Part shown: one piece after another, positions 1 to 64,000 of the stretch | Position numbering within the stretch: position 1 is the first letter of the stretch | Layout: each line of letters begins with the position of its first letter | Source: Sphingobacteriia bacterium | GTDB taxonomy: Bacteria > Bacteroidota > Bacteroidia > Bacteroidales > UBA7960 | DNA: 64,000 nucleotides | Reading direction: 5' to 3' | Assembly (NCBI GenBank): GCA_011390785.1 | Contig: JAABRR010000006.1 | Coordinates: 95,493 to 159,492, forward strand | The notes under the pieces: model-generated | Database searches by the model: none | Told to the model about the DNA's origin: nothing | The model's input: the letters and a program-made list of their open reading frames with translations, nothing else | Made by a program: the position numbers and the translations under genes

Positions 1-1899
1 CATGGAAAAGTCAGCTGCTGAAAGCGTTGATGACTGATCGGGATTAAGATTTACCACCAAAGCTATACTATCGCCCAGCCCCATCGTTTCTGCCACCAAT
101 GCTTTGAAGGGTGATTCTGAAAGGGGTACAGGATCAGAAAATTCATAATAACTGAGATTACATCCCCCTGATTCAATACTTATTTTAATGGCATTTTCGC
201 CGGCATTTAGAATCATATCGGGTACAGTGTAGGTTTGCCAGGTTTGCCATCCACCCGTTGAAGGCATGTTAAACGGTGCAATAACATCCTGATCATTTAC
301 TTTCACTCTGAGAGTGGTTGATCTTGTACTGGCATATCTTACAGCAAAGCTATAGCCAGCAGATTCGGATACTTCCACCGTGTATTGCATCCATTCGCCG
401 GGGGCAGTCCATCCTACATTAAAGCCATTAGAAGGCTCACCATCGCTTATTGCTTCAATATCCACACCATCATTCCGATAGCCCCATCCGGTATTCCATG
501 CAGTGTAGTTGCCAGATGATACATGGGTATTTTGGTAGGCTTCATCCTGGTAGGCTACGCCATTTTGCCCCATATCGAAGTCGGTGGCAAAAATCAATCC
601 TGGCAGGGTATGTTGTGCATAGGGTATGGCAGTTGCTTCGGTGGGTTGCCTAAGCAGGGCATCGGCCACAGGATAATTGATGATGCAATGCTCCAGCTTT
701 AATCGTTCGGTTAATTCCATCAATACTTCTGTGGCAAATTCAGCGGTGGGTTGAGTGCCGCCATTCTCCCAGTAATTCTTCAGGGTTTGGTAGCCGGCAG
801 GTGGCTCAACAGAGGCAATTCCTGAAAAAGAGCCAAACTTTTTCCACGACCACCATGCCCAGCCAATGCCATTCTCTTCAAAAAGCCTTACTGCATCGGT
901 GTACCAGTGGTTGGAGTTTTCGCCCGACTCACCGCACCAAATAGGCACATTATGGGTGTTGCGCAGATTGATCATCCATTGTATGGAACCGGGATCGTTG
1001 GAAGACCAGTATTTATGAAAGCTGTAAACCAGCTTGTCATCCCATGGCGGGGTAAGTCCGTTATGATTGTTGCCCCAGCAGTTACCATTGATAAAAATGA
1101 TATGGTTGGTATCGACTTCACGAATTGCTGTTGTAATGCGTTCATAAAGATCCCGCATTGGAGCATTGGTGGTTTCGTCGCAGCCATTCTGGTTGCTACC
1201 GGTAAAATTCCAGTTGGGTTCATTGATAAGGTCATAGCCACCTATCCAGGGTTCATCGGCATATCTCTGAGCAAGTTGCTGCCAGAGGGCCACCAGTTTA
1301 TCCTTGTTTAGTTCGCTTTCCCATAATGATGGTTTTGATGGGTCATAATCAGAAATGGCAGCATCTCTGCCCTGCCCACCGGGAGTGGCATGCATATCGA
1401 GTATCAGGTATATTTCGGCCTCGGTACACCAGGCCAAAAGGGTATCTACCATGGCAAAGCCTTTGTCAAGCCATGTATTTTCACCTTCAACAGGTTCATC
1501 TTCAATAGGCAGGGTAAACAGATTGTAATGCAAAGGGAGCCGTATGCTGTTGAAACCCATTTCTACCAACAGATCAAAATCTGCCCTTGTAAAATGGTTT
1601 TCAAGCCATTTCTCGTAGAAAAGATCGGTTTGTTCAGGGCCTATTAATTCTTCAATCTTCGCCCTTATCTGATGCTGTGGGTTGGCAAAAGCCTGCATTT
1701 GCAGCATGTATCCCTCCTGGAGCATCCATCCGCCAGGTGAGTGTCCCCGTAAAATTACTTCATTTCCTTCGCTGTCTACAATTCGCTTTCCATCAACGGT
1801 TAAGAATCCCTGGGCGGAGAGATTAATCTGAAAAAAAATGACTAAAAGAAAAGCAGGTAAAAGTAAAGTAAATTTATTTTTAAGCGACAGCATAGCCAT
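1..1899 (-). CDS. Glycoside hydrolase family 5 (cellulase-type) with C-terminal CBM6-like module; C-terminus runs off the left window edge (absent from ORF track)
   Basis: Manual reverse-complement translation from the ATG at 1899 gives an uninterrupted 633-codon frame down to position 1. It shows a signal peptide (MAMLSLKNKFTLLLPAFLLVIFFQINLSAQ), a GH5 acid/base context (GGYDLINEPN) and a nucleophile context (IWCGESGEN). A CBM6-like segment follows (GWTAPGEWMQYTVEVSESAGYSFAVRYAS...GGWQTWQTY). All other frames here carry only short ORFs (<135 aa). Confidence 0.85.
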   Translation of the reverse strand, partial: MAMLSLKNKFTLLLPAFLLVIFFQINLSAQGFLTVDGKRIVDSEGNEVILRGHSPGGWMLQEGYMLQMQAFANPQHQIRAKIEELIGPEQTDLFYEKWLENHFTRADFDLLVEMGFNSIRLPLHYNLFTLPIEDEPVEGENTWLDKGFAMVDTLLAWCTEAEIYLILDMHATPGGQGRDAAISDYDPSKPSLWESELNKDKLVALWQQLAQRYADEPWIGGYDLINEPNWNFTGSNQNGCDETTNAPMRDLYERITTAIREVDTNHIIFINGNCWGNNHNGLTPPWDDKLVYSFHKYWSSNDPGSIQWMINLRNTHNVPIWCGESGENSNHWYTDAVRLFEENGIGWAWWSWKKFGSFSGIASVEPPAGYQTLKNYWENGGTQPTAEFATEVLMELTERLKLEHCIINYPVADALLRQPTEATAIPYAQHTLPGLIFATDFDMGQNGVAYQDEAYQNTHVSSGNYTAWNTGWGYRNDGVDIEAISDGEPSNGFNVGWTAPGEWMQYTVEVSESAGYSFAVRYASTRSTTLRVKVNDQDVIAPFNMPSTGGWQTWQTYTVPDMILNAGENAIKISIESGGCNLSYYEFSDPVPLSESPFKALVAETMGLGDSIALVVNLNPDQSSTLSAADFSM

Positions 1900-2122
1900 A
1901 AAACTTTAATGGATTTATATTAAAATAATGCTAACTATTTCAAAAAAGTGTAAATTTAATTCTGATAAAAGATAGTGTTGTAACTACACTTTGTTGCAAA
2001 GATAGCATATTTTAACTCTATTACATGTTAAATATGCCAATAGAAAAATATCCATAAAAAACAAAATATTATTCTGTAAATTTCTGATTATAAACATACT
2101 AACCTAATCCACAATCTGTAAT

Positions 2123-4354
2123 ATGAAAAAAATCTCTGACAGAAAACAAACCACCGGAAAAGGGAGGCAAATAGCTTTTAAAATTATCAGTATCTTTCTA
2201 CCGATGGTTCTCCTATTATGTGTTGAGTTGATACTTAGGATTGCAGACTATGGCGAAAACTTCAGGGTATTTACCCAGGTTCCGGAAGAAGCTTATGAGC
2301 AATACCTGAGAGTTAATCCTGAAATAGGGAAAAAGTATTTCATGAAATTTGGACACACAACCCCACCCAACGATATTTTCCTGAAAGAGAAACCGGAAAA
2401 CACTTTCAGGGTATTTGTTATGGGCAGCTCTGTAGTATATGGTTTTCCGTATGATCGTAACCTTATGTTTTCACGGATACTTCATCAACAGCTTGAAGAT
2501 GCCTATCCTTCGAAAAACATGGAAGTGGTCAACACTTCGGTAACTGCTGTAAATACTTATACTTTGCGCGACTTTACCGGCGAAATACTGAAACAGGACC
2601 CTGATGCCATTCTAATCTACGAAGGGCACAATGAGTTTTATGGTGCCCTGGGAAGTGGCTCCAGTGAAGGGGTTGGCAATAGTTCATTCGTAATACGGTT
2701 ACATCTGCGGATGATGCACCTGAAGATCTATCAGATGTTACAAAATGCCATTTCGGGGTTAGGATCGGCCCTTGCAAGCCGTAACGATTCTTCTGACCAA
2801 CCTGAAACCCTTATGAAAAGAATGGTAGAAGACAATGCCATTGCTTATGGTAGCGATCAGTATAATCGTACCATGGCTACATTTGAAAAGAATCTGGCGT
2901 ACATGATAGCCAGTGCCCGGAACAAAAATGTGCCAGTCTTTTTGTCTGAGCTGGTAAGTAATGTGGGCGGAATGGAGCCTTTTATATCCATTGATGAAGT
3001 TGACCAGCCCCGTGCAGACAAAATATTTACACAGGCTCAACAGGCAGAGATAGACGGACAATTTGACAAGGCCAGGGAGTTGTATTACAAAGCCAAAGAC
3101 CTGGATGGGCTGCGCTTCAGAGCCAGTGAACAGGCCAATCGTATCGTCAGAGAACTGGCAGAGATTGAAGGAGTCTTTCTGGTTCCTATGCAAGGTGTTT
3201 TTGAAGCTGGTGCATCCAACAAAATAATTGGCAATACCCTTATGACAGAGCATGTGCACCCCAACGTAGAGGGCATTTTCCTAATGGCCAACACTTTTTT
3301 CGAATCACTCACCAGATCAGGAATAACAGATGAAAATGCACTGAATACCAAGCCCATCGAATATTACCGAAAAAACTGGGGTTATACAAGGCTCGATACT
3401 CTGCTGGCCCACCACAGGATCCAATCGTTAATGAGTCAGTGGCCCTTTGTTAGTGAAGGAGAAAACGCAGGAAGTTATATTGAAACCTTTCGTTCTCAAA
3501 GCTTTTCAGATTCCATAACCTTTGCCGTGATGCGACGGGCAGATCTTTCGCTTGCCGAAGCGCGACTGGATATGGCTAAAAAACTCCAGGAAGCAGGCAG
3601 GATCGAATCAGCCTATTATGAATATGAAGCCCTTATCCGTACCAATCCCTACCGTGCATCCAATTACCGCGATGCTGCACAGTGCCTTACCTTACTGGGC
3701 GACCTGCCCCTTGCAAAAAAATACTTTCAAAAATCGCTTCAATACGAAGATTCGTGGTTTGCACATTTCAGGCTTGGAGAGATCTGTTTAATGATGGGAG
3801 ATGTAGAAAGGGCAACTGAATATCTTGACAAAGCCAATGTGCAGGCTCCCGCTGGCTACAAAGCCAATGTGCTGGGTAAACTGCTAATTGCTCTGGTTTA
3901 TGATGAGAACCAGGCAAGAGCAGCCGTGGTAGCTGATGAGCTGCAGAAAATGAATGCACGTCAGTTTTTGAGGGTTCCGGGTAAGATCTATGCTTTCAAC
4001 AACTACATACCCTTTCAGACCAAAGCAGAAGTGGAGCAGGCTATTGGTTTGCTTTCCAATAATGAGCCCCGGGAAGCAATCAGCGTGCTTGAGCCATCAT
4101 TACTTGAATATGACTCGCATATGGCAAGAAAACTATTGGCAGATGCCTACATGCAGGTATCTGATTATTCAAAAGCCAGCCATTACTTCAACAGCGTGCA
4201 TGAACTATTCAGGTTTGATGCTGAATTTTTATATTCCTTTACTTCTGCTGAACTGAGAAATGAAAATAAACCTGCTGCTGCCAGGATATGGCAGCAATTA
4301 CAAAATGTTGATCCTGAATATCCTGACAAGGAAAACCTTTCGGAACAGCTTTAA
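2123..4354 (+). CDS. Membrane-anchored SGNH/GDSL-like hydrolase domain fused to TPR repeats (function unknown)
   Basis: 743-aa ORF with an N-terminal TM helix (IAFKIISIFLPMVLLLCVELIL). SGNH-like blocks are FRVFVMGSSVVYG (block I Ser), YEGHNEF (block III) and TEHVHPN (block V His). The C-terminal half has TPR-like repeats (AYYEYEALIRTNPY, AKKYFQKSLQYE, ATEYLDKA). Family assignment is by motif only. Confidence 0.6.
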   Translation: MKKISDRKQTTGKGRQIAFKIISIFLPMVLLLCVELILRIADYGENFRVFTQVPEEAYEQYLRVNPEIGKKYFMKFGHTTPPNDIFLKEKPENTFRVFVMGSSVVYGFPYDRNLMFSRILHQQLEDAYPSKNMEVVNTSVTAVNTYTLRDFTGEILKQDPDAILIYEGHNEFYGALGSGSSEGVGNSSFVIRLHLRMMHLKIYQMLQNAISGLGSALASRNDSSDQPETLMKRMVEDNAIAYGSDQYNRTMATFEKNLAYMIASARNKNVPVFLSELVSNVGGMEPFISIDEVDQPRADKIFTQAQQAEIDGQFDKARELYYKAKDLDGLRFRASEQANRIVRELAEIEGVFLVPMQGVFEAGASNKIIGNTLMTEHVHPNVEGIFLMANTFFESLTRSGITDENALNTKPIEYYRKNWGYTRLDTLLAHHRIQSLMSQWPFVSEGENAGSYIETFRSQSFSDSITFAVMRRADLSLAEARLDMAKKLQEAGRIESAYYEYEALIRTNPYRASNYRDAAQCLTLLGDLPLAKKYFQKSLQYEDSWFAHFRLGEICLMMGDVERATEYLDKANVQAPAGYKANVLGKLLIALVYDENQARAAVVADELQKMNARQFLRVPGKIYAFNNYIPFQTKAEVEQAIGLLSNNEPREAISVLEPSLLEYDSHMARKLLADAYMQVSDYSKASHYFNSVHELFRFDAEFLYSFTSAELRNENKPAAARIWQQLQNVDPEYPDKENLSEQL

Positions 4355-4376
4355 CATCAGAATGAATCATATTGCC

Positions 4377-4416
4377 ATAAAAAAAAGGAGATTCGATAAA
4401 TCGAATCTCCTTTTCC
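4377..4416. terminator. Bidirectional rho-independent terminator between convergent genes
   Basis: Perfect 10-bp stem GGAGATTCGA (4387-4396) / TCGAATCTCC (4401-4410) with a 4-nt loop. It is flanked by an A-run on the left and a T-run on the right. Confidence 0.75.
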
Positions 4417-4436
4417 AACCTATAATCAACCAAAAC

Positions 4437-6482
4437 CTATCGCTTAACTACTTTGCGAACAAGTCTTTCACCTTTTTCACTTTCGAAAACCATAAAATAC
4501 ACACCAGGTGTAAGGTCAGAAGTGTCGATAACCATAACACCTTCAATATTGGCACTCATCAACGACTGGCCAACAATATTTGTGATACTTACAGAAGAGA
4601 AACCTTCGCTGTTATCAATATGAATATTATTGTTGAAAGGATTCGGATAAACACGAAGTTTACTTGCTTCCTGAAGAGGTACATTGGTAGCATCAATAAA
4701 TTCAACAGTTATTTCCATATCATCATCAACCATTGTAGTGTAGGTTAAATCAGTATGACCTTCAATAACTACTCCATCCCTTTTCCATTCTTTTACACTG
4801 TATGCTCCTTCTGGTGCAGCTGTGAAAACAATTTGCTCCTGGTAGATAACATCATCACCTGAGTTTACAGCTTCATCATTAACTGTAGCAGTTAAAGTAC
4901 CTTCACCAGCAGCTACAGAATAGGTTACACCAAACATGGCATAAGTATCATCAGGATAAGCTAATGCAAGATCAGATTCCTTAATAAGAAGAATACTATC
5001 AATCATAACCATACCTGTTTCTGCAGAAAGACCAAAGAGGAACTTTTCGAAAGTATCGTCAAGGATTTGATCAAAAGTTACATCCACAACAAAACGTTGC
5101 GGTTCAGTAGTAAGAGGGAAAGTCCATTCTGATCTACCTCCCGGACCACCATCAGTATAATCTGAATTGGAAAAACCATAGCGGGTATAACGGTCTCCAG
5201 TTGGATCTTCAAAATTAGCCTTGATGTTTCTAGCTCCATTGGGTGCCCATGCAGTAAAGCTGAATTCGTAAGGAACATTCATTTCGGTAGATCTCCAAAC
5301 AGGTTCCTGGGCAGTTTGGAATCTCCAGGCAACTATATTTTCTCCATCCATCCCTACAGATGTAACATCATTAGCATAAACTCCATCAACAAGAGTACGT
5401 GTCCCTGTGCCATCAATCCAACCGCCCCAGCCAACAGCTTCTGTTCCATTTACTTCGTTTAGTAATCCATTTCTGAAATGGTTAAAATCCCAACGGGTAG
5501 GCATTTGGTTGGTGAGAGTTACGATTACTTCCTTTTCAACGAAAGAACCATCAGTAGCAGAAACCCTTATAGTAACTTCGCCATCAGCTATACCTCTAAC
5601 TCTACCTGTATTGGAAACTGTAGCCATACCTGTTTGACCTGGCTTATTGATAACTTCCCAACGCAGCACTTGATTAGTAGCATCTTCAGGAATTACTTCA
5701 GCTTCCAAATGAAGGGTACCTTTGTTTTTGGAAATAGTACCTCCATCAGGAGTAACAATAATATCGTCAATATATGTACCTGGTTCTGCTCCGTCGAAAG
5801 TAATAAGGCCAGCATCATCCAAAACACTCCATGACTCATCAATAGCACCTTCATTGGCCCAAACGGCACGGTTACGGCCATCTACTCCACTACCTTCCAC
5901 ATCATTATCAACAACAGTAATATCGAAACCCAATTCACTGGTCTTGTCAAAAGCAATTCCGTCTTTGTCAACAAGGTATGTCCATGGAACAAAAAATTCA
6001 GCGGTATAAGCATTGCCATTGAGTTTATAAGTCCAAACAATACCATTGTCCCAAGTTATTGGTGTGCCATCAAGGCTTTCCATATCTGCATGATTAGGAG
6101 CTACCTGGTAGTGTCCGGGATCATCTGAAGCACCACCTCCATCTTCTTTCAGGAAATTGGCATCGAAATATACTTCTAATTTGTCGTATTGCCAATCAAC
6201 ATCGCCAGATACCCAAACATCATCATTAACAACAACCAAAATATAAATTCCTGTGGGATCCCAAAGGGCTTTCCAGTAGGTTTCGCCAGAGGCTCCAAGG
6301 GTAGGGGTTTCTGCCTGGAACGGCTTATCAATATTTTGCTGATCGATAGCGTCCCACATTTCGTCGATCTCACCATCAATTGCTGCTGGTGCTTCTGCCC
6401 TCATAATCACCGCTCTGGGCTTTTCAGCCATCAGTCCGGTTGTAAAGGCCAGGATCATTAATAAAGTAAAAATTTTTTTCAT
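4437..6482 (-). CDS. Secreted non-catalytic multi-module carbohydrate-binding protein with T9SS C-terminal sorting domain
   Basis: 681-aa ORF with signal peptide MKKIFTLLMILAFTTGLMA. Modules in order: CBM9/DOMON-like (AIDGEIDEMWDAI...LEVYFDAN), Big_2-type Ig domain (VIPEDATNQVLRWEV...GEVTIRVSATDGS), a CBM4_9-like region and an InlB-B-repeat-like module (YSVKEWKRDGVVIEG). It ends in a T9SS CTD (LRVYPNPFNNNIHI...ERLVRKVVKR). No catalytic motif was recognised. Confidence 0.7.
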   Translation of the reverse strand: MKKIFTLLMILAFTTGLMAEKPRAVIMRAEAPAAIDGEIDEMWDAIDQQNIDKPFQAETPTLGASGETYWKALWDPTGIYILVVVNDDVWVSGDVDWQYDKLEVYFDANFLKEDGGGASDDPGHYQVAPNHADMESLDGTPITWDNGIVWTYKLNGNAYTAEFFVPWTYLVDKDGIAFDKTSELGFDITVVDNDVEGSGVDGRNRAVWANEGAIDESWSVLDDAGLITFDGAEPGTYIDDIIVTPDGGTISKNKGTLHLEAEVIPEDATNQVLRWEVINKPGQTGMATVSNTGRVRGIADGEVTIRVSATDGSFVEKEVIVTLTNQMPTRWDFNHFRNGLLNEVNGTEAVGWGGWIDGTGTRTLVDGVYANDVTSVGMDGENIVAWRFQTAQEPVWRSTEMNVPYEFSFTAWAPNGARNIKANFEDPTGDRYTRYGFSNSDYTDGGPGGRSEWTFPLTTEPQRFVVDVTFDQILDDTFEKFLFGLSAETGMVMIDSILLIKESDLALAYPDDTYAMFGVTYSVAAGEGTLTATVNDEAVNSGDDVIYQEQIVFTAAPEGAYSVKEWKRDGVVIEGHTDLTYTTMVDDDMEITVEFIDATNVPLQEASKLRVYPNPFNNNIHIDNSEGFSSVSITNIVGQSLMSANIEGVMVIDTSDLTPGVYFMVFESEKGERLVRKVVKR

Positions 6483-6548
6483 AATGGTAACTGTTTAGTT
6501 TGATTAGAAATAGATTTGATTAAAAGATTGTGTAAAAAATACACTAAG

Positions 6549-6556
6549 CAAATTTA
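6549..6556 (-). promoter_or_regulatory. Candidate Bacteroidota -7 promoter box (TAaaTTTG on minus strand) for the T9SS CBM gene
   Basis: Plus-strand CAAATTTA at 6549-6556 reads as TAAATTTG on the minus strand, matching the TAnnTTTG consensus. It lies about 67 nt upstream of the ATG at 6482, inside a 213-bp spacer after the SusD gene. Confidence 0.3.
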
Positions 6557-6695
6557 TAAAAAAAGTAACTCAAAAATTAAATAAAACAATTTTTTATTTA
6601 ATATTTTTTTAATACACGAACAAAGTCATTGGCTGTCATCAGCAAAATGCCTGAGAATGCCCAAAGCAAAATAAAAAACCAGTAAACAAAACCAA

Positions 6696-8258
6696 TTAAT
6701 ACGGTAAATACCAATTATTTTGATCCAGTAGTTTATTTCTTACAGTATTGAAATGAGCAGTGCCTTCAAATTTGGCTGCAACCTTATCGGCCAGATAAGC
6801 AGGATCGCCTCTTCTATTGGCAACACGTACCAAATCATTCCACCGTTTTCCTTCAAACGCCAGTTCCATGGCTCTTTCGGCAAGAATAAGATCTTCAATA
6901 AATTCGATGCGCTCCAAACCGGTTAGTTCTTCAGGTACTTCACGTGCTTTAAGCGATACCCTGCCCCGTACACCCAGGTTGGTTGACCATCTGGTAAACC
7001 CGGTAGGTTTGGGGTTAATACTGTTTATACCTGCATTAAGCAGCAATAAGGCAAGCTCTTCCGAATCGGGATCACCCATGCGGTTGTAGGCTTCAGCAAG
7101 CAGCAGGTGAAGATCTGTTGCCCTGGAATAGATAATATCGCTACTTTTCGGATCGTTCTGATCAACGGCATATTTGGTAATATACGGTTCTGTTAAAACC
7201 ATTGTAGTGTCATTTACTGCAACCAGGGTACCGTTAAAGGTTACTCCAAAACCTCTCCATAGATCGCCAGGATCATTGCCGATGGTTCGTTGCTGACTCA
7301 TAAAAGAATCTACCAACATCTGACTCGGTTTAACCATATAATCAAGATCGAAACCCATCCAGTTTGCCAGCGGGTTGTTCTGTTGATTGCGCGAGGAATA
7401 AGGAATTACCCCAATATTCTCAGGAAATTGAGAATCTGAATTGAGGAATATGGTGCTCCAGGCATTGTCTTTGTATGTATTGTCAACCTTATAAACCCTG
7501 GGTTGATTCAGGTAACTTTCGCATGCCAGCTTCAGGTACAAGGCTGCATTGGCATAATCATTTTTTTCAAGATACAACTCACCAAGTAATGCCTTGTTAT
7601 TGATGTAATAATCTACTCTTATTTCAACATAACTGGTAGTTTCCGAATTATGGATATAGGGTGTAACCTGGTTAATGATTGTATCTATGATAGCATCAGA
7701 GGAAAGAACCGGCAGATCAACACCGTCAGCCAAGGATGTAAGACTTCCTTCAATATAGGTAACTTCTCCGTACAACCTGGCCAGATTCAGATATACCCAA
7801 CCCCTCATGCCGATAAGTGCACCTACTATCTGGGGCTTAAATACGATTTCATCAAAATCAGGATCCTCAATTTTATTGAGGTTTTCCAATACATCATTTA
7901 TATTAATGATCACTTTATAAAGATCAGCTGGATCGGTAAAAGCATTTCCGGTTGCGAAATCATGATGATTGATGCTTACAAGCAAAGGATCAGCATTATA
8001 GGTAACATCCATAATATCTGAACGTAAACCGTCGAGCAAAATTAAATGTGGCAGCTTATCCTGCAGCGTTATAACAGCACCCCCTATGGCATTTTGCAGA
8101 TCTTCAATACTATTATAGTGCTGATCGGGGGTTATAAGATCCGCATTTTGAGTATCAAGTAAATCATCAGTGCATCCATGCCATGTAAACATCGTAACAA
8201 CAAGGAACAGGGAAAGCAAAACACCTGGAAATTGGAATTTCTTTTTCATTATAAGCAT
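6696..8258 (-). CDS. susD: SusD/RagB-family outer-membrane lipoprotein
   Basis: 520-aa ORF with a lipoprotein signal carrying Cys (TMFTWHGCTDD) and the RagB/SusD C-terminal signature (LAERAMELAFEGKRWNDLVR). It lies 9 nt downstream of a SusC-type gene. The likely true start is MKKKF at 8249. Confidence 0.85.
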   Translation of the reverse strand: MLIMKKKFQFPGVLLSLFLVVTMFTWHGCTDDLLDTQNADLITPDQHYNSIEDLQNAIGGAVITLQDKLPHLILLDGLRSDIMDVTYNADPLLVSINHHDFATGNAFTDPADLYKVIININDVLENLNKIEDPDFDEIVFKPQIVGALIGMRGWVYLNLARLYGEVTYIEGSLTSLADGVDLPVLSSDAIIDTIINQVTPYIHNSETTSYVEIRVDYYINNKALLGELYLEKNDYANAALYLKLACESYLNQPRVYKVDNTYKDNAWSTIFLNSDSQFPENIGVIPYSSRNQQNNPLANWMGFDLDYMVKPSQMLVDSFMSQQRTIGNDPGDLWRGFGVTFNGTLVAVNDTTMVLTEPYITKYAVDQNDPKSSDIIYSRATDLHLLLAEAYNRMGDPDSEELALLLLNAGINSINPKPTGFTRWSTNLGVRGRVSLKAREVPEELTGLERIEFIEDLILAERAMELAFEGKRWNDLVRVANRRGDPAYLADKVAAKFEGTAHFNTVRNKLLDQNNWYLPY

Positions 8259-8267
8259 TATTTACGA

Positions 8268-11200
8268 TTATAAGTTTAGTTTAATACCGGTAATAAATGA
8301 TCGGGTTTGAGGTATTTTGCCATAATCTATCCCCATGTAAAAAGGATTATTAAGATGCATAAACTCAGGATCATATCCGGAATAGGATGTAAGGGTGAAA
8401 AGATTGGATCCTGTAACATACACTACCATTCCTTTGGTGAAAATTCCATGTCCGGGTTGGAACTCATATGACAAGGTAAGTTGACTGAGTCTTACAAATG
8501 AGCCATCTTCAATCCAACGATCAGAAAAAACAGCATTACCAGCCGGATCGCCATAAACAGCACGTGGCATCAGTTCTCCTGATGATTCACCGTTCCAGCG
8601 ATCTAAAACAGTAACAAGTTGATTGTTGTAAGAGCTCATAGATTCGCCCTGGTGACGTACATAATTGTAAACATCATTTCCAATCATGTAATTAAATACG
8701 GCTTTAAGCTCAAAATTTCGGAATTTGAAATCGGTAAAAGCATATCCGTAAAAATCGGGGTTGGGATCACCAATGATCATTTTATCAGCTTCATCAATTA
8801 CATTATCTCCATTGGTATCTACAAAGCGCATGTCCCCTTCCATAAGAGGCGCTCCGCCAGGTCCAATAACCTGTGCAGCATTTCCGGAAGTAGTCAACCC
8901 ATTGGTTTTGTAGCCGTAGAAAGCATTCACCGGATTATCTACCGATGTAATATACTGCGCATCACCAACAGAAGTTATGAGAGAATTTACATCAGGATTT
9001 AAAAACTCGAGGCCGGTGATAACGGTATTTTCATTGGTTAGGCTGGCTCCGAAAGTCCAGATCAACTCGCCAAAATGAATTCTTGAATTTAAACCCAGTT
9101 CTATACCACGGGCCTGTAGCTTACCACCATTATCGAAATAATCGGTATAACCTAATGATGATGGAAGTTGCTGGTATAAAATCAGGTTGTTTACATTAGA
9201 CTGGTAAACATCTAAACTAGCATTGAATAACTGGCGGAAAAGGGAAATATCCAAACCGGCACCCATGGTTTCCTGACGTTCCACTTCAAGGTTTTCATTA
9301 GGAATGCCCTGGCGAAGCAAAACACCCAGGTTGTTCATCCGCCTGCTGGTGTAATAAAGATTAGACTGGTCATATACACGGCTGAAAATATTACCGGTTT
9401 GCGCCCATGATACTCTCATTTTCAAATCTTCGAGCCAACTGGTATTGATGAGAAAACGCTCGGAAGAAATACGCCATGCACCACCAACTGACGGGTAGAA
9501 ATTGTATCGATTGTTGGCGTTAATGGCCGAATTACCATCGTAAGAAAGGTTTGCCGTTAGAATGAAGCGATTCTTGAAATCATAATAAGTGTTACCGTAG
9601 AATGATAACCATTTGAATCCAATATCTTCACCGGTTGTAGTTCTCAGATAACTGAACTGTGAACCCTGCCCCAGGCGCTGAAAATCATCAGATGGGGTAT
9701 TGAGGTCGATACTGGTATTGTTTTTATAACTGTTACCCATATAGCGGAAACCACCGGTAACAACAATTGTATGGCCTGTTAGCAGTGCCTTGTTCCAGGT
9801 AATATCAGAATGATTCTGGAAAGAACGGTGTTCATTAACGAAATCTCCGGGGCTGTTATAGGCCGAATCCACCTGCACAACACCCAGATCTGGCAGAAAC
9901 AAACTTTCACGCACATTATTGTAATTAAGACCAAAAAGTGACTGAATGACCAGGTTATCGGTAATGAAAAATTTCGTGTTCATCGAACTCAGGAACTGAT
10001 AGTTACGATTATTTCCCTGTGCATTTTCTACTAAGGCAGACGGATTACTTGTATTGTAAACCCCGATATCATCAAAATAAGGCAAATCGACACCCGATGT
10101 ATTATCCTTGGCCATAGGTGCCATGGTTTGAGGCTTTAGGAGTGCAGAAAGCAACGGATTTTTCCAGGCACTGGGCCCATGATTGGCCAGGGTGGCATTG
10201 GAAAGTGCAAGTTTTACGTTGGGTGTAATGGAAACACGCTGAGTAATATTTACGTTACCATTTACCCTTAAATTAAATCTATTGAAATTGGATTGGCTAT
10301 ACACACCATCATGATGAAGATAACCCGTTGAGATATTATAGGTAGCAATATCATCACCCCCTTTTATAAAAAAGTGGAAATTCGATATTGATGCCTGATT
10401 ATAGATCTCTGATTGCCAATCGGTATTGTTGTTATACCTGTAGTACTCATTAACAGACGCATTACCGTTTAGCCACGGAAAGGCATTATCGATATCTGTC
10501 TGGCTATAGCCCTGATTGGTTAGCAACTCAGAGAAATACTGGTTGTACTGTTCTGCATTCAATACATCAAGTTTTTGGGGAGCAAACGATAATCCCGAAT
10601 ATAAAGAAAGTTGTATAATTGTACTTGCTTCAGCCTGCTGTTCAGTATTTAAATACACTACACCATTGGAACCGGCAGAGCCAAGATAAGACAAATCACC
10701 TTTCAAAACAGAAATATCAGTAATATCCTGAGTTTCGATAACATCCATTGGGTTGTTGGCGAAACCTTCCATCATACTCAGGTTAGCATACGAATAATCG
10801 TGCATCATACCATCAATAAACATGAGGGGCTCGGTATCCGCAAAAATAGATTTAATGCCACGAATGGTCATGTAGGTTCTTTGTCCCGGCATACCGGATT
10901 GCCTTATTGCTTTGAGTCCGGGAATTCGGCCTATCAGGTTTTGATCAAACGAACTGTTTTGTGTAAAATTAAACTCCTGTGCGTCAACCGATGAAAAGGG
11001 TGAAACCGCATCTTTGATCTGCATTAATCCCATTGGGGTATAAAACAGATCGTCCATTGACCGGAATTCCGATTTTACCAGGAAAATTTCAACAAAGTCA
11101 TTTCCATTTAGGTAAATACTTCTCTTTGTGTAACCTGGTAAGTCGAAAACCAGTTCAGACCTGAGATCCGTTACCTGAACGGAAAATTGCCCTTCTTCAT

Positions 11201-11396
11201 CACTACCGGCAAGGTAGCCTGTATTGGAAACAGAAACAAAAACCTGATTGAGCGGATTTCCTGTTCCTGACTCTCTTACAATACCTGTAACCGTGATCTC
11301 TTCTGAAGATTGCGCAAAAAGGTTTTCGGCAGACAAAATGCTAAAAAGCATCATCAGAATGATCAGACTATTATATTTCAAATACTTATGTGCCAT
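8268..11396 (-). CDS. susC: SusC-type TonB-dependent outer-membrane transporter
   Basis: 1042-aa ORF with a signal peptide and a carboxypeptidase-regulatory-like N-domain (ITVTGIVRESGTGNPLNQVFVSV). A plug motif is present (ISVLKGDLSYLGSAGSNGVVYLNT), followed by a long beta-barrel body. It is paired with the downstream SusD gene. Confidence 0.9.
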   Translation of the reverse strand: MAHKYLKYNSLIILMMLFSILSAENLFAQSSEEITVTGIVRESGTGNPLNQVFVSVSNTGYLAGSDEEGQFSVQVTDLRSELVFDLPGYTKRSIYLNGNDFVEIFLVKSEFRSMDDLFYTPMGLMQIKDAVSPFSSVDAQEFNFTQNSSFDQNLIGRIPGLKAIRQSGMPGQRTYMTIRGIKSIFADTEPLMFIDGMMHDYSYANLSMMEGFANNPMDVIETQDITDISVLKGDLSYLGSAGSNGVVYLNTEQQAEASTIIQLSLYSGLSFAPQKLDVLNAEQYNQYFSELLTNQGYSQTDIDNAFPWLNGNASVNEYYRYNNNTDWQSEIYNQASISNFHFFIKGGDDIATYNISTGYLHHDGVYSQSNFNRFNLRVNGNVNITQRVSITPNVKLALSNATLANHGPSAWKNPLLSALLKPQTMAPMAKDNTSGVDLPYFDDIGVYNTSNPSALVENAQGNNRNYQFLSSMNTKFFITDNLVIQSLFGLNYNNVRESLFLPDLGVVQVDSAYNSPGDFVNEHRSFQNHSDITWNKALLTGHTIVVTGGFRYMGNSYKNNTSIDLNTPSDDFQRLGQGSQFSYLRTTTGEDIGFKWLSFYGNTYYDFKNRFILTANLSYDGNSAINANNRYNFYPSVGGAWRISSERFLINTSWLEDLKMRVSWAQTGNIFSRVYDQSNLYYTSRRMNNLGVLLRQGIPNENLEVERQETMGAGLDISLFRQLFNASLDVYQSNVNNLILYQQLPSSLGYTDYFDNGGKLQARGIELGLNSRIHFGELIWTFGASLTNENTVITGLEFLNPDVNSLITSVGDAQYITSVDNPVNAFYGYKTNGLTTSGNAAQVIGPGGAPLMEGDMRFVDTNGDNVIDEADKMIIGDPNPDFYGYAFTDFKFRNFELKAVFNYMIGNDVYNYVRHQGESMSSYNNQLVTVLDRWNGESSGELMPRAVYGDPAGNAVFSDRWIEDGSFVRLSQLTLSYEFQPGHGIFTKGMVVYVTGSNLFTLTSYSGYDPEFMHLNNPFYMGIDYGKIPQTRSFITGIKLNL

Positions 11397-11431
11397 TTAT
11401 CGACAATTTATCGTTATGGATTTATGTATAT

Positions 11432-12928
11432 TTAGTTGATTGGGGTAAAAATGAGTGTATCCCAAAATATCAGGCCAGGTGTTTTGGCAACCACTTTAAT
11501 GGTATGCCTGGAAGTAGTTTCCCAGTCAAACTCACCCCAGCTGGTAGATTCGGCAGGATCAGACCGAAGAATATTGGCAGTATTAACGCCATCCACATAT
11601 ACGGCATAGTCGAGCTGACCGCCCCACAGGTTACTGGTGATCTGATATTTACCCTTCATGATCTTGGGTGTTTTAACTTCGATCCAACCCCAACCGCTCA
11701 TACTAAGACAATCATGATTCATGAGCTTACCCGTATTGTGATCTTTGAAATAATAGAGAAGATAATCTCCTTCCCATTTGACATCCTGGAAAGTATTCAG
11801 GCCATCGTGCCATCTAACATAATGGCTACCATAATAATCACCCTGCTTAAGATCAAAATGATCGGTAGTTTCCCATACTATTACGGTGGGAGCCGGGGTG
11901 TAAACCGGCAGAGTGGTATTAACTGTATGCACTGCCCCGTTTTTCGCCGGATAATTGGATGCTTCCATTATAAACCCAGTGTATTCGTCAGTAACCCGGT
12001 CAAGATTGATTTTATAATCTTCCGTATCAATATTCATAGAAATATTGTTGTCGAACGAAAGAATAGGATAAAGGGTATTATTCTCAAAATTATTGAGGTA
12101 ATAAGTATTTACGAGGCAATGATATTCCATGTACCTGTAAAATCCATTATTAAAATCGGTGATTTGGCCGGGTTCATCAGTATATTCAGCCACCAGGTCA
12201 TTGAAAGAATTGATACCATAACGATTATATGTAGTATCTGCCACGGCAAGTATTGTAAAACGGGTACGAGCCATTTTTGATCCGAAAGGAAATTCTACCA
12301 GGTTAAGGGTGTCTTTGATACCGGTAGCTTCAAGCCCCTGGGCAAAAATTGAGTACCCGGGCAATCCCTCCAGTATTTCGAATACCGTTTCATCAACGGG
12401 TTCAATCACCTTATCAATAATGTGAACAACCCCGTTGGATGCCCTGATATTACGGTCGATGATTTTACTTTTCTTGTTGAGAATAATATCAGCACCAGAA
12501 AATTCAGTAACGATAAAATCGCCGATCCCATTTACATCGCGTAAAGCACCCAACCCAATATCGCCGGTTTCCAATGGAATATTTACCAGGTGGTTGAGTA
12601 CAAGCGATTGGTTATATTCGGGCGAAAACTGGGTGAATGAACTAACACCCTTTTCAGCATAAAAATCAGTAAATGCATCATTGTTGGGCAGAAACAAAGT
12701 GTATGGGCCGCGCACTGAAAACAATCCGCTAAGCTCGGTTGCCTCAAGTAATGCAGCAAATTCTGAATACTCTTCATGTGAATTGACATAATCTGTCAAA
12801 ACCTGAAACTCTGATTGCGGATCCCATAATTCAGGATCGGACGAACAGTTATTAAATACTATGGTAGCCATAAGCAGCAGCCAGAATGTTCTGAAACGTG
12901 GTTTTATATTTCCTTTCATATTGATCAT
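11432..12928 (-). CDS. Fasciclin (FAS1) domain surface lipoprotein with beta-rich C-terminal region
   Basis: 498-aa ORF with a lipobox (IVFNNCSSD) and FAS1 H1/H2 motifs YTLFLPNNDAFTDF and NGVVHIIDKVIEP. About 300 aa of untyped beta-rich sequence follow. It sits directly upstream of SusC in the operon. Confidence 0.8.
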   Translation of the reverse strand: MINMKGNIKPRFRTFWLLLMATIVFNNCSSDPELWDPQSEFQVLTDYVNSHEEYSEFAALLEATELSGLFSVRGPYTLFLPNNDAFTDFYAEKGVSSFTQFSPEYNQSLVLNHLVNIPLETGDIGLGALRDVNGIGDFIVTEFSGADIILNKKSKIIDRNIRASNGVVHIIDKVIEPVDETVFEILEGLPGYSIFAQGLEATGIKDTLNLVEFPFGSKMARTRFTILAVADTTYNRYGINSFNDLVAEYTDEPGQITDFNNGFYRYMEYHCLVNTYYLNNFENNTLYPILSFDNNISMNIDTEDYKINLDRVTDEYTGFIMEASNYPAKNGAVHTVNTTLPVYTPAPTVIVWETTDHFDLKQGDYYGSHYVRWHDGLNTFQDVKWEGDYLLYYFKDHNTGKLMNHDCLSMSGWGWIEVKTPKIMKGKYQITSNLWGGQLDYAVYVDGVNTANILRSDPAESTSWGEFDWETTSRHTIKVVAKTPGLIFWDTLIFTPIN

Positions 12929-13042
12929 GTTTTATTTTGTTGTTGCCAGTTAGATCTATTTAAATAGGTGGTTTGTCAGCCTGATTTCATTTTACCTTAT
13001 TTTATATTGAAAGCATAAGGCTCCATGATGCAAGGATGCAAA

Positions 13043-14494
13043 TTAATCATAATATGGGTTTTGTTCAAGGTTCTGGTTAAAGTTGATTTCATTCTGATGG
13101 ATAGGCAGGTAATAGGCCAAAGTATCGAAGACTTTGGTCCTTAAGATAGCCTGAAGCCGAACATCTGCGCCCGATAGAATCATATCAATAATGATCTGCC
13201 GGTTTGAAAATCTGTCTCTTTTTGCGGCTCTGAGTATATCAAACCATCTTTTCCCTTCCAGGATAAACTCTCTTGCTCTCTCTTCAAGCAAAGCATCCTG
13301 TAACGATTCTTTATCATTGAGGAAAACATATGGGGTTCCGGCTCTGAGTGCTATTTCGCCCAGTAAGGTGTTTGCTACATCAAACATACCCAGTTCAATA
13401 GCCGCCTCGGCCTTGATTAGTAAGATTTCGGCATACCGGTAAACAATCCAGTTGGCATCTTCTTCTGTTGCTGTACGGCCAATTTGCCCCAAACCATCCT
13501 TTCCCTGATATTTCCAGAGCGCCTGTTTACCAAAAAACCTTCTGAGGTCTTCCTGGGTAAACAACATGTTGATAATTGGGCCATTCAGTGATACCTGGGT
13601 AGGCCCATAGGTTGTGATCAGGTTATTGTAAATAGGATTGGATTGGTTGTCGAGGTTACTGTTATACTGAAATTCAAAAATACCTTCGCGGGCTGAGTTG
13701 CCAGGATAATAAACATCGAACATATTGGAAGATTCTTCCAGCTCAAACATTCCGGTTTGAATTATGGAATCAGCATAATTCATGGCTAAATTATATTGCT
13801 CATCCCATAAATACACATCGGCCAGCAGAGCCATAATGGCATATTTATTGGCACGGCCATGAAATTCAGGTGTACCCAGGAATTGTGTAGTATAGGCAAG
13901 GTCTTTGGCCACAAGTAGATCGTTAATGATCTGCTGAATTACGGTCTTTTCTGAACTCTTTGGTAAATAAATGTTAGTAGTATCGGAAATGGAAGGTTCC
14001 AGCACCAAAGGAACATCCTTCCATAATCTTACCAGGTAAAAATAGGCCAGCGATCTGAGAAAAAGAGCCTCTGCATCAACACCATTGAGCATTTCCTGGG
14101 TAAAGGTGGGGTCCTTTTCAAACACTTCCTTATTGTAAAACATGAGTGTGTTGGCAAGATTGATAGCTGTATAATACTGGCTCCAGTTAGTGGCGCCATT
14201 TGTTGGAGTAATATTACTTTCGGCAATTAGAACATAATCGGAAAAGTTGGTTGCCGAAAAACGAAGAAGATCGGCACGGCATTCGCCAAGAATTATTGAG
14301 TTAAGGCTGGTTCCCCGCATGGCATCATAGGTGGCAGCCAATCCGCCATACACATCAGAAGTTTTCTGCCAGAAACGGTCCTGCACCAATTCGCCCTGTG
14401 GCTCAACATCGAGCCATTCATTGCAGGATGGAAGTACGAGCAAAAAAACAGAAGCGATAAATAAGGTTTTCAGGGATATTATAAATTTTTTCAT
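13043..14494 (-). CDS. susD: SusD/RagB-family outer-membrane lipoprotein (second pair)
   Basis: The ORF opens at 14524, which overlaps the SusC stop. MKKFIISLKTLFIASVFLLVLPSCNEW (ATG at 14494) gives a canonical lipoprotein signal. The RagB/SusD signature LEERAREFILEGKRWFDILR is present. Confidence 0.85.
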   Translation of the reverse strand: MKKFIISLKTLFIASVFLLVLPSCNEWLDVEPQGELVQDRFWQKTSDVYGGLAATYDAMRGTSLNSIILGECRADLLRFSATNFSDYVLIAESNITPTNGATNWSQYYTAINLANTLMFYNKEVFEKDPTFTQEMLNGVDAEALFLRSLAYFYLVRLWKDVPLVLEPSISDTTNIYLPKSSEKTVIQQIINDLLVAKDLAYTTQFLGTPEFHGRANKYAIMALLADVYLWDEQYNLAMNYADSIIQTGMFELEESSNMFDVYYPGNSAREGIFEFQYNSNLDNQSNPIYNNLITTYGPTQVSLNGPIINMLFTQEDLRRFFGKQALWKYQGKDGLGQIGRTATEEDANWIVYRYAEILLIKAEAAIELGMFDVANTLLGEIALRAGTPYVFLNDKESLQDALLEERAREFILEGKRWFDILRAAKRDRFSNRQIIIDMILSGADVRLQAILRTKVFDTLAYYLPIHQNEINFNQNLEQNPYYD

Positions 14495-14513
14495 GATCAG
14501 TATATTTTTTCTA

Positions 14514-17500
14514 TTAGAAACCAAAATTAATTCCGAACATCAACCTTCTGGCGGGCGGAGTACGACTGAAGTCTCTCGGCAGCACATCGGGCCTTGAAGG
14601 GGGAGCCACATCAGGATCCTGCCCTGAATAGTTAGTCCAGGTTATAAGATTATAGGCAGTGGTAAATACTCGTAAATCTCTGATTTTCATATTATCTGTA
14701 ATCCTTTTGGGGAAGGCGTAGCTAAGCGAAATTGTTCTGAGACGAAGGTGTGATCCATCTTCGACAAAACGATTGGAGCCCAACCAGTTAAAACCACGAT
14801 TGTACAATGCACGTGGCATATCAGTTATATCGCCCTCACGGCGCCATCGCCAGTTGGTAGCCATACTCTGGTTGTCGAAATTGTACATCTTTTCGGTATC
14901 CATACGGGTTTGGTTAATGATGTTCTGCCCAATTTTAAAAGAGAAGAATGTATTTAATACAACACCCTTGTATTCAATTCTTCCACCAAAACCGCCCATG
15001 TATTGCGGATTGAGGTCACCAAGATAAACCAGGTCGAGTTCATCGATCTTACCATCATTGTTCTGATCTTTATACATGGCATCGCCTCCTTCGAATATGT
15101 ATCCGGATGTACCTCCCATGATCATGCTCATGGGTGTATCTGAATTAAATCCATATACGGGGAATCCATTGGCATCAAGAACAATGGCATCAGCATCAGA
15201 CGGATAAACCCCCAGGTATTCGTAACCAAAGAATCCACCTATGGGCTGTCCGGGAACAATACTGATACGGTAGTTTCCATTTTCAAGCATATTACCATAT
15301 TCCAGGCTGTAGTTCTCGGGCAATCTGATCACCTTGTTCTGGTTGGTAGAAATGTTTCCATTAAATGCCAGAACAAAATCATTTGTTCTTACAACGGTAT
15401 AGTCGAGAAGGAATTCCCAACCGCTGTTTTCCATAACACCATCATTGAGTGTAAGGCTTGAAAAACCAGAGTGGCCGGGAATACCAGAATTTTCAAGTAA
15501 CAGGTCAAAGGTGGTTTTTCTGTAGAAATCCACATCAAAACTCAATTTGTTGCTCAGTGCCAGCAATGTAATACCATAGTTGATCTGCTCAATGGTTTCC
15601 CATTTGAGGCTGGTAAGTTCGAGGCCGGTAGGTCTTACACCCTGTAAGTCCATATATGAGATTTCGGAACCAGCTGTGTAGGTATTAAAATAAAGGTAGT
15701 TCTGGTTGGGAGTATTACCTGTTTGACCCCAACTAAAGCGTAACCTTAAATCATCAAGAAAACTGGCATTACTCAGGAAGGCTTCTTCAGAAATCCGCCA
15801 GAATGCAGACACTGTTGGGAAAAGCCCCCACCGACTTTCACTGCTGAACTTGGAGTTTCCTTCGTATTTTGCGCCCACCATAATGCTGTATTTATCCTTG
15901 TACTTATAATTTGCAGTAGCAAAAATACCGGCTGAACGGAACTCGGAGTTATTGGCCCCAAAATAAACGATTGATTTATCATTGATGGGTTCGGTAAGAA
16001 AAGGAGATGCCGAACGGCTCGATTCAGATTTGTACCAGCGCGAATTGGTTGATTCTGTATCGATCTGTGTCATCATGGCCAGATCGTGGTCTTCACCAAG
16101 TTCCGGACGGTAAATCAATTGGTTAAAGGTAAAAATAGAGTTCTTTTTAGAAAACTCATTGATGGCACGGTTGGTAATATCGCTGCTGTATTCGTATCCA
16201 AGCGCTTTATAGGGTAGAAATTTTGATATTTTATTATCAAAAATATCCATGGTAACGGTTGAGTTGAGAATAATATTATCGGTAATACTATAGATTACCG
16301 AAAACAATGCTCTTGAGTTATCGCGAACACGATTCTGGCTGCCCAGGTTGGCAAATGCTACCGGGTTATAAGAATCTCTGGAATTTCCCTGCAAGGTTTG
16401 AATAGGCGTAAAATAGTTACCATAATGCTGATTCAATGTATCACGATCGAAGACAGATAGATTAGGCATTTTTCGATAGGCTACAGAGCGTAAGGATTTC
16501 CAGTTTCCAAACTCTCCATCTTCATAATCATAGGTATTGTTTTGGTCGTAGCGTGTAAACATGATATCAGAACGAAACTGCAGTTTTGATGATAACGTGT
16601 AATCGATAGAGCTACGCAAATTAATTTTCTGCAAATTGTTATTAACCGTTGTACCCCCTTCATCAACAAAACCCAATGCAACATTGTATCTTGATTTTTC
16701 ACCACCACCACGTACAGAGAAGTTGTGATCCTGTGAAAAAGCGGTTTGTGTTATCTCTCTGAGCCAGTCTGTATCCTGTGCATAATTATAGTAATCTTCC
16801 CATTCAGGGTCAAAAGAGATCTCAATGGCATTTGGGTTGGAGGTAAAGAACTCATTGCGGCTAACATTATAAAATGCTTCCGAAATAAGTCTGGCATATC
16901 CTGCACCATCCAGCATAGGAATCGGCGGGGGTTCTGTAGATACTGAAGTACGGACGTTATATTCAAAAAGTGGTTTTGACTGAATACCCCTTTTTGTTTT
17001 GATCATGATAACCCCGTTGGAAGCTCTCGCTCCCCAAATGGCAGTAGATGCGGCATCTTTCAGTACTTCAATGGATTCAATGTCTTCGGGTGAAACGTCG
17101 ATCAAACTACCAAATCTTTCAATATCTGCACTGGCAAAATCGAAATTGTCATCAATCTGAGCATCGTAAGGTATTCCGTTGATTACGATAAGTGGTTGGT
17201 TTCTGGCATTAAGTGATGCTGTACCACGAATACGGATATTCAACCCAGAACCGGGGTCACCGGAGAAAGATGAGATATCCACATTACCAAGGCGGCCCTG
17301 CAACATATCCTCAACAGAAGAGGTCATGAGTGATTTCATTTCGCCCATTTCGATACGTTGCACGGCAGTACCGCGGTCACGAACACTTTGAAAACCGTCA
17401 TTACCAATTCGTTCAGCGGTAATAACAACTTCATCGTACAAAATTGACTCTGATTGAAGTTCTATATCGATCCGGCCTCTGTCGCCTACTTTAAAAACTT

Positions 17501-17765
17501 CTTTCCGGTAACTGATGTATGAGACATGGATCTCATTGTTCACATCATCCACCTGTAGAACATAGTTACCATTCACATCTGTGGTGGCACCGTTAATATA
17601 ACGTCCGTTTCGATCCACTTCAACGATGTTAACACCGATAAGTGATTCTTTTGTCTCTGCGTCTGTTATAGTACCCTGAATTACGGCAGATTGACCGAAG
17701 GCAGTCTGGACAAGGAAACCAAGAGATATAATAATGGAAACTGAGAACAGTATTGCTTTTCTCAT
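14514..17765 (-). CDS. susC: SusC-type TonB-dependent outer-membrane transporter (second pair)
   Basis: 1083-aa ORF with a signal peptide and a CarbopepD_reg-like N-domain (VIQGTITDAETKESLIGVNIVEV). The plug motif is IESIEVLKDAASTAIWGARASNGVIMIKTKRG, and the C-terminus is ...RRLMFGINFGF. Confidence 0.9.
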   Translation of the reverse strand: MRKAILFSVSIIISLGFLVQTAFGQSAVIQGTITDAETKESLIGVNIVEVDRNGRYINGATTDVNGNYVLQVDDVNNEIHVSYISYRKEVFKVGDRGRIDIELQSESILYDEVVITAERIGNDGFQSVRDRGTAVQRIEMGEMKSLMTSSVEDMLQGRLGNVDISSFSGDPGSGLNIRIRGTASLNARNQPLIVINGIPYDAQIDDNFDFASADIERFGSLIDVSPEDIESIEVLKDAASTAIWGARASNGVIMIKTKRGIQSKPLFEYNVRTSVSTEPPPIPMLDGAGYARLISEAFYNVSRNEFFTSNPNAIEISFDPEWEDYYNYAQDTDWLREITQTAFSQDHNFSVRGGGEKSRYNVALGFVDEGGTTVNNNLQKINLRSSIDYTLSSKLQFRSDIMFTRYDQNNTYDYEDGEFGNWKSLRSVAYRKMPNLSVFDRDTLNQHYGNYFTPIQTLQGNSRDSYNPVAFANLGSQNRVRDNSRALFSVIYSITDNIILNSTVTMDIFDNKISKFLPYKALGYEYSSDITNRAINEFSKKNSIFTFNQLIYRPELGEDHDLAMMTQIDTESTNSRWYKSESSRSASPFLTEPINDKSIVYFGANNSEFRSAGIFATANYKYKDKYSIMVGAKYEGNSKFSSESRWGLFPTVSAFWRISEEAFLSNASFLDDLRLRFSWGQTGNTPNQNYLYFNTYTAGSEISYMDLQGVRPTGLELTSLKWETIEQINYGITLLALSNKLSFDVDFYRKTTFDLLLENSGIPGHSGFSSLTLNDGVMENSGWEFLLDYTVVRTNDFVLAFNGNISTNQNKVIRLPENYSLEYGNMLENGNYRISIVPGQPIGGFFGYEYLGVYPSDADAIVLDANGFPVYGFNSDTPMSMIMGGTSGYIFEGGDAMYKDQNNDGKIDELDLVYLGDLNPQYMGGFGGRIEYKGVVLNTFFSFKIGQNIINQTRMDTEKMYNFDNQSMATNWRWRREGDITDMPRALYNRGFNWLGSNRFVEDGSHLRLRTISLSYAFPKRITDNMKIRDLRVFTTAYNLITWTNYSGQDPDVAPPSRPDVLPRDFSRTPPARRLMFGINFGF

Positions 17766-17798
17766 TGCTGATGTTTTGTTTGGTTAGTTACAATGCTT

Positions 17799-20084
17799 TT
17801 ATTCAAATCTCAATACGGAGTTTATTTTATGCACAACCCCTTTTCTTACCAGGTTGTTGGCATCTTCATGTTCGAGGGTTACAGTCTGCCCGGTATTATC
17901 TGTAAGAACCAGATTTTCAGGTGCATTGCTTATATTTAGCATCCCATACTGTAAGATATTATCATCATCGCGGAAAGAAAAGTGAGTTCTGAACTGCCCT
18001 GATCTTTTTCCGTCATCAAAAACGACACTACCTTCAAGAAAATGATACTTAATAAACTGTTCAATCTTTGCCCGTCCTTCTGTATCTGATGCAGGCGGAT
18101 ATTCTTCCGGAATGATACCCAGTGCGCGTGCTTCTGCCATGGCTTGATTGGTGGGTATAAAGGCGGTCCAATAATCACTTGCCGACAAGAAGTTCAAAAG
18201 GGGAATAACCTGTCTTGTTACCGGATCGCGGAAACGATTATTCAGAAACCTTGCATCAATGAGTAATTGAGCAAATTCTGATACTTCCGGATCAGCCGGC
18301 CCTTCGTCAATGTTGTGGCCGTTACTCAGAAACTGGCCCATTACAAACTTGGAAGCGATCGGAAAGTCAACCTTCACCAGCAAACCGTTCGATTCATTGG
18401 TTACATCGGTTACAGTAGCAGGCATATTATAGGCTTGGTTCTCAGGACCTATAATCTGGTTGTTTGCAAAATAGATAAAGTTACCGGAGCCCATCTCCTG
18501 AAAACCGCCATCACCATTGAGTTCGTCAAGTGCTCTAAGAGAAAACTGGTCCTGGGCAAAATTTACCAGATCGGTATTGCTCATTGGGCTCCAAACTCCA
18601 TCAATTGCCCCTCTTGATTCGATTCGTTGCTGGGTTGTGTTGTAACGCACACCATATTCTTCCAGCTTTTCGTTGGTTGTGGCAAATAAGGTAATGTTTG
18701 ACTGCGGATTGGATAAAGACGACATCATGTTGGCCTGGCTAAGCAGCTGCAACATTGTTGAATAGTTCTTGTCAACAAACAAAATACCCGGTACAGTATT
18801 AAATACTGCAGGTTCGAGAACACGATTGGTTTCGTAAACAACACCGTTGCTGCACATGTAGCTTGAAACAATATCAGTTTCGGGATCAAGATCTATCCTA
18901 TCTCCAAAAGCATTAAAGAAGAACTGTTCCATTTTGGAAGGAAGTCCCAGGGTAGCTGATAATTGGGCCTGAAGAATATAAAACAGGGTAATGGGAGGCA
19001 CACTATCCAACGATTCATAGAAGTTGAGTACTCCATTGTCAAGAAATGATTGAAGTGCCTGATCATTGGGAAGAAAGGCAGTCCACATATTCTGGGCCGG
19101 AATAGCCAAATCGGTATGTGGTCCATACTCATTGGCAAGGTTATAAACCAGATCATATTGTTTCTGGTACATGATTCGGTTTTGCTCATCGGTACGGGGA
19201 GCACCATATCTCGCAAACCTTTGCAGAATATCATAATATAAACCGAATCTGTCCTGGTTGGCAATCATAAATTCTTCGATATTGGGCATAGGAGCAACCA
19301 CCCTGTCGAGGAAGTATATAAATCCATTGGCAGTACGCACTTCCAATTCAACAGGGTCCAGTGGATTGGGAATAACCTGTGCATTATGCCAGTTTGTCCC
19401 TTTACCCTCCAGGTCACCAGAATAGCCCTCTTCCCAGGTACTGCCCGGATACATAAACAAATAATCAGAACCATCTACGTCTCCGCCATAATCATCAAAC
19501 CATTCGGCGGTAAAGAGAGGAATATTTTTATCACCGGTATAAATGATGCGCTCCTGTCCTTGAAAACCAGGTAAATATCTTACTGTTTCCGTATAGGGTA
19601 TTGAAGTGCTCGGGGTTCTTTTGCGGTGATAAAGGGAAGCATATTCTCCGTCGGGTCCTTGCAATTCGTCCCAAACGTATTCATATATAAGTTGAAACCG
19701 ACTTCGGGGATTGCGTAAAACATGAAGAGAAAAAAGCTGAGTTGCTTCCCGTTCAGTCAGATCATCAACTGAGCTTATTCCTGCCGATTGAAAGTATTCA
19801 GTAAAAGCGTTGTCGTCAGGAACGAACAAGGTAAAAAGTTGTTTGGAAATCGGATCAGAATAATTCGCCTTCTCCATTAATTCGAGGAAAATGGTATAAT
19901 TACCTCGCTGTTCAAGTGTTTCAATACTTGATCCACCCAACCACGGTGGAACTTCATACCTTTCCTGATGATCTTCGCATGCGGCTATTACCACTAAACT
20001 TAAAGTAATGAAAGCCAACATGCTGTAGCGGATTTGGTTCAGTAGCAAAGGAATTCTTTTGCGGGCCTGATTGTGTTCTATCAT
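17799..20084 (-). CDS. Multi-FAS1 (fasciclin) domain surface lipoprotein, first gene of the locus
   Basis: 761-aa ORF with a lipobox (LVVIAACEDH). Repeated FAS1 motif pairs include FTLFVPDDNAFTEY/NGFIYFLDRVVAP, WTAFLPNDQALQSF/NGVVYETNRVLEP, ITLFATTNEKLEEY and WTAFIPTNQAMAEA/KGVVHKINSVLRF. An alternative start (MLAFITL) lies at 20021. Confidence 0.8.
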   Translation of the reverse strand: MIEHNQARKRIPLLLNQIRYSMLAFITLSLVVIAACEDHQERYEVPPWLGGSSIETLEQRGNYTIFLELMEKANYSDPISKQLFTLFVPDDNAFTEYFQSAGISSVDDLTEREATQLFSLHVLRNPRSRFQLIYEYVWDELQGPDGEYASLYHRKRTPSTSIPYTETVRYLPGFQGQERIIYTGDKNIPLFTAEWFDDYGGDVDGSDYLFMYPGSTWEEGYSGDLEGKGTNWHNAQVIPNPLDPVELEVRTANGFIYFLDRVVAPMPNIEEFMIANQDRFGLYYDILQRFARYGAPRTDEQNRIMYQKQYDLVYNLANEYGPHTDLAIPAQNMWTAFLPNDQALQSFLDNGVLNFYESLDSVPPITLFYILQAQLSATLGLPSKMEQFFFNAFGDRIDLDPETDIVSSYMCSNGVVYETNRVLEPAVFNTVPGILFVDKNYSTMLQLLSQANMMSSLSNPQSNITLFATTNEKLEEYGVRYNTTQQRIESRGAIDGVWSPMSNTDLVNFAQDQFSLRALDELNGDGGFQEMGSGNFIYFANNQIIGPENQAYNMPATVTDVTNESNGLLVKVDFPIASKFVMGQFLSNGHNIDEGPADPEVSEFAQLLIDARFLNNRFRDPVTRQVIPLLNFLSASDYWTAFIPTNQAMAEARALGIIPEEYPPASDTEGRAKIEQFIKYHFLEGSVVFDDGKRSGQFRTHFSFRDDDNILQYGMLNISNAPENLVLTDNTGQTVTLEHEDANNLVRKGVVHKINSVLRFE

Positions 20085-20204
20085 AATAGTTTGTGCAATG
20101 GGTTGATTAATAGCTGATATTTTGACTTTGATTAGAGATTTCTTAAGGCCCTGTGACCTTAAAAAAGTTTGTTGGTTTGGTAATTAATATATATTTAACA
20201 ATAT

Positions 20205-20235
20205 AGTGTCAATGAAACACTAAGTGTCAAAATTA
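20205..20235 (-). promoter_or_regulatory. Candidate promoter/operator of the FAS1-SusC-SusD operon: direct repeat AGTGTCAA x2 overlapping a TAatTTTG -7 box
   Basis: AGTGTCAA occurs at 20205-20212 and 20223-20230, giving 18-bp periodicity. Plus-strand CAAAATTA at 20228-20235 reads as TAATTTTG on the minus strand (TAnnTTTG consensus). The site lies in the 456-bp AT-rich spacer, about 145 nt upstream of the first ATG. Confidence 0.25.
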
Positions 20236-20540
20236 AATCATTTTAAATAAAAAACAAATTATTTTAAAAAAAAGAAAACAATACCAAACGTTTAAAAACA
20301 GATATAGATACATATGAATCTATATATGAGAAACTTAAAAAATTTATTAATAAATAAAATGGCAATAAATTTAACGTATTTAAAAATAAATTATGGTAAA
20401 TGTTAAAAATATATGTTTTCCTAAAAACTTAATCAGGTATAATTAATATACACATTATCAAATATTAATCAATATATCTATATGTTTTGAAAAGTAACAA
20501 TAATAAAAGTGACATTATTACACTAAATCAGAATAAAATA

Positions 20541-21275
20541 TCATGTTACAAAATTATACTTTCGTTTTTTGGTTTTTTTGTAAACATCCCAGCTAAAAAT
20601 GTAATATTGGGCAGGTTTGTGATTTACATTTTTTTGTTTATCATTGATGGGTATCAGATACTTCATTTGGGTAACTTTTTTGCGAAAATTTCTCTTATCC
20701 AGTTTAACACCTAAAACTACTTCATAAAGAGTTTGCATTTGGTGGAGTGTAAATTTTTCGGGGAGCAATTCAAATCCGATGGGTTTTCTTCTGAATATAC
20801 TACGAAGAGTTCTCAAAGCTTTCTGGAGAACAAGTTCATGATCGAATGCTAATAGGGGTAGATCATTGATTGAGAACCAACTTGTATCAGGGTGTTCAGC
20901 ATCAGGCTTTACCTTGTTACTATCCACCAGAGACAGATAACCCACAGTAATTACGTGATCGCTAACGTGAGGGAATACGTGTTTTCGCCAAAGCTTATCA
21001 CGGTCACTGCCCAATCGGTCCAAGCTGCCAAATGCTTTAAACTGCTCCAGAAATATATTTTCCAAACCGGTTTTGTCTTTAAGTACCCTTTTTGCAGCTT
21101 CTTCAAGACTTTCTCCATAATAAATATGATGCCCCTGAAGGGTATAATCACTGAAAATTAATTTTTTGGTAACCGGATCATGACAATCACGACGGGTGAG
21201 CATAACTTTAAGCTCATTGTTATCAAAGCCAAAAATTATACAATCCACTGAAACATTATCAATTAATTTTTTCAT
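20541..21275 (-). CDS. NrtR-family transcriptional regulator (degenerate Nudix domain + winged helix)
   Basis: 244-aa ORF. The Nudix box is degenerate (GESLEEAAKRVLKDKTGL, with RVLKDK in place of canonical REUxEE). The C-terminal segment is typical of NrtR-type wHTH (FTLHQMQTLYEVVLGVKLDKRNFRKKV). Confidence 0.6.
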   Translation of the reverse strand: MKKLIDNVSVDCIIFGFDNNELKVMLTRRDCHDPVTKKLIFSDYTLQGHHIYYGESLEEAAKRVLKDKTGLENIFLEQFKAFGSLDRLGSDRDKLWRKHVFPHVSDHVITVGYLSLVDSNKVKPDAEHPDTSWFSINDLPLLAFDHELVLQKALRTLRSIFRRKPIGFELLPEKFTLHQMQTLYEVVLGVKLDKRNFRKKVTQMKYLIPINDKQKNVNHKPAQYYIFSWDVYKKTKKRKYNFVT

Positions 21276-21720
21276 ATCTCAATTATTGAATAATAATTAT
21301 CTTGTAAAATAACTGAACTTTAACACATTGAAGAAATTTTGGAGAGAATTCTGCAGGCAAATAATATATTTAATGAGCAAAGATAATCATCAATTCGTTT
21401 TATGCTATCATTTTATTATATAAAATATCTGATGAAGTAAAACCTATAGAATAGTTTTTAGTCTATCATAAACTTACTGGAATACCTGGCTGCATTGGCA
21501 TTCTTTAAGCCTAAAGAAATGGAAGAAAATAATGTCCAAAAACGAACACCAGGCATCCATTCCCGGACAATTTTCATTCAATTTAAAAATAAGGGATTAT
21601 TTACATTTTCATATGCATCTAATAATCAATTTTTTATATTGTTTGGCACATAATTAGATAGTATTAGAATCAAATAAACCAATTAAATAAAAAAGTTTAA
21701 CCTATAAATCCCTTTTTAAG

Positions 21721-21996
21721 ATGAAAACAAGAATGATAACTTTCGCATCTCTCTTAATTTTAAGTGTAACCGTTGCAACAGCAGCCAATTTTAAAACCCT
21801 GAAAATGTCTGATCATTTAGGCCGTAGTATGGATATTCTCATAAAAGTAGAAAATATTAAGGAATCCTTTGATTTTGACACCCGCAAAATCTTTAAAGAA
21901 GAAACCTGCAAAAATTCGATTGAGACTTTGGATATCAGGCCTTTTATCAAACCAGAAATGGAAGTGGAAGAAAATCTTCCAGTTTACAAAAAATAA
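21721..21996 (+). CDS. Small secreted hypothetical protein
   Basis: 91-aa ORF with a signal peptide (MKTRMITFASLLILSVTVATAA). A strong terminator follows. No recognisable family. Confidence 0.45.
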   Translation: MKTRMITFASLLILSVTVATAANFKTLKMSDHLGRSMDILIKVENIKESFDFDTRKIFKEETCKNSIETLDIRPFIKPEMEVEENLPVYKK

Positions 21997-22049
21997 TCGT
22001 CGATAAATTTTCCGATTACGTTCATTCTCTTCATAGTGTTTTTGTTTTG

Positions 22050-22083
22050 AAACCGGATTTTGCTCAAAATCCGGTTTTTTTTA
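22050..22083 (+). terminator. Rho-independent terminator
   Basis: 12-bp stem AAACCGGATTTT (22050-22061) / AAAATCCGGTTT (22066-22077) with loop GCTC, followed by a T-run. Confidence 0.75.
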
Positions 22084-23226
22084 TCAAATAAATAAGTCTG
22101 CAGCAATCCCATCTGCCAGAAACTTCCCCTTTTCAGTAATTATCAAATGAGTACCTGAGTCTGCTATTGTTCCGCTTTGCAAATGCTTTTTGGCCTGTCG
22201 CATCATATTTTCATAATATTTTCCCCCAAAAATTGCAGCAACTTTATCTTTCTCTGCCCCCCACATAGTTCTCAGGCTGGTCATAATATATTCATTATAC
22301 TGCTGATCGGGCGATAAAATCTCACTTTCTGATGGAATCCGGTCTTCTTTCAAAGAAAGAATATATTTTTGTGTATGTGCCACATTCCATTGTCGTGTGC
22401 CAGGAATATAGCTATGTGCAGAAGGACCCAGGCCAAGATAGGGCTCACCCGACCAGTAACTCAAATTATGTTTAGAATAAAATCCGGGTTTTCCAAAATT
22501 CGAAAATTCATAATGATCATAACCATATCTGGATGCAATATCACGTAAAATATCAAATTGCCTGACCGATTGTTCCTCTTCCACGGGAGCTGCTTTTCCC
22601 TGTCTGATAAAAACATCCAGGGCAGTTTTTTTCTCAACGGTAAGACTGTAAGCCGAAATGTGCGGTATGCCTGTATTAGCAAGTTCCATTATGTTCTCCT
22701 GCCATTGGCTGTCGCTCATTCCGGGGGTTCCGTAAATAAGATCGGCGGTAATATTCTGAAATCCTTCCTTTAAAGCTATCGCAAGCACATTTTTTGCCTG
22801 CTGTGAAGTGTGCGAACGATTCATATACCGAAGATCTGCTTCATGAAAGCTTTGTATGCCAATGCTTAAACGGTTTACTCCGATGTCCTTTATCACCTGT
22901 AATTTATCCAGGGTAAGGTCATCGGGATTGCCTTCCAGTGTAATTTCTGCCCCTTCCTTCAAAAGAAAATATTGCCTGATGGTGTCCATAATTGCCCGAA
23001 GCTCATCTCTGCTGAGCAATGACGGTGTACCACCCCCTAAATATAAGGTATCAATAAACGGTGATGGCTCCCCTGGTTTTGCGAAAAAAAAATTCTTTTG
23101 CAGTTCAATCTCTTTGAGTAGCGCTATCAAAAATCCATCTCTGTGCTTTTGCGACACAGAAAAATGGAAGTTACAGTAATGGCACGCCTGCCTGCAAAAT
23201 GGAATATGAATGTAAATGCCAGCCAA
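22084..23226 (-). CDS. hemW: Radical SAM family heme chaperone HemW (HemN-like)
   Basis: 380-aa ORF. N-terminal MAGIYIHIPFCRQACHYCNFHF contains the CxxxCxxC radical-SAM cluster motif. Length and layout are typical of HemW. Confidence 0.85.
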   Translation of the reverse strand: MAGIYIHIPFCRQACHYCNFHFSVSQKHRDGFLIALLKEIELQKNFFFAKPGEPSPFIDTLYLGGGTPSLLSRDELRAIMDTIRQYFLLKEGAEITLEGNPDDLTLDKLQVIKDIGVNRLSIGIQSFHEADLRYMNRSHTSQQAKNVLAIALKEGFQNITADLIYGTPGMSDSQWQENIMELANTGIPHISAYSLTVEKKTALDVFIRQGKAAPVEEEQSVRQFDILRDIASRYGYDHYEFSNFGKPGFYSKHNLSYWSGEPYLGLGPSAHSYIPGTRQWNVAHTQKYILSLKEDRIPSESEILSPDQQYNEYIMTSLRTMWGAEKDKVAAIFGGKYYENMMRQAKKHLQSGTIADSGTHLIITEKGKFLADGIAADLFI

Positions 23227-23533
23227 GGATTATGGTTTTTTGGTTTTTCAGTTTGTGTCTAAACTTCAATTCTTTTGAAACTGACGATAAAAAAAAGTTT
23301 GGCAAATTTACTTACTTCTATGATGTGGTATAAAAAAACTCTAATTGCAATGAATTTATTTGTATTGTATTGGGAGTATAGGATTGTTTGATGATTTCTC
23401 CATTATAAGTGGAATGTTCTTTTGTCGTTCCATCTGAAAATTTTAAAATAATAATATGATTGGCAACATCGTTCCATTTTGGGTACACGGCTAACTCTAA
23501 CCTAAATATTGTTACTCACTTTTGAGTAAAAGC

Positions 23534-23563
23534 AAAAAAACCGGAATAATATCCCGGTTTTTT
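23534..23563 (-). terminator. Terminator hairpin directly after the helicase stop codon
   Basis: AAAAAAACCGG (23534-23544) / CCGGTTTTTT (23554-23563) around a 9-nt loop. A/T runs on both sides make it bidirectional-capable. Confidence 0.6.
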
Positions 23564-23570
23564 ATTCATT

Positions 23571-24887
23571 TTAAGCAACTTCTTTTCTATATGATCGCTT
23601 TCGATTTCCCGAATTCTGGTTATCATTATTATTTTTGAATCCTTTTGACCGGGAAGAGCCATTTCTATTATTCCCTTTCTGCGCATTTCTACCATTGCGA
23701 TGGCGCTCATCTGATCTTTGCTGTGGTGCCTTCTTTTCAATAGTATGAATCATAAGCGGATAACTGTGGTCTTCTACCTCGACAACCTTTTTACCTATTA
23801 ATTTCTGAATATCTTTTAGGTATTCCTTTTCTTCGGTATCGCAAAAGGCAATAGCCTTGCCATTTGCTCCTGCCCTACCCGTTCTTCCTATACGGTGAAC
23901 ATAGGATTCTGGAATGTTTGGCAATTCATAATTTACTACATGAGATAGATCATCGATATCAATACCACGGGCTGCAATATCGGTGGCCACCAACACTCGT
24001 GTTTTTGAGTCCTTAAAGGCTGCCAATGCTGCCTGACGGGCATTCTGCGATTTATTGCCATGTATAGCCTGAGACCGGATTCCTGCTTTGGTAAGATCGC
24101 GTGCTACGCGATCGGCGCCGTGTTTGGTACGGGTAAACACCAATGCCCGGTCAATATTTTCTCCCTGCAACAGATCCTTGAGCAGATGGATTTTGTTTTT
24201 CTTATCTACAAAATATACAAACTGCTGTATAATATCTACGGTGGTTGCTGATGGAGTTACCTCAATTTTTACCGGGTTCACCAGGATGGTGTTGGCCAGT
24301 TCAACTATGTCGCGGGGCATTGTAGCTGAGAAAAAGAGCGACTGTCGTTTTGTTGGCAGCTGGGCAATTATTCTTTTTACATCTTTCAGAAAGCCCATAT
24401 CGAGCATTCGGTCGGCTTCGTCAAGAACAAAATATTCTATGTTCTTAAGGTTTACATAACCCTGCTGCATCAGATCGAGCAAACGGCCCGGAGTGGCAAC
24501 TAAAATATCAACACCGGATTTTAGTTTCTCTACCTGGCTATGCTGGTTTACACCACCAAAAACAACATTGTATTTAAGTCGTGTATTTTTCCCGTAATTG
24601 GCAAAGCTTTCTTCAATCTGAAGAGCCAGTTCGCGTGTAGGGGTGAGAATAAGGCTTTTAATTACCCTTCTTCCCTTTACTATCTGGGCACTTTCGTGCA
24701 TCAGCTGCAGCATGGGGATAGCAAAAGCTGCTGTTTTTCCTGTCCCGGTTTGGGCACAACCCAATACATCTTTTCTGTTTAAAATGTGCGGAATAGCTCT
24801 TGCCTGTATCGGCGTGGGAATTGTGTAACCTTCTGTTTTTAAAGCCTGAAGGACTGGCTCAATCAAATTTAAATCATTAAATGTCAT
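23571..24887 (-). CDS. rhlE: DEAD-box ATP-dependent RNA helicase (RhlE-like) with basic C-terminal tail
   Basis: 438-aa ORF with motif I AQTGTGKTAAF, Ib PTRELA, II VLDEADRMLD, III SAT and VI HRIGRTGRAG. The C-terminus is Arg/Asn/Gly-rich. Confidence 0.9.
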   Translation of the reverse strand: MTFNDLNLIEPVLQALKTEGYTIPTPIQARAIPHILNRKDVLGCAQTGTGKTAAFAIPMLQLMHESAQIVKGRRVIKSLILTPTRELALQIEESFANYGKNTRLKYNVVFGGVNQHSQVEKLKSGVDILVATPGRLLDLMQQGYVNLKNIEYFVLDEADRMLDMGFLKDVKRIIAQLPTKRQSLFFSATMPRDIVELANTILVNPVKIEVTPSATTVDIIQQFVYFVDKKNKIHLLKDLLQGENIDRALVFTRTKHGADRVARDLTKAGIRSQAIHGNKSQNARQAALAAFKDSKTRVLVATDIAARGIDIDDLSHVVNYELPNIPESYVHRIGRTGRAGANGKAIAFCDTEEKEYLKDIQKLIGKKVVEVEDHSYPLMIHTIEKKAPQQRSDERHRNGRNAQKGNNRNGSSRSKGFKNNNDNQNSGNRKRSYRKEVA

Positions 24888-25210
24888 GCCTGATAATATA
24901 TATTGTATAGGGACCGGCGTATTAACTTACGAAAAATCCAGCTCACCGGTCTGTTAAAGTGAAGGAGTTTTCCTGTTGTAAAGAGTCCTGAAAAATATGA
25001 AAGTGTCATTGTGGTTAATCAGCGGCACAGAAAAAGTGCCCTAAGCCATGCTCCGGGTGAATGCTTCGCCACAAAAGAGAAAGGGGGGATAACCAAATAG
25101 ATGAGCAATTTTATATGAATTTGTCATTAAGACAAAATAAAGATTCTTTAACAATGCGGCAAAGGTACTAAAATAAAGAGTGCAGATTACAAATAGCATT
25201 TGTGCGCCTT

Positions 25211-25852
25211 TTACAATTTCCTTATCATTGTTAGTCCGTCACGAATTGGAAGCAAAATATTTTCTACCTTCGGGTCTTGCTGTATAGATTCATTAAATTT
25301 TATAAGTGCATGGGCTTCAGCATCTTTTCCGGCACTCTCGGGCGAAAAGACCTTACCATCCCACAACACGTTATCGGCCAGTATGATACCTCCCACCCTA
25401 GTTTTTTCTAATGCATGATCATAGTATATTTGGTAATTTTCTTTATCGGCATCGATAAAAACCAGATCAAAAGGCCCTTCCAGCAAGGGAAGAATATCCA
25501 GGGCTTCGCCAATATGGTAAACAATTTGATTTTCCACACCCGCTTCTTTAAAAAAACTCCGGGTAAAATCTTCCAGTTCAGGGTTATGGTCAATGGTATG
25601 CAAAATACCATCCGGAGCCAATCCTGATGCCATACAAAGGGCAGAATAACCTGTATAAGTTCCAATTTCAAGTATTTTCTTTGGTTGAAGCATATGGCTG
25701 ATCATTTCTAGCAGCTTGCCCTGAAAATGACCCGATAACATGCGCGGACGCAGGATTTTGGCGTGGGTTTCGCGATTTAATTTCTTTAATACAGCACTCT
25801 CAGGGCTGGTGTGTTTCAGGGCGTAGTTTTCTGCTTGCGGATCTGTAATCAT
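25211..25852 (-). CDS. Class I SAM-dependent O-methyltransferase (caffeoyl-CoA O-MT-like family)
   Basis: 213-aa ORF with the SAM-binding motif ILEIGTYTGYSALCMA and the metal/substrate motif FDLVFIDADKENY. Confidence 0.8.
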   Translation of the reverse strand: MITDPQAENYALKHTSPESAVLKKLNRETHAKILRPRMLSGHFQGKLLEMISHMLQPKKILEIGTYTGYSALCMASGLAPDGILHTIDHNPELEDFTRSFFKEAGVENQIVYHIGEALDILPLLEGPFDLVFIDADKENYQIYYDHALEKTRVGGIILADNVLWDGKVFSPESAGKDAEAHALIKFNESIQQDPKVENILLPIRDGLTMIRKL

Positions 25853-25865
25853 AATAAGACTGATT

Positions 25866-27092
25866 TTATCGGGGCTGGAACATTAGCATGCTCAACCTGT
25901 TTTGATCAAATACTTCATTGGCCACTTCTTGTAACTCAAGGGCTGATAAGTTTTGAATTTTATCATTGATCTCTTCAAGAGTATCGATTCTGTCATACAT
26001 TAACAAACTTTTTCCAATAGACAACATTTCATTTAAATTTGACTCAAAGGAAATAGCTACCTGCCCCTGCAATTGCTGTTTAGCACGTTTTAATTGAAGG
26101 CTTCCCAGTGGTTTTTCGCGCAACAAAGTAAGTTCCCGTTTTACCAGGTTAAGAGTTTTATCAATATGTTCGCTATCAGTGCCCATGTAAATAGAAAAGA
26201 TACCTGTATCGGAATAGGGCTGGTAATGGCTTTCCAGATTGTAACAAAATCCGTACTTCTCTCTAACTCCCATGTTGAGTCGTGAATTAAGCCCCGGGCC
26301 ACCCAGAATATTATTAAGCAGAACCATGGCCGTTTTTTTCGGATGGTCAGCATGATAGGCCGTATTGCCAACCATGCAATGTACCTGATGATTACGCCTT
26401 TTTACAAATTTTTGCGATGGAAGATACTCCACAAAAGGTTTGCGGGGATTAGGGCGCAACCCGGCCGGCCAATGTCCAAAGTATCTTTCAACCAGCTTAA
26501 CCAGTCTGGCAAAGTCAATTTTTCCAACCGATGATATCACCATTTCAGATGGCAAATAATTACGGGTAATAAAGCTATTGATGTGTTTTTTGCCAAATTT
26601 GCGCAGGTGGGCAGGGGTACCTAAAATATTATTTCCCAGTGGATGGCCATGAAAGATAATATCATCGAAATCGTCAAAAATCTGTTCGCCGGGATTGTCT
26701 TTGTAAGAATTGATCTCGTCAATTACTACATCCTTCTCCTTTTCTATTTCCTTATCGGGAAAAACAGATGAGAAAACAATGTCAGAAATCAAATCCAGGC
26801 AACGGCCATAATGCATGTTCATAAAGGAAGCATAAATGCAGGTATCTTCCTTACTGGTATAGGCATTGATCTCACCTCCCACATTTTCCATGTGGCTCAG
26901 AATCTGATAGGCTCTCCTTTTCGATGTTCCCTTAAAAACAAGATGCTCAATAAAATGGGCAAGACCTTGCTCTTTTGGGGTTTCATCTCTCGATCCGGCA
27001 TTTATGGTTAAACCGCAATGGGCTACAACGCCAGATGCATGCTTATGTACCAACCTCAGACCATTGGATAAGGTGTGAAAATAATATTGCAT
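25866..27092 (-). CDS. M16 (insulinase/pitrilysin) family zinc peptidase
   Basis: 408-aa ORF with the inverted zinc motif HxxEH in HFIEHLVFKGT near the N-terminus. Confidence 0.85.
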   Translation of the reverse strand: MQYYFHTLSNGLRLVHKHASGVVAHCGLTINAGSRDETPKEQGLAHFIEHLVFKGTSKRRAYQILSHMENVGGEINAYTSKEDTCIYASFMNMHYGRCLDLISDIVFSSVFPDKEIEKEKDVVIDEINSYKDNPGEQIFDDFDDIIFHGHPLGNNILGTPAHLRKFGKKHINSFITRNYLPSEMVISSVGKIDFARLVKLVERYFGHWPAGLRPNPRKPFVEYLPSQKFVKRRNHQVHCMVGNTAYHADHPKKTAMVLLNNILGGPGLNSRLNMGVREKYGFCYNLESHYQPYSDTGIFSIYMGTDSEHIDKTLNLVKRELTLLREKPLGSLQLKRAKQQLQGQVAISFESNLNEMLSIGKSLLMYDRIDTLEEINDKIQNLSALELQEVANEVFDQNRLSMLMFQPR

Positions 27093-27131
27093 ATTCCTGT
27101 TTTCAGTGGGGGATGCTTTTCGTGGTAAAAA

Positions 27132-27692
27132 TTATTTCCCTGAATAAAATTTCATTTTATAGGAAGGATTTACAGTGCCTTTAACTATTGCCGTAAGTTT
27201 ATTCTTAATCAATCGCCGTTTAAGGGGACTTATACGATCAACAAAAACAATACCTTCTATATGATCGTATTCGTGTTGGATAATTCTGGCAGCAATACCA
27301 CCAAATGTTTCTTCATGCTGTTGAAAATTTTCATCGAGATAACTGAGTTTTATCACCGATTTACGATTTACATCGGCTCTTAAATCCGGAAAACTAAGAC
27401 AACCTTCATTAAAATACCATTCAGGGCCACTTTGATCTACCATTCGGGGATTAATAAAGACTTTTTTAAAATTTTTCAGGGTTTCATCTTCTTCACCGAA
27501 TGGTTCAGCATCTACCATAAAAAGTCTTATGGATTTTCCAACCTGCGGAGCTGCCAAACCTACACCACTGGCTTTATACATTGTTTCCCACATATCACTG
27601 ATTAAGGTTTCCAGTTCGGGGTAGTCCGGTTTAATATCAATGGCTTTGGTTTTTAATACTGTATTGCCATATCCTACAATGGGTAATATCAT
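27132..27692 (-). CDS. def: Peptide deformylase
   Basis: 186-aa ORF with all three PDF motifs: GVGLAAPQVG, EGCLSFP, QHEYDHIEG. Confidence 0.95.
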   Translation of the reverse strand: MILPIVGYGNTVLKTKAIDIKPDYPELETLISDMWETMYKASGVGLAAPQVGKSIRLFMVDAEPFGEEDETLKNFKKVFINPRMVDQSGPEWYFNEGCLSFPDLRADVNRKSVIKLSYLDENFQQHEETFGGIAARIIQHEYDHIEGIVFVDRISPLKRRLIKNKLTAIVKGTVNPSYKMKFYSGK

Positions 27693-27715
27693 TTTTTCAA
27701 TAATTTAAAGCATAA

Positions 27716-28150
27716 TTACTGTTTACGACCTTGCTCAAAAGTATTTCGCTCCATGTACGACTGTAAAATAATGGTGGCGCTAATGGTATCAATAAGTTCT
27801 TTGTTTTGCCGGCTTTTCTTGCCAAGTCCTGCATCAATCATAGTTTGAAAAGCCATCCGGGATGTAAAACGTTCATCCATCCTATTTATAACAATTGAAG
27901 GAAAGATTTTCCTCAGATTTTTTACAAAAGGATCTATAAAGCGTGCAGAAAAGGAAGGTTGGTTTTTCATGTCACGAGGTTCACCTACCACAATACACGT
28001 AACATTTTCGCGGGATACATACTCCTTAAGAAAGGAAACCAAATCTTTTACATGCACCGTGGTAAGACCTGTGGCAATAATCTGACTTTCGTCGGTAACT
28101 GCAATACCTGCACGTTTCTGGCCATAATCTATAGCCATTATCCTACCCAT
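27716..28150 (-). CDS. ruvX: Putative pre-16S rRNA nuclease / Holliday junction resolvase-like YqgF (RuvX)
   Basis: 144-aa ORF with N-terminal MAIDYGQKRAGIAVTD, matching the RuvX GxDxGxKRxGxA pattern. The size is typical. Confidence 0.85.
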   Translation of the reverse strand: MGRIMAIDYGQKRAGIAVTDESQIIATGLTTVHVKDLVSFLKEYVSRENVTCIVVGEPRDMKNQPSFSARFIDPFVKNLRKIFPSIVINRMDERFTSRMAFQTMIDAGLGKKSRQNKELIDTISATIILQSYMERNTFEQGRKQ

Positions 28151-28272
28151 GAGTATTTTATTTTATTAAAACGCTGCAAAGATAAGGAAACTGTACCAAT
28201 TGATAACGTAGGATTTTATTGCAATGTTTTTGCTAATTTTGCGTTTGGAAAAAATCTTTAACAGACCCCAAA

Positions 28273-30828
28273 ATGCGCAGAAAAAAAACAGATCCACCAA
28301 AAAATACTTTTAAAGAAAAACCAACCCCAGCTACCAAAAGCAAAAAAGATGATGTAAAGGGAAATGAGTTTAAATGGAAACACTTCTTTCAATCCTTTAA
28401 AGATCAAAGATTTAGGAAGATATCAGGATTGTTGCTGATTATCATATCTTTTTACCTTTTACTATCGTTTTCTTCTTACCTGTTTAACTGGAAAGCTGAT
28501 GACAGTTACCTGGAAGACAAAACTTTTACCATTAGCTTGCTGGTTGATAATACCATTATCGCCCAAAATATGATGGGCCGGCTTGGAGCTATTACATCAC
28601 ATCTGTTTATAAAAAATTGGTTTGGGATTTCATCTTTTGCTTTCGTTTTACTTTTTTTTCTTGCCGGATATAAATTGCTTACCAGAAAATCGTTACTTCC
28701 CCTCTGGAAAACGCTTCGGTATAGTGTTTTTGTAATTTTGTGGTTTTCTGTGGCTTTTGGATTTTTATTTACATCAGATAATTTATCCTTGCTGGGGGGT
28801 GTTTTCGGTTACGAAAGCAATCAATGGTTAAACGGTATTCTAGGAAAAACAGGAACAGGATTCTTGCTGCTGTTTACTGTCGCAAGTTTTATGATATTGG
28901 TTTTTAATCTAAACAGGGAACATTTTGCTGTATTCCTGGCAAAACTGAAAAAAGACCCCGCTATAAGTGATGAAGAGCATAATAAAGCTGATGCTGAAAC
29001 AGAAGAAAACCTTATCAATGATGAGGAAACTCCCGTAGAAGAAGATATTTATGATTCTGAAACAGCTATCATCCAGAAAATAAAGAACAAAGGTGACGGA
29101 GATGAAAATGAAGAAAAAGATTTCTTTGAATTTTCTATTGGTAAAGATGAAGAAATTGACGAAAATGAAAATCCTATTGTTGAAACAGAACCATCTAATC
29201 AAAAACCAATGCCTGAGTTGGAAATAGAGATTGCAGACGATAGCAAGATCAGCAACAGCAATTACCAGCCCATCGACGATCCTTCCGCCAACGGCAAAAA
29301 CATTCCATTACAGGAGATGGGAGACTACGATCCCACCCTTGATCTGCCGAATTATAAGTTACCCCCGCTGGATATGCTCGATGACTATGGAAGCAGCACC
29401 ATAAACGTTGATAAAGCAGAACTGGAAGCCAATAAGACCAAGATACTTGATACACTGAAAAACTATTCTATTGAAATAGACAAGATAAAGGCTACCATAG
29501 GCCCCACTGTAACTCTCTATGAAATTGTTCCTGCTGCAGGTGTGCGTATTTCCAGAATCAGAAACCTGGAAGATGATATTGCTCTTAGCTTATCAGCATT
29601 AGGTATCCGGATTATCGCTCCTATTCCCGGACGTGGTACCATAGGCATCGAAGTTCCGAATAGTAAGCCTGAAATTGTTTCTATGAAAAGTATTCTGGCC
29701 GGTGATAAGTTTCAGAATTCCACCTTCGATCTTCCGGTTGCATTGGGAAAAACAATTGCCAACGAAACCTTCATTGCCGACCTTACTAAAATGCCCCACC
29801 TGTTAATGGCAGGAGCTACAGGGCAGGGAAAATCTGTTGGTCTTAATGCCGTGCTGGCATCCATATTATATAAAAAACACCCGGCGTATGTTAAGTTCGT
29901 TTTGGTAGATCCAAAAAAGGTTGAACTTACCCTGTTCTCTAAAATTGAAAGGCATTACCTCGCGAAATTGCCAGACTCGGAAGAAGCAATTATAACTGAT
30001 ACCAGAAAAGTTGTACGAACACTCAATTCACTTACTATTGAGATGGACAACCGCTATGATCTTTTAAAGGAAGCCCAGGCAAGAAATATTAAAGAATACA
30101 ATGTAAAATTTGTTTCCCGAAGACTTAATCCTGAGCATGGTCATCATTTTATGCCTTATATAATTTTATTTATTGATGAGTTCGCCGATTTGATCATGAC
30201 TGCTGGTAAGGAGATTGAACTTCCCATTGCACGGCTGGCTCAACTTGCCCGGGCAGTAGGAATTCATTTGATAATAGCTACACAACGCCCGTCGGTAAAT
30301 ATTATTACTGGAATGATAAAGGCGAATTTCCCGGCAAGGATTGCTTTCAGGGTTACGTCCAAAATTGATTCGCGTACCATTTTAGATACCGGTGGTGCCG
30401 ACCAGCTTATCGGACGTGGAGATATGCTCCTTTCTACCGGAAGCGACCTGCTTCGTTTGCAATGCGCCTTTATCGACACCCCTGAGATAGAAAGAATTAC
30501 CGAATTCATTGGTTCACAAAGAGCTTACCCCGATGCTTTTCAGCTGCCTGAAGTAGCCGACGAGGAGCAGGGTGATATGGAAGATTTTGATCCTTCAGAA
30601 AGAGACGATCTGTTTGATGACGCTGCCAGGGTAATCGTTGCCACGCAACAGGGCTCAACTTCACTTCTTCAACGAAAATTAAAACTGGGCTATAACAGGG
30701 CGGGTCGCATTATTGACCAACTCGAAGCTGCAGGCATTGTTGGTCCATTCGAAGGAAGCAAAGCCCGTGAAGTAAAAATAAAAGATGAAATGACTTTGGA
30801 ACAGATTTTGAAAGGGAACTACCATTAA
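28273..30828 (+). CDS. ftsK: DNA translocase FtsK
   Basis: 851-aa ORF with N-terminal TM helices and an acidic linker. Walker A is AGATGQGKSVGLN and Walker B is ILFIDEFADL. The gamma wHTH is GSTSLLQRKLKLGYNRAGRIIDQLEAAGIVG. Confidence 0.95.
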   Translation: MRRKKTDPPKNTFKEKPTPATKSKKDDVKGNEFKWKHFFQSFKDQRFRKISGLLLIIISFYLLLSFSSYLFNWKADDSYLEDKTFTISLLVDNTIIAQNMMGRLGAITSHLFIKNWFGISSFAFVLLFFLAGYKLLTRKSLLPLWKTLRYSVFVILWFSVAFGFLFTSDNLSLLGGVFGYESNQWLNGILGKTGTGFLLLFTVASFMILVFNLNREHFAVFLAKLKKDPAISDEEHNKADAETEENLINDEETPVEEDIYDSETAIIQKIKNKGDGDENEEKDFFEFSIGKDEEIDENENPIVETEPSNQKPMPELEIEIADDSKISNSNYQPIDDPSANGKNIPLQEMGDYDPTLDLPNYKLPPLDMLDDYGSSTINVDKAELEANKTKILDTLKNYSIEIDKIKATIGPTVTLYEIVPAAGVRISRIRNLEDDIALSLSALGIRIIAPIPGRGTIGIEVPNSKPEIVSMKSILAGDKFQNSTFDLPVALGKTIANETFIADLTKMPHLLMAGATGQGKSVGLNAVLASILYKKHPAYVKFVLVDPKKVELTLFSKIERHYLAKLPDSEEAIITDTRKVVRTLNSLTIEMDNRYDLLKEAQARNIKEYNVKFVSRRLNPEHGHHFMPYIILFIDEFADLIMTAGKEIELPIARLAQLARAVGIHLIIATQRPSVNIITGMIKANFPARIAFRVTSKIDSRTILDTGGADQLIGRGDMLLSTGSDLLRLQCAFIDTPEIERITEFIGSQRAYPDAFQLPEVADEEQGDMEDFDPSERDDLFDDAARVIVATQQGSTSLLQRKLKLGYNRAGRIIDQLEAAGIVGPFEGSKAREVKIKDEMTLEQILKGNYH

Positions 30829-30879
30829 CTGCTACTTTAAACATTATTATTTGTAACTCCCTTTAATTAATTTATAGAA

Positions 30880-31542
30880 ATGAAAAAAATTATTGTTTTA
30901 TCACTCATACTTTTTGCCGGATTATACACTATCAAGGCGCAAACAGCCAATGAAACCGAATACGAACAAAAAGCAACTGAGTTGCTCAAAAAAGCCAGCA
31001 ACAAAATAAAAGGCTTTAGCAGCATGAAAGTAGATTTTACCTACACCATGGAAAATACCCAAATGGATATCAAGGAAACCATGACAGGTAAAATTCTTTC
31101 AAAAGGAGATAAGTACCATATGACCGTTGGCGAAAATATTTTTATTTCGGATGGAGAAACTGTATGGAATTTTATTGATGAACTATATGAAATTCATATA
31201 AATACGCTGGCCAATACCGAAGGAGGCCTTACCCCTACTGTGCTGCTGGATAATTTTGAAAACGAATACCGCGGAAAATTTATTCGCCAGGAACAGCATG
31301 CAGGTAAAACAGTTGACATAATTGATTTGGTTCCCAATACACCACAATCCTTCTTTAAATACCGAATGGCCCTGGATGCCCTCGATCAAACCCTGGTTTA
31401 CACCATTGCTTACGATCGCAATGGTGGTACCTACACCTATGCCATTGATAATCTGGAGTCTAACCAATCCATCTCCGACAGCAAGTTTGTTTTTGATCGT
31501 TCAGCATTTCCCGATGACGCTGATGTGGTGGATATGAGATAA
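30880..31542 (+). CDS. LolA-like outer-membrane lipoprotein carrier family protein
   Basis: 220-aa ORF with a signal peptide (MKKIIVLSLILFAGLYTIKAQ). Size and position immediately downstream of ftsK match the conserved ftsK-lolA arrangement. The sequence-only call is weak. Confidence 0.5.
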   Translation: MKKIIVLSLILFAGLYTIKAQTANETEYEQKATELLKKASNKIKGFSSMKVDFTYTMENTQMDIKETMTGKILSKGDKYHMTVGENIFISDGETVWNFIDELYEIHINTLANTEGGLTPTVLLDNFENEYRGKFIRQEQHAGKTVDIIDLVPNTPQSFFKYRMALDALDQTLVYTIAYDRNGGTYTYAIDNLESNQSISDSKFVFDRSAFPDDADVVDMR

Positions 31543-31596
31543 CAAAATATAAAATTCAGGAACAAAACGGGAAGTAATAATCCAGAAATAAGAAAA

Positions 31597-33327
31597 TCAG
31601 TTTTTAATCACCCTGATGGTTGTTTGCTTCTCAGGACCTGAAAAAACAGCCAGATACATTCCTGTAATTAGCTGGTTAAGTTCAACAGAAAAGTTTTCCT
31701 GTTCTATTTTTTTAAAATAAACCCTTTTCCCGGTAATATCATACAAAGAAAAATATCGGTAATTTAGCCCATTTGTTACAGAAAAACTCTCATTAAAAGG
31801 GTTTGGAAAAACTCCAATTTCTTCAGGTTTTAGAAATGAAGGCACTGTTGTTTCGAGCACCAGTTTTTCAAGTGTTACCCGGGTAAAAAATACATCCACA
31901 TCAGAAGAACCCAGATCCATTGCGAATCTGGCGTTATTATCGGTATCACTATTCATAGTAAAAACGAAAGAATACTCCTTTTCCTGGGTTGTTAAGGTTA
32001 GCCCATGATAACCTGAGTAGGCATCCCAGGGATCAGATGCCCGGCCAATATAGGTAGTAATATTTCTGCTTCCATCAGAATAAGCCGACAGGGTAACCCT
32101 GTATATTTGATCTTTTTCAATAGACAGACCAGGTTTAACAAGCTGTATATGCCAGGGCTGATCGCTACTTTGTGAAACATTTATATGCATAGTCCCATCA
32201 GAAGAACCTAATTCTGCCATTGCCGATCCGTTGATATTTAGAAGCCAACCGGCTGTACCTGTTGAAAAATCGTTTTCAAAAACTGGGATAATATGATAAC
32301 CAGTTGGTTCAGGCATCGGGTTATGCAGCAGGGCATCAACAAGATCATCATTCAGAAGCTGAGTAGATGGATTATAAATACCGAAGCCAGCGCTAAATTC
32401 CCAGTAGGCCCAGCTGAATCCCTGTTCTTCAAACCACCTTGCCAAAAAAGTAGTCCATCTTGCACGGGACAAAATGTCTGCCTTGCTGTAAGCCCCAAAT
32501 TCTCCAACATGAACCGGTATATTCTTTTCTTCTGCAAATGCCCGGGTAAACTCAAATTCTGATATGACAGCGTCTCTTTCAGCCTGGGTATCGTTCCACT
32601 CTGTTCCCAGCCATGCATCAGGGTTTCCGTCAACCCATTCAGCCCCCTGATGGGTAAACTGGAACGGATTATAATAGTGAACGGTTAGAATAAGCTGGCT
32701 ATCTTCAGGCCACTCAAGATTATCAACACCCTGCAAGCCTCCCCAGGGGGCTGTGCCAATCATAACAACACGGTCCGGGTTATTAACCCTGATTAGCTGC
32801 AGTGCATCAATCATAAATTCATTCCATAATTCGGGGGTAAGATTACCATGTGGTTCATTTAGTAGTTCAAAAACCAAACTATCAGGATAATCCTTGAAGA
32901 AATCTGCTATTTGCATCCATTGAGCAAGGAACCGATCTTTTTGGCCATTAGGATCATCAAAAAGTTGTTCATGATGATGCATATTAATAACTGGGTGCAA
33001 CTGATACTTTAACGCCGTATCAACAACATGCTTAATTCTTTCTAAAAAGTCCGGATAAATTGTGTAAGGTTCTGCTTCCATGCTTCTTTCAGGTGTAGCC
33101 CATCTGATAGGAATTCTGACATGATTAAACCCCAATTCAGCCATGATTTGAAAATACTCCGGCTGCCAGGGGTTTCCCCATTCATTTTCAGCAGGTGCTT
33201 CAAAAGCATTACCCATATTGATTCCTCTACCTAACCTTTCATTAATTTGTGATGCGTTTTGAAACGTTTGTCCTATGCTAATAGTAAAAATTAAATTAAG
33301 TAAAATGAATTTCCCAAGTTTTACCAT
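31597..33327 (-). CDS. Glycoside hydrolase family 5 endoglucanase with CBM-like region and T9SS C-terminal sorting domain
   Basis: 576-aa ORF with GINMGNAFEAP, acid/base FELLNEPHG and nucleophile HVGEFGA. A beta-rich binding-module-like region follows. The T9SS CTD is GVFPNPFNESFSV...TTIRVIKN. Confidence 0.85.
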   Translation of the reverse strand: MVKLGKFILLNLIFTISIGQTFQNASQINERLGRGINMGNAFEAPAENEWGNPWQPEYFQIMAELGFNHVRIPIRWATPERSMEAEPYTIYPDFLERIKHVVDTALKYQLHPVINMHHHEQLFDDPNGQKDRFLAQWMQIADFFKDYPDSLVFELLNEPHGNLTPELWNEFMIDALQLIRVNNPDRVVMIGTAPWGGLQGVDNLEWPEDSQLILTVHYYNPFQFTHQGAEWVDGNPDAWLGTEWNDTQAERDAVISEFEFTRAFAEEKNIPVHVGEFGAYSKADILSRARWTTFLARWFEEQGFSWAYWEFSAGFGIYNPSTQLLNDDLVDALLHNPMPEPTGYHIIPVFENDFSTGTAGWLLNINGSAMAELGSSDGTMHINVSQSSDQPWHIQLVKPGLSIEKDQIYRVTLSAYSDGSRNITTYIGRASDPWDAYSGYHGLTLTTQEKEYSFVFTMNSDTDNNARFAMDLGSSDVDVFFTRVTLEKLVLETTVPSFLKPEEIGVFPNPFNESFSVTNGLNYRYFSLYDITGKRVYFKKIEQENFSVELNQLITGMYLAVFSGPEKQTTIRVIKN

Positions 33328-33348
33328 AAGCTATGAGTTTAAAGATTT

Positions 33349-35376
33349 TTATTTCCTTTGTCCAAGTTTATCTTTTAAATCATTCCGAACATCAACAAGA
33401 TTAAAATCCTGATAACGATAGATATACACAAATTTGTTTTCCCATCCCGCATCACGGTAAGTCTTTTCAAACACAAAGGGGGACGAAGAGACCTTTGTTT
33501 GATTCATTACATCCATGCATCTATAAAACTGTGATCCATATTGCATCAGGGCATTAAAGAAATACATACCTGTTTGCACTGCTCTGAAGCCCATATCCCG
33601 GGGTTCTACATGATTTAATTTACGATATTGACGTATAAATTGTTTATTGTAAGTTTTATCGTAATCAATAAAGGAGTGAGTAAAAATATGGGTATTTAGA
33701 TTTTGAAGATACCTGGGATCGAGAGAACTATAGTTACTCCATTGTGGAACACCATACAGGACAATATCAAAGGTATCACGCAATTGATTTAGTTGCCGGG
33801 TATAGTTGGAAATTGTAGCTTCATTTCCCATCAAACTTATCACCACATTGGTTCTTAATGTATCCATCCGGGCGACAAGCGTATCGATACCATCCCGGGA
33901 ATAAATAATCTCTGTAATCATATTCTGGCGGGCATACCTTTCAAAGTTCATTTGGGATGTTACCACCTTTTCTTTATTCAAATTCCTAACAGAATCGTTC
34001 ACCACATAAACATTAGAAATACGTTCGCCAATATAAACACCATCAAGAAAATATCCGTCGAGCTTGGCCATATTAGTGCTGTCTCTTTTATAACGGTATA
34101 AATTGATACCGTTATTAAGCGTTTCACTATAAGATGATATCAGTTGACGAATGCCTTCCTGATTATTATGTACCAGGATAATATTCTCTTCAGGATAATT
34201 TTCCACAACATAGGCTGCCATATCTTTCATCTGTGTTTCAATATCCGGAGTTGTCTGAAACATTAAGGGATAGCGGGCCAGAACTTCAGGATTATCTGCT
34301 TGAAAAGGAGCTACAATGGGTATATTCTTATTTTTTGCATAATCAGCCACAACTTTAAAAACATTATCAAAAAATGGCCCGATAATCAGATCCATACCGG
34401 CCATTTCAGGTTGCCAGATGGCGTTGCGGGCTTTTACTTCAGAGTCGGTAACATCATAAACAGTTAACCGGATATCGGCACCCATCGCACGCACCGAATC
34501 AAGTGCAATCATGATTCCTTCATAGTATTCAATATAGCTGTAAGTACGTTCCTTAACAAGATCATCAATTTCGCCCTCTTCATCAATATTATCGAGATAA
34601 AGAGGAATTAGCAAAGCAATATTATAATAATTTTTCAATTCAGGATCGTTACACCAGGGATCAAAAGCAGTTGCCTGTGGTATTTTTGGCGTAGTGAGTT
34701 CTTCCTGATCCATAACAAACGGAGGATTGGTTTCCGGTGTATAATCAACCGGGATTTTAAGTATTTGGCCTGCTTTAAGCCCTTCTCTTAATTCAGGATT
34801 AAGCTTTTCAAGTTCTTCCAGCGAAACGTTAAATTCGCGGGTAATAGAATAAATGGTTTGGAGCTGGGGAACACGATACTCAATAAAATGCAGGGTGGTG
34901 GGTTTTTCTCTGGGTATTTTAAGTATCATATTGGTTTTTAACCCTGAACGAATTTGGGGATTATGCCCGAGCAATTCATTTTCGGTAATACCATATTGTC
35001 TTGAAATACCATAAACTGTTTCTCTGCGTCTTACCTGATGAGAGATATATTCGGTTTCAGTAACTGTGCTGCTTTGCACTTTATTAGGATCAATTTCTTT
35101 TATTACCGGTATCCGGATAATCTGATCTGAACGCATTTGCTGCGGATTCACATCCGGATTTTCTTCAAGAATATCATCTACGGTAACCCCATATGCCCTG
35201 GCTATTGAGAAAAGGGTTTGACCACGTAAAACAGCATGAAAAAAATACTCTTTCCCATCAATTCTCTGTATAGTATTTGAGCGGTTTACAATTACCGTAG
35301 ATTCCTGCCCCTGCAAAACTGATGTAAGCAGAACAAGAATAAAACCAACGAAGATTAGCATTCTATTTTTCAGCAC
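33349..35376 (-). CDS. LysM-repeat protein fused to a type-1 periplasmic-binding-protein-like domain
   Basis: 675-aa ORF with a signal peptide and three LysM repeats (FHAVLRGQTLFSIARAYGV..., HQVRRRETVYGISRQYGI..., YRVPQLQTIYSITREFNV...). About 430 aa of PBP1-like region follow. Confidence 0.7.
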   Translation of the reverse strand: MLKNRMLIFVGFILVLLTSVLQGQESTVIVNRSNTIQRIDGKEYFFHAVLRGQTLFSIARAYGVTVDDILEENPDVNPQQMRSDQIIRIPVIKEIDPNKVQSSTVTETEYISHQVRRRETVYGISRQYGITENELLGHNPQIRSGLKTNMILKIPREKPTTLHFIEYRVPQLQTIYSITREFNVSLEELEKLNPELREGLKAGQILKIPVDYTPETNPPFVMDQEELTTPKIPQATAFDPWCNDPELKNYYNIALLIPLYLDNIDEEGEIDDLVKERTYSYIEYYEGIMIALDSVRAMGADIRLTVYDVTDSEVKARNAIWQPEMAGMDLIIGPFFDNVFKVVADYAKNKNIPIVAPFQADNPEVLARYPLMFQTTPDIETQMKDMAAYVVENYPEENIILVHNNQEGIRQLISSYSETLNNGINLYRYKRDSTNMAKLDGYFLDGVYIGERISNVYVVNDSVRNLNKEKVVTSQMNFERYARQNMITEIIYSRDGIDTLVARMDTLRTNVVISLMGNEATISNYTRQLNQLRDTFDIVLYGVPQWSNYSSLDPRYLQNLNTHIFTHSFIDYDKTYNKQFIRQYRKLNHVEPRDMGFRAVQTGMYFFNALMQYGSQFYRCMDVMNQTKVSSSPFVFEKTYRDAGWENKFVYIYRYQDFNLVDVRNDLKDKLGQRK

Positions 35377-35450
35377 AATAAATAACGTTTATAAGTTTAA
35401 ATGATTGAAATAAATACGAAACAAAATGTTTGATATTGCCTCATCAATTA

Positions 35451-36980
35451 TTATTCCCATTCAATAGTTGCAGGAGGTTTTGAACTAATATCGTAAACAA
35501 CCCTGTTAATACCTTTCACTTTGTTGATGATATCATTGCTCACTTTGGCAAGAAAATCGTACGGTAAATGAGACCAGTCGGCTGTCATACCATCTGTTGA
35601 TCCTACCGCTCTGAGACATACTGCATTTTCATAGGTTCTTTCATCGCCCATAACCCCCACACTTTGCACCGGGAGCAAAATAGTAGCAGCCTGCCACACC
35701 TGATCATACAAATGCCAATCCTTAAGGCCTTTGATAAAAATATGATCAACTTCCTGAAGAATACGAACCTTTTCGGCGGTGATATCACCTAATATTCTGA
35801 TTCCCAGACCCGGTCCTGGAAAAGGGTGTCGGCTCAACAATGCAGGATTAATTCCCAGGCTCTTGCCTACTCTTCTTACTTCGTCTTTAAACAGGCTTTT
35901 TAGAGGTTCTACCACTTTCAGTTTCATAAAATCGGGCAAACCCCCAACATTATGATGAGATTTGATGGTAGCTGAAGGACCATTCACTGAAACGGACTCA
36001 ATAACATCAGGATATATAGTTCCCTGCGCGAGCCACTTTACATCTTTAATTTTATGCGCTTCGTCATCAAATACTTCAATGAATACCCGACCAATGATTT
36101 TACGTTTTTCTTCCGGCTCACTTTTGCCTTTCAGTGCTGCAAGAAAACGATCTCCGGCTCTTACCCCTTTAACATTCAGGCCCATATTTTCGTAGGAAGT
36201 GAGTACATCTTCAAATTCATTTTTTCGCAACAAGCCATTATCTACAAAGATACAATGAAGCTGTTTTCCAATAGCCTGATGGAGCAATACAGCCGCAACG
36301 CTGGAGTCAACCCCACCTGACAGGCCCAAAACAACATTATCATTTCCAAGTTGCGCTTTTAAGGTATCTACTGATGCATTAACAAAAGAAGTTGGAGTCC
36401 AGTTTTGTGGACACTGACAGATATCAACAACAAAATTTTTCAATAAGGAAAGCCCATCGGTTGAGTGATAAACTTCCGGATGAAACTGTAGTCCGTATGT
36501 GGGAGTATTGGTATCTTTAAAAGCGGCAACCGGCACATCATGTGAGCTGGCAATCAGTTTATATCCATCAGGGATTTTAGTAATGGTATCAGCATGCGAC
36601 ATCCACACCTGAGAGTTATCTCCCACCCCATCAAGAAGCAACTCCTGCTTTTCAATAAAAGCAAGGTTGGCTCTTCCGTATTCTCTTGTGGCAGAAGCAT
36701 TTACTTCACCACCTTTTTTTTGAGCTATATATTGTGCACCATAACAAACACCCAAAACAGGTAGTTTACCATAAAACTCATCAATCTGAATCTGCGGAGC
36801 TTTTGCATCGCGCACACTAAAGGGGCTACCCGAGAATATTACACCCTTAACACCTTCCATACTGGAAGGAATATGATGGAAGGGATGAATTTCACAATAC
36901 ACATTCAGCTCCCGTACTCTTCTGGCTATCAACTGAGTATATTGTGAGCCAAAATCTAAAATTAATATCATTTCCTGCAT
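35451..36980 (-). CDS. guaA: GMP synthase (glutamine-hydrolysing)
   Basis: 509-aa ORF with the GATase N-terminus [19 protein letters not shown] and VLGVCYG. The PP-loop is [11 protein letters not shown] and the C-terminus is KPPATIEWE. Confidence 0.95.
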
Positions 36981-37150
36981 GCTGCAAAGATAAACATAAG
37001 GCTGATTTAAGTGAAAGAATAATTTTATTAATTACAAATTGCGAAGAAACTATGCCAAAAGAACTTTTTTGTTCTTTGCAGGGTTATTGAGTTAATGAGT
37101 AAATTTGTGATAACTACCTTATGCCGAAAATCAAAAAAATCTGTATTAAA

Positions 37151-37816
37151 ATGTCAACCATTCAAACAAACTTCGAAAAAATAAAAAAAAGTATACCTAT
37201 CCGAACTAAACTTGTAGCGGTTAGCAAAACCAAACCTATGGAAGACATCATGGAGGTTTATCATTGCGGGCAACGCGATTTTGGCGAAAGCAAAGCTCAG
37301 GAACTGTTGGCCAAATATGATGAACTGCCCAAAGACATTAACTGGCACATGATAGGCCACCTGCAATCCAACAAGGTAAAATATATAGCTCCGTTTGTTA
37401 AGCTAATTCATTCGGTAGACAGCCTTAAACTGCTTAATGCCATTAATAAAGAAGCCCGAAAAAACAGCCGTGTTATTGACTGTTTGCTGCAGATGCATAT
37501 TGCCGAAGAAGATACCAAGTTTGGCCTTAGCTATGAAGAATCGGTTGAAATACTTGGCTCTGAAGTTTATGCAAATATGAAAAATGTTCGCATTACTGGC
37601 CTTATGTGTATGGCTACTTTTACTGAAAATCAGGATCAAATACGCAGAGAGTTTACGCAGCTCACAAAATATTTTACCAATCTGAAAAATTCTTTTTTCA
37701 TGAATGATGATACATTTTGCGAAAAATCAATGGGGATGTCAGATGATTATCCTTTGGCCATTGAAGTTGGTAGTACCATGGTGAGGGTAGGTAGTCTGAT
37801 TTTTGGTAGTCGCTGA
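37151..37816 (+). CDS. yggS: YggS-family pyridoxal-phosphate homeostasis protein
   Basis: The PLP-lysine context is VAVSKTKP, with HMIGHLQSNKV and C-terminal RVGSLIFG. The ORF opens at 37121, but MSTIQ at 37151 gives the typical length of about 220 aa. The start is ambiguous. Confidence 0.85.
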   Translation: MSTIQTNFEKIKKSIPIRTKLVAVSKTKPMEDIMEVYHCGQRDFGESKAQELLAKYDELPKDINWHMIGHLQSNKVKYIAPFVKLIHSVDSLKLLNAINKEARKNSRVIDCLLQMHIAEEDTKFGLSYEESVEILGSEVYANMKNVRITGLMCMATFTENQDQIRREFTQLTKYFTNLKNSFFMNDDTFCEKSMGMSDDYPLAIEVGSTMVRVGSLIFGSR

Positions 37817-37946
37817 TCGCCAAATGGTTTTATCAAAAAAATATCGTTATACTGAGTTTCTTAGAAACCTTTAGAAATTATTACCGTAAATTACTCATTA
37901 TAAACATCTTACCAGCCCATTACAATTTCTAAAATTCCTTCCTTTC

Positions 37947-40292
37947 ATGACACTTGAGATCATTCTTGTCTTTTCAACCCTGATAGCAGCTCTGGTATTA
38001 TTCTTTACCGGTTGGATAAGGATGGATGTTGTGGCATTGCTTGTTATGGGACTTCTGGCCTTTACCGGCCTGATAACCCCATCAGAGGCATTGAGTGGTT
38101 TCAGTAATCCTGCAGTAATAACAGTTTGGTCTATGTTTGTGCTTAGTGCGGCGATAAGCCAAACCGGGATAGCCAGAATGATAGGGGGCCAGATGTATAA
38201 ACTTGCAGGAAAAAGGGAGTGGCGCATTATTGTGGTTATTATGCTGATTTCCGGAGCAATGTCATCGGTAATGAATAATATTGGTGTAGCTGCACTTATG
38301 CTACCTGTTGTAATGGATATAGCCCGTACAACACGAAGATCTCCGGCCCGGCTTTTACTTCCCCTTGCTTTAGCTACCCATTTGGGAGGGCTAACCACAT
38401 TAATAGGTAATCCTTCCAACCTTTTGGTAAGTGTTGAGTTGGAAAAAGCAGGATTAGAAGCTTTTGGTTTTTTGGATTTTGCTCCTATGGGAATTAGTGT
38501 TTTAGTGGCAGGTACTTTTTTTATAGCTGTAGCAGGAAAATATCTTTTACGACAAGGAAAAACTTCAGGTCAAAAAAAGGAATCAGATGATCAGGATGAC
38601 TTAACAGATTCTTACCATCTTAGTGAAAGAACCTTTACAATAAAAATTAATGAAAATTCGGCACTGGAAGATAAAACACTTGCTGAGTGTCGTTTACGCC
38701 CGGCTCTGGGTATTAATGTTCTTTCTATAAAACGGAAAACAGGCAGCATCGTTCTTAACCCCGGCCCTGATACTCTAATATTTGGCAGTGATCAATTGTT
38801 TGTTCAGGGTATAATTAAGGAAATAAAAGCCCTGAAGAGCTGGGAAATAATTTCTCCTGAAACAATTAATAAAACTGAGCCCAAATTTGATTTTAGAAAC
38901 CTTAATTTCTTTGAAGTAACGGTTGACCCCTTATCCCCCCTTATAAATAAAACTGCTGCACGCTCCAGCATTCATTTTACAATAATTGCGCTTCGAAGAA
39001 AAGGTCATGTTATAAGGCATCATCTTGAAAAGGAATCCATTGGCGAAAATGATATTTTGTTGGTTCAAAGCAATGAGGAACAATTGGAAATTCTTTTCTC
39101 CGAAGGGGTAATTGAGAGTTATAAGGAAATCAGTAATGATAAACTCAGACTTGTTTACAAACTGCATGATCATATCTTTCTGTTTAAACTTGGTGATTCT
39201 TCGCAATTCTTCGCTAATGAATTAACCGGCAACCAACTGGGACAGGCCTTTGGGCTCAAAATTTTAGGAGTAAAAGGACCTGATGAATTATTGAAACCAA
39301 TTAAAGCAGGAGAAAAATTTATGCCCAACCATCAGATATTGGTAATGGGTAACCCTGATGATTTACCCTTGCTGAAAGAACTTATGCAACTAAAACTGGA
39401 TGAGGAAAAAGTACCCAGCGAATCAAGCCTAAAAAATAGTGATCAGATCATGGCTGAAATAATGCTTGCTCCCCGATCGGTACTGGCAGGAAAAACATTG
39501 AAAGAGATCAATTTCAGAAAGAGATTCGGCCTTACAATCCTGGCTTTATGGCGCGAGGGAAAGGCCATACGAACAAATATTCATACCCTGCCCCTTCGAT
39601 TCGGTGAAGCAATGCTGGTATATGGTAAAAAAAACAAAATAGACCTTTTGGGCTCCGATTCCGACTTCATTCTTCTTACCCAATCTACCCAAAAACCCCT
39701 TAGAATTGATAAAGCACCCATAGCCATTCTTATAACGATAGCAGTTTTATTGCCGGTAATTTTGGGTATTATGCCCATTGAAATAACTTCAGTAGTTGGG
39801 GTAGCTCTGATGGTTCTCACCGGCTGTCTGAGCATGGAAGAAGCTTATCACTCTATTGAATGGAAATCAGTATTTCTGATTGCCGGCATGCTTCCTCTGG
39901 GATTGGCTATGCAGCAATCAGGAGCAGCAGAAATTCTGACACAGCTTATCAATACGGTTTTTGGTCATTGGGGCCCATGGGGGGTAATGGTGGGTATCTA
40001 CATGCTGGCAATGATTTTAACCCTTGCCTTGCACCCAGCCGCTTTGGTGGTAATATTGTCTCCCATTGTTTTACAGTCAGCCGAAATATATGATATTTCA
40101 CCACAGAGTTTAATGATCATGATTACAATAGCATCGGCGAGTTTCCTAAGTCCTGTCTCTCACCCGGCCAACCTTTTGATGATGGCCCCGGCAGGCTATC
40201 AGTTCCGTGATTATCTGAAACTGGGCGTACCCCTGGCTTTATTTATCATGGCGATTGTATTCCTTTTATTGCCTGTGTTCTGGCCTTTATAA
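37947..40292 (+). CDS. SLC13/DASS-superfamily anion permease with four central TrkA_C (RCK_C) domains
   Basis: 781-aa ORF with hydrophobic N- and C-terminal transporter halves. The central soluble region of about 380 aa holds four RCK_C-like repeats: LAECRLRPALGINVLSIKRKTG..., ...FTIIALRRKGHVI..., LGQAFGLKILGVKGPDE..., LAGKTLKEINFRKRFGLTILALWREGK.... Confidence 0.75.
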   Translation: MTLEIILVFSTLIAALVLFFTGWIRMDVVALLVMGLLAFTGLITPSEALSGFSNPAVITVWSMFVLSAAISQTGIARMIGGQMYKLAGKREWRIIVVIMLISGAMSSVMNNIGVAALMLPVVMDIARTTRRSPARLLLPLALATHLGGLTTLIGNPSNLLVSVELEKAGLEAFGFLDFAPMGISVLVAGTFFIAVAGKYLLRQGKTSGQKKESDDQDDLTDSYHLSERTFTIKINENSALEDKTLAECRLRPALGINVLSIKRKTGSIVLNPGPDTLIFGSDQLFVQGIIKEIKALKSWEIISPETINKTEPKFDFRNLNFFEVTVDPLSPLINKTAARSSIHFTIIALRRKGHVIRHHLEKESIGENDILLVQSNEEQLEILFSEGVIESYKEISNDKLRLVYKLHDHIFLFKLGDSSQFFANELTGNQLGQAFGLKILGVKGPDELLKPIKAGEKFMPNHQILVMGNPDDLPLLKELMQLKLDEEKVPSESSLKNSDQIMAEIMLAPRSVLAGKTLKEINFRKRFGLTILALWREGKAIRTNIHTLPLRFGEAMLVYGKKNKIDLLGSDSDFILLTQSTQKPLRIDKAPIAILITIAVLLPVILGIMPIEITSVVGVALMVLTGCLSMEEAYHSIEWKSVFLIAGMLPLGLAMQQSGAAEILTQLINTVFGHWGPWGVMVGIYMLAMILTLALHPAALVVILSPIVLQSAEIYDISPQSLMIMITIASASFLSPVSHPANLLMMAPAGYQFRDYLKLGVPLALFIMAIVFLLLPVFWPL

Positions 40293-40410
40293 CGAAAAAG
40301 CATTAACAATGCCGAAAGTCATACCTGATTTCAAGTCATGGTAAAACCAAACAAAACATTATATTTACCGTTGTAAACTTTATTGGAAAGCATAGAAATT
40401 TTACCCCCCA

Positions 40411-43400
40411 ATGGCAGCAGCAAAAATCAAGAGATACGTTATTAAAGCGCTTAAAATAGCTGTATGGTTGTTCGCCTCTTTTGTGCTACTATTCTTAATA
40501 ATTTCCATTGCCCTTCAATTCTCTTCTGTTCAAACCTGGCTGATAACCAGGATCACATCGCAGGTTTCCGAAAGAGTAGAAACCCCATTCTCTATTGATA
40601 GGGTAGCCATCCGTTTTCCCAAATCGGTTGGACTTAAGGGAATTTATGCTGAAGATACGCAGGGCGACACACTGCTTTATGCCGGAAGCATTTTTGTTGA
40701 TGTGGGTATGCTGGGATTGTTAAGGAACACTGTCAATGTTAATAGCCTGGAACTTTCTAACGTGGTGGCCAACATGACACGCAACCGGCCCGATACGGTA
40801 TATAACTACCAGTTTCTTATTGATGCCTTTGCCGGAAGTACAGAAAACGATACGATTGTTGAATCTGAGTATGTAGAAAATGACCAAACAAATGATTCAT
40901 CTTCAACGGCATGGCAAATTGTTATTAAAAAAGTAGAATTACAAAAAATCTATTACCGGCTGGCCGACCATTTTTCAGGGATTGATCTCACGGTGGCTCT
41001 TGAAGAATTCACTACAAACCTGGGTGATGCAGATGTGTTGGCAAAAAAATATCACATGGGAAAAACCCTCTTAATCAGGCCGGAAATTACCCTGAAAATG
41101 TCTGAGCCATCGAAACCCTCTGAACCTGATACAGTACCATCGGAATTGCCCGTTTTAGATCTGGCACTCGATCAACTAATCACTGATGATATACAATTTA
41201 TTTATAGCAGTTTCAATGGAACATCTATGAATATTGGAGCAGTATCCCTCTTACTTTCACCAGATAATATACAGCTGCATAAAAACCTTTATGAAGTAAA
41301 TGAGCTGATATCCGATCAATTTTACGCCCACTTCGTTTTCCCCGAAACCACTGCAGACAAATCCCAAACAGTTTCAGATGATAGCGATGAATCTTCTTCG
41401 GGTGAAAAACCTTTTATATTTGATTTTTCAGAAATCATGGATTATACTGTCAAGCTGAATAACCTGGGATTAAACAACTCTGCCTTCAGCATGAAACAAG
41501 GGAATCCAGGGCCTTCATCCCACTTCGATTCCGGCAATATTTCACTTAACAATATCCAGGTTCAGCTTTCAGATATCACCGTTTCGCCCAATGAGCTGAT
41601 CTTGGATATTGATCAATTGGCTATGATCTTTTCAGATGACTTTCAACTCGAAGATTTCCAGGCAAATATTAACTTGGGAGGCAACAGTTTAATTGATATT
41701 CAGAATTTAACCACCAACCAAAGCAAAGTGGCGTTTCGTTTCGAGAGCACAGACAATCTTCTATATTTCTCATCGGATGAAATTGATAACGTGCAATTTG
41801 ATTTATCGATAGCGGAAATCCTAATTCAAAAAGACCTTGCCTGGCTGGTACCTACCATGAACGATTACTACTTTTCATGGCCCAAAACAAAAGGAATCAG
41901 GTTGCAGGGAAAACTTTCCGGGGTTGTTTCAGACCTTGACATCGATAATTTTTCTGCCGAAGCACCCGGTTTTTTTAACACCCAGATAAGTGGCCATTTC
42001 AAAAATATCACCAATCCCGACAGTCTTTGGATAGACATGCACGGCTTAAAAATTGAAGCCATACCCGGTCCATTCTTTGCCAACCTACCCGATTCGCTGG
42101 CACCTGCAGGCCTCCAATTGCCCGAAAGAATTACACTGGAAGCCAGAGCAAAAGGCTCGCGCCAGGATTTTTCACTTACTACCGAAATACTTTCTGATTT
42201 CGGTAATGCCAAACTGGCAGCTGAACTGAAAACGGCAGATGAAAACACCGAAACATTTGCCCTTGATTTTTCAACAGATGGATTCGATGTAGGCAAACTT
42301 ATGGGCCAACAAGAGATGCTTACAGAACCTTTGGAATTCCAATTAACCGCCAATGGTAAGGGCCTCAACCCACAAACCATGGCACTTGAAGCAACCGCCA
42401 CCATTGAAAATCTTCATCTTAACCAATATGCCTATCAACCCCTGAAAATAGAAATGCAATTGGCTGATTCTACAGCATCTGTTAAGAGTCAATACCAGGA
42501 TGAGTATCTTTCTTTCGACCTTGAAAGTTCCTTTGCAGCCTTTAAACAAATACCTGAGTTAATGGCAGACGTTCGTCTCAATTACGGTCAGTTTCAAAAA
42601 TTAGGTTTTGTAGATGATGATTTACTGGTGAAAGTAAGCCTTAACACCCATTTGCTTTTCAACGTTGATGATTTTTTCAGTGGCGATCTGATAATTTCTG
42701 ATGCAGCTTTTGCCCGTGACGGTGAAATATATGAAATCCCTGAACTTACCGTATACTCTGATGCTGATGATGCCAGTTATGGTGTTTCCATTTCTTCACC
42801 GTTTTTAACAGCCAATTACCAGGGAAATATAAGCCCGACAGCACTTCCAAAAGAATTGATTAATCATTTTTCTGACTATTTTGAAATGCCTGGCTTTACT
42901 CCCGATAGCACTGTGGCCGATACAGTTAAGAGGTTTGAATTTACCCTTGCCCTTTTACCCCATGATGTTGTAACCCAAATATTCATGAACCAGATTTCGG
43001 AATACGATACGCTGAACATGAAAGCCTCCTACAACAACCTGGATAGCGAACTTTCCCTTGATATTAACTGGCCGGGCCTTGATTACGGTTCGATGGATTT
43101 AAAGGATTTTACTGCCAAAATTGTAAGCAACAGACAAGCCATGCGCTACCAGGTGAATCTAAGTTCTTTCATGATAAGTGACATTACTTTACATCAATTC
43201 AACGTGCAGGGTGATCTGAAAAATCAGGAACTTACTTATACCATTGCCTTTAGTGATGTTGATGATAATCCACTGTATCGCTTTCCAGGCAGTCTTCAAA
43301 TCGAAGATAGCATTTACCATATTAAGCTGAACCACGATAATCTTTTGCTCAATGGCGAAAAGTGGAAACTTTCAGCCGACAATATGATCAAATTCGGCAA

Positions 43401-45480
43401 TAAAACTCTTGACATAAAAAACTTTGACCTTAGAAAAGATGACAAGCATTTGATCCTGTTAACGCGCCAAGATGATAATTATGGCCAACTGCTCGATGCC
43501 AAAATACGACAAATTGACCTGGGTAGATTAACCGATTTTTCTGGGAACAACTTACCGACCCTGGGAGGGCTTCTCAATGGTGAATTTACAGTAAGAGATA
43601 TCTTCGAAACACCTGGATTTACTGCCGATATAGACGTTGACAATTTTGCTTTCGGTGGCGATACCCTGGGAAACATATCCGTTAAAGCAGAAAATCCCGA
43701 ATCAAACAGGTTTAACCTTTTTGCTTCTCTGCAAGGCAATCTTACAGACCTTGCCCTTGAAGGGTTTTACAAAACCGGCGAAGCGGAGGAAATAAATCTG
43801 GATGTTGATCTTCAAAAACTGGATCTTGCCTCATTTGAAGCATTTACTGCCGGCAGTTTAACGCAACTAAACGGTTTTTTAAATGGTAAGATAGAAATAA
43901 GGGGAAACACAACTGATCCTATTGTTGATGGGCAGGTAAATTTTAATGAAACAACGTTTCAGGTTTCAGCCATCAACAGTAGTTACTTTATCGACAAGCA
44001 ATCCATCGTTTTTAATAATCAAAATATTCGCCTAAACAACTTTACTATAAAGGATTCTGATGATCTGAAGGCAAGTTTGGATGGGCATGTTGATTTTTCA
44101 GATCTTAGCATGCTGGGCTTTGATCTGAATGTAAAATCACTGAACTTTCAATTCATGGATGTTAAGCCCACACAGGATGAAAATTACCATGGTAAGATAC
44201 TCATAAGCAGTGATCTGCGACTACACGGAACCCAAACTTTACCCATTGTTGAGGGTACCGTTAAGCTTAACGAGAGTTCGAAACTAACCTATACCCTACC
44301 CCAATCTACCCCAGAAAACATTGGCGATGAAGGTATTATAGAATTTATACAAACCGGCGATACAGTTTTTTCCAGATTAGCAAGTGAAGCTGCCACCGAT
44401 CAGGCCTCCCTGCCATCTTTTGAGCAGTTTGATATGAGTGTGAATATTGAAATAGACCCCAAAACAGATGTAAAAATTATTATCGACCAGTATGCAGGGG
44501 ACTTTCTGCAGGTTAAAGGGGGCGGTGTGTTGAGTTTTGGTATGGATCCAGGTGGCAGAATATCATTATCAGGCAGGTATGAAATATCTCATGGAGAATA
44601 CCTGCTTACCTTTTATGATGTGGTTAGAAGAAATTTCAAAATTCAACAGGGAAGCAGCATTACCTGGTCAGGCAATCCTCTGGAAGCAGAAATGGATATA
44701 ACGGCGCTTTATACCGAACGAACCAGTCCGGCAAACCTTTTGGCTTCATCTTCCGGTCAAGATCAATCATCATCCATGCGGCAACAAATACCTTTTATTG
44801 TTTCCCTTATGATGAAAGAAAAACTTATGAGCCCACAAATCAGTTTTAAGCTAGGCCTCCCCCCCGAATTCCAAAATGCATTTTCGGGCTCATTGGCTAG
44901 TCGCCTGGAACAGATTAACCAAAATGAATCTGAGCTTAACAAACAGGTTTTTTCTCTGCTTATCATTGGTAATTTTTTACCCGACAACCCGTTAGACGCT
45001 ATGGGTGGCGGCGGAGATTTTGCATCAACGGCGCGTTCGTCGGCCAGCCAGATACTTACTCAGCAATTGAACCGACTATCCGACCAGTTTATTCGTGGTG
45101 TAGATATCAATTTTGATGTTCAATCATCTGTTGATTATTCTCAACCTGATGCTGCCGGAAGAACCGAACTACAAATGGAAGTATCGCGCAACTTTTTTGA
45201 TGAACGGGTAAAAGTTACCGTAGGAAGCAATATAGAGCTCGAAGACAAAACCGGCAGAGAAAACAAACCCGGCGATATTGCGGGCGATTTTAGTATCGAA
45301 TACATGATTACACCAGAAGGAAATCTTATTCTGAAAGGATTTAGAACGAAAACATACGATGACATCTTCGAAGATCAACTTTATGAAACCGGTCTCTCAC
45401 TGATTTTTTCCAGAAGTTACAACCGTTTCAGAGACCTTTTCAGAAAAGATGAAGAAGCAACAATTACAGACGAAAAATAG
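40411..45480 (+). CDS. tamB: TamB-like translocation and assembly module inner-membrane-anchored protein (AsmA/DUF490 family)
   Basis: 1689-aa ORF with a single N-terminal TM anchor (ALKIAVWLFASFVLLFLIISIAL) and a long repetitive beta-rich body. An Omp85-family gene follows immediately. Confidence 0.75.
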   Translation: MAAAKIKRYVIKALKIAVWLFASFVLLFLIISIALQFSSVQTWLITRITSQVSERVETPFSIDRVAIRFPKSVGLKGIYAEDTQGDTLLYAGSIFVDVGMLGLLRNTVNVNSLELSNVVANMTRNRPDTVYNYQFLIDAFAGSTENDTIVESEYVENDQTNDSSSTAWQIVIKKVELQKIYYRLADHFSGIDLTVALEEFTTNLGDADVLAKKYHMGKTLLIRPEITLKMSEPSKPSEPDTVPSELPVLDLALDQLITDDIQFIYSSFNGTSMNIGAVSLLLSPDNIQLHKNLYEVNELISDQFYAHFVFPETTADKSQTVSDDSDESSSGEKPFIFDFSEIMDYTVKLNNLGLNNSAFSMKQGNPGPSSHFDSGNISLNNIQVQLSDITVSPNELILDIDQLAMIFSDDFQLEDFQANINLGGNSLIDIQNLTTNQSKVAFRFESTDNLLYFSSDEIDNVQFDLSIAEILIQKDLAWLVPTMNDYYFSWPKTKGIRLQGKLSGVVSDLDIDNFSAEAPGFFNTQISGHFKNITNPDSLWIDMHGLKIEAIPGPFFANLPDSLAPAGLQLPERITLEARAKGSRQDFSLTTEILSDFGNAKLAAELKTADENTETFALDFSTDGFDVGKLMGQQEMLTEPLEFQLTANGKGLNPQTMALEATATIENLHLNQYAYQPLKIEMQLADSTASVKSQYQDEYLSFDLESSFAAFKQIPELMADVRLNYGQFQKLGFVDDDLLVKVSLNTHLLFNVDDFFSGDLIISDAAFARDGEIYEIPELTVYSDADDASYGVSISSPFLTANYQGNISPTALPKELINHFSDYFEMPGFTPDSTVADTVKRFEFTLALLPHDVVTQIFMNQISEYDTLNMKASYNNLDSELSLDINWPGLDYGSMDLKDFTAKIVSNRQAMRYQVNLSSFMISDITLHQFNVQGDLKNQELTYTIAFSDVDDNPLYRFPGSLQIEDSIYHIKLNHDNLLLNGEKWKLSADNMIKFGNKTLDIKNFDLRKDDKHLILLTRQDDNYGQLLDAKIRQIDLGRLTDFSGNNLPTLGGLLNGEFTVRDIFETPGFTADIDVDNFAFGGDTLGNISVKAENPESNRFNLFASLQGNLTDLALEGFYKTGEAEEINLDVDLQKLDLASFEAFTAGSLTQLNGFLNGKIEIRGNTTDPIVDGQVNFNETTFQVSAINSSYFIDKQSIVFNNQNIRLNNFTIKDSDDLKASLDGHVDFSDLSMLGFDLNVKSLNFQFMDVKPTQDENYHGKILISSDLRLHGTQTLPIVEGTVKLNESSKLTYTLPQSTPENIGDEGIIEFIQTGDTVFSRLASEAATDQASLPSFEQFDMSVNIEIDPKTDVKIIIDQYAGDFLQVKGGGVLSFGMDPGGRISLSGRYEISHGEYLLTFYDVVRRNFKIQQGSSITWSGNPLEAEMDITALYTERTSPANLLASSSGQDQSSSMRQQIPFIVSLMMKEKLMSPQISFKLGLPPEFQNAFSGSLASRLEQINQNESELNKQVFSLLIIGNFLPDNPLDAMGGGGDFASTARSSASQILTQQLNRLSDQFIRGVDINFDVQSSVDYSQPDAAGRTELQMEVSRNFFDERVKVTVGSNIELEDKTGRENKPGDIAGDFSIEYMITPEGNLILKGFRTKTYDDIFEDQLYETGLSLIFSRSYNRFRDLFRKDEEATITDEK

Positions 45481-45486
45481 CTATTG

Positions 45487-47817
45487 ATGATTGCCCGAAA
45501 ACCCATAAGAAAAATCTTATACAGGAAGATTACCTTCCTGATTCCTGCTTTATGGCTATTGATCAGCTCGTGTTCTAACCTGCGCTACCTCGATGATGAC
45601 CAGAAGCTTTATACAGGAAGCGATATAACTATAAAATCTGAAGAAAAAATAGAAAATAAAGGCACTATTACCAGTGAACTTTCAAGCGTATTGCGTCCAA
45701 AACCAAATGATAAATTACTTTCCTGGCGCTACAGATTATGGCTTTATAACGTTACAGGAAATGAACCTAAATTTGGTCCGTTTAAATGGGTAAAAAATAC
45801 CCTTGGCAGGCCACCCGCTTTATGGGAGAATTTCGACGGACAGCGCGGTGCAGAACTGATGGAAAACAGACTCTTTAATATGGGCTTTTTTGATGCGCAG
45901 GTAACTTTTACCCCTAACGAAAAAAAGAAAAAAGCGAGTGCCGGATTTGAAGTTACCCTTTTACCCCCTTATACTATAAGTGAAATTGTACCTATAGAGC
46001 AGCAAAGTGATTTTCACCAGCAAATTAATACCATCTTACAAGATACACCCATGCACCAGGGAGATGCATATAATCTTGATGACTTAAAGTCGGAACGCGA
46101 ACGCATTGCCACTTTGCTAAGAGATAAGGGCTATTTCTATTTTCACCCTGATTATTTAATTTTCCGTGGTGATACGATAGGAACCGACAGAACCATCAGT
46201 CTTCAACTTGCGGTAAAACCTACTATTACACAAAAGGCGCAACATCCCTATAAAATAGGAAATATAAGCATTAATGTAAATCAGAGTGCAACAAACCGGG
46301 AGCAGGAATCAGGTAATGATTCCAATAACGCTGGCAAAAGGAAATTACTGCTGAATAAGAATAATAAAATACGATATTCTACATTGCAAAGAGCGGTTTT
46401 TTTTGAAACAGATTCTCTATACAGTCTTCACCACCATGATCTTACCCTTAACCATTTAATGGGTTTGGGTATTTTTAAATTTGTGAACTTACGCTTTTCT
46501 GAACCCGAAAGTGAAAATCAGCAGTCCTTGGACGTAAATGTTCAACTTACTCCCATGGACAAAAAAAGCATTACAACAGAAATCAGGGGTGTTTCCAAAT
46601 CCAATGATTTTGCAGGCTTTGGACTTAACCTTTCTTTCAGTAACAGAAATTTTTTGGATGGCGCAGAAAACTTCAGCATTAAACTAAATGGTGCCTATGA
46701 ATTTTTATTGGGAGCAAGTAATTATACTTCTATGTCGGAAGCAGGTCTTACTACAGAACTAACCATTCCCAGATTTTTAGCCCCTTTAAGTGATATAATA
46801 GCTGCCCCTACCTTCATACCCAAAACAAGAATTTCGCTAAGTTTCAACATACAAAACAGAAGTGATGCGTTCAACCTGGCCTCCTTTAAAAGTGAATTTG
46901 GATACCTGTGGAATGCCAATTCAATTGTAAGGCACCGATATAGCCCATTGGTATTTAACATATTTGCATTGGGAAATATTTCGCCCAGGTTTCGAGCAAT
47001 CTTTGATCAGGAAACTATTTTAAGAAGGGGCCTGTTTGAGCAGTTTATCATAGGTTCGGAGTACACATTTCTATATAATTCGCAACCATTGAAAAGAGGA
47101 AATGATGCATGGTTTTTTCAATATAATATCGATCTATCGGGTAACCTTCTGTATCTTTTTCTCAACGGTTTAAACCTGGCAGAACCCAACGATGATGGTA
47201 CCTACTCATTATTTGAACAGAATTTTTCACAATACAGCAAAACTGATTTCGATATAAGGTATTACTTTGACATTACTCCGGAACAAAAACTTGTTACAAG
47301 GTTAGTGGCAGGTGTTGGCCTACCCTACGGAAATTCAGGGTCCTTGCCATGGGTAAAACTATTTACCACAGGAGGCAGCAACAGCATAAGGGCATTTCAA
47401 CCCCGCTCGCTGGGTCCCGGTTCTTTTTACCCCGAAGACGAAGATGAATATAGTTTCAATATTTATCAAACCGGCGAAATAAAACTTGAAATGAACCTGG
47501 AATACAGATTTACGATTTCTGGAATTTTCAAAGGGGCAGTTTTTGCCGATGCAGGTAATATCTGGAATTTAAAAGAAAAAGAAAATGCCCCGGGTGGAGC
47601 ATTTAACAAAAATGACTTTATCAACCAAATTGCTTTGGGAACAGGTGCCGGATTAAGATTCGATTTTACTTTCTTCATCCTGCGGCTCGATCTGGCATTT
47701 CCTCTTGCTGTGCCTTACGACAATTCAGAAGGCTATTTTCAGGCACTTGATTTTGGCAGCGGAAAATGGCGTCGGGAAAATTTAATTCTGAACCTTGGTA
47801 TAGGCTACCCGTTCTAA
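45487..47817 (+). CDS. Omp85/BamA-family outer-membrane lipoprotein (TamL-type partner of TamB)
   Basis: The lipobox is PALWLLISSCSNL. The C-terminal barrel ends in the aromatic beta-signal ...LNLGIGYPF. The ORF-track start at 45484 is TTG; the ATG is at 45487, 6 nt after the tamB stop. Confidence 0.75.
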   Translation: MIARKPIRKILYRKITFLIPALWLLISSCSNLRYLDDDQKLYTGSDITIKSEEKIENKGTITSELSSVLRPKPNDKLLSWRYRLWLYNVTGNEPKFGPFKWVKNTLGRPPALWENFDGQRGAELMENRLFNMGFFDAQVTFTPNEKKKKASAGFEVTLLPPYTISEIVPIEQQSDFHQQINTILQDTPMHQGDAYNLDDLKSERERIATLLRDKGYFYFHPDYLIFRGDTIGTDRTISLQLAVKPTITQKAQHPYKIGNISINVNQSATNREQESGNDSNNAGKRKLLLNKNNKIRYSTLQRAVFFETDSLYSLHHHDLTLNHLMGLGIFKFVNLRFSEPESENQQSLDVNVQLTPMDKKSITTEIRGVSKSNDFAGFGLNLSFSNRNFLDGAENFSIKLNGAYEFLLGASNYTSMSEAGLTTELTIPRFLAPLSDIIAAPTFIPKTRISLSFNIQNRSDAFNLASFKSEFGYLWNANSIVRHRYSPLVFNIFALGNISPRFRAIFDQETILRRGLFEQFIIGSEYTFLYNSQPLKRGNDAWFFQYNIDLSGNLLYLFLNGLNLAEPNDDGTYSLFEQNFSQYSKTDFDIRYYFDITPEQKLVTRLVAGVGLPYGNSGSLPWVKLFTTGGSNSIRAFQPRSLGPGSFYPEDEDEYSFNIYQTGEIKLEMNLEYRFTISGIFKGAVFADAGNIWNLKEKENAPGGAFNKNDFINQIALGTGAGLRFDFTFFILRLDLAFPLAVPYDNSEGYFQALDFGSGKWRRENLILNLGIGYPF

Positions 47818-47825
47818 TCAATACG

Positions 47826-48638
47826 TTACATGAGGTTGTCCCGGTCTTTTACCTTCTCAAAATGAGCCAATAACTCCTGCTCCATTTCATCAACCGTATT
47901 GCATATCTTAAACAGATCCAGATCATCCTGATTGATCATGCCATTATCAGCAAAATGCTGGAAATTTATGATGTTTTCCCAATACACCTTATCATAGATC
48001 AATATTTTCATTTCCTTTTTGATCTTACCGGTTTGAACCAGGGTAAGGATTTCGGCCAGTTCATCAAGCGTACCAAATCCGCCGGGAAAAATTACGATGG
48101 CTTTGGCCAGGTAGGCAAACCAGAATTTTCGCATAAAGAAATAGTGAAATTCCATGTTGAGTTCATCATCGATGTAGGGATTGGCATACTGCTCAAAAGG
48201 AAGACTGATATTAAGTCCGATAGATTTGCCACCTGCCTGGTGAGCACCTTTGCTCGCTGCTTCCATAATGCCAGGGCCACCACCAGTGCACACTACATAC
48301 CTGCGGCCTTTATTATAATAGTTTTTCATCGACCATAATGTTATTCTTCTTGAGAGATCAACAGCATCTTCATAATACCGGGAATTTTTCAACCTCATCT
48401 CTGCCTGGTGAATTGCCATCTCATCATTAGGATCAGTCTTTTTTACCTCTTCGAGTTTTTTCAGGGCATCTTCTCGCGAACTCATGCGTGCTGAACCAAA
48501 AAACACAACAGTATCTTTAATTTGTTGCTGTTCGAAACGAGCCTTGGGTTCAACAAACTCGGACATGATTCGTATTATACGTGCCGAAGGAGATTTTAAA
48601 AACTCCTGGTTTTCATATGCTTTTAATATTTTAGTCAT
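47826..48638 (-). CDS. LOG-family (TIGR00730-type) nucleotide phosphoribohydrolase-like protein
   Basis: 270-aa ORF with the GGGPGIMEA and PGGFGTLDE signature motifs. Confidence 0.8.
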   Translation of the reverse strand: MTKILKAYENQEFLKSPSARIIRIMSEFVEPKARFEQQQIKDTVVFFGSARMSSREDALKKLEEVKKTDPNDEMAIHQAEMRLKNSRYYEDAVDLSRRITLWSMKNYYNKGRRYVVCTGGGPGIMEAASKGAHQAGGKSIGLNISLPFEQYANPYIDDELNMEFHYFFMRKFWFAYLAKAIVIFPGGFGTLDELAEILTLVQTGKIKKEMKILIYDKVYWENIINFQHFADNGMINQDDLDLFKICNTVDEMEQELLAHFEKVKDRDNLM

Positions 48639-48781
48639 AATTAAGGTTTATTTTTATGTATTCTTCAGTTTTTTAACTGGATTATAATCAAGTAGAAAAG
48701 CAAAATTAGTTTTTTGTTTGTGAACGCACATTATTTTACCCTAGAAATTGTAATTTTGAGCCTAACAGATCAAATTCCAAA

Positions 48782-49687
48782 ATGAAAAAATATAACTCTG
48801 GTTATTCATCTTTTTATTTCTCATTTTGTATTTTACTTACCACGATGTTGAGTCTGATAGCCTGTAATGAAGCTGGTAAAGATGATGAAAAAGAAAATAA
48901 AACGGAATTTTTTAACCCACTGGCAGCTTATCAAATCAGCGCGCCTGAAATAACGAAAATACAACCTGCTTTTATGCCCGATAAAACAAATGTAATAGGA
49001 AAACCAAGCAAAAGTGTAAGAGATTCATTATTAACAATTGTCCCCCAAACCTTAGCTACAAGAACGGGTATGCTGATTAACAAAGAAGCACTTGATGCAT
49101 TTCAACAGATGCACAACGCTGCCATGGATGATGGAATTGAATTAAAAATAATCTCCGCTTTTCGCGATTTCTCTCATCAAAAGCGTATCTGGGAAAATAA
49201 ATGGAATGGGATACAGGTGCTCAGTGGTAATATTAAAGCAACAGAAATTTCAGATCCCAACCAAAGAGCTCTCGAGATCCTTAAATACAGTGCTATGCCT
49301 GGAACATCACGGCACCATTGGGGTACGGACATCGACATCAATAGCCTTAACAACACCTATTTTGAAAACGGAAAAGGAAAAACAGAATATGATTGGCTTA
49401 GAGAAAATGCATCAAACTTTGGCTTTTGCCAACCTTACACACCCCGCGATCAAAGAAATAATAAAGGTTATGAAGAAGAGAAATGGCACTGGTCTTATAT
49501 GCCAGTAGCTGCGGTTTACTTGCAAATATTTGCCGATTCTGTTACTTATGCTGATCTTCAGGAATTCGACGGCTGGGAAACAGCCCAACAGCTCAACGCT
49601 ATTGAAAACTATGTTATGGCTATTGATATAAACTGTATCAGCTTTAAAAACAACTCCGACAATTTAATTTGGCAATTCAAAAAATAA
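48782..49687 (+). CDS. M15B (VanY-like) D-alanyl-D-alanine carboxypeptidase family lipoprotein
   Basis: 301-aa ORF with a lipobox (LSLIACNE) and zinc-ligand contexts SAFRDFSHQ, SRHHWGTDIDI and EKWHWSY. Confidence 0.8.
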   Translation: MKKYNSGYSSFYFSFCILLTTMLSLIACNEAGKDDEKENKTEFFNPLAAYQISAPEITKIQPAFMPDKTNVIGKPSKSVRDSLLTIVPQTLATRTGMLINKEALDAFQQMHNAAMDDGIELKIISAFRDFSHQKRIWENKWNGIQVLSGNIKATEISDPNQRALEILKYSAMPGTSRHHWGTDIDINSLNNTYFENGKGKTEYDWLRENASNFGFCQPYTPRDQRNNKGYEEEKWHWSYMPVAAVYLQIFADSVTYADLQEFDGWETAQQLNAIENYVMAIDINCISFKNNSDNLIWQFKK

Positions 49688-49706
49688 TCTCTAAAACGAA
49701 AAAACA

Positions 49707-50825
49707 ATGCAGGTAAGATTTGCTTTTTATGTAAAATTTGTAATAATTCTACTGGGATTAATACTCATCGTTGTTATTATGCGAGAAGCCAAAAGTATTT
49801 TGGTTCCCCTGCTCATTTCAGGATTATTGGCAATTCTTGTAAGCCCCTTAACTTCTTGGCTGGAAAAATGGAGATTCCCTAAAGCACTGGCCACCGGAAT
49901 AAGTTTGATATTACTTTTGGCAGTATTGGGTGGAATGGTGTTTTTCTTTTACAATCAGATAATACGTTTCACAAACGATTTTGGCATGTTGGAAAATCGT
50001 ATGCGCCACTATTTTGATTTACTCAATTCTTTTCTTGAAAACAATATTGAAGGAGCCGTGCCCCTTTCTGCCGATAACATACAGGATACCATTTTTTCTT
50101 ACCTATATTCTAATGCCAGCAGCCTAACACAGGGTCTTATGGCTACAGCCAGTACACTTACGGTAGTGTTTCTTATGCCGGTTTATATTTTCCTGTTCCT
50201 TTATTTCAGGAGATTTCTTATTGAATTTCTTTTAATGTCGTTTGATGAAAGATTTAAACCCAAAGTGCAAAAGGTAATACATAAGGTAAAGTTGGTAGTT
50301 CAAAACTATATTACAGGCATGTTTTGGGTAATATGTATTTTGGCGGTTCTCAACAGTATTGCACTCTATTCTTTGGGAATAAAACATGCTTTCCTTTTTG
50401 CTGCCTTTGCCGCCTTGCTTAATGTTATACCTTTTCTGGGGCCGTTTATTGGGGCCATTCTACCCATAACTTATGCCTTGCTTACCAAAGATTCTCTTTG
50501 GTATACCTTTGGGGTATTTCTCGCCTTTTATGTTATACAACTTATGGAAAGCAATCTTTTTACTCCAAAAATTGTGGGTGGAAAAGTATCTATGAATCCG
50601 CTTATGACCATTATAGCCCTGTTTGTAGGGAATTTCATCTGGGGATTGGCCGGTATGATCTTGTTCATTCCGGGAATGGCCATTTTAAAGGTAATTTTTG
50701 ACGAGGTTGAAGGAATGGAAGCTTATGGATTTTTACTGGGTGATACCGGTGCATCCCAAAAGAAAACCAATCGTGGATCGTTAAAAGAACAAATTACCAA
50801 AGTAAGGGGTCGGTTTAGATTATGA
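49707..50825 (+). CDS. AI-2E (PerM/YhhT) family transporter
   Basis: 372-aa polytopic membrane ORF with the conserved segment NVIPFLGPFIGAILP typical of the family. Confidence 0.75.
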   Translation: MQVRFAFYVKFVIILLGLILIVVIMREAKSILVPLLISGLLAILVSPLTSWLEKWRFPKALATGISLILLLAVLGGMVFFFYNQIIRFTNDFGMLENRMRHYFDLLNSFLENNIEGAVPLSADNIQDTIFSYLYSNASSLTQGLMATASTLTVVFLMPVYIFLFLYFRRFLIEFLLMSFDERFKPKVQKVIHKVKLVVQNYITGMFWVICILAVLNSIALYSLGIKHAFLFAAFAALLNVIPFLGPFIGAILPITYALLTKDSLWYTFGVFLAFYVIQLMESNLFTPKIVGGKVSMNPLMTIIALFVGNFIWGLAGMILFIPGMAILKVIFDEVEGMEAYGFLLGDTGASQKKTNRGSLKEQITKVRGRFRL

Positions 50826-50871
50826 AATATACAGCCCAAACGCGGGCACAATCAAAATAATATTCCAATAG

Positions 50872-50911
50872 AATACCCAATAAAACCACATCATCAGTTT
50901 TATTGGGTATT
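50872..50911. terminator. Bidirectional terminator between convergent AI-2E permease and gdh genes
   Basis: Perfect 15-bp stem AATACCCAATAAAAC (50872-50886) / GTTTTATTGGGTATT (50897-50911) with a 10-nt loop. Confidence 0.7.
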
Positions 50912-50960
50912 ATAATGAAAACAAAATCCTTTAAAAAAACCCTCTGTTTCAGGTTTTATT

Positions 50961-52334
<1,374 letters not shown>

Positions 52335-52522
52335 TTAGATGCAATTTTACCTTTTTTCATCAGGGAAAAATCATTTTTGAAAAAAGATTTATTTTTTCCT
52401 TTTTTCTTGTTTATTCCAAAAATTAAATGTATAAAGAAATATATGTCAAAAAAGGCTTCCGGATAGCTTTAAATTACTATTTTTAGCCTTGTTTAGAAAA
52501 TAAAATTGCCAAAACACAAACT

Positions 52523-55500
52523 ATGCAGGACTCGTCAGATAACAACCATGGAAATATGAATGATAACCTTTCTGATGATATGGTAAACAACATCATCATA
52601 AGCCAGGAAGAGATTCAAAAACTAATTGCTGAAAAACGAGAAAGACTCAAAGAACTGGGAGCTATCAACCAGGCCACCAGAATTTTAAAGCAGGAGCACC
52701 CGATAGACGAGATGTTGGCCGAAATTGTTAAAATATTGCCTCCTGCGTGGCAATACCCAAAAGATACGGTAGCACGTATAAAATATGGCAAAAATTCTTT
52801 TGTAAGCAACGAAAAATTCAAAACCAGTGAGTGGCGTCAGAAAAAATTTTTTCAAACCATCGACGGCACCGAAGGGTTAATTGAGATATATTATCTTTCC
52901 AAACACCCCGATTCTGATGAAGGCCCTTTCCTGGCAGAAGAAAGAGATCTTATAAACAACCTTAGCAGCATCATTTCCGGATATTTAAATACATCAATTG
53001 GAAAAAACCTTTTGCACCAAACCGTAAATATAAAAAAACCTTCACCGTACAAATCCATCCCAGATAAAACATCCCCCCATCAGGAAGCTCTCCATCATTC
53101 TGCCGAGTATCTGAGTAGCGATAAAGAGTCGTTTTTCAGTGATAAGGAGTTGGCTGAATTAAAAGCGGAAGAAGAACACGCGCAGATGAGTCGTCAGCTG
53201 CTTCAGAAATTCCTGGTAAAACACAATTCAGACAAAGATATCTACCACGACCTTATGCAATATAAAGTACGCGAAATATTGCTCGTGGCAAATTTATACG
53301 ATGCCTATATTATTGAGCAGGAAGGCCGCTTTTTTGAGCAGGTAACCGGCGAATACTATCAGCTGAGTCTTTCATCTGCACCCCGGATTACAGGTGTTTC
53401 AACACCTGAAGAAGCTTTGGAAAAACTGCAATCTAAGCATTTCGACCTGGTAATTGTAATGATGGGGGTAGATAAATATATGCCCATTCAATTGAGCAGG
53501 GTTATTAAAAAGATCTACCATAATATTCCCATTTTTCTGTTGCTTAATAACAATAGCGACATAGGCCTGTTTGAAGATGGCAGCAAGAATATTGGCCCTA
53601 TCGATAAGGTTTTTGTTTGGAATGGCGATTCGAATGTTTTCCTTGCCATGGTTAAATACATTGAAGACCGCATGAATGTTGAAAACGATATCAACATTGG
53701 TATGGTGAGGGTAATTTTGCTGGTAGAAGATTCGGCACGCTACTACTCAAGATACCTGCCCATTTTATATTCTATTGTTATTGAGCAAACCCAGCGGCTT
53801 ATTGAAGAAGTAAATACCGACGAATTGTATAAGCTTTTAAAAATGCGCGTTCGGCCAAAAATCCTACTGGCAAGCAATTATAAGGAAGCCCTTACATTGT
53901 TTGATAAATACCGCGATAATCTTTTATGCCTGATTTCTGATGTAAAGTTTGAAAAAAACGGGAAATTAGACGATGCGGCCGGTCTAAGCCTGGTGGGCTA
54001 CGCGAAAGACCAGATGCCCGAATTACCCGTAGTATTACAATCTTCAGACCCCGAAAACGCTCACAAAGCCTATCTGCTTAAATCAACCTTTATCAATAAA
54101 AATTCGGAAACGCTCAAACAGGATCTCCGGAGCTTTATCAATTATTACCTGGGATTTGGGAATTTCGTTTACCGCGATGAGGAAGGCAGGAAAGAAATTG
54201 CGGTAGCCCGGTCGATGAAAGAATTCCAGGGTCATCTGAAATACATTCCTGAAAAATCTATTATTTATCATGCGCGCAAAAACCATTTCTCGCACTGGCT
54301 CATGGCAAGAGGAGAAATTCAGATAGCCAAAAAGATTAAACCCCTAAAGGTAGAAGACTTTGTAAATCCAGGCTCAGTCAGGGAATATATGATTAGTATT
54401 ATCGAAACATGCATCCGTGACAGGCAAAAAGGTAAAGTGGTCAACTTTGAAGAATCTGCCTTACTCGACGAATCAAATGTAGTAAGCATGGCCCCTGGTT
54501 CACTGGGCGGAAAAGGCCGTGGACTGGCCTTTATCTGTATGCTGATCAATAATTTTTCGTTCAATGAAATTCTAACTGACATAAGAATCAGATCGCCCCG
54601 AACATCTGTTATCGGCACAGAAGAATTTGAGCAATTTATGCGCAATAATGATCTCTATGAAAAAATAAAGAAAGAGACCAATTTTAAAAATGTTCAGAAA
54701 ATATTTACTCAGGCAAGCCTTTCATTTAGCCTGATTAAAAGACTAAAAACCTATCTCAGCGTAATTAAAAATCCACTGGCAATACGCTCATCAAGCCTTT
54801 TTGAAGATTCGTTGATGCAACCTTTTGCCGGAATTTTCGATACTTTTCTCCTTCCCAACAACCACCACGACCTCAATGAACGCCTTAACCAAACCATGGA
54901 CGCTATAAAACTGGTTTTTGCTTCCATTTTTTCACCCACCGCGCAAACTTATTTTAAGGCAGTCAATTATAAAATTGAAGAAGAGAAAATGGCTGTTATA
55001 ATACAAGAAGTAGTAGGCAATCAGAACGATAGCTATTTCTATCCACATATCAGCGGTGTGGCACAATCTTATAATTTTTATCCTTTTTCTTACATGAAGC
55101 CCGACGAAGGATTTGCTGTGGCAGCAGTTGGACTGGGAAAATATGTTGTAGAAGGGGAAAAAACATATCGTTTCTCACCGGTACATCCTCAACTCGAAAT
55201 CTACACGCCCAAAGACTTGTTTAAAAATTCGCAGCTGCATTACTACGCCATCAATATGGGCCGCGAAAGTATCAACCTGCTCGATGGCGAAGATGCCGGC
55301 CTGATAAAACTCGATATCGATATGGCCGAAAAACATGGTACACTGAAACATTGTGCTTCTGTTTACGATATTTCAAACGAAAGCACTGTGCCGGGATTAA
55401 CACAGCCAGGTCCACGGGTGATAAACTTTGCCAATATTCTGAAATACGATTACATACCCATGGCAAAAACCCTGGAGGTAATACTTGATATTGTCTCAGA

Positions 55501-56194
55501 AGCAATGGGCTCGCCCATCGAAATAGAATTTGCCATAGACCTTAACAAAGACAAAGATGGCAGGGCATCATTTTACCTGCTGCAAATAAAACCACTTATA
55601 AAAAACATTATTGATAATGATATCAGCCTTGACAAGATTGACAATAATCGTCTCCTGCTTTATTCCGAAAATGGCATGGGAAACGGAAAAATAACCGACA
55701 TATACGATGTAATCTACATTGACATGGATCGGTTTAACAAGTTAAAGACCGAAAAAATGCGCGACGAGATAGAAAATCTAAACCAGGAAATGATCAGGCA
55801 GAAAAGGAAATATATTCTAATTGGCCCGGGAAGATGGGGCACGCGCGATCGGTTTATAGGCATACCAGTCAACTGGTCTAACATTTCCAATGCAAAAATT
55901 ATTGTGGAAGTGAGCATGGAAGATTTTCCCCTTGATGCTTCGCTGGGTTCCCATTTCTTCCATAATGTAATATCAATGAATGTGGGCTACTTCTCCGTAA
56001 AACACAATGCTCTTATCGACTATATAAACTGGGATGTGCTTAAAAATTCAACCCTTATTACACAAACACAGTATTTCAGGCATGTTCGGTTCACCAACCC
56101 ACTCGAAATTATTATGGATGGGAAAAAGAGAGCATCGCTGGTCTATTTTAACGAAGAAAACGAAGTAAGTCAATCGAATCCGGAAGTCAAATAG
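52523..56194 (+). CDS. Sensor-module + pseudo-receiver + receiver (REC) + PPDK_N-type ATP-grasp protein with a short His-bearing C-terminal module; no PEP/pyruvate TIM-barrel (paralogue 1)
   Basis: 1223-aa ORF. aa ~30-155 is a GAF-like sensory module (GLIEIYYLSKHPDSDEGPFLAEERDLINNLSS). aa ~248-385 is receiver-like but lacks the acidic pocket (ILLVANLYD, DLVIVMMGV). aa ~395-530 is a canonical REC (ILLVEDS, LISD473V, VVLQSS, FINK). aa ~656-1025 is a PEP-synthase/PPDK N-terminal nucleotide-binding domain (GSLGGKGRGLAF, AIRSSSLFEDS, VIIQEVVG, FYLLQIKPL). The C-terminal ~190 aa carry ILIGPGRWGTRDRFIGIPV and GSH1144FFHN. Confidence 0.7.
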   Translation: MQDSSDNNHGNMNDNLSDDMVNNIIISQEEIQKLIAEKRERLKELGAINQATRILKQEHPIDEMLAEIVKILPPAWQYPKDTVARIKYGKNSFVSNEKFKTSEWRQKKFFQTIDGTEGLIEIYYLSKHPDSDEGPFLAEERDLINNLSSIISGYLNTSIGKNLLHQTVNIKKPSPYKSIPDKTSPHQEALHHSAEYLSSDKESFFSDKELAELKAEEEHAQMSRQLLQKFLVKHNSDKDIYHDLMQYKVREILLVANLYDAYIIEQEGRFFEQVTGEYYQLSLSSAPRITGVSTPEEALEKLQSKHFDLVIVMMGVDKYMPIQLSRVIKKIYHNIPIFLLLNNNSDIGLFEDGSKNIGPIDKVFVWNGDSNVFLAMVKYIEDRMNVENDINIGMVRVILLVEDSARYYSRYLPILYSIVIEQTQRLIEEVNTDELYKLLKMRVRPKILLASNYKEALTLFDKYRDNLLCLISDVKFEKNGKLDDAAGLSLVGYAKDQMPELPVVLQSSDPENAHKAYLLKSTFINKNSETLKQDLRSFINYYLGFGNFVYRDEEGRKEIAVARSMKEFQGHLKYIPEKSIIYHARKNHFSHWLMARGEIQIAKKIKPLKVEDFVNPGSVREYMISIIETCIRDRQKGKVVNFEESALLDESNVVSMAPGSLGGKGRGLAFICMLINNFSFNEILTDIRIRSPRTSVIGTEEFEQFMRNNDLYEKIKKETNFKNVQKIFTQASLSFSLIKRLKTYLSVIKNPLAIRSSSLFEDSLMQPFAGIFDTFLLPNNHHDLNERLNQTMDAIKLVFASIFSPTAQTYFKAVNYKIEEEKMAVIIQEVVGNQNDSYFYPHISGVAQSYNFYPFSYMKPDEGFAVAAVGLGKYVVEGEKTYRFSPVHPQLEIYTPKDLFKNSQLHYYAINMGRESINLLDGEDAGLIKLDIDMAEKHGTLKHCASVYDISNESTVPGLTQPGPRVINFANILKYDYIPMAKTLEVILDIVSEAMGSPIEIEFAIDLNKDKDGRASFYLLQIKPLIKNIIDNDISLDKIDNNRLLLYSENGMGNGKITDIYDVIYIDMDRFNKLKTEKMRDEIENLNQEMIRQKRKYILIGPGRWGTRDRFIGIPVNWSNISNAKIIVEVSMEDFPLDASLGSHFFHNVISMNVGYFSVKHNALIDYINWDVLKNSTLITQTQYFRHVRFTNPLEIIMDGKKRASLVYFNEENEVSQSNPEVK

Positions 56195-56219
56195 TAAATA
56201 CAGATAACCCTTAAATAAC

Positions 56220-59200
56220 ATGGAAGATAACACCATACATATTGACGAATCGAGATCCAAATACAAATACAACGAGCTATTTTCAACAGACAGGCACGAG
56301 TTCAGCGAGATATCATATCAGGACCTAATGCAGGAACGTATCATTAACGTACTGCTGATCTGCTCTAACTACGATGCTTTTATGCTGGAAGAAGACGGCC
56401 GTATTAACGAAAGAATTTTCCTGGAATACACATCTAAGAACCTTCGCTACCCGCCCCAATTCACCCATGCCTACTCATCTGAAGTAGCTTTTGACCTGCT
56501 GGAAAAGAAAAAATTCGATTTGGTTATTACCATGCTTAATGTGGGTAAGATCGATGCCTTTGAAATGGCAAAAAAAGTAAAACGGCGCTTTACCAATATT
56601 CCCATTGTAGTGCTGACGCACTTTTCGCGCGAAGTAACCCTGAAACTAGCCAACGAAGACCTTAGCTCTATTGATTACGTTTTCTGCTGGCTGGGAAATC
56701 CTGGCTTATTGCTTGCTATCATAAAGCTTCTTGAAGATAAAATGAATGCCGATTTTGATGTGGATAAAAAGGGAGTGCAGGCTATTTTACTTGTTGAAGA
56801 CTCTATCCGATATTACTCATCCTATCTGCCCACCATTTACCAGGCTATTTTTGAGCAAACCAACGAGTTGATGACAGAAGGGCTTAATGAACACCGCAAA
56901 ACCTTACGTATGCGGGCGCGTCCCAAGATCCTGCTGGCCAAAACATTTAATGATGCGGTGGCACTCTATAAAAAATATAAACATAATTTACTGGGAATCA
57001 TTTCAGACGTAAGCTATTACCGGGATGGCCATAAAGACAAAGAGGCCGGAATAAAGCTGGCCAGGCTTGTTAGGGATGAAGGCAATAAAATACCCGTATT
57101 GTTGCAATCATCGCAGGAATGGGACCCTACATTTATGCAGGAACTGGGGGTAAGTTTCATAAACAAATACTCTAAAACGCTATTGGTAGAGCTGAAGCAT
57201 TATATAAAAGAAAATTATGGCTTCGGCGATTTTGTGTTCCGCGATCCGCTAAGCGATATGGAGATAGACCGTGCCAACAACCTGCACTCTCTACAGGTAA
57301 AAATTTCGAAGATAGAGCCCAAATCACTGATGTACCATGTTAACAACAATCACTTTTCAAGATGGCTTAAAGCAAGGGCCCTGTTTTCTATTGCCGAAGT
57401 ATTTTCTCAAAAAAGTACCGACGATTTTAACAACATTGAAGAAATTCGTAGTTACCTTATCGATACCATTGCCAACTACCGTAAAACCAAGGGTCGCGGC
57501 ATTATTGCCAGTCATATTGATGAATATGCTATTTTTACCCGCCTGGGAGATGGCCAGCTGGGCGGCAAAGCACGGGGCCTGGCTTTTATTGATTCATTTA
57601 TCAATAAAAACAAATTGATGTTTCACTGGGAAGATGTAATGGTTACCATACCCCGAACTGTGGTTCTTACTACTGATTTGTTTGATGAATTTATGGAAGA
57701 GAATGAACTCTACAGCTTTGCCCTTTCAGATGTTACAGATGAGCAGGTTATAGAACAGTTTAGCAATGCCGCTACCCCTACCCGACTGCGAAAACATGTG
57801 GAAGAAATATGCGAAGCCATCAAATCTCCTTTGGCAGTGCGCTCGTCAAGCCTTCTTGAAGACAGCCACTACCAGCCATTTGCAGGTGTTTACTCCACCT
57901 TTATGATTCCCAACAATCACTTCGATTTTCGCATCAGGCATTTTCAACTCGAACAGGCCATTAAGTGCGTTTATGCATCCGTTTTCTTCAAAGAAAGTAA
58001 AGCCTACATTGCTGCAACTTCCAATGTAATAGACGAAGAAAAAATGGGAGTGGTGATACAGGAAGTTTCTGGCCGAAGTTATGGAAACCGCTTTTATCCG
58101 GCCATTTCTGGTGTGGCACGATCTATAAATTTTTATCCCATAGAACCCGAGAAATATGAAGATGGAATAGCCAACATTGCCTTTGGCCTGGGAAAAACCA
58201 TTGTGGAAGGAGGAATATCCATGCGGTTTTGCCCCAAATACCCGCAAAAAGTACTTCAACTCTCTGTTCCGGAGTTGGCCCTTACAGATAGCCAGAAAGA
58301 ATTTTACGCCCTCGATCTCGACCCTGAAAAATTCCACTCATCAACTGATGATACCGTAAACCTTCACAAGCTGCGTATTAAACATGCAGAAAATGATAAA
58401 GCCCTGAAATTTGTGGCCTCTACGTTCGATTATCAGGATCAGATCATCAGAGATGGCATGTATGAAGGAGGTAAAAAAATTATAACCTTTGCCAATATCT
58501 TAAAATACAATGCCTTTCCCCTGGCAGATATCCTGCAGAAAATACTCAAAACCGGCCAGCAGGAAATGAACAACCAGGTAGAAATCGAATTTTCTGTAAA
58601 CCTTGATACACCCGATAATCAACCACAGATATTCCATTTTCTTCAAATAAGGCCCGTTGTGGAAACACAGGAAAAAAACCTTGTTAATCTTGATGATCAT
58701 AACAACGAAGAAACCATCGTTTTTAGCCAAAATGCCCTGGGAAACGGAATGATAGATAATATTTACGATATTGTTTATGTTAAACCCAATACTTTTGACC
58801 CGGCACATACCAAATCCATTGCCCTTACCATTGATAAGCTCAATTCAAAATTTACAGAAAATAAGAAAAACTATATCCTTATCGGGCCGGGGAGGTGGGG
58901 TTCAAGCGACCCGTGGTTGGGAATTCCTGTTAAATGGTCGCAAATATCTGCCGCTCAACTTATTATTGAAGCTGGTTTAAAAAATTTCCAGATAGACCCC
59001 AGCCAGGGAACCCACTTTTTTCAAAACCTGACATCATTCAACGTAGGATATTTTACCATCAACCCATTTAATAAAGATGGATATTACGATGTAGATTATC
59101 TTGCCGGTCAACCCGCAATTTTTGAAGATGATTTTGTAAAACATGTCAGATTTCAGCACCCTGCTATCATAAAAATTGATGGAAGGAAGAAAAAAGGAAT

Positions 59201-59252
59201 TATCTATAAACCTGTTGATTTACAGAATGATAGAAGCGATCAAAACGAATAA
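56220..59252 (+). CDS. Pseudo-receiver + receiver (REC) + PPDK_N-type ATP-grasp protein with a short His-bearing C-terminal module (paralogue 2, no N-terminal sensor)
   Basis: 1010-aa ORF starting 25 nt after paralogue 1. It is collinear with paralogue 1 from its pseudo-REC onward (roughly 35-45 percent identity by eye). Matching segments: LLICSNYD / DLVITMLNV (pseudo-REC); ILLVEDS, IISD263V, VLLQSS, FINK (REC); GQLGGKARGLAF, AVRSSSLLEDS, VVIQEVSG, FHFLQIRPV (ATP-grasp); ILIGPGRWGSSDPWLGIPV and QGTH932FFQN (C-terminal module). Confidence 0.7.
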   Translation: MEDNTIHIDESRSKYKYNELFSTDRHEFSEISYQDLMQERIINVLLICSNYDAFMLEEDGRINERIFLEYTSKNLRYPPQFTHAYSSEVAFDLLEKKKFDLVITMLNVGKIDAFEMAKKVKRRFTNIPIVVLTHFSREVTLKLANEDLSSIDYVFCWLGNPGLLLAIIKLLEDKMNADFDVDKKGVQAILLVEDSIRYYSSYLPTIYQAIFEQTNELMTEGLNEHRKTLRMRARPKILLAKTFNDAVALYKKYKHNLLGIISDVSYYRDGHKDKEAGIKLARLVRDEGNKIPVLLQSSQEWDPTFMQELGVSFINKYSKTLLVELKHYIKENYGFGDFVFRDPLSDMEIDRANNLHSLQVKISKIEPKSLMYHVNNNHFSRWLKARALFSIAEVFSQKSTDDFNNIEEIRSYLIDTIANYRKTKGRGIIASHIDEYAIFTRLGDGQLGGKARGLAFIDSFINKNKLMFHWEDVMVTIPRTVVLTTDLFDEFMEENELYSFALSDVTDEQVIEQFSNAATPTRLRKHVEEICEAIKSPLAVRSSSLLEDSHYQPFAGVYSTFMIPNNHFDFRIRHFQLEQAIKCVYASVFFKESKAYIAATSNVIDEEKMGVVIQEVSGRSYGNRFYPAISGVARSINFYPIEPEKYEDGIANIAFGLGKTIVEGGISMRFCPKYPQKVLQLSVPELALTDSQKEFYALDLDPEKFHSSTDDTVNLHKLRIKHAENDKALKFVASTFDYQDQIIRDGMYEGGKKIITFANILKYNAFPLADILQKILKTGQQEMNNQVEIEFSVNLDTPDNQPQIFHFLQIRPVVETQEKNLVNLDDHNNEETIVFSQNALGNGMIDNIYDIVYVKPNTFDPAHTKSIALTIDKLNSKFTENKKNYILIGPGRWGSSDPWLGIPVKWSQISAAQLIIEAGLKNFQIDPSQGTHFFQNLTSFNVGYFTINPFNKDGYYDVDYLAGQPAIFEDDFVKHVRFQHPAIIKIDGRKKKGIIYKPVDLQNDRSDQNE

Positions 59253-59392
59253 AAACGAGATTATGAAAATGCAAAAATATTTTAATATTTTGCTTTGCCA
59301 ATCAGTAAAATAAGTCTAATTTCGCCCTGAATATTAAAACATATTTTATATCAATCACCCTTTTATTAAACACATTTAAAACTAATTTACCT

Positions 59393-60730
59393 ATGAATTT
59401 GGATAAGATAATGGCCGATCTGGAAAAGAAAAATCCTGGTCAACCTGAATTCCTTCAGGCAGTAAAAGAAGTTCTCGAAACCATTGAAGATGTGGTAAAA
59501 GAAAACCCACGCTACGAGGCTGCAAACATTATTGAAAGAATCATTGAACCCGACAGGGTTATTAAGTTTAAAGTACAATGGATGGACGACAAAGGCCAGG
59601 TGCAGGTAAACCGTGGCTATCGTGTTCAGTTTAACAACGCTATTGGCCCTTACAAGGGTGGACTAAGGTTTCACCCCAGTGTAACAGAGGGTGGCCTTAA
59701 GTTTTTGGGCTTTGAACAGATTTTCAAAAACAGCCTTACAACACTGCCCATGGGCGGCGCAAAAGGAGGAAGCGATTTCGACCCCAAAGGAAAATCGAAT
59801 GCCGAGATCATGCGTTTCTGCCAGGCTTTTATGTCTGAACTATACAAATACATAGGCCCCGATAAAGATATTCCTGCAGGCGATATTGGTGTAGGAGGAC
59901 GCGAAATTGGCTATCTGTTTGGTATGTACAAAAAACTTGTTGGCGAGCACCATGGTGTGCTTACCGGAAAAGGTCGCGGTTGGGGCGGTAGCCTTATCCG
60001 CCCGGAAGCTACAGGATTTGGTAATGTTTTCTTTGCCGAAGAAATGCTTAAAACCCGCGGTGAAACCCTGGAAGGAAAAATCATTGCCGTTTCAGGTTTC
60101 GGTAATGTTTCATGGGGTTCAATCATTAAAGCCACACAACTGGGTGCAAAGGTTGTGACCATCAGCGGACCCGATGGTTATGTTTATGATCCTGATGGAA
60201 TTTCAGGAGAGAAAATAGACTACCTGCTCGAATTACGCGCATCAAACCAGGATATCGTAAAACCTTATACTTTTGAATTCCCCACAGCACAATTCTTTGA
60301 AGGAAAACGCCCATGGGAAGTGAAATGCGATGTAGCTCTTCCATGTGCCATTCAAAATGAGCTGAACGCAGAAGATGCACAAAAACTTGTTGACAATGGT
60401 GTAATATGTATTTCTGAAGGTGCCAATATGCCTTGTACCCCCGAAGCCATGGAAATTTTCCTGAATAATAAAGTGCTCTATGCCCCGGGAAAAGCATCTA
60501 ATGCAGGCGGTGTTGCTACTTCAGGACTGGAGCAAACACAAAATGCGATGAAACTTAACTGGATCGCCCCCGAAGTAGAAGAAAAACTTCACCAGATCAT
60601 GGTCAATATTCATGATGCTTGTGTTAAATACGGAAAAGATGGAGATGGCTATGTTAATTACGTAAAAGGAGCCAACGTAGCTGGCTTTATCAAAGTAGCC
60701 GATGCTATGATAGAGCAGGGAGTTGTATAA
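59393..60730 (+). CDS. gdhA: Hexameric glutamate dehydrogenase, second paralogue with NAD-type (Clostridium symbiosum-like, gdhB-like) fingerprint
   Basis: 445-aa ORF with GGLRFHP and [16 protein letters not shown]. The fingerprint VSGFGNVSWGSIIK...VTISGPDGYVYDPDG resembles the NAD-specific C. symbiosum GDH pattern (GFGNVAWG...SGPDGYIYDPEG). Identity to the first paralogue is roughly 55-65 percent by eye. Confidence 0.9.
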   Translation: MNLDKIMADLEKKNPGQPEFLQAVKEVLETIEDVVKENPRYEAANIIERIIEPDRVIKFKVQWMDDKGQVQVNRGYRVQFNNAIGPYKGGLRFHPSVTEGGLKFLGFEQIFKNSLTTLPMGGAKGGSDFDPKGKSNAEIMRFCQAFMSELYKYIGPDKDIPAGDIGVGGREIGYLFGMYKKLVGEHHGVLTGKGRGWGGSLIRPEATGFGNVFFAEEMLKTRGETLEGKIIAVSGFGNVSWGSIIKATQLGAKVVTISGPDGYVYDPDGISGEKIDYLLELRASNQDIVKPYTFEFPTAQFFEGKRPWEVKCDVALPCAIQNELNAEDAQKLVDNGVICISEGANMPCTPEAMEIFLNNKVLYAPGKASNAGGVATSGLEQTQNAMKLNWIAPEVEEKLHQIMVNIHDACVKYGKDGDGYVNYVKGANVAGFIKVADAMIEQGVV

Positions 60731-60755
60731 ATCCGGAGTACTCTGAGATGATCTC

Positions 60756-60794
60756 AAAAAAAGCTGTCCCGACGATATTGGGGCAGCTTTTTTT
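60756..60794 (+). terminator. Rho-independent terminator after the second gdh gene
   Basis: The stem is AAGCTGTCCC (60761-60770) / GGGGCAGCTT (60780-60789, one G-U pair) with a 9-nt loop. It is extended by an A-run upstream and followed by a T-run. Confidence 0.8.
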
Positions 60795-60911
60795 GATAAG
60801 ATTAATTGCTTGGTGAGATGATGAACCGAGCCATGACAATAATATTGACACACACAGCTTGTCTCGTAAAAAACGAGACGGATGATTATAATTCGCAGCA
60901 AGGTATAACAT

Positions 60912-61024
60912 GCAGTCAGAGTATTGTTGGCGATTTATCCCGTTTTTCGCGGGAGCTGCATCTGACCAAATTATTCAAATTATAAGCAGATGAAAATGTT
61001 GACCAGGGCTAACAATACTTCTGC
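60912..61024. repeat. Long-range imperfect inverted repeat enclosing two small hairpins (candidate structured RNA or DNA-level element)
   Basis: GCAGtcaGAGTATTGTTGGC (60912-60931) pairs with GCTAACAATACTTCTGC (61008-61024): 13 bp including two G-U pairs, a 3-nt bulge, then 4 bp. Inside are hairpins TCCCG/CGGGA (60938-60954) and CATCTG/CAGATG (60959-60964 with 60987-60992). Confidence 0.5.
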
Positions 61025-61032
61025 ATAATGAT

Positions 61033-61083
61033 TACCTTTGCTATCTAAGCAAATTTGTAAAAGTAAATTATAGAAATTTGCTT
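61033..61083 (+). promoter_or_regulatory. Candidate -7 promoter box TAccTTTG followed by a perfect 10-bp-arm palindrome (operator-like) upstream of the PEPCK-like gene
   Basis: TACCTTTG at 61033-61040 matches TAnnTTTG. AAGCAAATTT (61047-61056) and AAATTTGCTT (61074-61083) are exact reverse complements separated by 17 bp. The palindrome begins where transcription would start. Confidence 0.3.
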
Positions 61084-61255
61084 CATCACTAATCCTTGGG
61101 TTACAATGGTTTGGACAAGCCCCGGATTTTTAACATGCTATCAAACCCGATGTTAAGCACCAGGTAAGACTTCTAAAGTCTTATTTTACCCTGAAAATTA
61201 TTCATTAACACCGGAAGCATATCTATGCATTTTTATTAACTTAAATTTTATACAG

Positions 61256-64000
61256 ATGAACTACCACTCTTCTGAACCCATCAATTACCGCCCCCGCCGC
61301 GATGTAATCCGTTACATTAACATGAAACTGGCTTCTATGGGGCAACCTATTTTTGAAGGAAATATTCAGGAACAGTCAGATGGAATGACCGAACAGGAAT
61401 TTGTAAACCTTGCCGAGAGCCTGCTGGAGAACTATAAGGAAAAAATGCGCCTTCTTTCTGAAGATGTTATTAATCCGGTTGACCGACGTATTCAAAATTT
61501 CCTGGATAACTACCTTAAGGATCTGAATTTTGAAAAATCTATCCGCCTGCCTTTCGACTCCTTTGTATTGGATAAGCCTGGTATTGGACGCGAAGTAAGC
61601 CTGCCACCCGACAGCGATCGCTACAGTACTTCACACTTTGAATCGTTCCGCATCCAGCAGGGTATTTTGCATAATCCTGCCAGCGACCGACGCACAACCA
61701 AAGGTTCTTTCCATATTGTTGATGGTGGCCTGCCCGTACCCGACGATAAAAAATGTGTGCCAAAAATTACCTTTGCCAATTTGTTGCACGAGGCTTTTAA
61801 CCCACCCGACGATTTCATGGTGCTCCCCTTTACCGCTACCATGAAAAAACAGGCAAAAGTATTCGTTTCACTTCTTCTAAGGCCCACTGTAAGCCCCGAA
61901 ATCCCGGGACTATCAGAGAAGAAAAGCATTGAGGTGCGCTTTTTTGCTCCGGGAGCTTTTGTGAGTAACCTTGATTTTGTAGAAACCATTTTTGGTAATG
62001 CCGGCGATCCCTACCTCTATAAAAACGATGCTGCCCTCGATCCGGAGCATTGGACAGGCCATACCGGTACCATCATTCTGGCACCCCATCTTACCAAAAT
62101 ACGTAAAAAAGATGTTGGACTTCCGCACTGGGACCAGGCCACCGAACGCCAACGACACGATGAAATGTGCTGGAAAGATGAATCAGAACTCTATAATGAT
62201 GGCGTTGCTTTTAAACTAACATGCCGCGATGATTCAGGTGTTGTAGTTACCCTGATTGCCGATAACTATTTCGGTTACAGTAAAAAAGAGATTAAAACAC
62301 AGCTGTCATATGCAGCAAACCTCTATGGAAATATTGAAGAAGAACATGCAGGTGGTGCCCTGGCCTTCTCACGCAGAAATATGGGGAGCCATTTTTCTGC
62401 AGAAAGTCTGGCCAAACGTTTCCCCAACGCCTATACATTTGAAGAGATAAAAGAGCACTATGCTGATATGATGGATATTTATCCGGAAAATTACGGGATA
62501 GATAAAAACCACAAAGAAGTAGTTTACATACCTGAAAATGCTGAGATAGATCTCTACAAAAGCAGGATTTACTGGAATTACAAAGGCAAAGAAAGTCAGA
62601 TCAAATTACTTAAGAATCACAACTACGTTTTGCCCTGTGGGTTTAAGGTGCATATGGAAAAGCATCCGTTTACCCACGATTGGCGACTGGTGGTAACTCA
62701 GGCCGAAGGCAGCTTTCTGCACAAACCAAGCACCGTTTCAGGTGGAGGTAAATCAGAAATATCAAAATCACTGCTCAACGCCATCATTTATGGGCAATTC
62801 TATATTGATGATATTGAAAAAGATTTTGCCCTTGCCCAGGAATTGATCGATTTTGATTTTAGCAGCCGGTGGATCGATCCTTCCACCCAAAAAGAAGATA
62901 AGAGGAAACTTCTGGATCCGGACCGTACCCTTGGTTCAGTAATAAAATTACTTACCCCCTACCGTGGATACAGTGTTTCCTTCAACCGCTATTTAAAAGG
63001 TATTCCTGATTATGTAAAAGCACTGGTACTGCTGGTGAAAAGAATCAGCCTTATTGATGGTAATTATAACAAAGACTGGCGCGAATACTTTACCGTTGAC
63101 AAGGTTAACGGTCGTAAAGGGCACGCATTACTGTTTGATAACCGAAAGTTAAGCATGTCATACCTGCGGGTTGGTTTTGGCGAGAATGATTCATGGAATG
63201 TGTATTCACTCCGTCCTGATTTTATTGCTGCCGCCAAAGTTCAGATGGAAGATGATATTTCGGCAACCCTTACCGTACCAGCAAATCAGGTAAGCTACCT
63301 GCGGCCAGGATCATATAGAGAAAGCGTTAAATTTGCACAGAATTGTGAATATCACTTTTTCCAGCGGCCCGATGAAGCCATTAACCGTGGCTACGATAAG
63401 CAAGCTGAATTTGATCTTTCTCAGATGAACACCTTTACCACCAACTACCAGCCCCTAACGGCAAATGATGGTAAGGAGATCATTGAAGAAGCCATTGAAT
63501 TTGACAAATATACCCCTCCTATCAAGGAGTTGATTATTAAAGGAGCCGATAATAAGAGAGGTGCCTATTTTATATCACCATCGCATCCGCGCAGACTTGA
63601 TGATGGCTCCATTTCCGAAAATCCAAGGTATTTGCAGGCGCGCCCCGAATTCAGCAATCCAGTAGATAAATACCTGGCTCATACAGGAATTCGGTTTGCC
63701 CGTAAAATCCCCATGGATAAACCTACCCTTTTCCCGGTTAATGATGTATTGCCTGGCCGCAGAAACAATCGGTCAAACAAAGAGAAGGGCATCCGGCCAT
63801 TAAGTGTTTATGCACCCATTCATTACCAGGATTTGCCAGAGTTGTTCATGGATTTTGTGTGCAGTCTTACCGGAAAATCCCCTTCCACTACAGGTGCAGG
63901 ATCAGAAGGGGCTCTCACCAAAGGGCCTTTCAACATGCTTATCCCAACCACCGATCTCAACAACGCTCTTATAGCTTATATTCTTACAGGTTATAGTGCC
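61256..64000 (+). CDS. Large PEPCK-fold protein, candidate PPi-dependent phosphoenolpyruvate carboxykinase; C-terminus runs off the right window edge (absent from ORF track)
   Basis: Manual translation from the ATG at 61256 gives 915 codons with no stop up to 64000 (MNYHSSEPINYRPRRDVIRYINMKLASMGQPIF...). PEPCK-like motifs occur in canonical order: NYFGYSKKEIK (cf. YGGEMKKG of ATP-PEPCK), EEEHAGGA, and the P-loop-like STVSGGGKSEISKS (62741-62755). A size above 915 aa fits only the giant PPi-type PEPCK family. The CDS itself is secure; the product call is tentative. Confidence 0.5.
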   Translation, partial: MNYHSSEPINYRPRRDVIRYINMKLASMGQPIFEGNIQEQSDGMTEQEFVNLAESLLENYKEKMRLLSEDVINPVDRRIQNFLDNYLKDLNFEKSIRLPFDSFVLDKPGIGREVSLPPDSDRYSTSHFESFRIQQGILHNPASDRRTTKGSFHIVDGGLPVPDDKKCVPKITFANLLHEAFNPPDDFMVLPFTATMKKQAKVFVSLLLRPTVSPEIPGLSEKKSIEVRFFAPGAFVSNLDFVETIFGNAGDPYLYKNDAALDPEHWTGHTGTIILAPHLTKIRKKDVGLPHWDQATERQRHDEMCWKDESELYNDGVAFKLTCRDDSGVVVTLIADNYFGYSKKEIKTQLSYAANLYGNIEEEHAGGALAFSRRNMGSHFSAESLAKRFPNAYTFEEIKEHYADMMDIYPENYGIDKNHKEVVYIPENAEIDLYKSRIYWNYKGKESQIKLLKNHNYVLPCGFKVHMEKHPFTHDWRLVVTQAEGSFLHKPSTVSGGGKSEISKSLLNAIIYGQFYIDDIEKDFALAQELIDFDFSSRWIDPSTQKEDKRKLLDPDRTLGSVIKLLTPYRGYSVSFNRYLKGIPDYVKALVLLVKRISLIDGNYNKDWREYFTVDKVNGRKGHALLFDNRKLSMSYLRVGFGENDSWNVYSLRPDFIAAAKVQMEDDISATLTVPANQVSYLRPGSYRESVKFAQNCEYHFFQRPDEAINRGYDKQAEFDLSQMNTFTTNYQPLTANDGKEIIEEAIEFDKYTPPIKELIIKGADNKRGAYFISPSHPRRLDDGSISENPRYLQARPEFSNPVDKYLAHTGIRFARKIPMDKPTLFPVNDVLPGRRNNRSNKEKGIRPLSVYAPIHYQDLPELFMDFVCSLTGKSPSTTGAGSEGALTKGPFNMLIPTTDLNNALIAYILTGYSA

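Follow-up and report, generated by a model that had tools for sequence, protein, structure and literature searches.

What do two adjacent genes encode whose products begin like response regulators, continue like dikinases and stop ~190 aa past the ATP-grasp domain, with a glutamate dehydrogenase (GDH) as the next gene? The question is posed by P1 and P2, two proteins encoded in a window (the whole stretch of DNA analysed, 64,000 nucleotides of a Sphingobacteriia bacterium contig) and belonging to a family some of whose members carry the database labels 'phosphoenolpyruvate synthase' or 'pyruvate, phosphate dikinase'. P2 begins downstream of P1 after a gap of 25 nt, and at 38% identity across 979 aa the two are paralogues. 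Their relatives are numerous, with more than 8000 homologues at E values near 0, far above chance, and the family is present in at least 598 species genomes, with Gillisia limnaea and Parabacteroides among its cultured carriers; a search of the literature found no paper on it. Its smallest conserved unit is the ATP-grasp domain plus the C-terminal module, together ~580 aa, and such units usually occur in pairs, whether in tandem, split or fused. Very divergent fusions without receivers also belong to the family.

Both open reading frames were recovered where a preliminary description of this DNA had placed them, and all the motifs, residue numbers and codon positions quoted there, including the codons of the phosphoacceptor Asp and of the module His, were reproduced (Table 1). 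P1 comprises an N-terminal sensor-like domain, a pseudo-receiver (REC-A), a canonical receiver (REC-B), a linker, a PPDK_N ATP-grasp domain and a C-terminal His module, and P2 follows the same order from the pseudo-receiver onwards. Neither protein contains a PEP/pyruvate TIM barrel or matches the Pfam families PEP-utilizers and PEP-utilizers_C. Pfam, AF2 and Foldseek bear out the layout originally proposed, from pseudo-receiver to His-bearing C-terminal module without TIM barrel; what found no support was the identification of that module as a degenerate swivel-His domain of the PEP-utilizers family.

Table 1. Features of the P1/P2 locus, in window positions
Feature	Coordinates	Strand	Basis
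GDH, NADP-specific type, divergent upstream of P1	50961..52301	-	Pfam ELFV_dehydrog; NCBIfam PRK09414, 761 bits (cut-off 536); conserved linkage
P1 gene, 1223 aa	52523..56194	+	ORF; Pfam; 100% identical database protein P0121; mapping onto P2 model via alignment A3
P1 N-terminal sensor-like domain, aa ~26-165, LKELGAINQ ... EGPFLAEERDLI	52598..53017	+	Recurrence in P1-type proteins
P1 pseudo-receiver (REC-A)	53264..53701	+	Weak Response_reg match at 288-340; acidic pair, Asp and Lys replaced
P1 canonical receiver (REC-B); phosphoacceptor D473 (GAT, 53939-53941)	53702..54151	+	Motifs; conservation mapping
P1 conserved linker domain, FGNFVYRD ... NHFSHWL	54152..54472	+	Weak DUF5752 similarity
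P1 PPDK_N ATP-grasp; K664, R755, T774, Q828, E1000, E1002, Q1021	54473..55603	+	Pfam, 138 bits; residue mapping
P1 C-terminal His module; invariant H1144 (CAT, 55952-55954)	55634..56152	+	Conservation; mapping
P2 gene, 1010 aa	56220..59252	+	ORF; Pfam; AF2 full-length model, pLDDT 88.8, pTM 0.82
P2 pseudo-receiver (REC-A)	56337..56771	+	(beta-alpha)5 fold; acidic pocket, Asp and Lys all missing (Pfam, AF2, Foldseek, conservation)
P2 canonical receiver (REC-B); D263 (GAC, 57006-57008)	56772..57218	+	AF2 secondary structure; hhalign to CheY; conservation; Foldseek
P2 linker domain, two strands plus helical bundle	57219..57527	+	Weak DUF5752 similarity; AF2
P2 PPDK_N ATP-grasp; K450, R541, T560, Q614, E788, E790, Q809	57528..58664	+	Pfam, 129 bits; RPH profile alignment; conservation; Foldseek
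P2 C-terminal His module; H932 (CAC, 59013-59015)	58695..59213	+	Conservation; AF2; PDB fold search
Second GDH paralogue, 140 nt 3' of P2, same strand	59393..60730	+	Pfam; NCBIfam PRK14030, 809 bits (cut-off 743); conserved linkage

The additional N-terminal region of P1, ~235 aa, includes a sensor-like domain that matches no Pfam family even at E<=10 and yet recurs in P1-type proteins, in three tandem copies in one protein (P0313), within giant fusions and, at another locus (L085), in a PAS-GerE regulator that adjoins GDH. The preliminary description mentioned neither this region nor the flanking GDH genes. The first receiver-like domain reaches only 24.5 and 28.5 bits against PF00072, under the cut-off of 30.2, and its reported lack of an acidic pocket, phospho-Asp and Lys holds across the family alignment: S/A/C and S/N stand in place of the acidic pair, M/T/F in that of the Asp, and the position of the Lys is taken by W157 (61 of 62 sequences). 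The second does not reach the Pfam threshold for PF00072 either, and its profile finds nothing but receivers in the PDB, albeit weakly (E 0.1-0.6). Its canonical catalytic residues were nevertheless confirmed: in the AF2 model of P2, D263 ends beta3, S297/S298 follow beta4 and K316 follows beta5; hhalign pairs IISDV with VISDW of CheY, and D263 with D57 (probability 74%); and E193, D194, D263, S297 and K316 are each kept in at least 89% of members (55-62 of 62-65). As a tandem, the receivers of the P2 model resemble PleD and other tandem-REC structures (Foldseek, E 5e-8 to 7e-7, ~400 columns). No conserved histidine kinase gene was found among the neighbour clusters of family loci. A hybrid histidine kinase adjoins one divergent family member.

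Behind the linker comes the ATP-grasp domain. PF01326, whose cut-off is 27 bits, scores 138.1 bits in P1 (profile positions 3-309 of 328) and 128.8 bits in P2 (positions 3-325), and the top Foldseek match of the P2 model is RPH (5hv2; E 2.8e-10, probability 1.00, 429 columns), so that the PPDK_N assignment made earlier stands on both score and fold. Profile alignment (E 6e-10) pairs K450, R541 and T560 of P2 with K22, R117 and T136 of RPH, which are essential by mutagenesis (PMC4844700). Among 75 aligned sequences these residues are found in 74, 75 and 68 respectively, so that they, like Q809, lie within 68-75 of 75; of the acidic and Gln residues at the Mg/adenine site, Q614, E788 and E790 are invariant. 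From these conserved residues the ATP-grasp of P1 and P2 is predicted to be catalytically intact.

What follows the ATP-grasp domain is a module of ~175-180 aa that, modelled in isolation from P2, is an autonomous and confidently predicted domain (AF2 pLDDT 91.6, pTM 0.88). Its His, which the model of P2 places at the N-terminus of a helix, is invariant in all 138 diverse modules compared, and R892, E917, S928, G930 and N936 are likewise invariant or almost so across 75-138 diverse sequences, as are G894 and G901 where compared. This module represents a previously undescribed family. The preliminary description had seen in it a pattern collinear with the swivel domain of PEP-utilising enzymes, and this is correct for how its secondary-structure elements succeed one another and for where the His sits; no significant relationship of sequence or fold was recovered. 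PF00391 matched none of 38 diverse modules even at E<=10, a PDB search with a module profile, again at E<=10, brought up no chain of PPDK, PpsA, EI or RPH, and hhalign against genuine swivel domains returned a probability of 0.8%, its sole local match being the terminal hairpin. The phosphorylation-site signature, which we take to read G-[GA]-x-[TN]-x-H-[STA]-[STAV]-[LIVM](2)-[STAV]-[RG] and which was validated on PDB sequences, occurs in 0 of 138 modules in strict or loose form, as against four (strict) and five (loose) of five genuine domains. Foldseek with the isolated module gave no significant PDB match (best E 0.047, TM <=0.34), and no swivel domain of PPDK, PpsA, EI or RPH stood within its top 50.

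Might the module nonetheless be a highly diverged but true PEP-utilizers swivel, passing from pyrophosphoryl-His to phospho-His and swinging to an acceptor site as in PPDK and RPH? Several likenesses speak for such descent. The AF2 model repeats the order of the PPDK central domain (hairpin, helix, strand, loop, strand, His-loop, helix, strand and a terminal 'xDGxxxG' hairpin, the very element that hhalign matched), the module follows the ATP-grasp immediately, just as the swivel domain of PPDK and PpsA does, and the Foldseek alignment of full-length P2 extends over an unusually long 651 columns of maize PPDK, against those 429 of RPH, where the swivel domain stands in a non-collinear position. 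The weak top matches of the isolated module, a PA domain, Cpn60 and CPS, are presumably other 'swivelling beta/beta/alpha' folds (SCOP c.8). Against descent stand the failed searches; furthermore, phmmer by itself is enough to link the swivels of PPDK, PpsA, RPH, EI and pyruvate kinase to one another (1e-5 to 1e-17), so that this module would fall far outside the known range, and it is ~70 aa longer with a motif set of its own (GPGRWGS..D..LGIPV.W, IxE, SQG.HFF.N). We consider true descent fairly unlikely, if a serious contender. The module cannot be shown to belong to the PEP-utilizers swivel family; given the negative searches and the residual likenesses, homology is not demonstrated, while a role as phospho-His carrier would be plausible from the invariance and position of the His and by functional analogy.

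The module could instead be no carrier at all, and rather bind or act on the acceptor, as a counterpart of the rifampin-binding domain of RPH or the TIM barrel of PPDK; the ATP-grasp would then act directly on a bound substrate, by phosphorylation or through an acyl-phosphate, and the His, Arg, Glu and Ser would be catalytic or binding residues. The many invariant polar residues besides the His (R892, D897, E917, S928, N936) are more reminiscent of an active or binding site than of a single-His swivel, a relationship to carrier domains is undetectable, the ~580-aa core offers no second candidate for an acceptor domain, and the high pTM of the whole protein (0.82) suggests a fixed arrangement over free swivelling. 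Pulling the other way, pLDDT falls to 72-83 where ATP-grasp and module join and to 75-77 in the His loop, a pattern that would fit mobility, and residues typical of beta-phosphate attack, which bind the ATP phosphate, are conserved. Moreover, to our knowledge every characterised PPDK_N enzyme, GWD included, uses a phospho-His carrier, as do PPDK, PpsA, RPH, HpeHI and VadK. On balance an acceptor domain seems rather improbable.

Two further readings fare much worse. That P1 and P2 are dead scaffolds, binding nucleotide only and serving as signalling adaptors, would suit the pseudo-receiver and the absence of any known activity, but is very improbable with the ATP-phosphate and Mg-binding positions and the polar residues of the module strictly conserved across phyla and in both paralogues. 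That they are PEP synthases or PPDKs of the ordinary kind, with a partner protein providing in trans the swivel and/or PEP/pyruvate domain that they lack, as the labels of some relatives and the existence of two-component dikinases such as HpeHI might suggest, is largely refuted and close to negligible: no PEP-utilizers_C or canonical swivel signature was found in the window or by six-frame search of 1.46 Mb at 91 family loci, the conserved neighbour clusters include no such domain, NCBIfam PEP synthase models match the ATP-grasp only (37-56 bits against cut-offs of 598-1063), and the conserved C-terminal module and receivers would be left without a role. The earlier contention that these are not PEP synthases is upheld, with the TIM barrel absent and no nearby partner found.

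The genes around the family point to a metabolic context. GDH lies within 10 kb of family genes in 34 of 79 species loci, and within 400 nt in ~27; a 2-oxoacid:ferredoxin oxidoreductase is immediately upstream in ~12 of the 79, and one or the other is present at 43. Even the divergent receiver-less fusions lie directly downstream of a GDH, of a different type, in all three cases with upstream sequence. The linkage to GDH is missing in about half of the loci, including those of Bacteroides intestinalis and B. timonensis. The P1/P2 family is strongly linked to GDH and 2-oxoacid:ferredoxin oxidoreductase genes, a linkage that does not imply the chemical nature of the link; given GDH adjacency in many bacteria, the family may act as a regulator, so far uncharacterised, of the glutamate/2-oxoglutarate node.

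Taking architecture and neighbourhood together, we give an even chance to the reading that P1 and P2 form a pair of VadK/RPH-like phosphotransferases, gated by their receivers and belonging to the PPDK_N (dikinase-type ATP-grasp) superfamily, not PEP synthases, and that they act on the GDH/2-oxoglutarate node. In such a mechanism, an unlinked histidine kinase would phosphorylate D473 and D263, and inhibition would be relieved or imposed through the linker domain; in P1, a ligand on the N-terminal sensor-like domain may be a second input. The ATP-grasp would then take phosphate off ATP; if PPDK, RPH and VadK are a guide, this would be the beta-phosphate, leaving AMP and Pi. The module would receive the phosphate on its invariant His or relay it through that residue, and we infer that it acts as a phospho-His carrier or catalytic His domain. 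The final acceptor would lie in the glutamate/2-oxoglutarate node: most likely GDH or a partner enzyme would undergo regulatory modification, in the way VadK works on the methylcitrate cycle; a small metabolite would be a less likely acceptor.

A bolder and distinctly doubtful version of this proposal would make the family a dedicated covalent-modification system for GDH, and perhaps for 2-oxoglutarate:ferredoxin oxidoreductase, in which the dikinase ATP-grasp loads a novel phospho-His carrier that phosphorylates GDH on a two-component signal in Bacteroidota, with a fused nucleotidyltransferase as accessory domain in other phyla. Reversible in vivo inactivation of Bacteroides GDH was described in the older literature, and such a system, if real, would provide its molecular basis; it would be to GDH what GlnE is to glutamine synthetase, PDRP to PPDK and VadK to the methylcitrate cycle.

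Parts of P1 and P2 have counterparts in several known systems. Like PleD-type regulators, they place two consecutive (beta-alpha)5 receivers, one canonical and one degenerate, in control of a C-terminal enzyme domain, although the order is reversed (pseudo first, canonical second) and the output is an ATP-grasp enzyme rather than GGDEF. With PPDK and PpsA they share a PPDK_N ATP-grasp followed immediately by a His-bearing domain, from which they differ in lacking the TIM barrel, a PF00391 match and the phosphorylation-site signature, and in their extra N-terminal receivers. The two-component small-molecule dikinase HpeHI (PMC12167813) likewise works as a pair, of split ATP-grasp and His/acceptor components; HpeH has canonical swivel and RIF-BD-like domains and its substrates are phenolic ketones, whereas each member of the P1/P2 pair has its own ATP-grasp and module. 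RPH-Lm (PDB 5hv2/5fbs; PMC4844700), the nearest solved structure and sequence for the ATP-grasp, is also a dikinase without TIM barrel, with a C-terminal His domain and the same conserved Lys, Arg and Thr (K22, R117, T136), but it is an antibiotic-resistance enzyme without receivers, in which a large rifampin-binding domain separates the ATP-grasp from a canonical PF00391 swivel. The best functional analogy is VadK (Rv1127c) of M. tuberculosis, a regulatory histidine (di)kinase derived from a truncated PPDK, which autophosphorylates on a His and controls metabolic enzymes encoded beside it (PMC13400623). It has no receivers, is not one of a paralogous pair, carries a canonical PPDK central (swivel) domain with His422 where P1 and P2 have a seemingly unrelated module of ~180 aa, and is linked to the methylcitrate cycle rather than to GDH and 2-oxoacid:ferredoxin oxidoreductase. 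Like P1 and P2, it consists of PPDK_N and then a His-bearing domain, with neither a pyruvate/PEP domain nor a partner restoring canonical activity, and its gene adjoins the metabolic enzymes under its control, a genomic logic analogous to that of the P1/P2 locus. By that analogy VadK is the closest functional precedent for P1 and P2, as a dikinase-derived regulator of a metabolic node.

Two neighbouring genes of the window, P1 and P2, are co-directional, separated by 25 nt and encoding paralogues that are 38% identical over 979 aa. In a search of the family's relatives, thousands of homologues were recovered with E near 0, and the architecture of the pair is therefore not a chance feature. Pfam recognises the PPDK_N ATP-grasp domain strongly in both proteins (cut-off 27 bits; scores 138 and 129), places sub-threshold Response_reg matches solely in the first receiver-like region, and matches nothing in the second receiver or the last ~190 aa, while NCBIfam models for PEP synthase, PigC and rifampin phosphotransferase (RPH) cover the ATP-grasp only, at scores far under their cut-offs. 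An AF2 model of full-length P2, computed from 75 diverse sequences (pLDDT 88.8, pTM 0.82), begins with a pair of adjoining (beta-alpha)5 units, followed by the linker, then the ATP-grasp and finally a C-terminal domain that stands apart. Open reading frames, Pfam and, for P2, AF2 bear out the architecture observed in the preliminary description, whose motifs, residue numbers and codon coordinates were all reproduced.

Coordinates of P1, P2 and their elements, of other features in the window, and of features in loci (L numbers) carrying database homologues (P numbers)
Feature	Coordinates	Strand	Length	Remarks
P1	52523-56194		1223 aa	ORF
P1 N-terminal sensor-like domain	52598-53017			motif LKEL...WQYP...GPFLxEExxLL
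P1 D473 codon	53939-53941			second receiver
P1 linker	54152-54472			between receiver and ATP-grasp
P1 H1144 codon	55952-55954			C-terminal module
P2	56220-59252		1010 aa	ORF
P2 D263 codon	57006-57008			second receiver
P2 linker	57219-57527			between receiver and ATP-grasp
P2 H932 codon	59013-59015			C-terminal module
GDH, NADP-specific type	50961-52301	-		flanks P1/P2 pair
Second GDH paralogue, PRK14030 type	59393-60730	+		flanks P1/P2 pair
PPi-dependent PEP carboxykinase	61256-64000	+	at least 914 aa	ORF, continues past window end
GC dip	20001-22000			GC 0.297 vs about 0.40 elsewhere
NrtR-like Nudix/winged-helix regulator	20541-21275	-		in GC dip
CitMHS-family transporter	37947-40292			two TrkA_C domains (Pfam)
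TamB-like protein	40411-45480		1689 aa	Pfam
Omp85/POTRA protein	45484-47817			Pfam
Giant form P0243	L085 8001-12920			
Giant form P0288	L087 8001-12965			
Giant form P0248	L089			
Giant form P0319 and neighbour	L086 597-5524			
P1 N-terminal domain, three tandem copies in P0313	L090 407-1684			
P1 N-terminal domain in PAS-GerE regulator	L085 5697-6056			encoded beside GDH
Hybrid histidine kinase and SelO-family protein	L087 2347-6058			adjoin GDH/giant-fusion pair

Both N-terminal units of the P2 model resemble known receivers, with tandem-receiver proteins including PleD matched by Foldseek at E 5e-8 to 2e-5. The second of them has D263 at the end of beta3, S297/S298 after beta4 and K316 after beta5; its IISDV aligns with VISDW of CheY at D57 (hhalign). 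This receiver is present in 62-65 members, of which 55-62 keep E193, D194, D263, S297 and K316. The first unit carries S/A/C and S/N for the acidic pair, M/T/F at the Asp position and a conserved Trp at the Lys position. Lacking these residues beside a canonical second unit, it justifies, on residue conservation and AF2 fold alike, the earlier description of a pseudo-receiver followed by a receiver. The linker, two strands and a helical bundle in the P2 model, is weakly similar to DUF5752 (20-22 bits, short of the required 23); its conserved FGDFxFR ... NHFSxWL also occurs in family members of ~720-750 aa without receivers. P1 carries an extra N-terminal region (core aa ~26-165), absent from the preliminary description, which matches no Pfam family even at E<=10 and recurs in P1-type proteins and inside giant fusions.

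The ATP-grasp domain looks catalytically competent, judged from its residues. The family profile aligns with the ATP-grasp of RPH (E 6e-10), and RPH 5hv2 is the best Foldseek match of the P2 model (E 2.8e-10). In RPH, K22, R117 and T136 contact the ATP phosphates and are needed for function (PMC4844700); their equivalents are K664/R755/T774 in P1 and K450/R541/T560 in P2, the latter positions being kept in 68-75 of 75 sequences, over which Q614, E788 and E790 of P2 are invariant. ATP-citrate lyase (3mwd_B), which appears at rank 44 for the full-length P2 model, was set aside as probably a superposition of tandem alpha/beta receivers on SCS-alpha-like domains.

The C-terminal module of ~180 aa is a distinct, undescribed domain family. 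An exhaustive search with P2 residues 815-1010 against 1.84 billion representatives returned 1793 cluster representatives at E<=1e-3, and every listed match of sufficient length to reveal its surroundings has the module closing a PPDK_N unit at the C-terminus. The proteins measure ~580 aa (without receivers), ~720 aa or ~1000 aa, and those of 1500-1650 aa contain two copies. Across 138 diverse modules R892, G894, G901, S928, G930 and H932 are invariant, so that the proposed conservation of the His holds, and D897, E917 and N936 nearly so. The isolated module gives a confident model (pLDDT 91.6, pTM 0.88) in which a helix starts at the His. As a conserved domain it is new, and among solved structures it has no relative. 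Weak longin/VAMP7 profile matches (E 0.013-0.03) had no structural support and were treated as chance. A Pol-beta-fold nucleotidyltransferase (NTase) identity, suggested by Pfam NTP_transf_2, Polbeta and MTPAP matches in P0288, was rejected because these fall in an extra domain, a genuine NTase, that follows the second copy of the module; Foldseek found no NTase match in the PDB for the isolated module model.

Could the module nevertheless be a true, much diverged homologue of the phosphohistidine swivel domain (PF00391), as the preliminary description had proposed in calling it a degenerate swivel-His domain? The order of secondary-structure elements is that of a swivel domain, both follow directly on an ATP-grasp, and the module's weak top structural matches are the PA domain, Cpn60 and CPS, which we take to be other 'swivelling beta/beta/alpha' folds. 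The full-length P2 model also aligns with maize PPDK over 651 Foldseek columns against 429 for RPH, whose swivel domain is not collinear; read from column counts, this difference is suggestive. Yet sequence, profile, signature and fold searches were all negative, and no test connects the module to the PEP-utilizers family. None of 38 modules matched PF00391 or any other Pfam family at E<=10, and the module profile found no PPDK, PpsA, EI or RPH chain among PDB sequences at the same threshold. Against genuine swivel sequences drawn from PDB alignments (1kbl, 2ols, 8a8e, 9dae, 5fbs), hhalign gave a probability of 0.8%, its sole pairing being that of two terminal hairpins, IKIDGRKK with ISLDGSTG; the phosphorylation-site signature was present in 0 of 138 modules as opposed to 4-5 of 5 true swivel domains. 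Foldseek found nothing significant for the isolated module among 350,542 PDB chains (best E 0.047, TM <=0.34) and no swivel domain in its top 50 matches. Unlike the module, the swivel domains of PPDK, PpsA, RPH, EI and pyruvate kinase detect one another by plain phmmer, and we regard a swivel ancestry as unlikely. The module may act as a phospho-His carrier. Of the earlier interpretation, the tandem-receiver layout, the intact ATP-grasp and the lack of a PEP/pyruvate domain are supported, and the swivel identity is not.

Genomic context ties the family to glutamate dehydrogenase (GDH). The two-GDH arrangement that flanks P1 and P2 is repeated in relatives. The module pattern gave at least 598 matches, and 79 of the loci, from species-representative genomes, were compared: 34 have GDH no more than 10 kb away, as do 19 of the 38 that span 18 kb or more, and in about 27 the distance is within 400 nt; we estimate chance proximity at about 1%, assuming one to three gdh copies per 3-5 Mb genome. 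In about 12 of the 79, genes for a two-subunit 2-oxoacid:ferredoxin oxidoreductase immediately precede the family gene in the same orientation (L008, L013, L021, L025, L029, L032, L038, L052, L057, L075 and others), and one or other enzyme, GDH or oxidoreductase, is present in 43. Its alpha (POR+POR_N, ~614 aa) and beta (TPP_enzyme_C, ~340 aa) subunits, 30-400 nt from the family gene, are called by class only, NCBIfam scores being under equivalog cut-offs. Very divergent, receiver-less giant fusions lie immediately downstream of GDH in all three cases with available upstream sequence; as this GDH is of a different type, only 31-35% identical to those of the window, the link is not just inherited Bacteroidales synteny. 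Flanking sequence of the ~580-aa forms at L001 and L084 is too short to inform on context.

Units of ATP-grasp and module occur in pairs, whether as tandem P1 and P2 (20 of 79 loci), as a 580-aa unit gene overlapping a 1062-aa unit+NTase gene, or as both units in one protein of 1500-1650 aa. The giant forms, either fused (then directly downstream of GDH) or split into two overlapping genes, run [ATP-grasp+module]-[P1N-like domain]-helical region-[ATP-grasp+module]-[genuine Pol-beta nucleotidyltransferase domain], the NTase being an accessory domain in place of receivers. At the P0288 locus the adjoining histidine kinase is a hybrid (HisKA+HATPase_c+REC) and its companion a SelO-family protein, SelO being an AMPylating pseudokinase. 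Near family genes in the loci examined, conservation of a histidine kinase was not seen.

Taken together, we would give roughly an even chance to a mechanism in which phosphorylation of the receiver gates the ATP-grasp, the N-terminal domain of P1 senses a ligand as additional input, and phosphate would pass via or onto the invariant module His to an acceptor within the GDH/2-oxoglutarate node. Direct transfer of phosphate, with the module serving as acceptor or catalytic domain, seems unlikely. Supply of the missing domain by a partner protein is very improbable, since the 1.46 Mb of family loci contain neither PEP-utilizers_C nor the signature of a canonical swivel domain. Genomic coupling to two GDH paralogues and the oxidoreductase suggests post-translational or metabolic control at the carbon-nitrogen junction of Bacteroidota, in which control of ammonia assimilation is poorly understood; reversible GDH inactivation was reportedly described in B. 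fragilis in the 1980s.

Elsewhere in the window, the carboxykinase reading frame just downstream of the second GDH has no Pfam family and matches AiPEPCK 6k31 at E 3e-261 and 8e1u at 2.5e-256; the sharp GC dip otherwise holds short ORFs only, and the TamB-like and Omp85/POTRA genes form a TAM-type outer-membrane assembly pair.

The family is large and uncharacterised as enzymes, and its interest lies in its breadth, its new domain and its GDH linkage. It occurs in at least 598 species-representative genomes, including gut Bacteroides, Parabacteroides and marine Flavobacteriia; literature searches found no paper on it, and the database labels 'PEP synthase', 'PPDK' and 'CheY-like' given to its members are wrong. 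Dikinase relatives without a TIM barrel are known: RPH ends in a swivel domain and also has one that binds rifampin (PMC4844700), HpeHI consists of two components (PMC12167813), and VadK/Rv1127c of M. tuberculosis is a PPDK cut down to its ATP-binding and His domains (PMC13400623). VadK, which autophosphorylates on His422, adjoins methylcitrate-cycle genes and interacts with their enzymes (PMC13400623), appears by analogy the closest in logic to P1/P2. P1 and P2 share an ATP-grasp and a missing TIM barrel with these relatives, and with VadK the layout of a 'regulator beside its metabolic target'. They differ in their tandem receiver input, their paralogous pairing and, chiefly, in a His domain at the C-terminus that is distinct from the canonical swivel domain. 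With them, the few dikinase-derived enzymes that lack a PEP/pyruvate domain (RPH, HpeHI, VadK) would gain one under receiver control.
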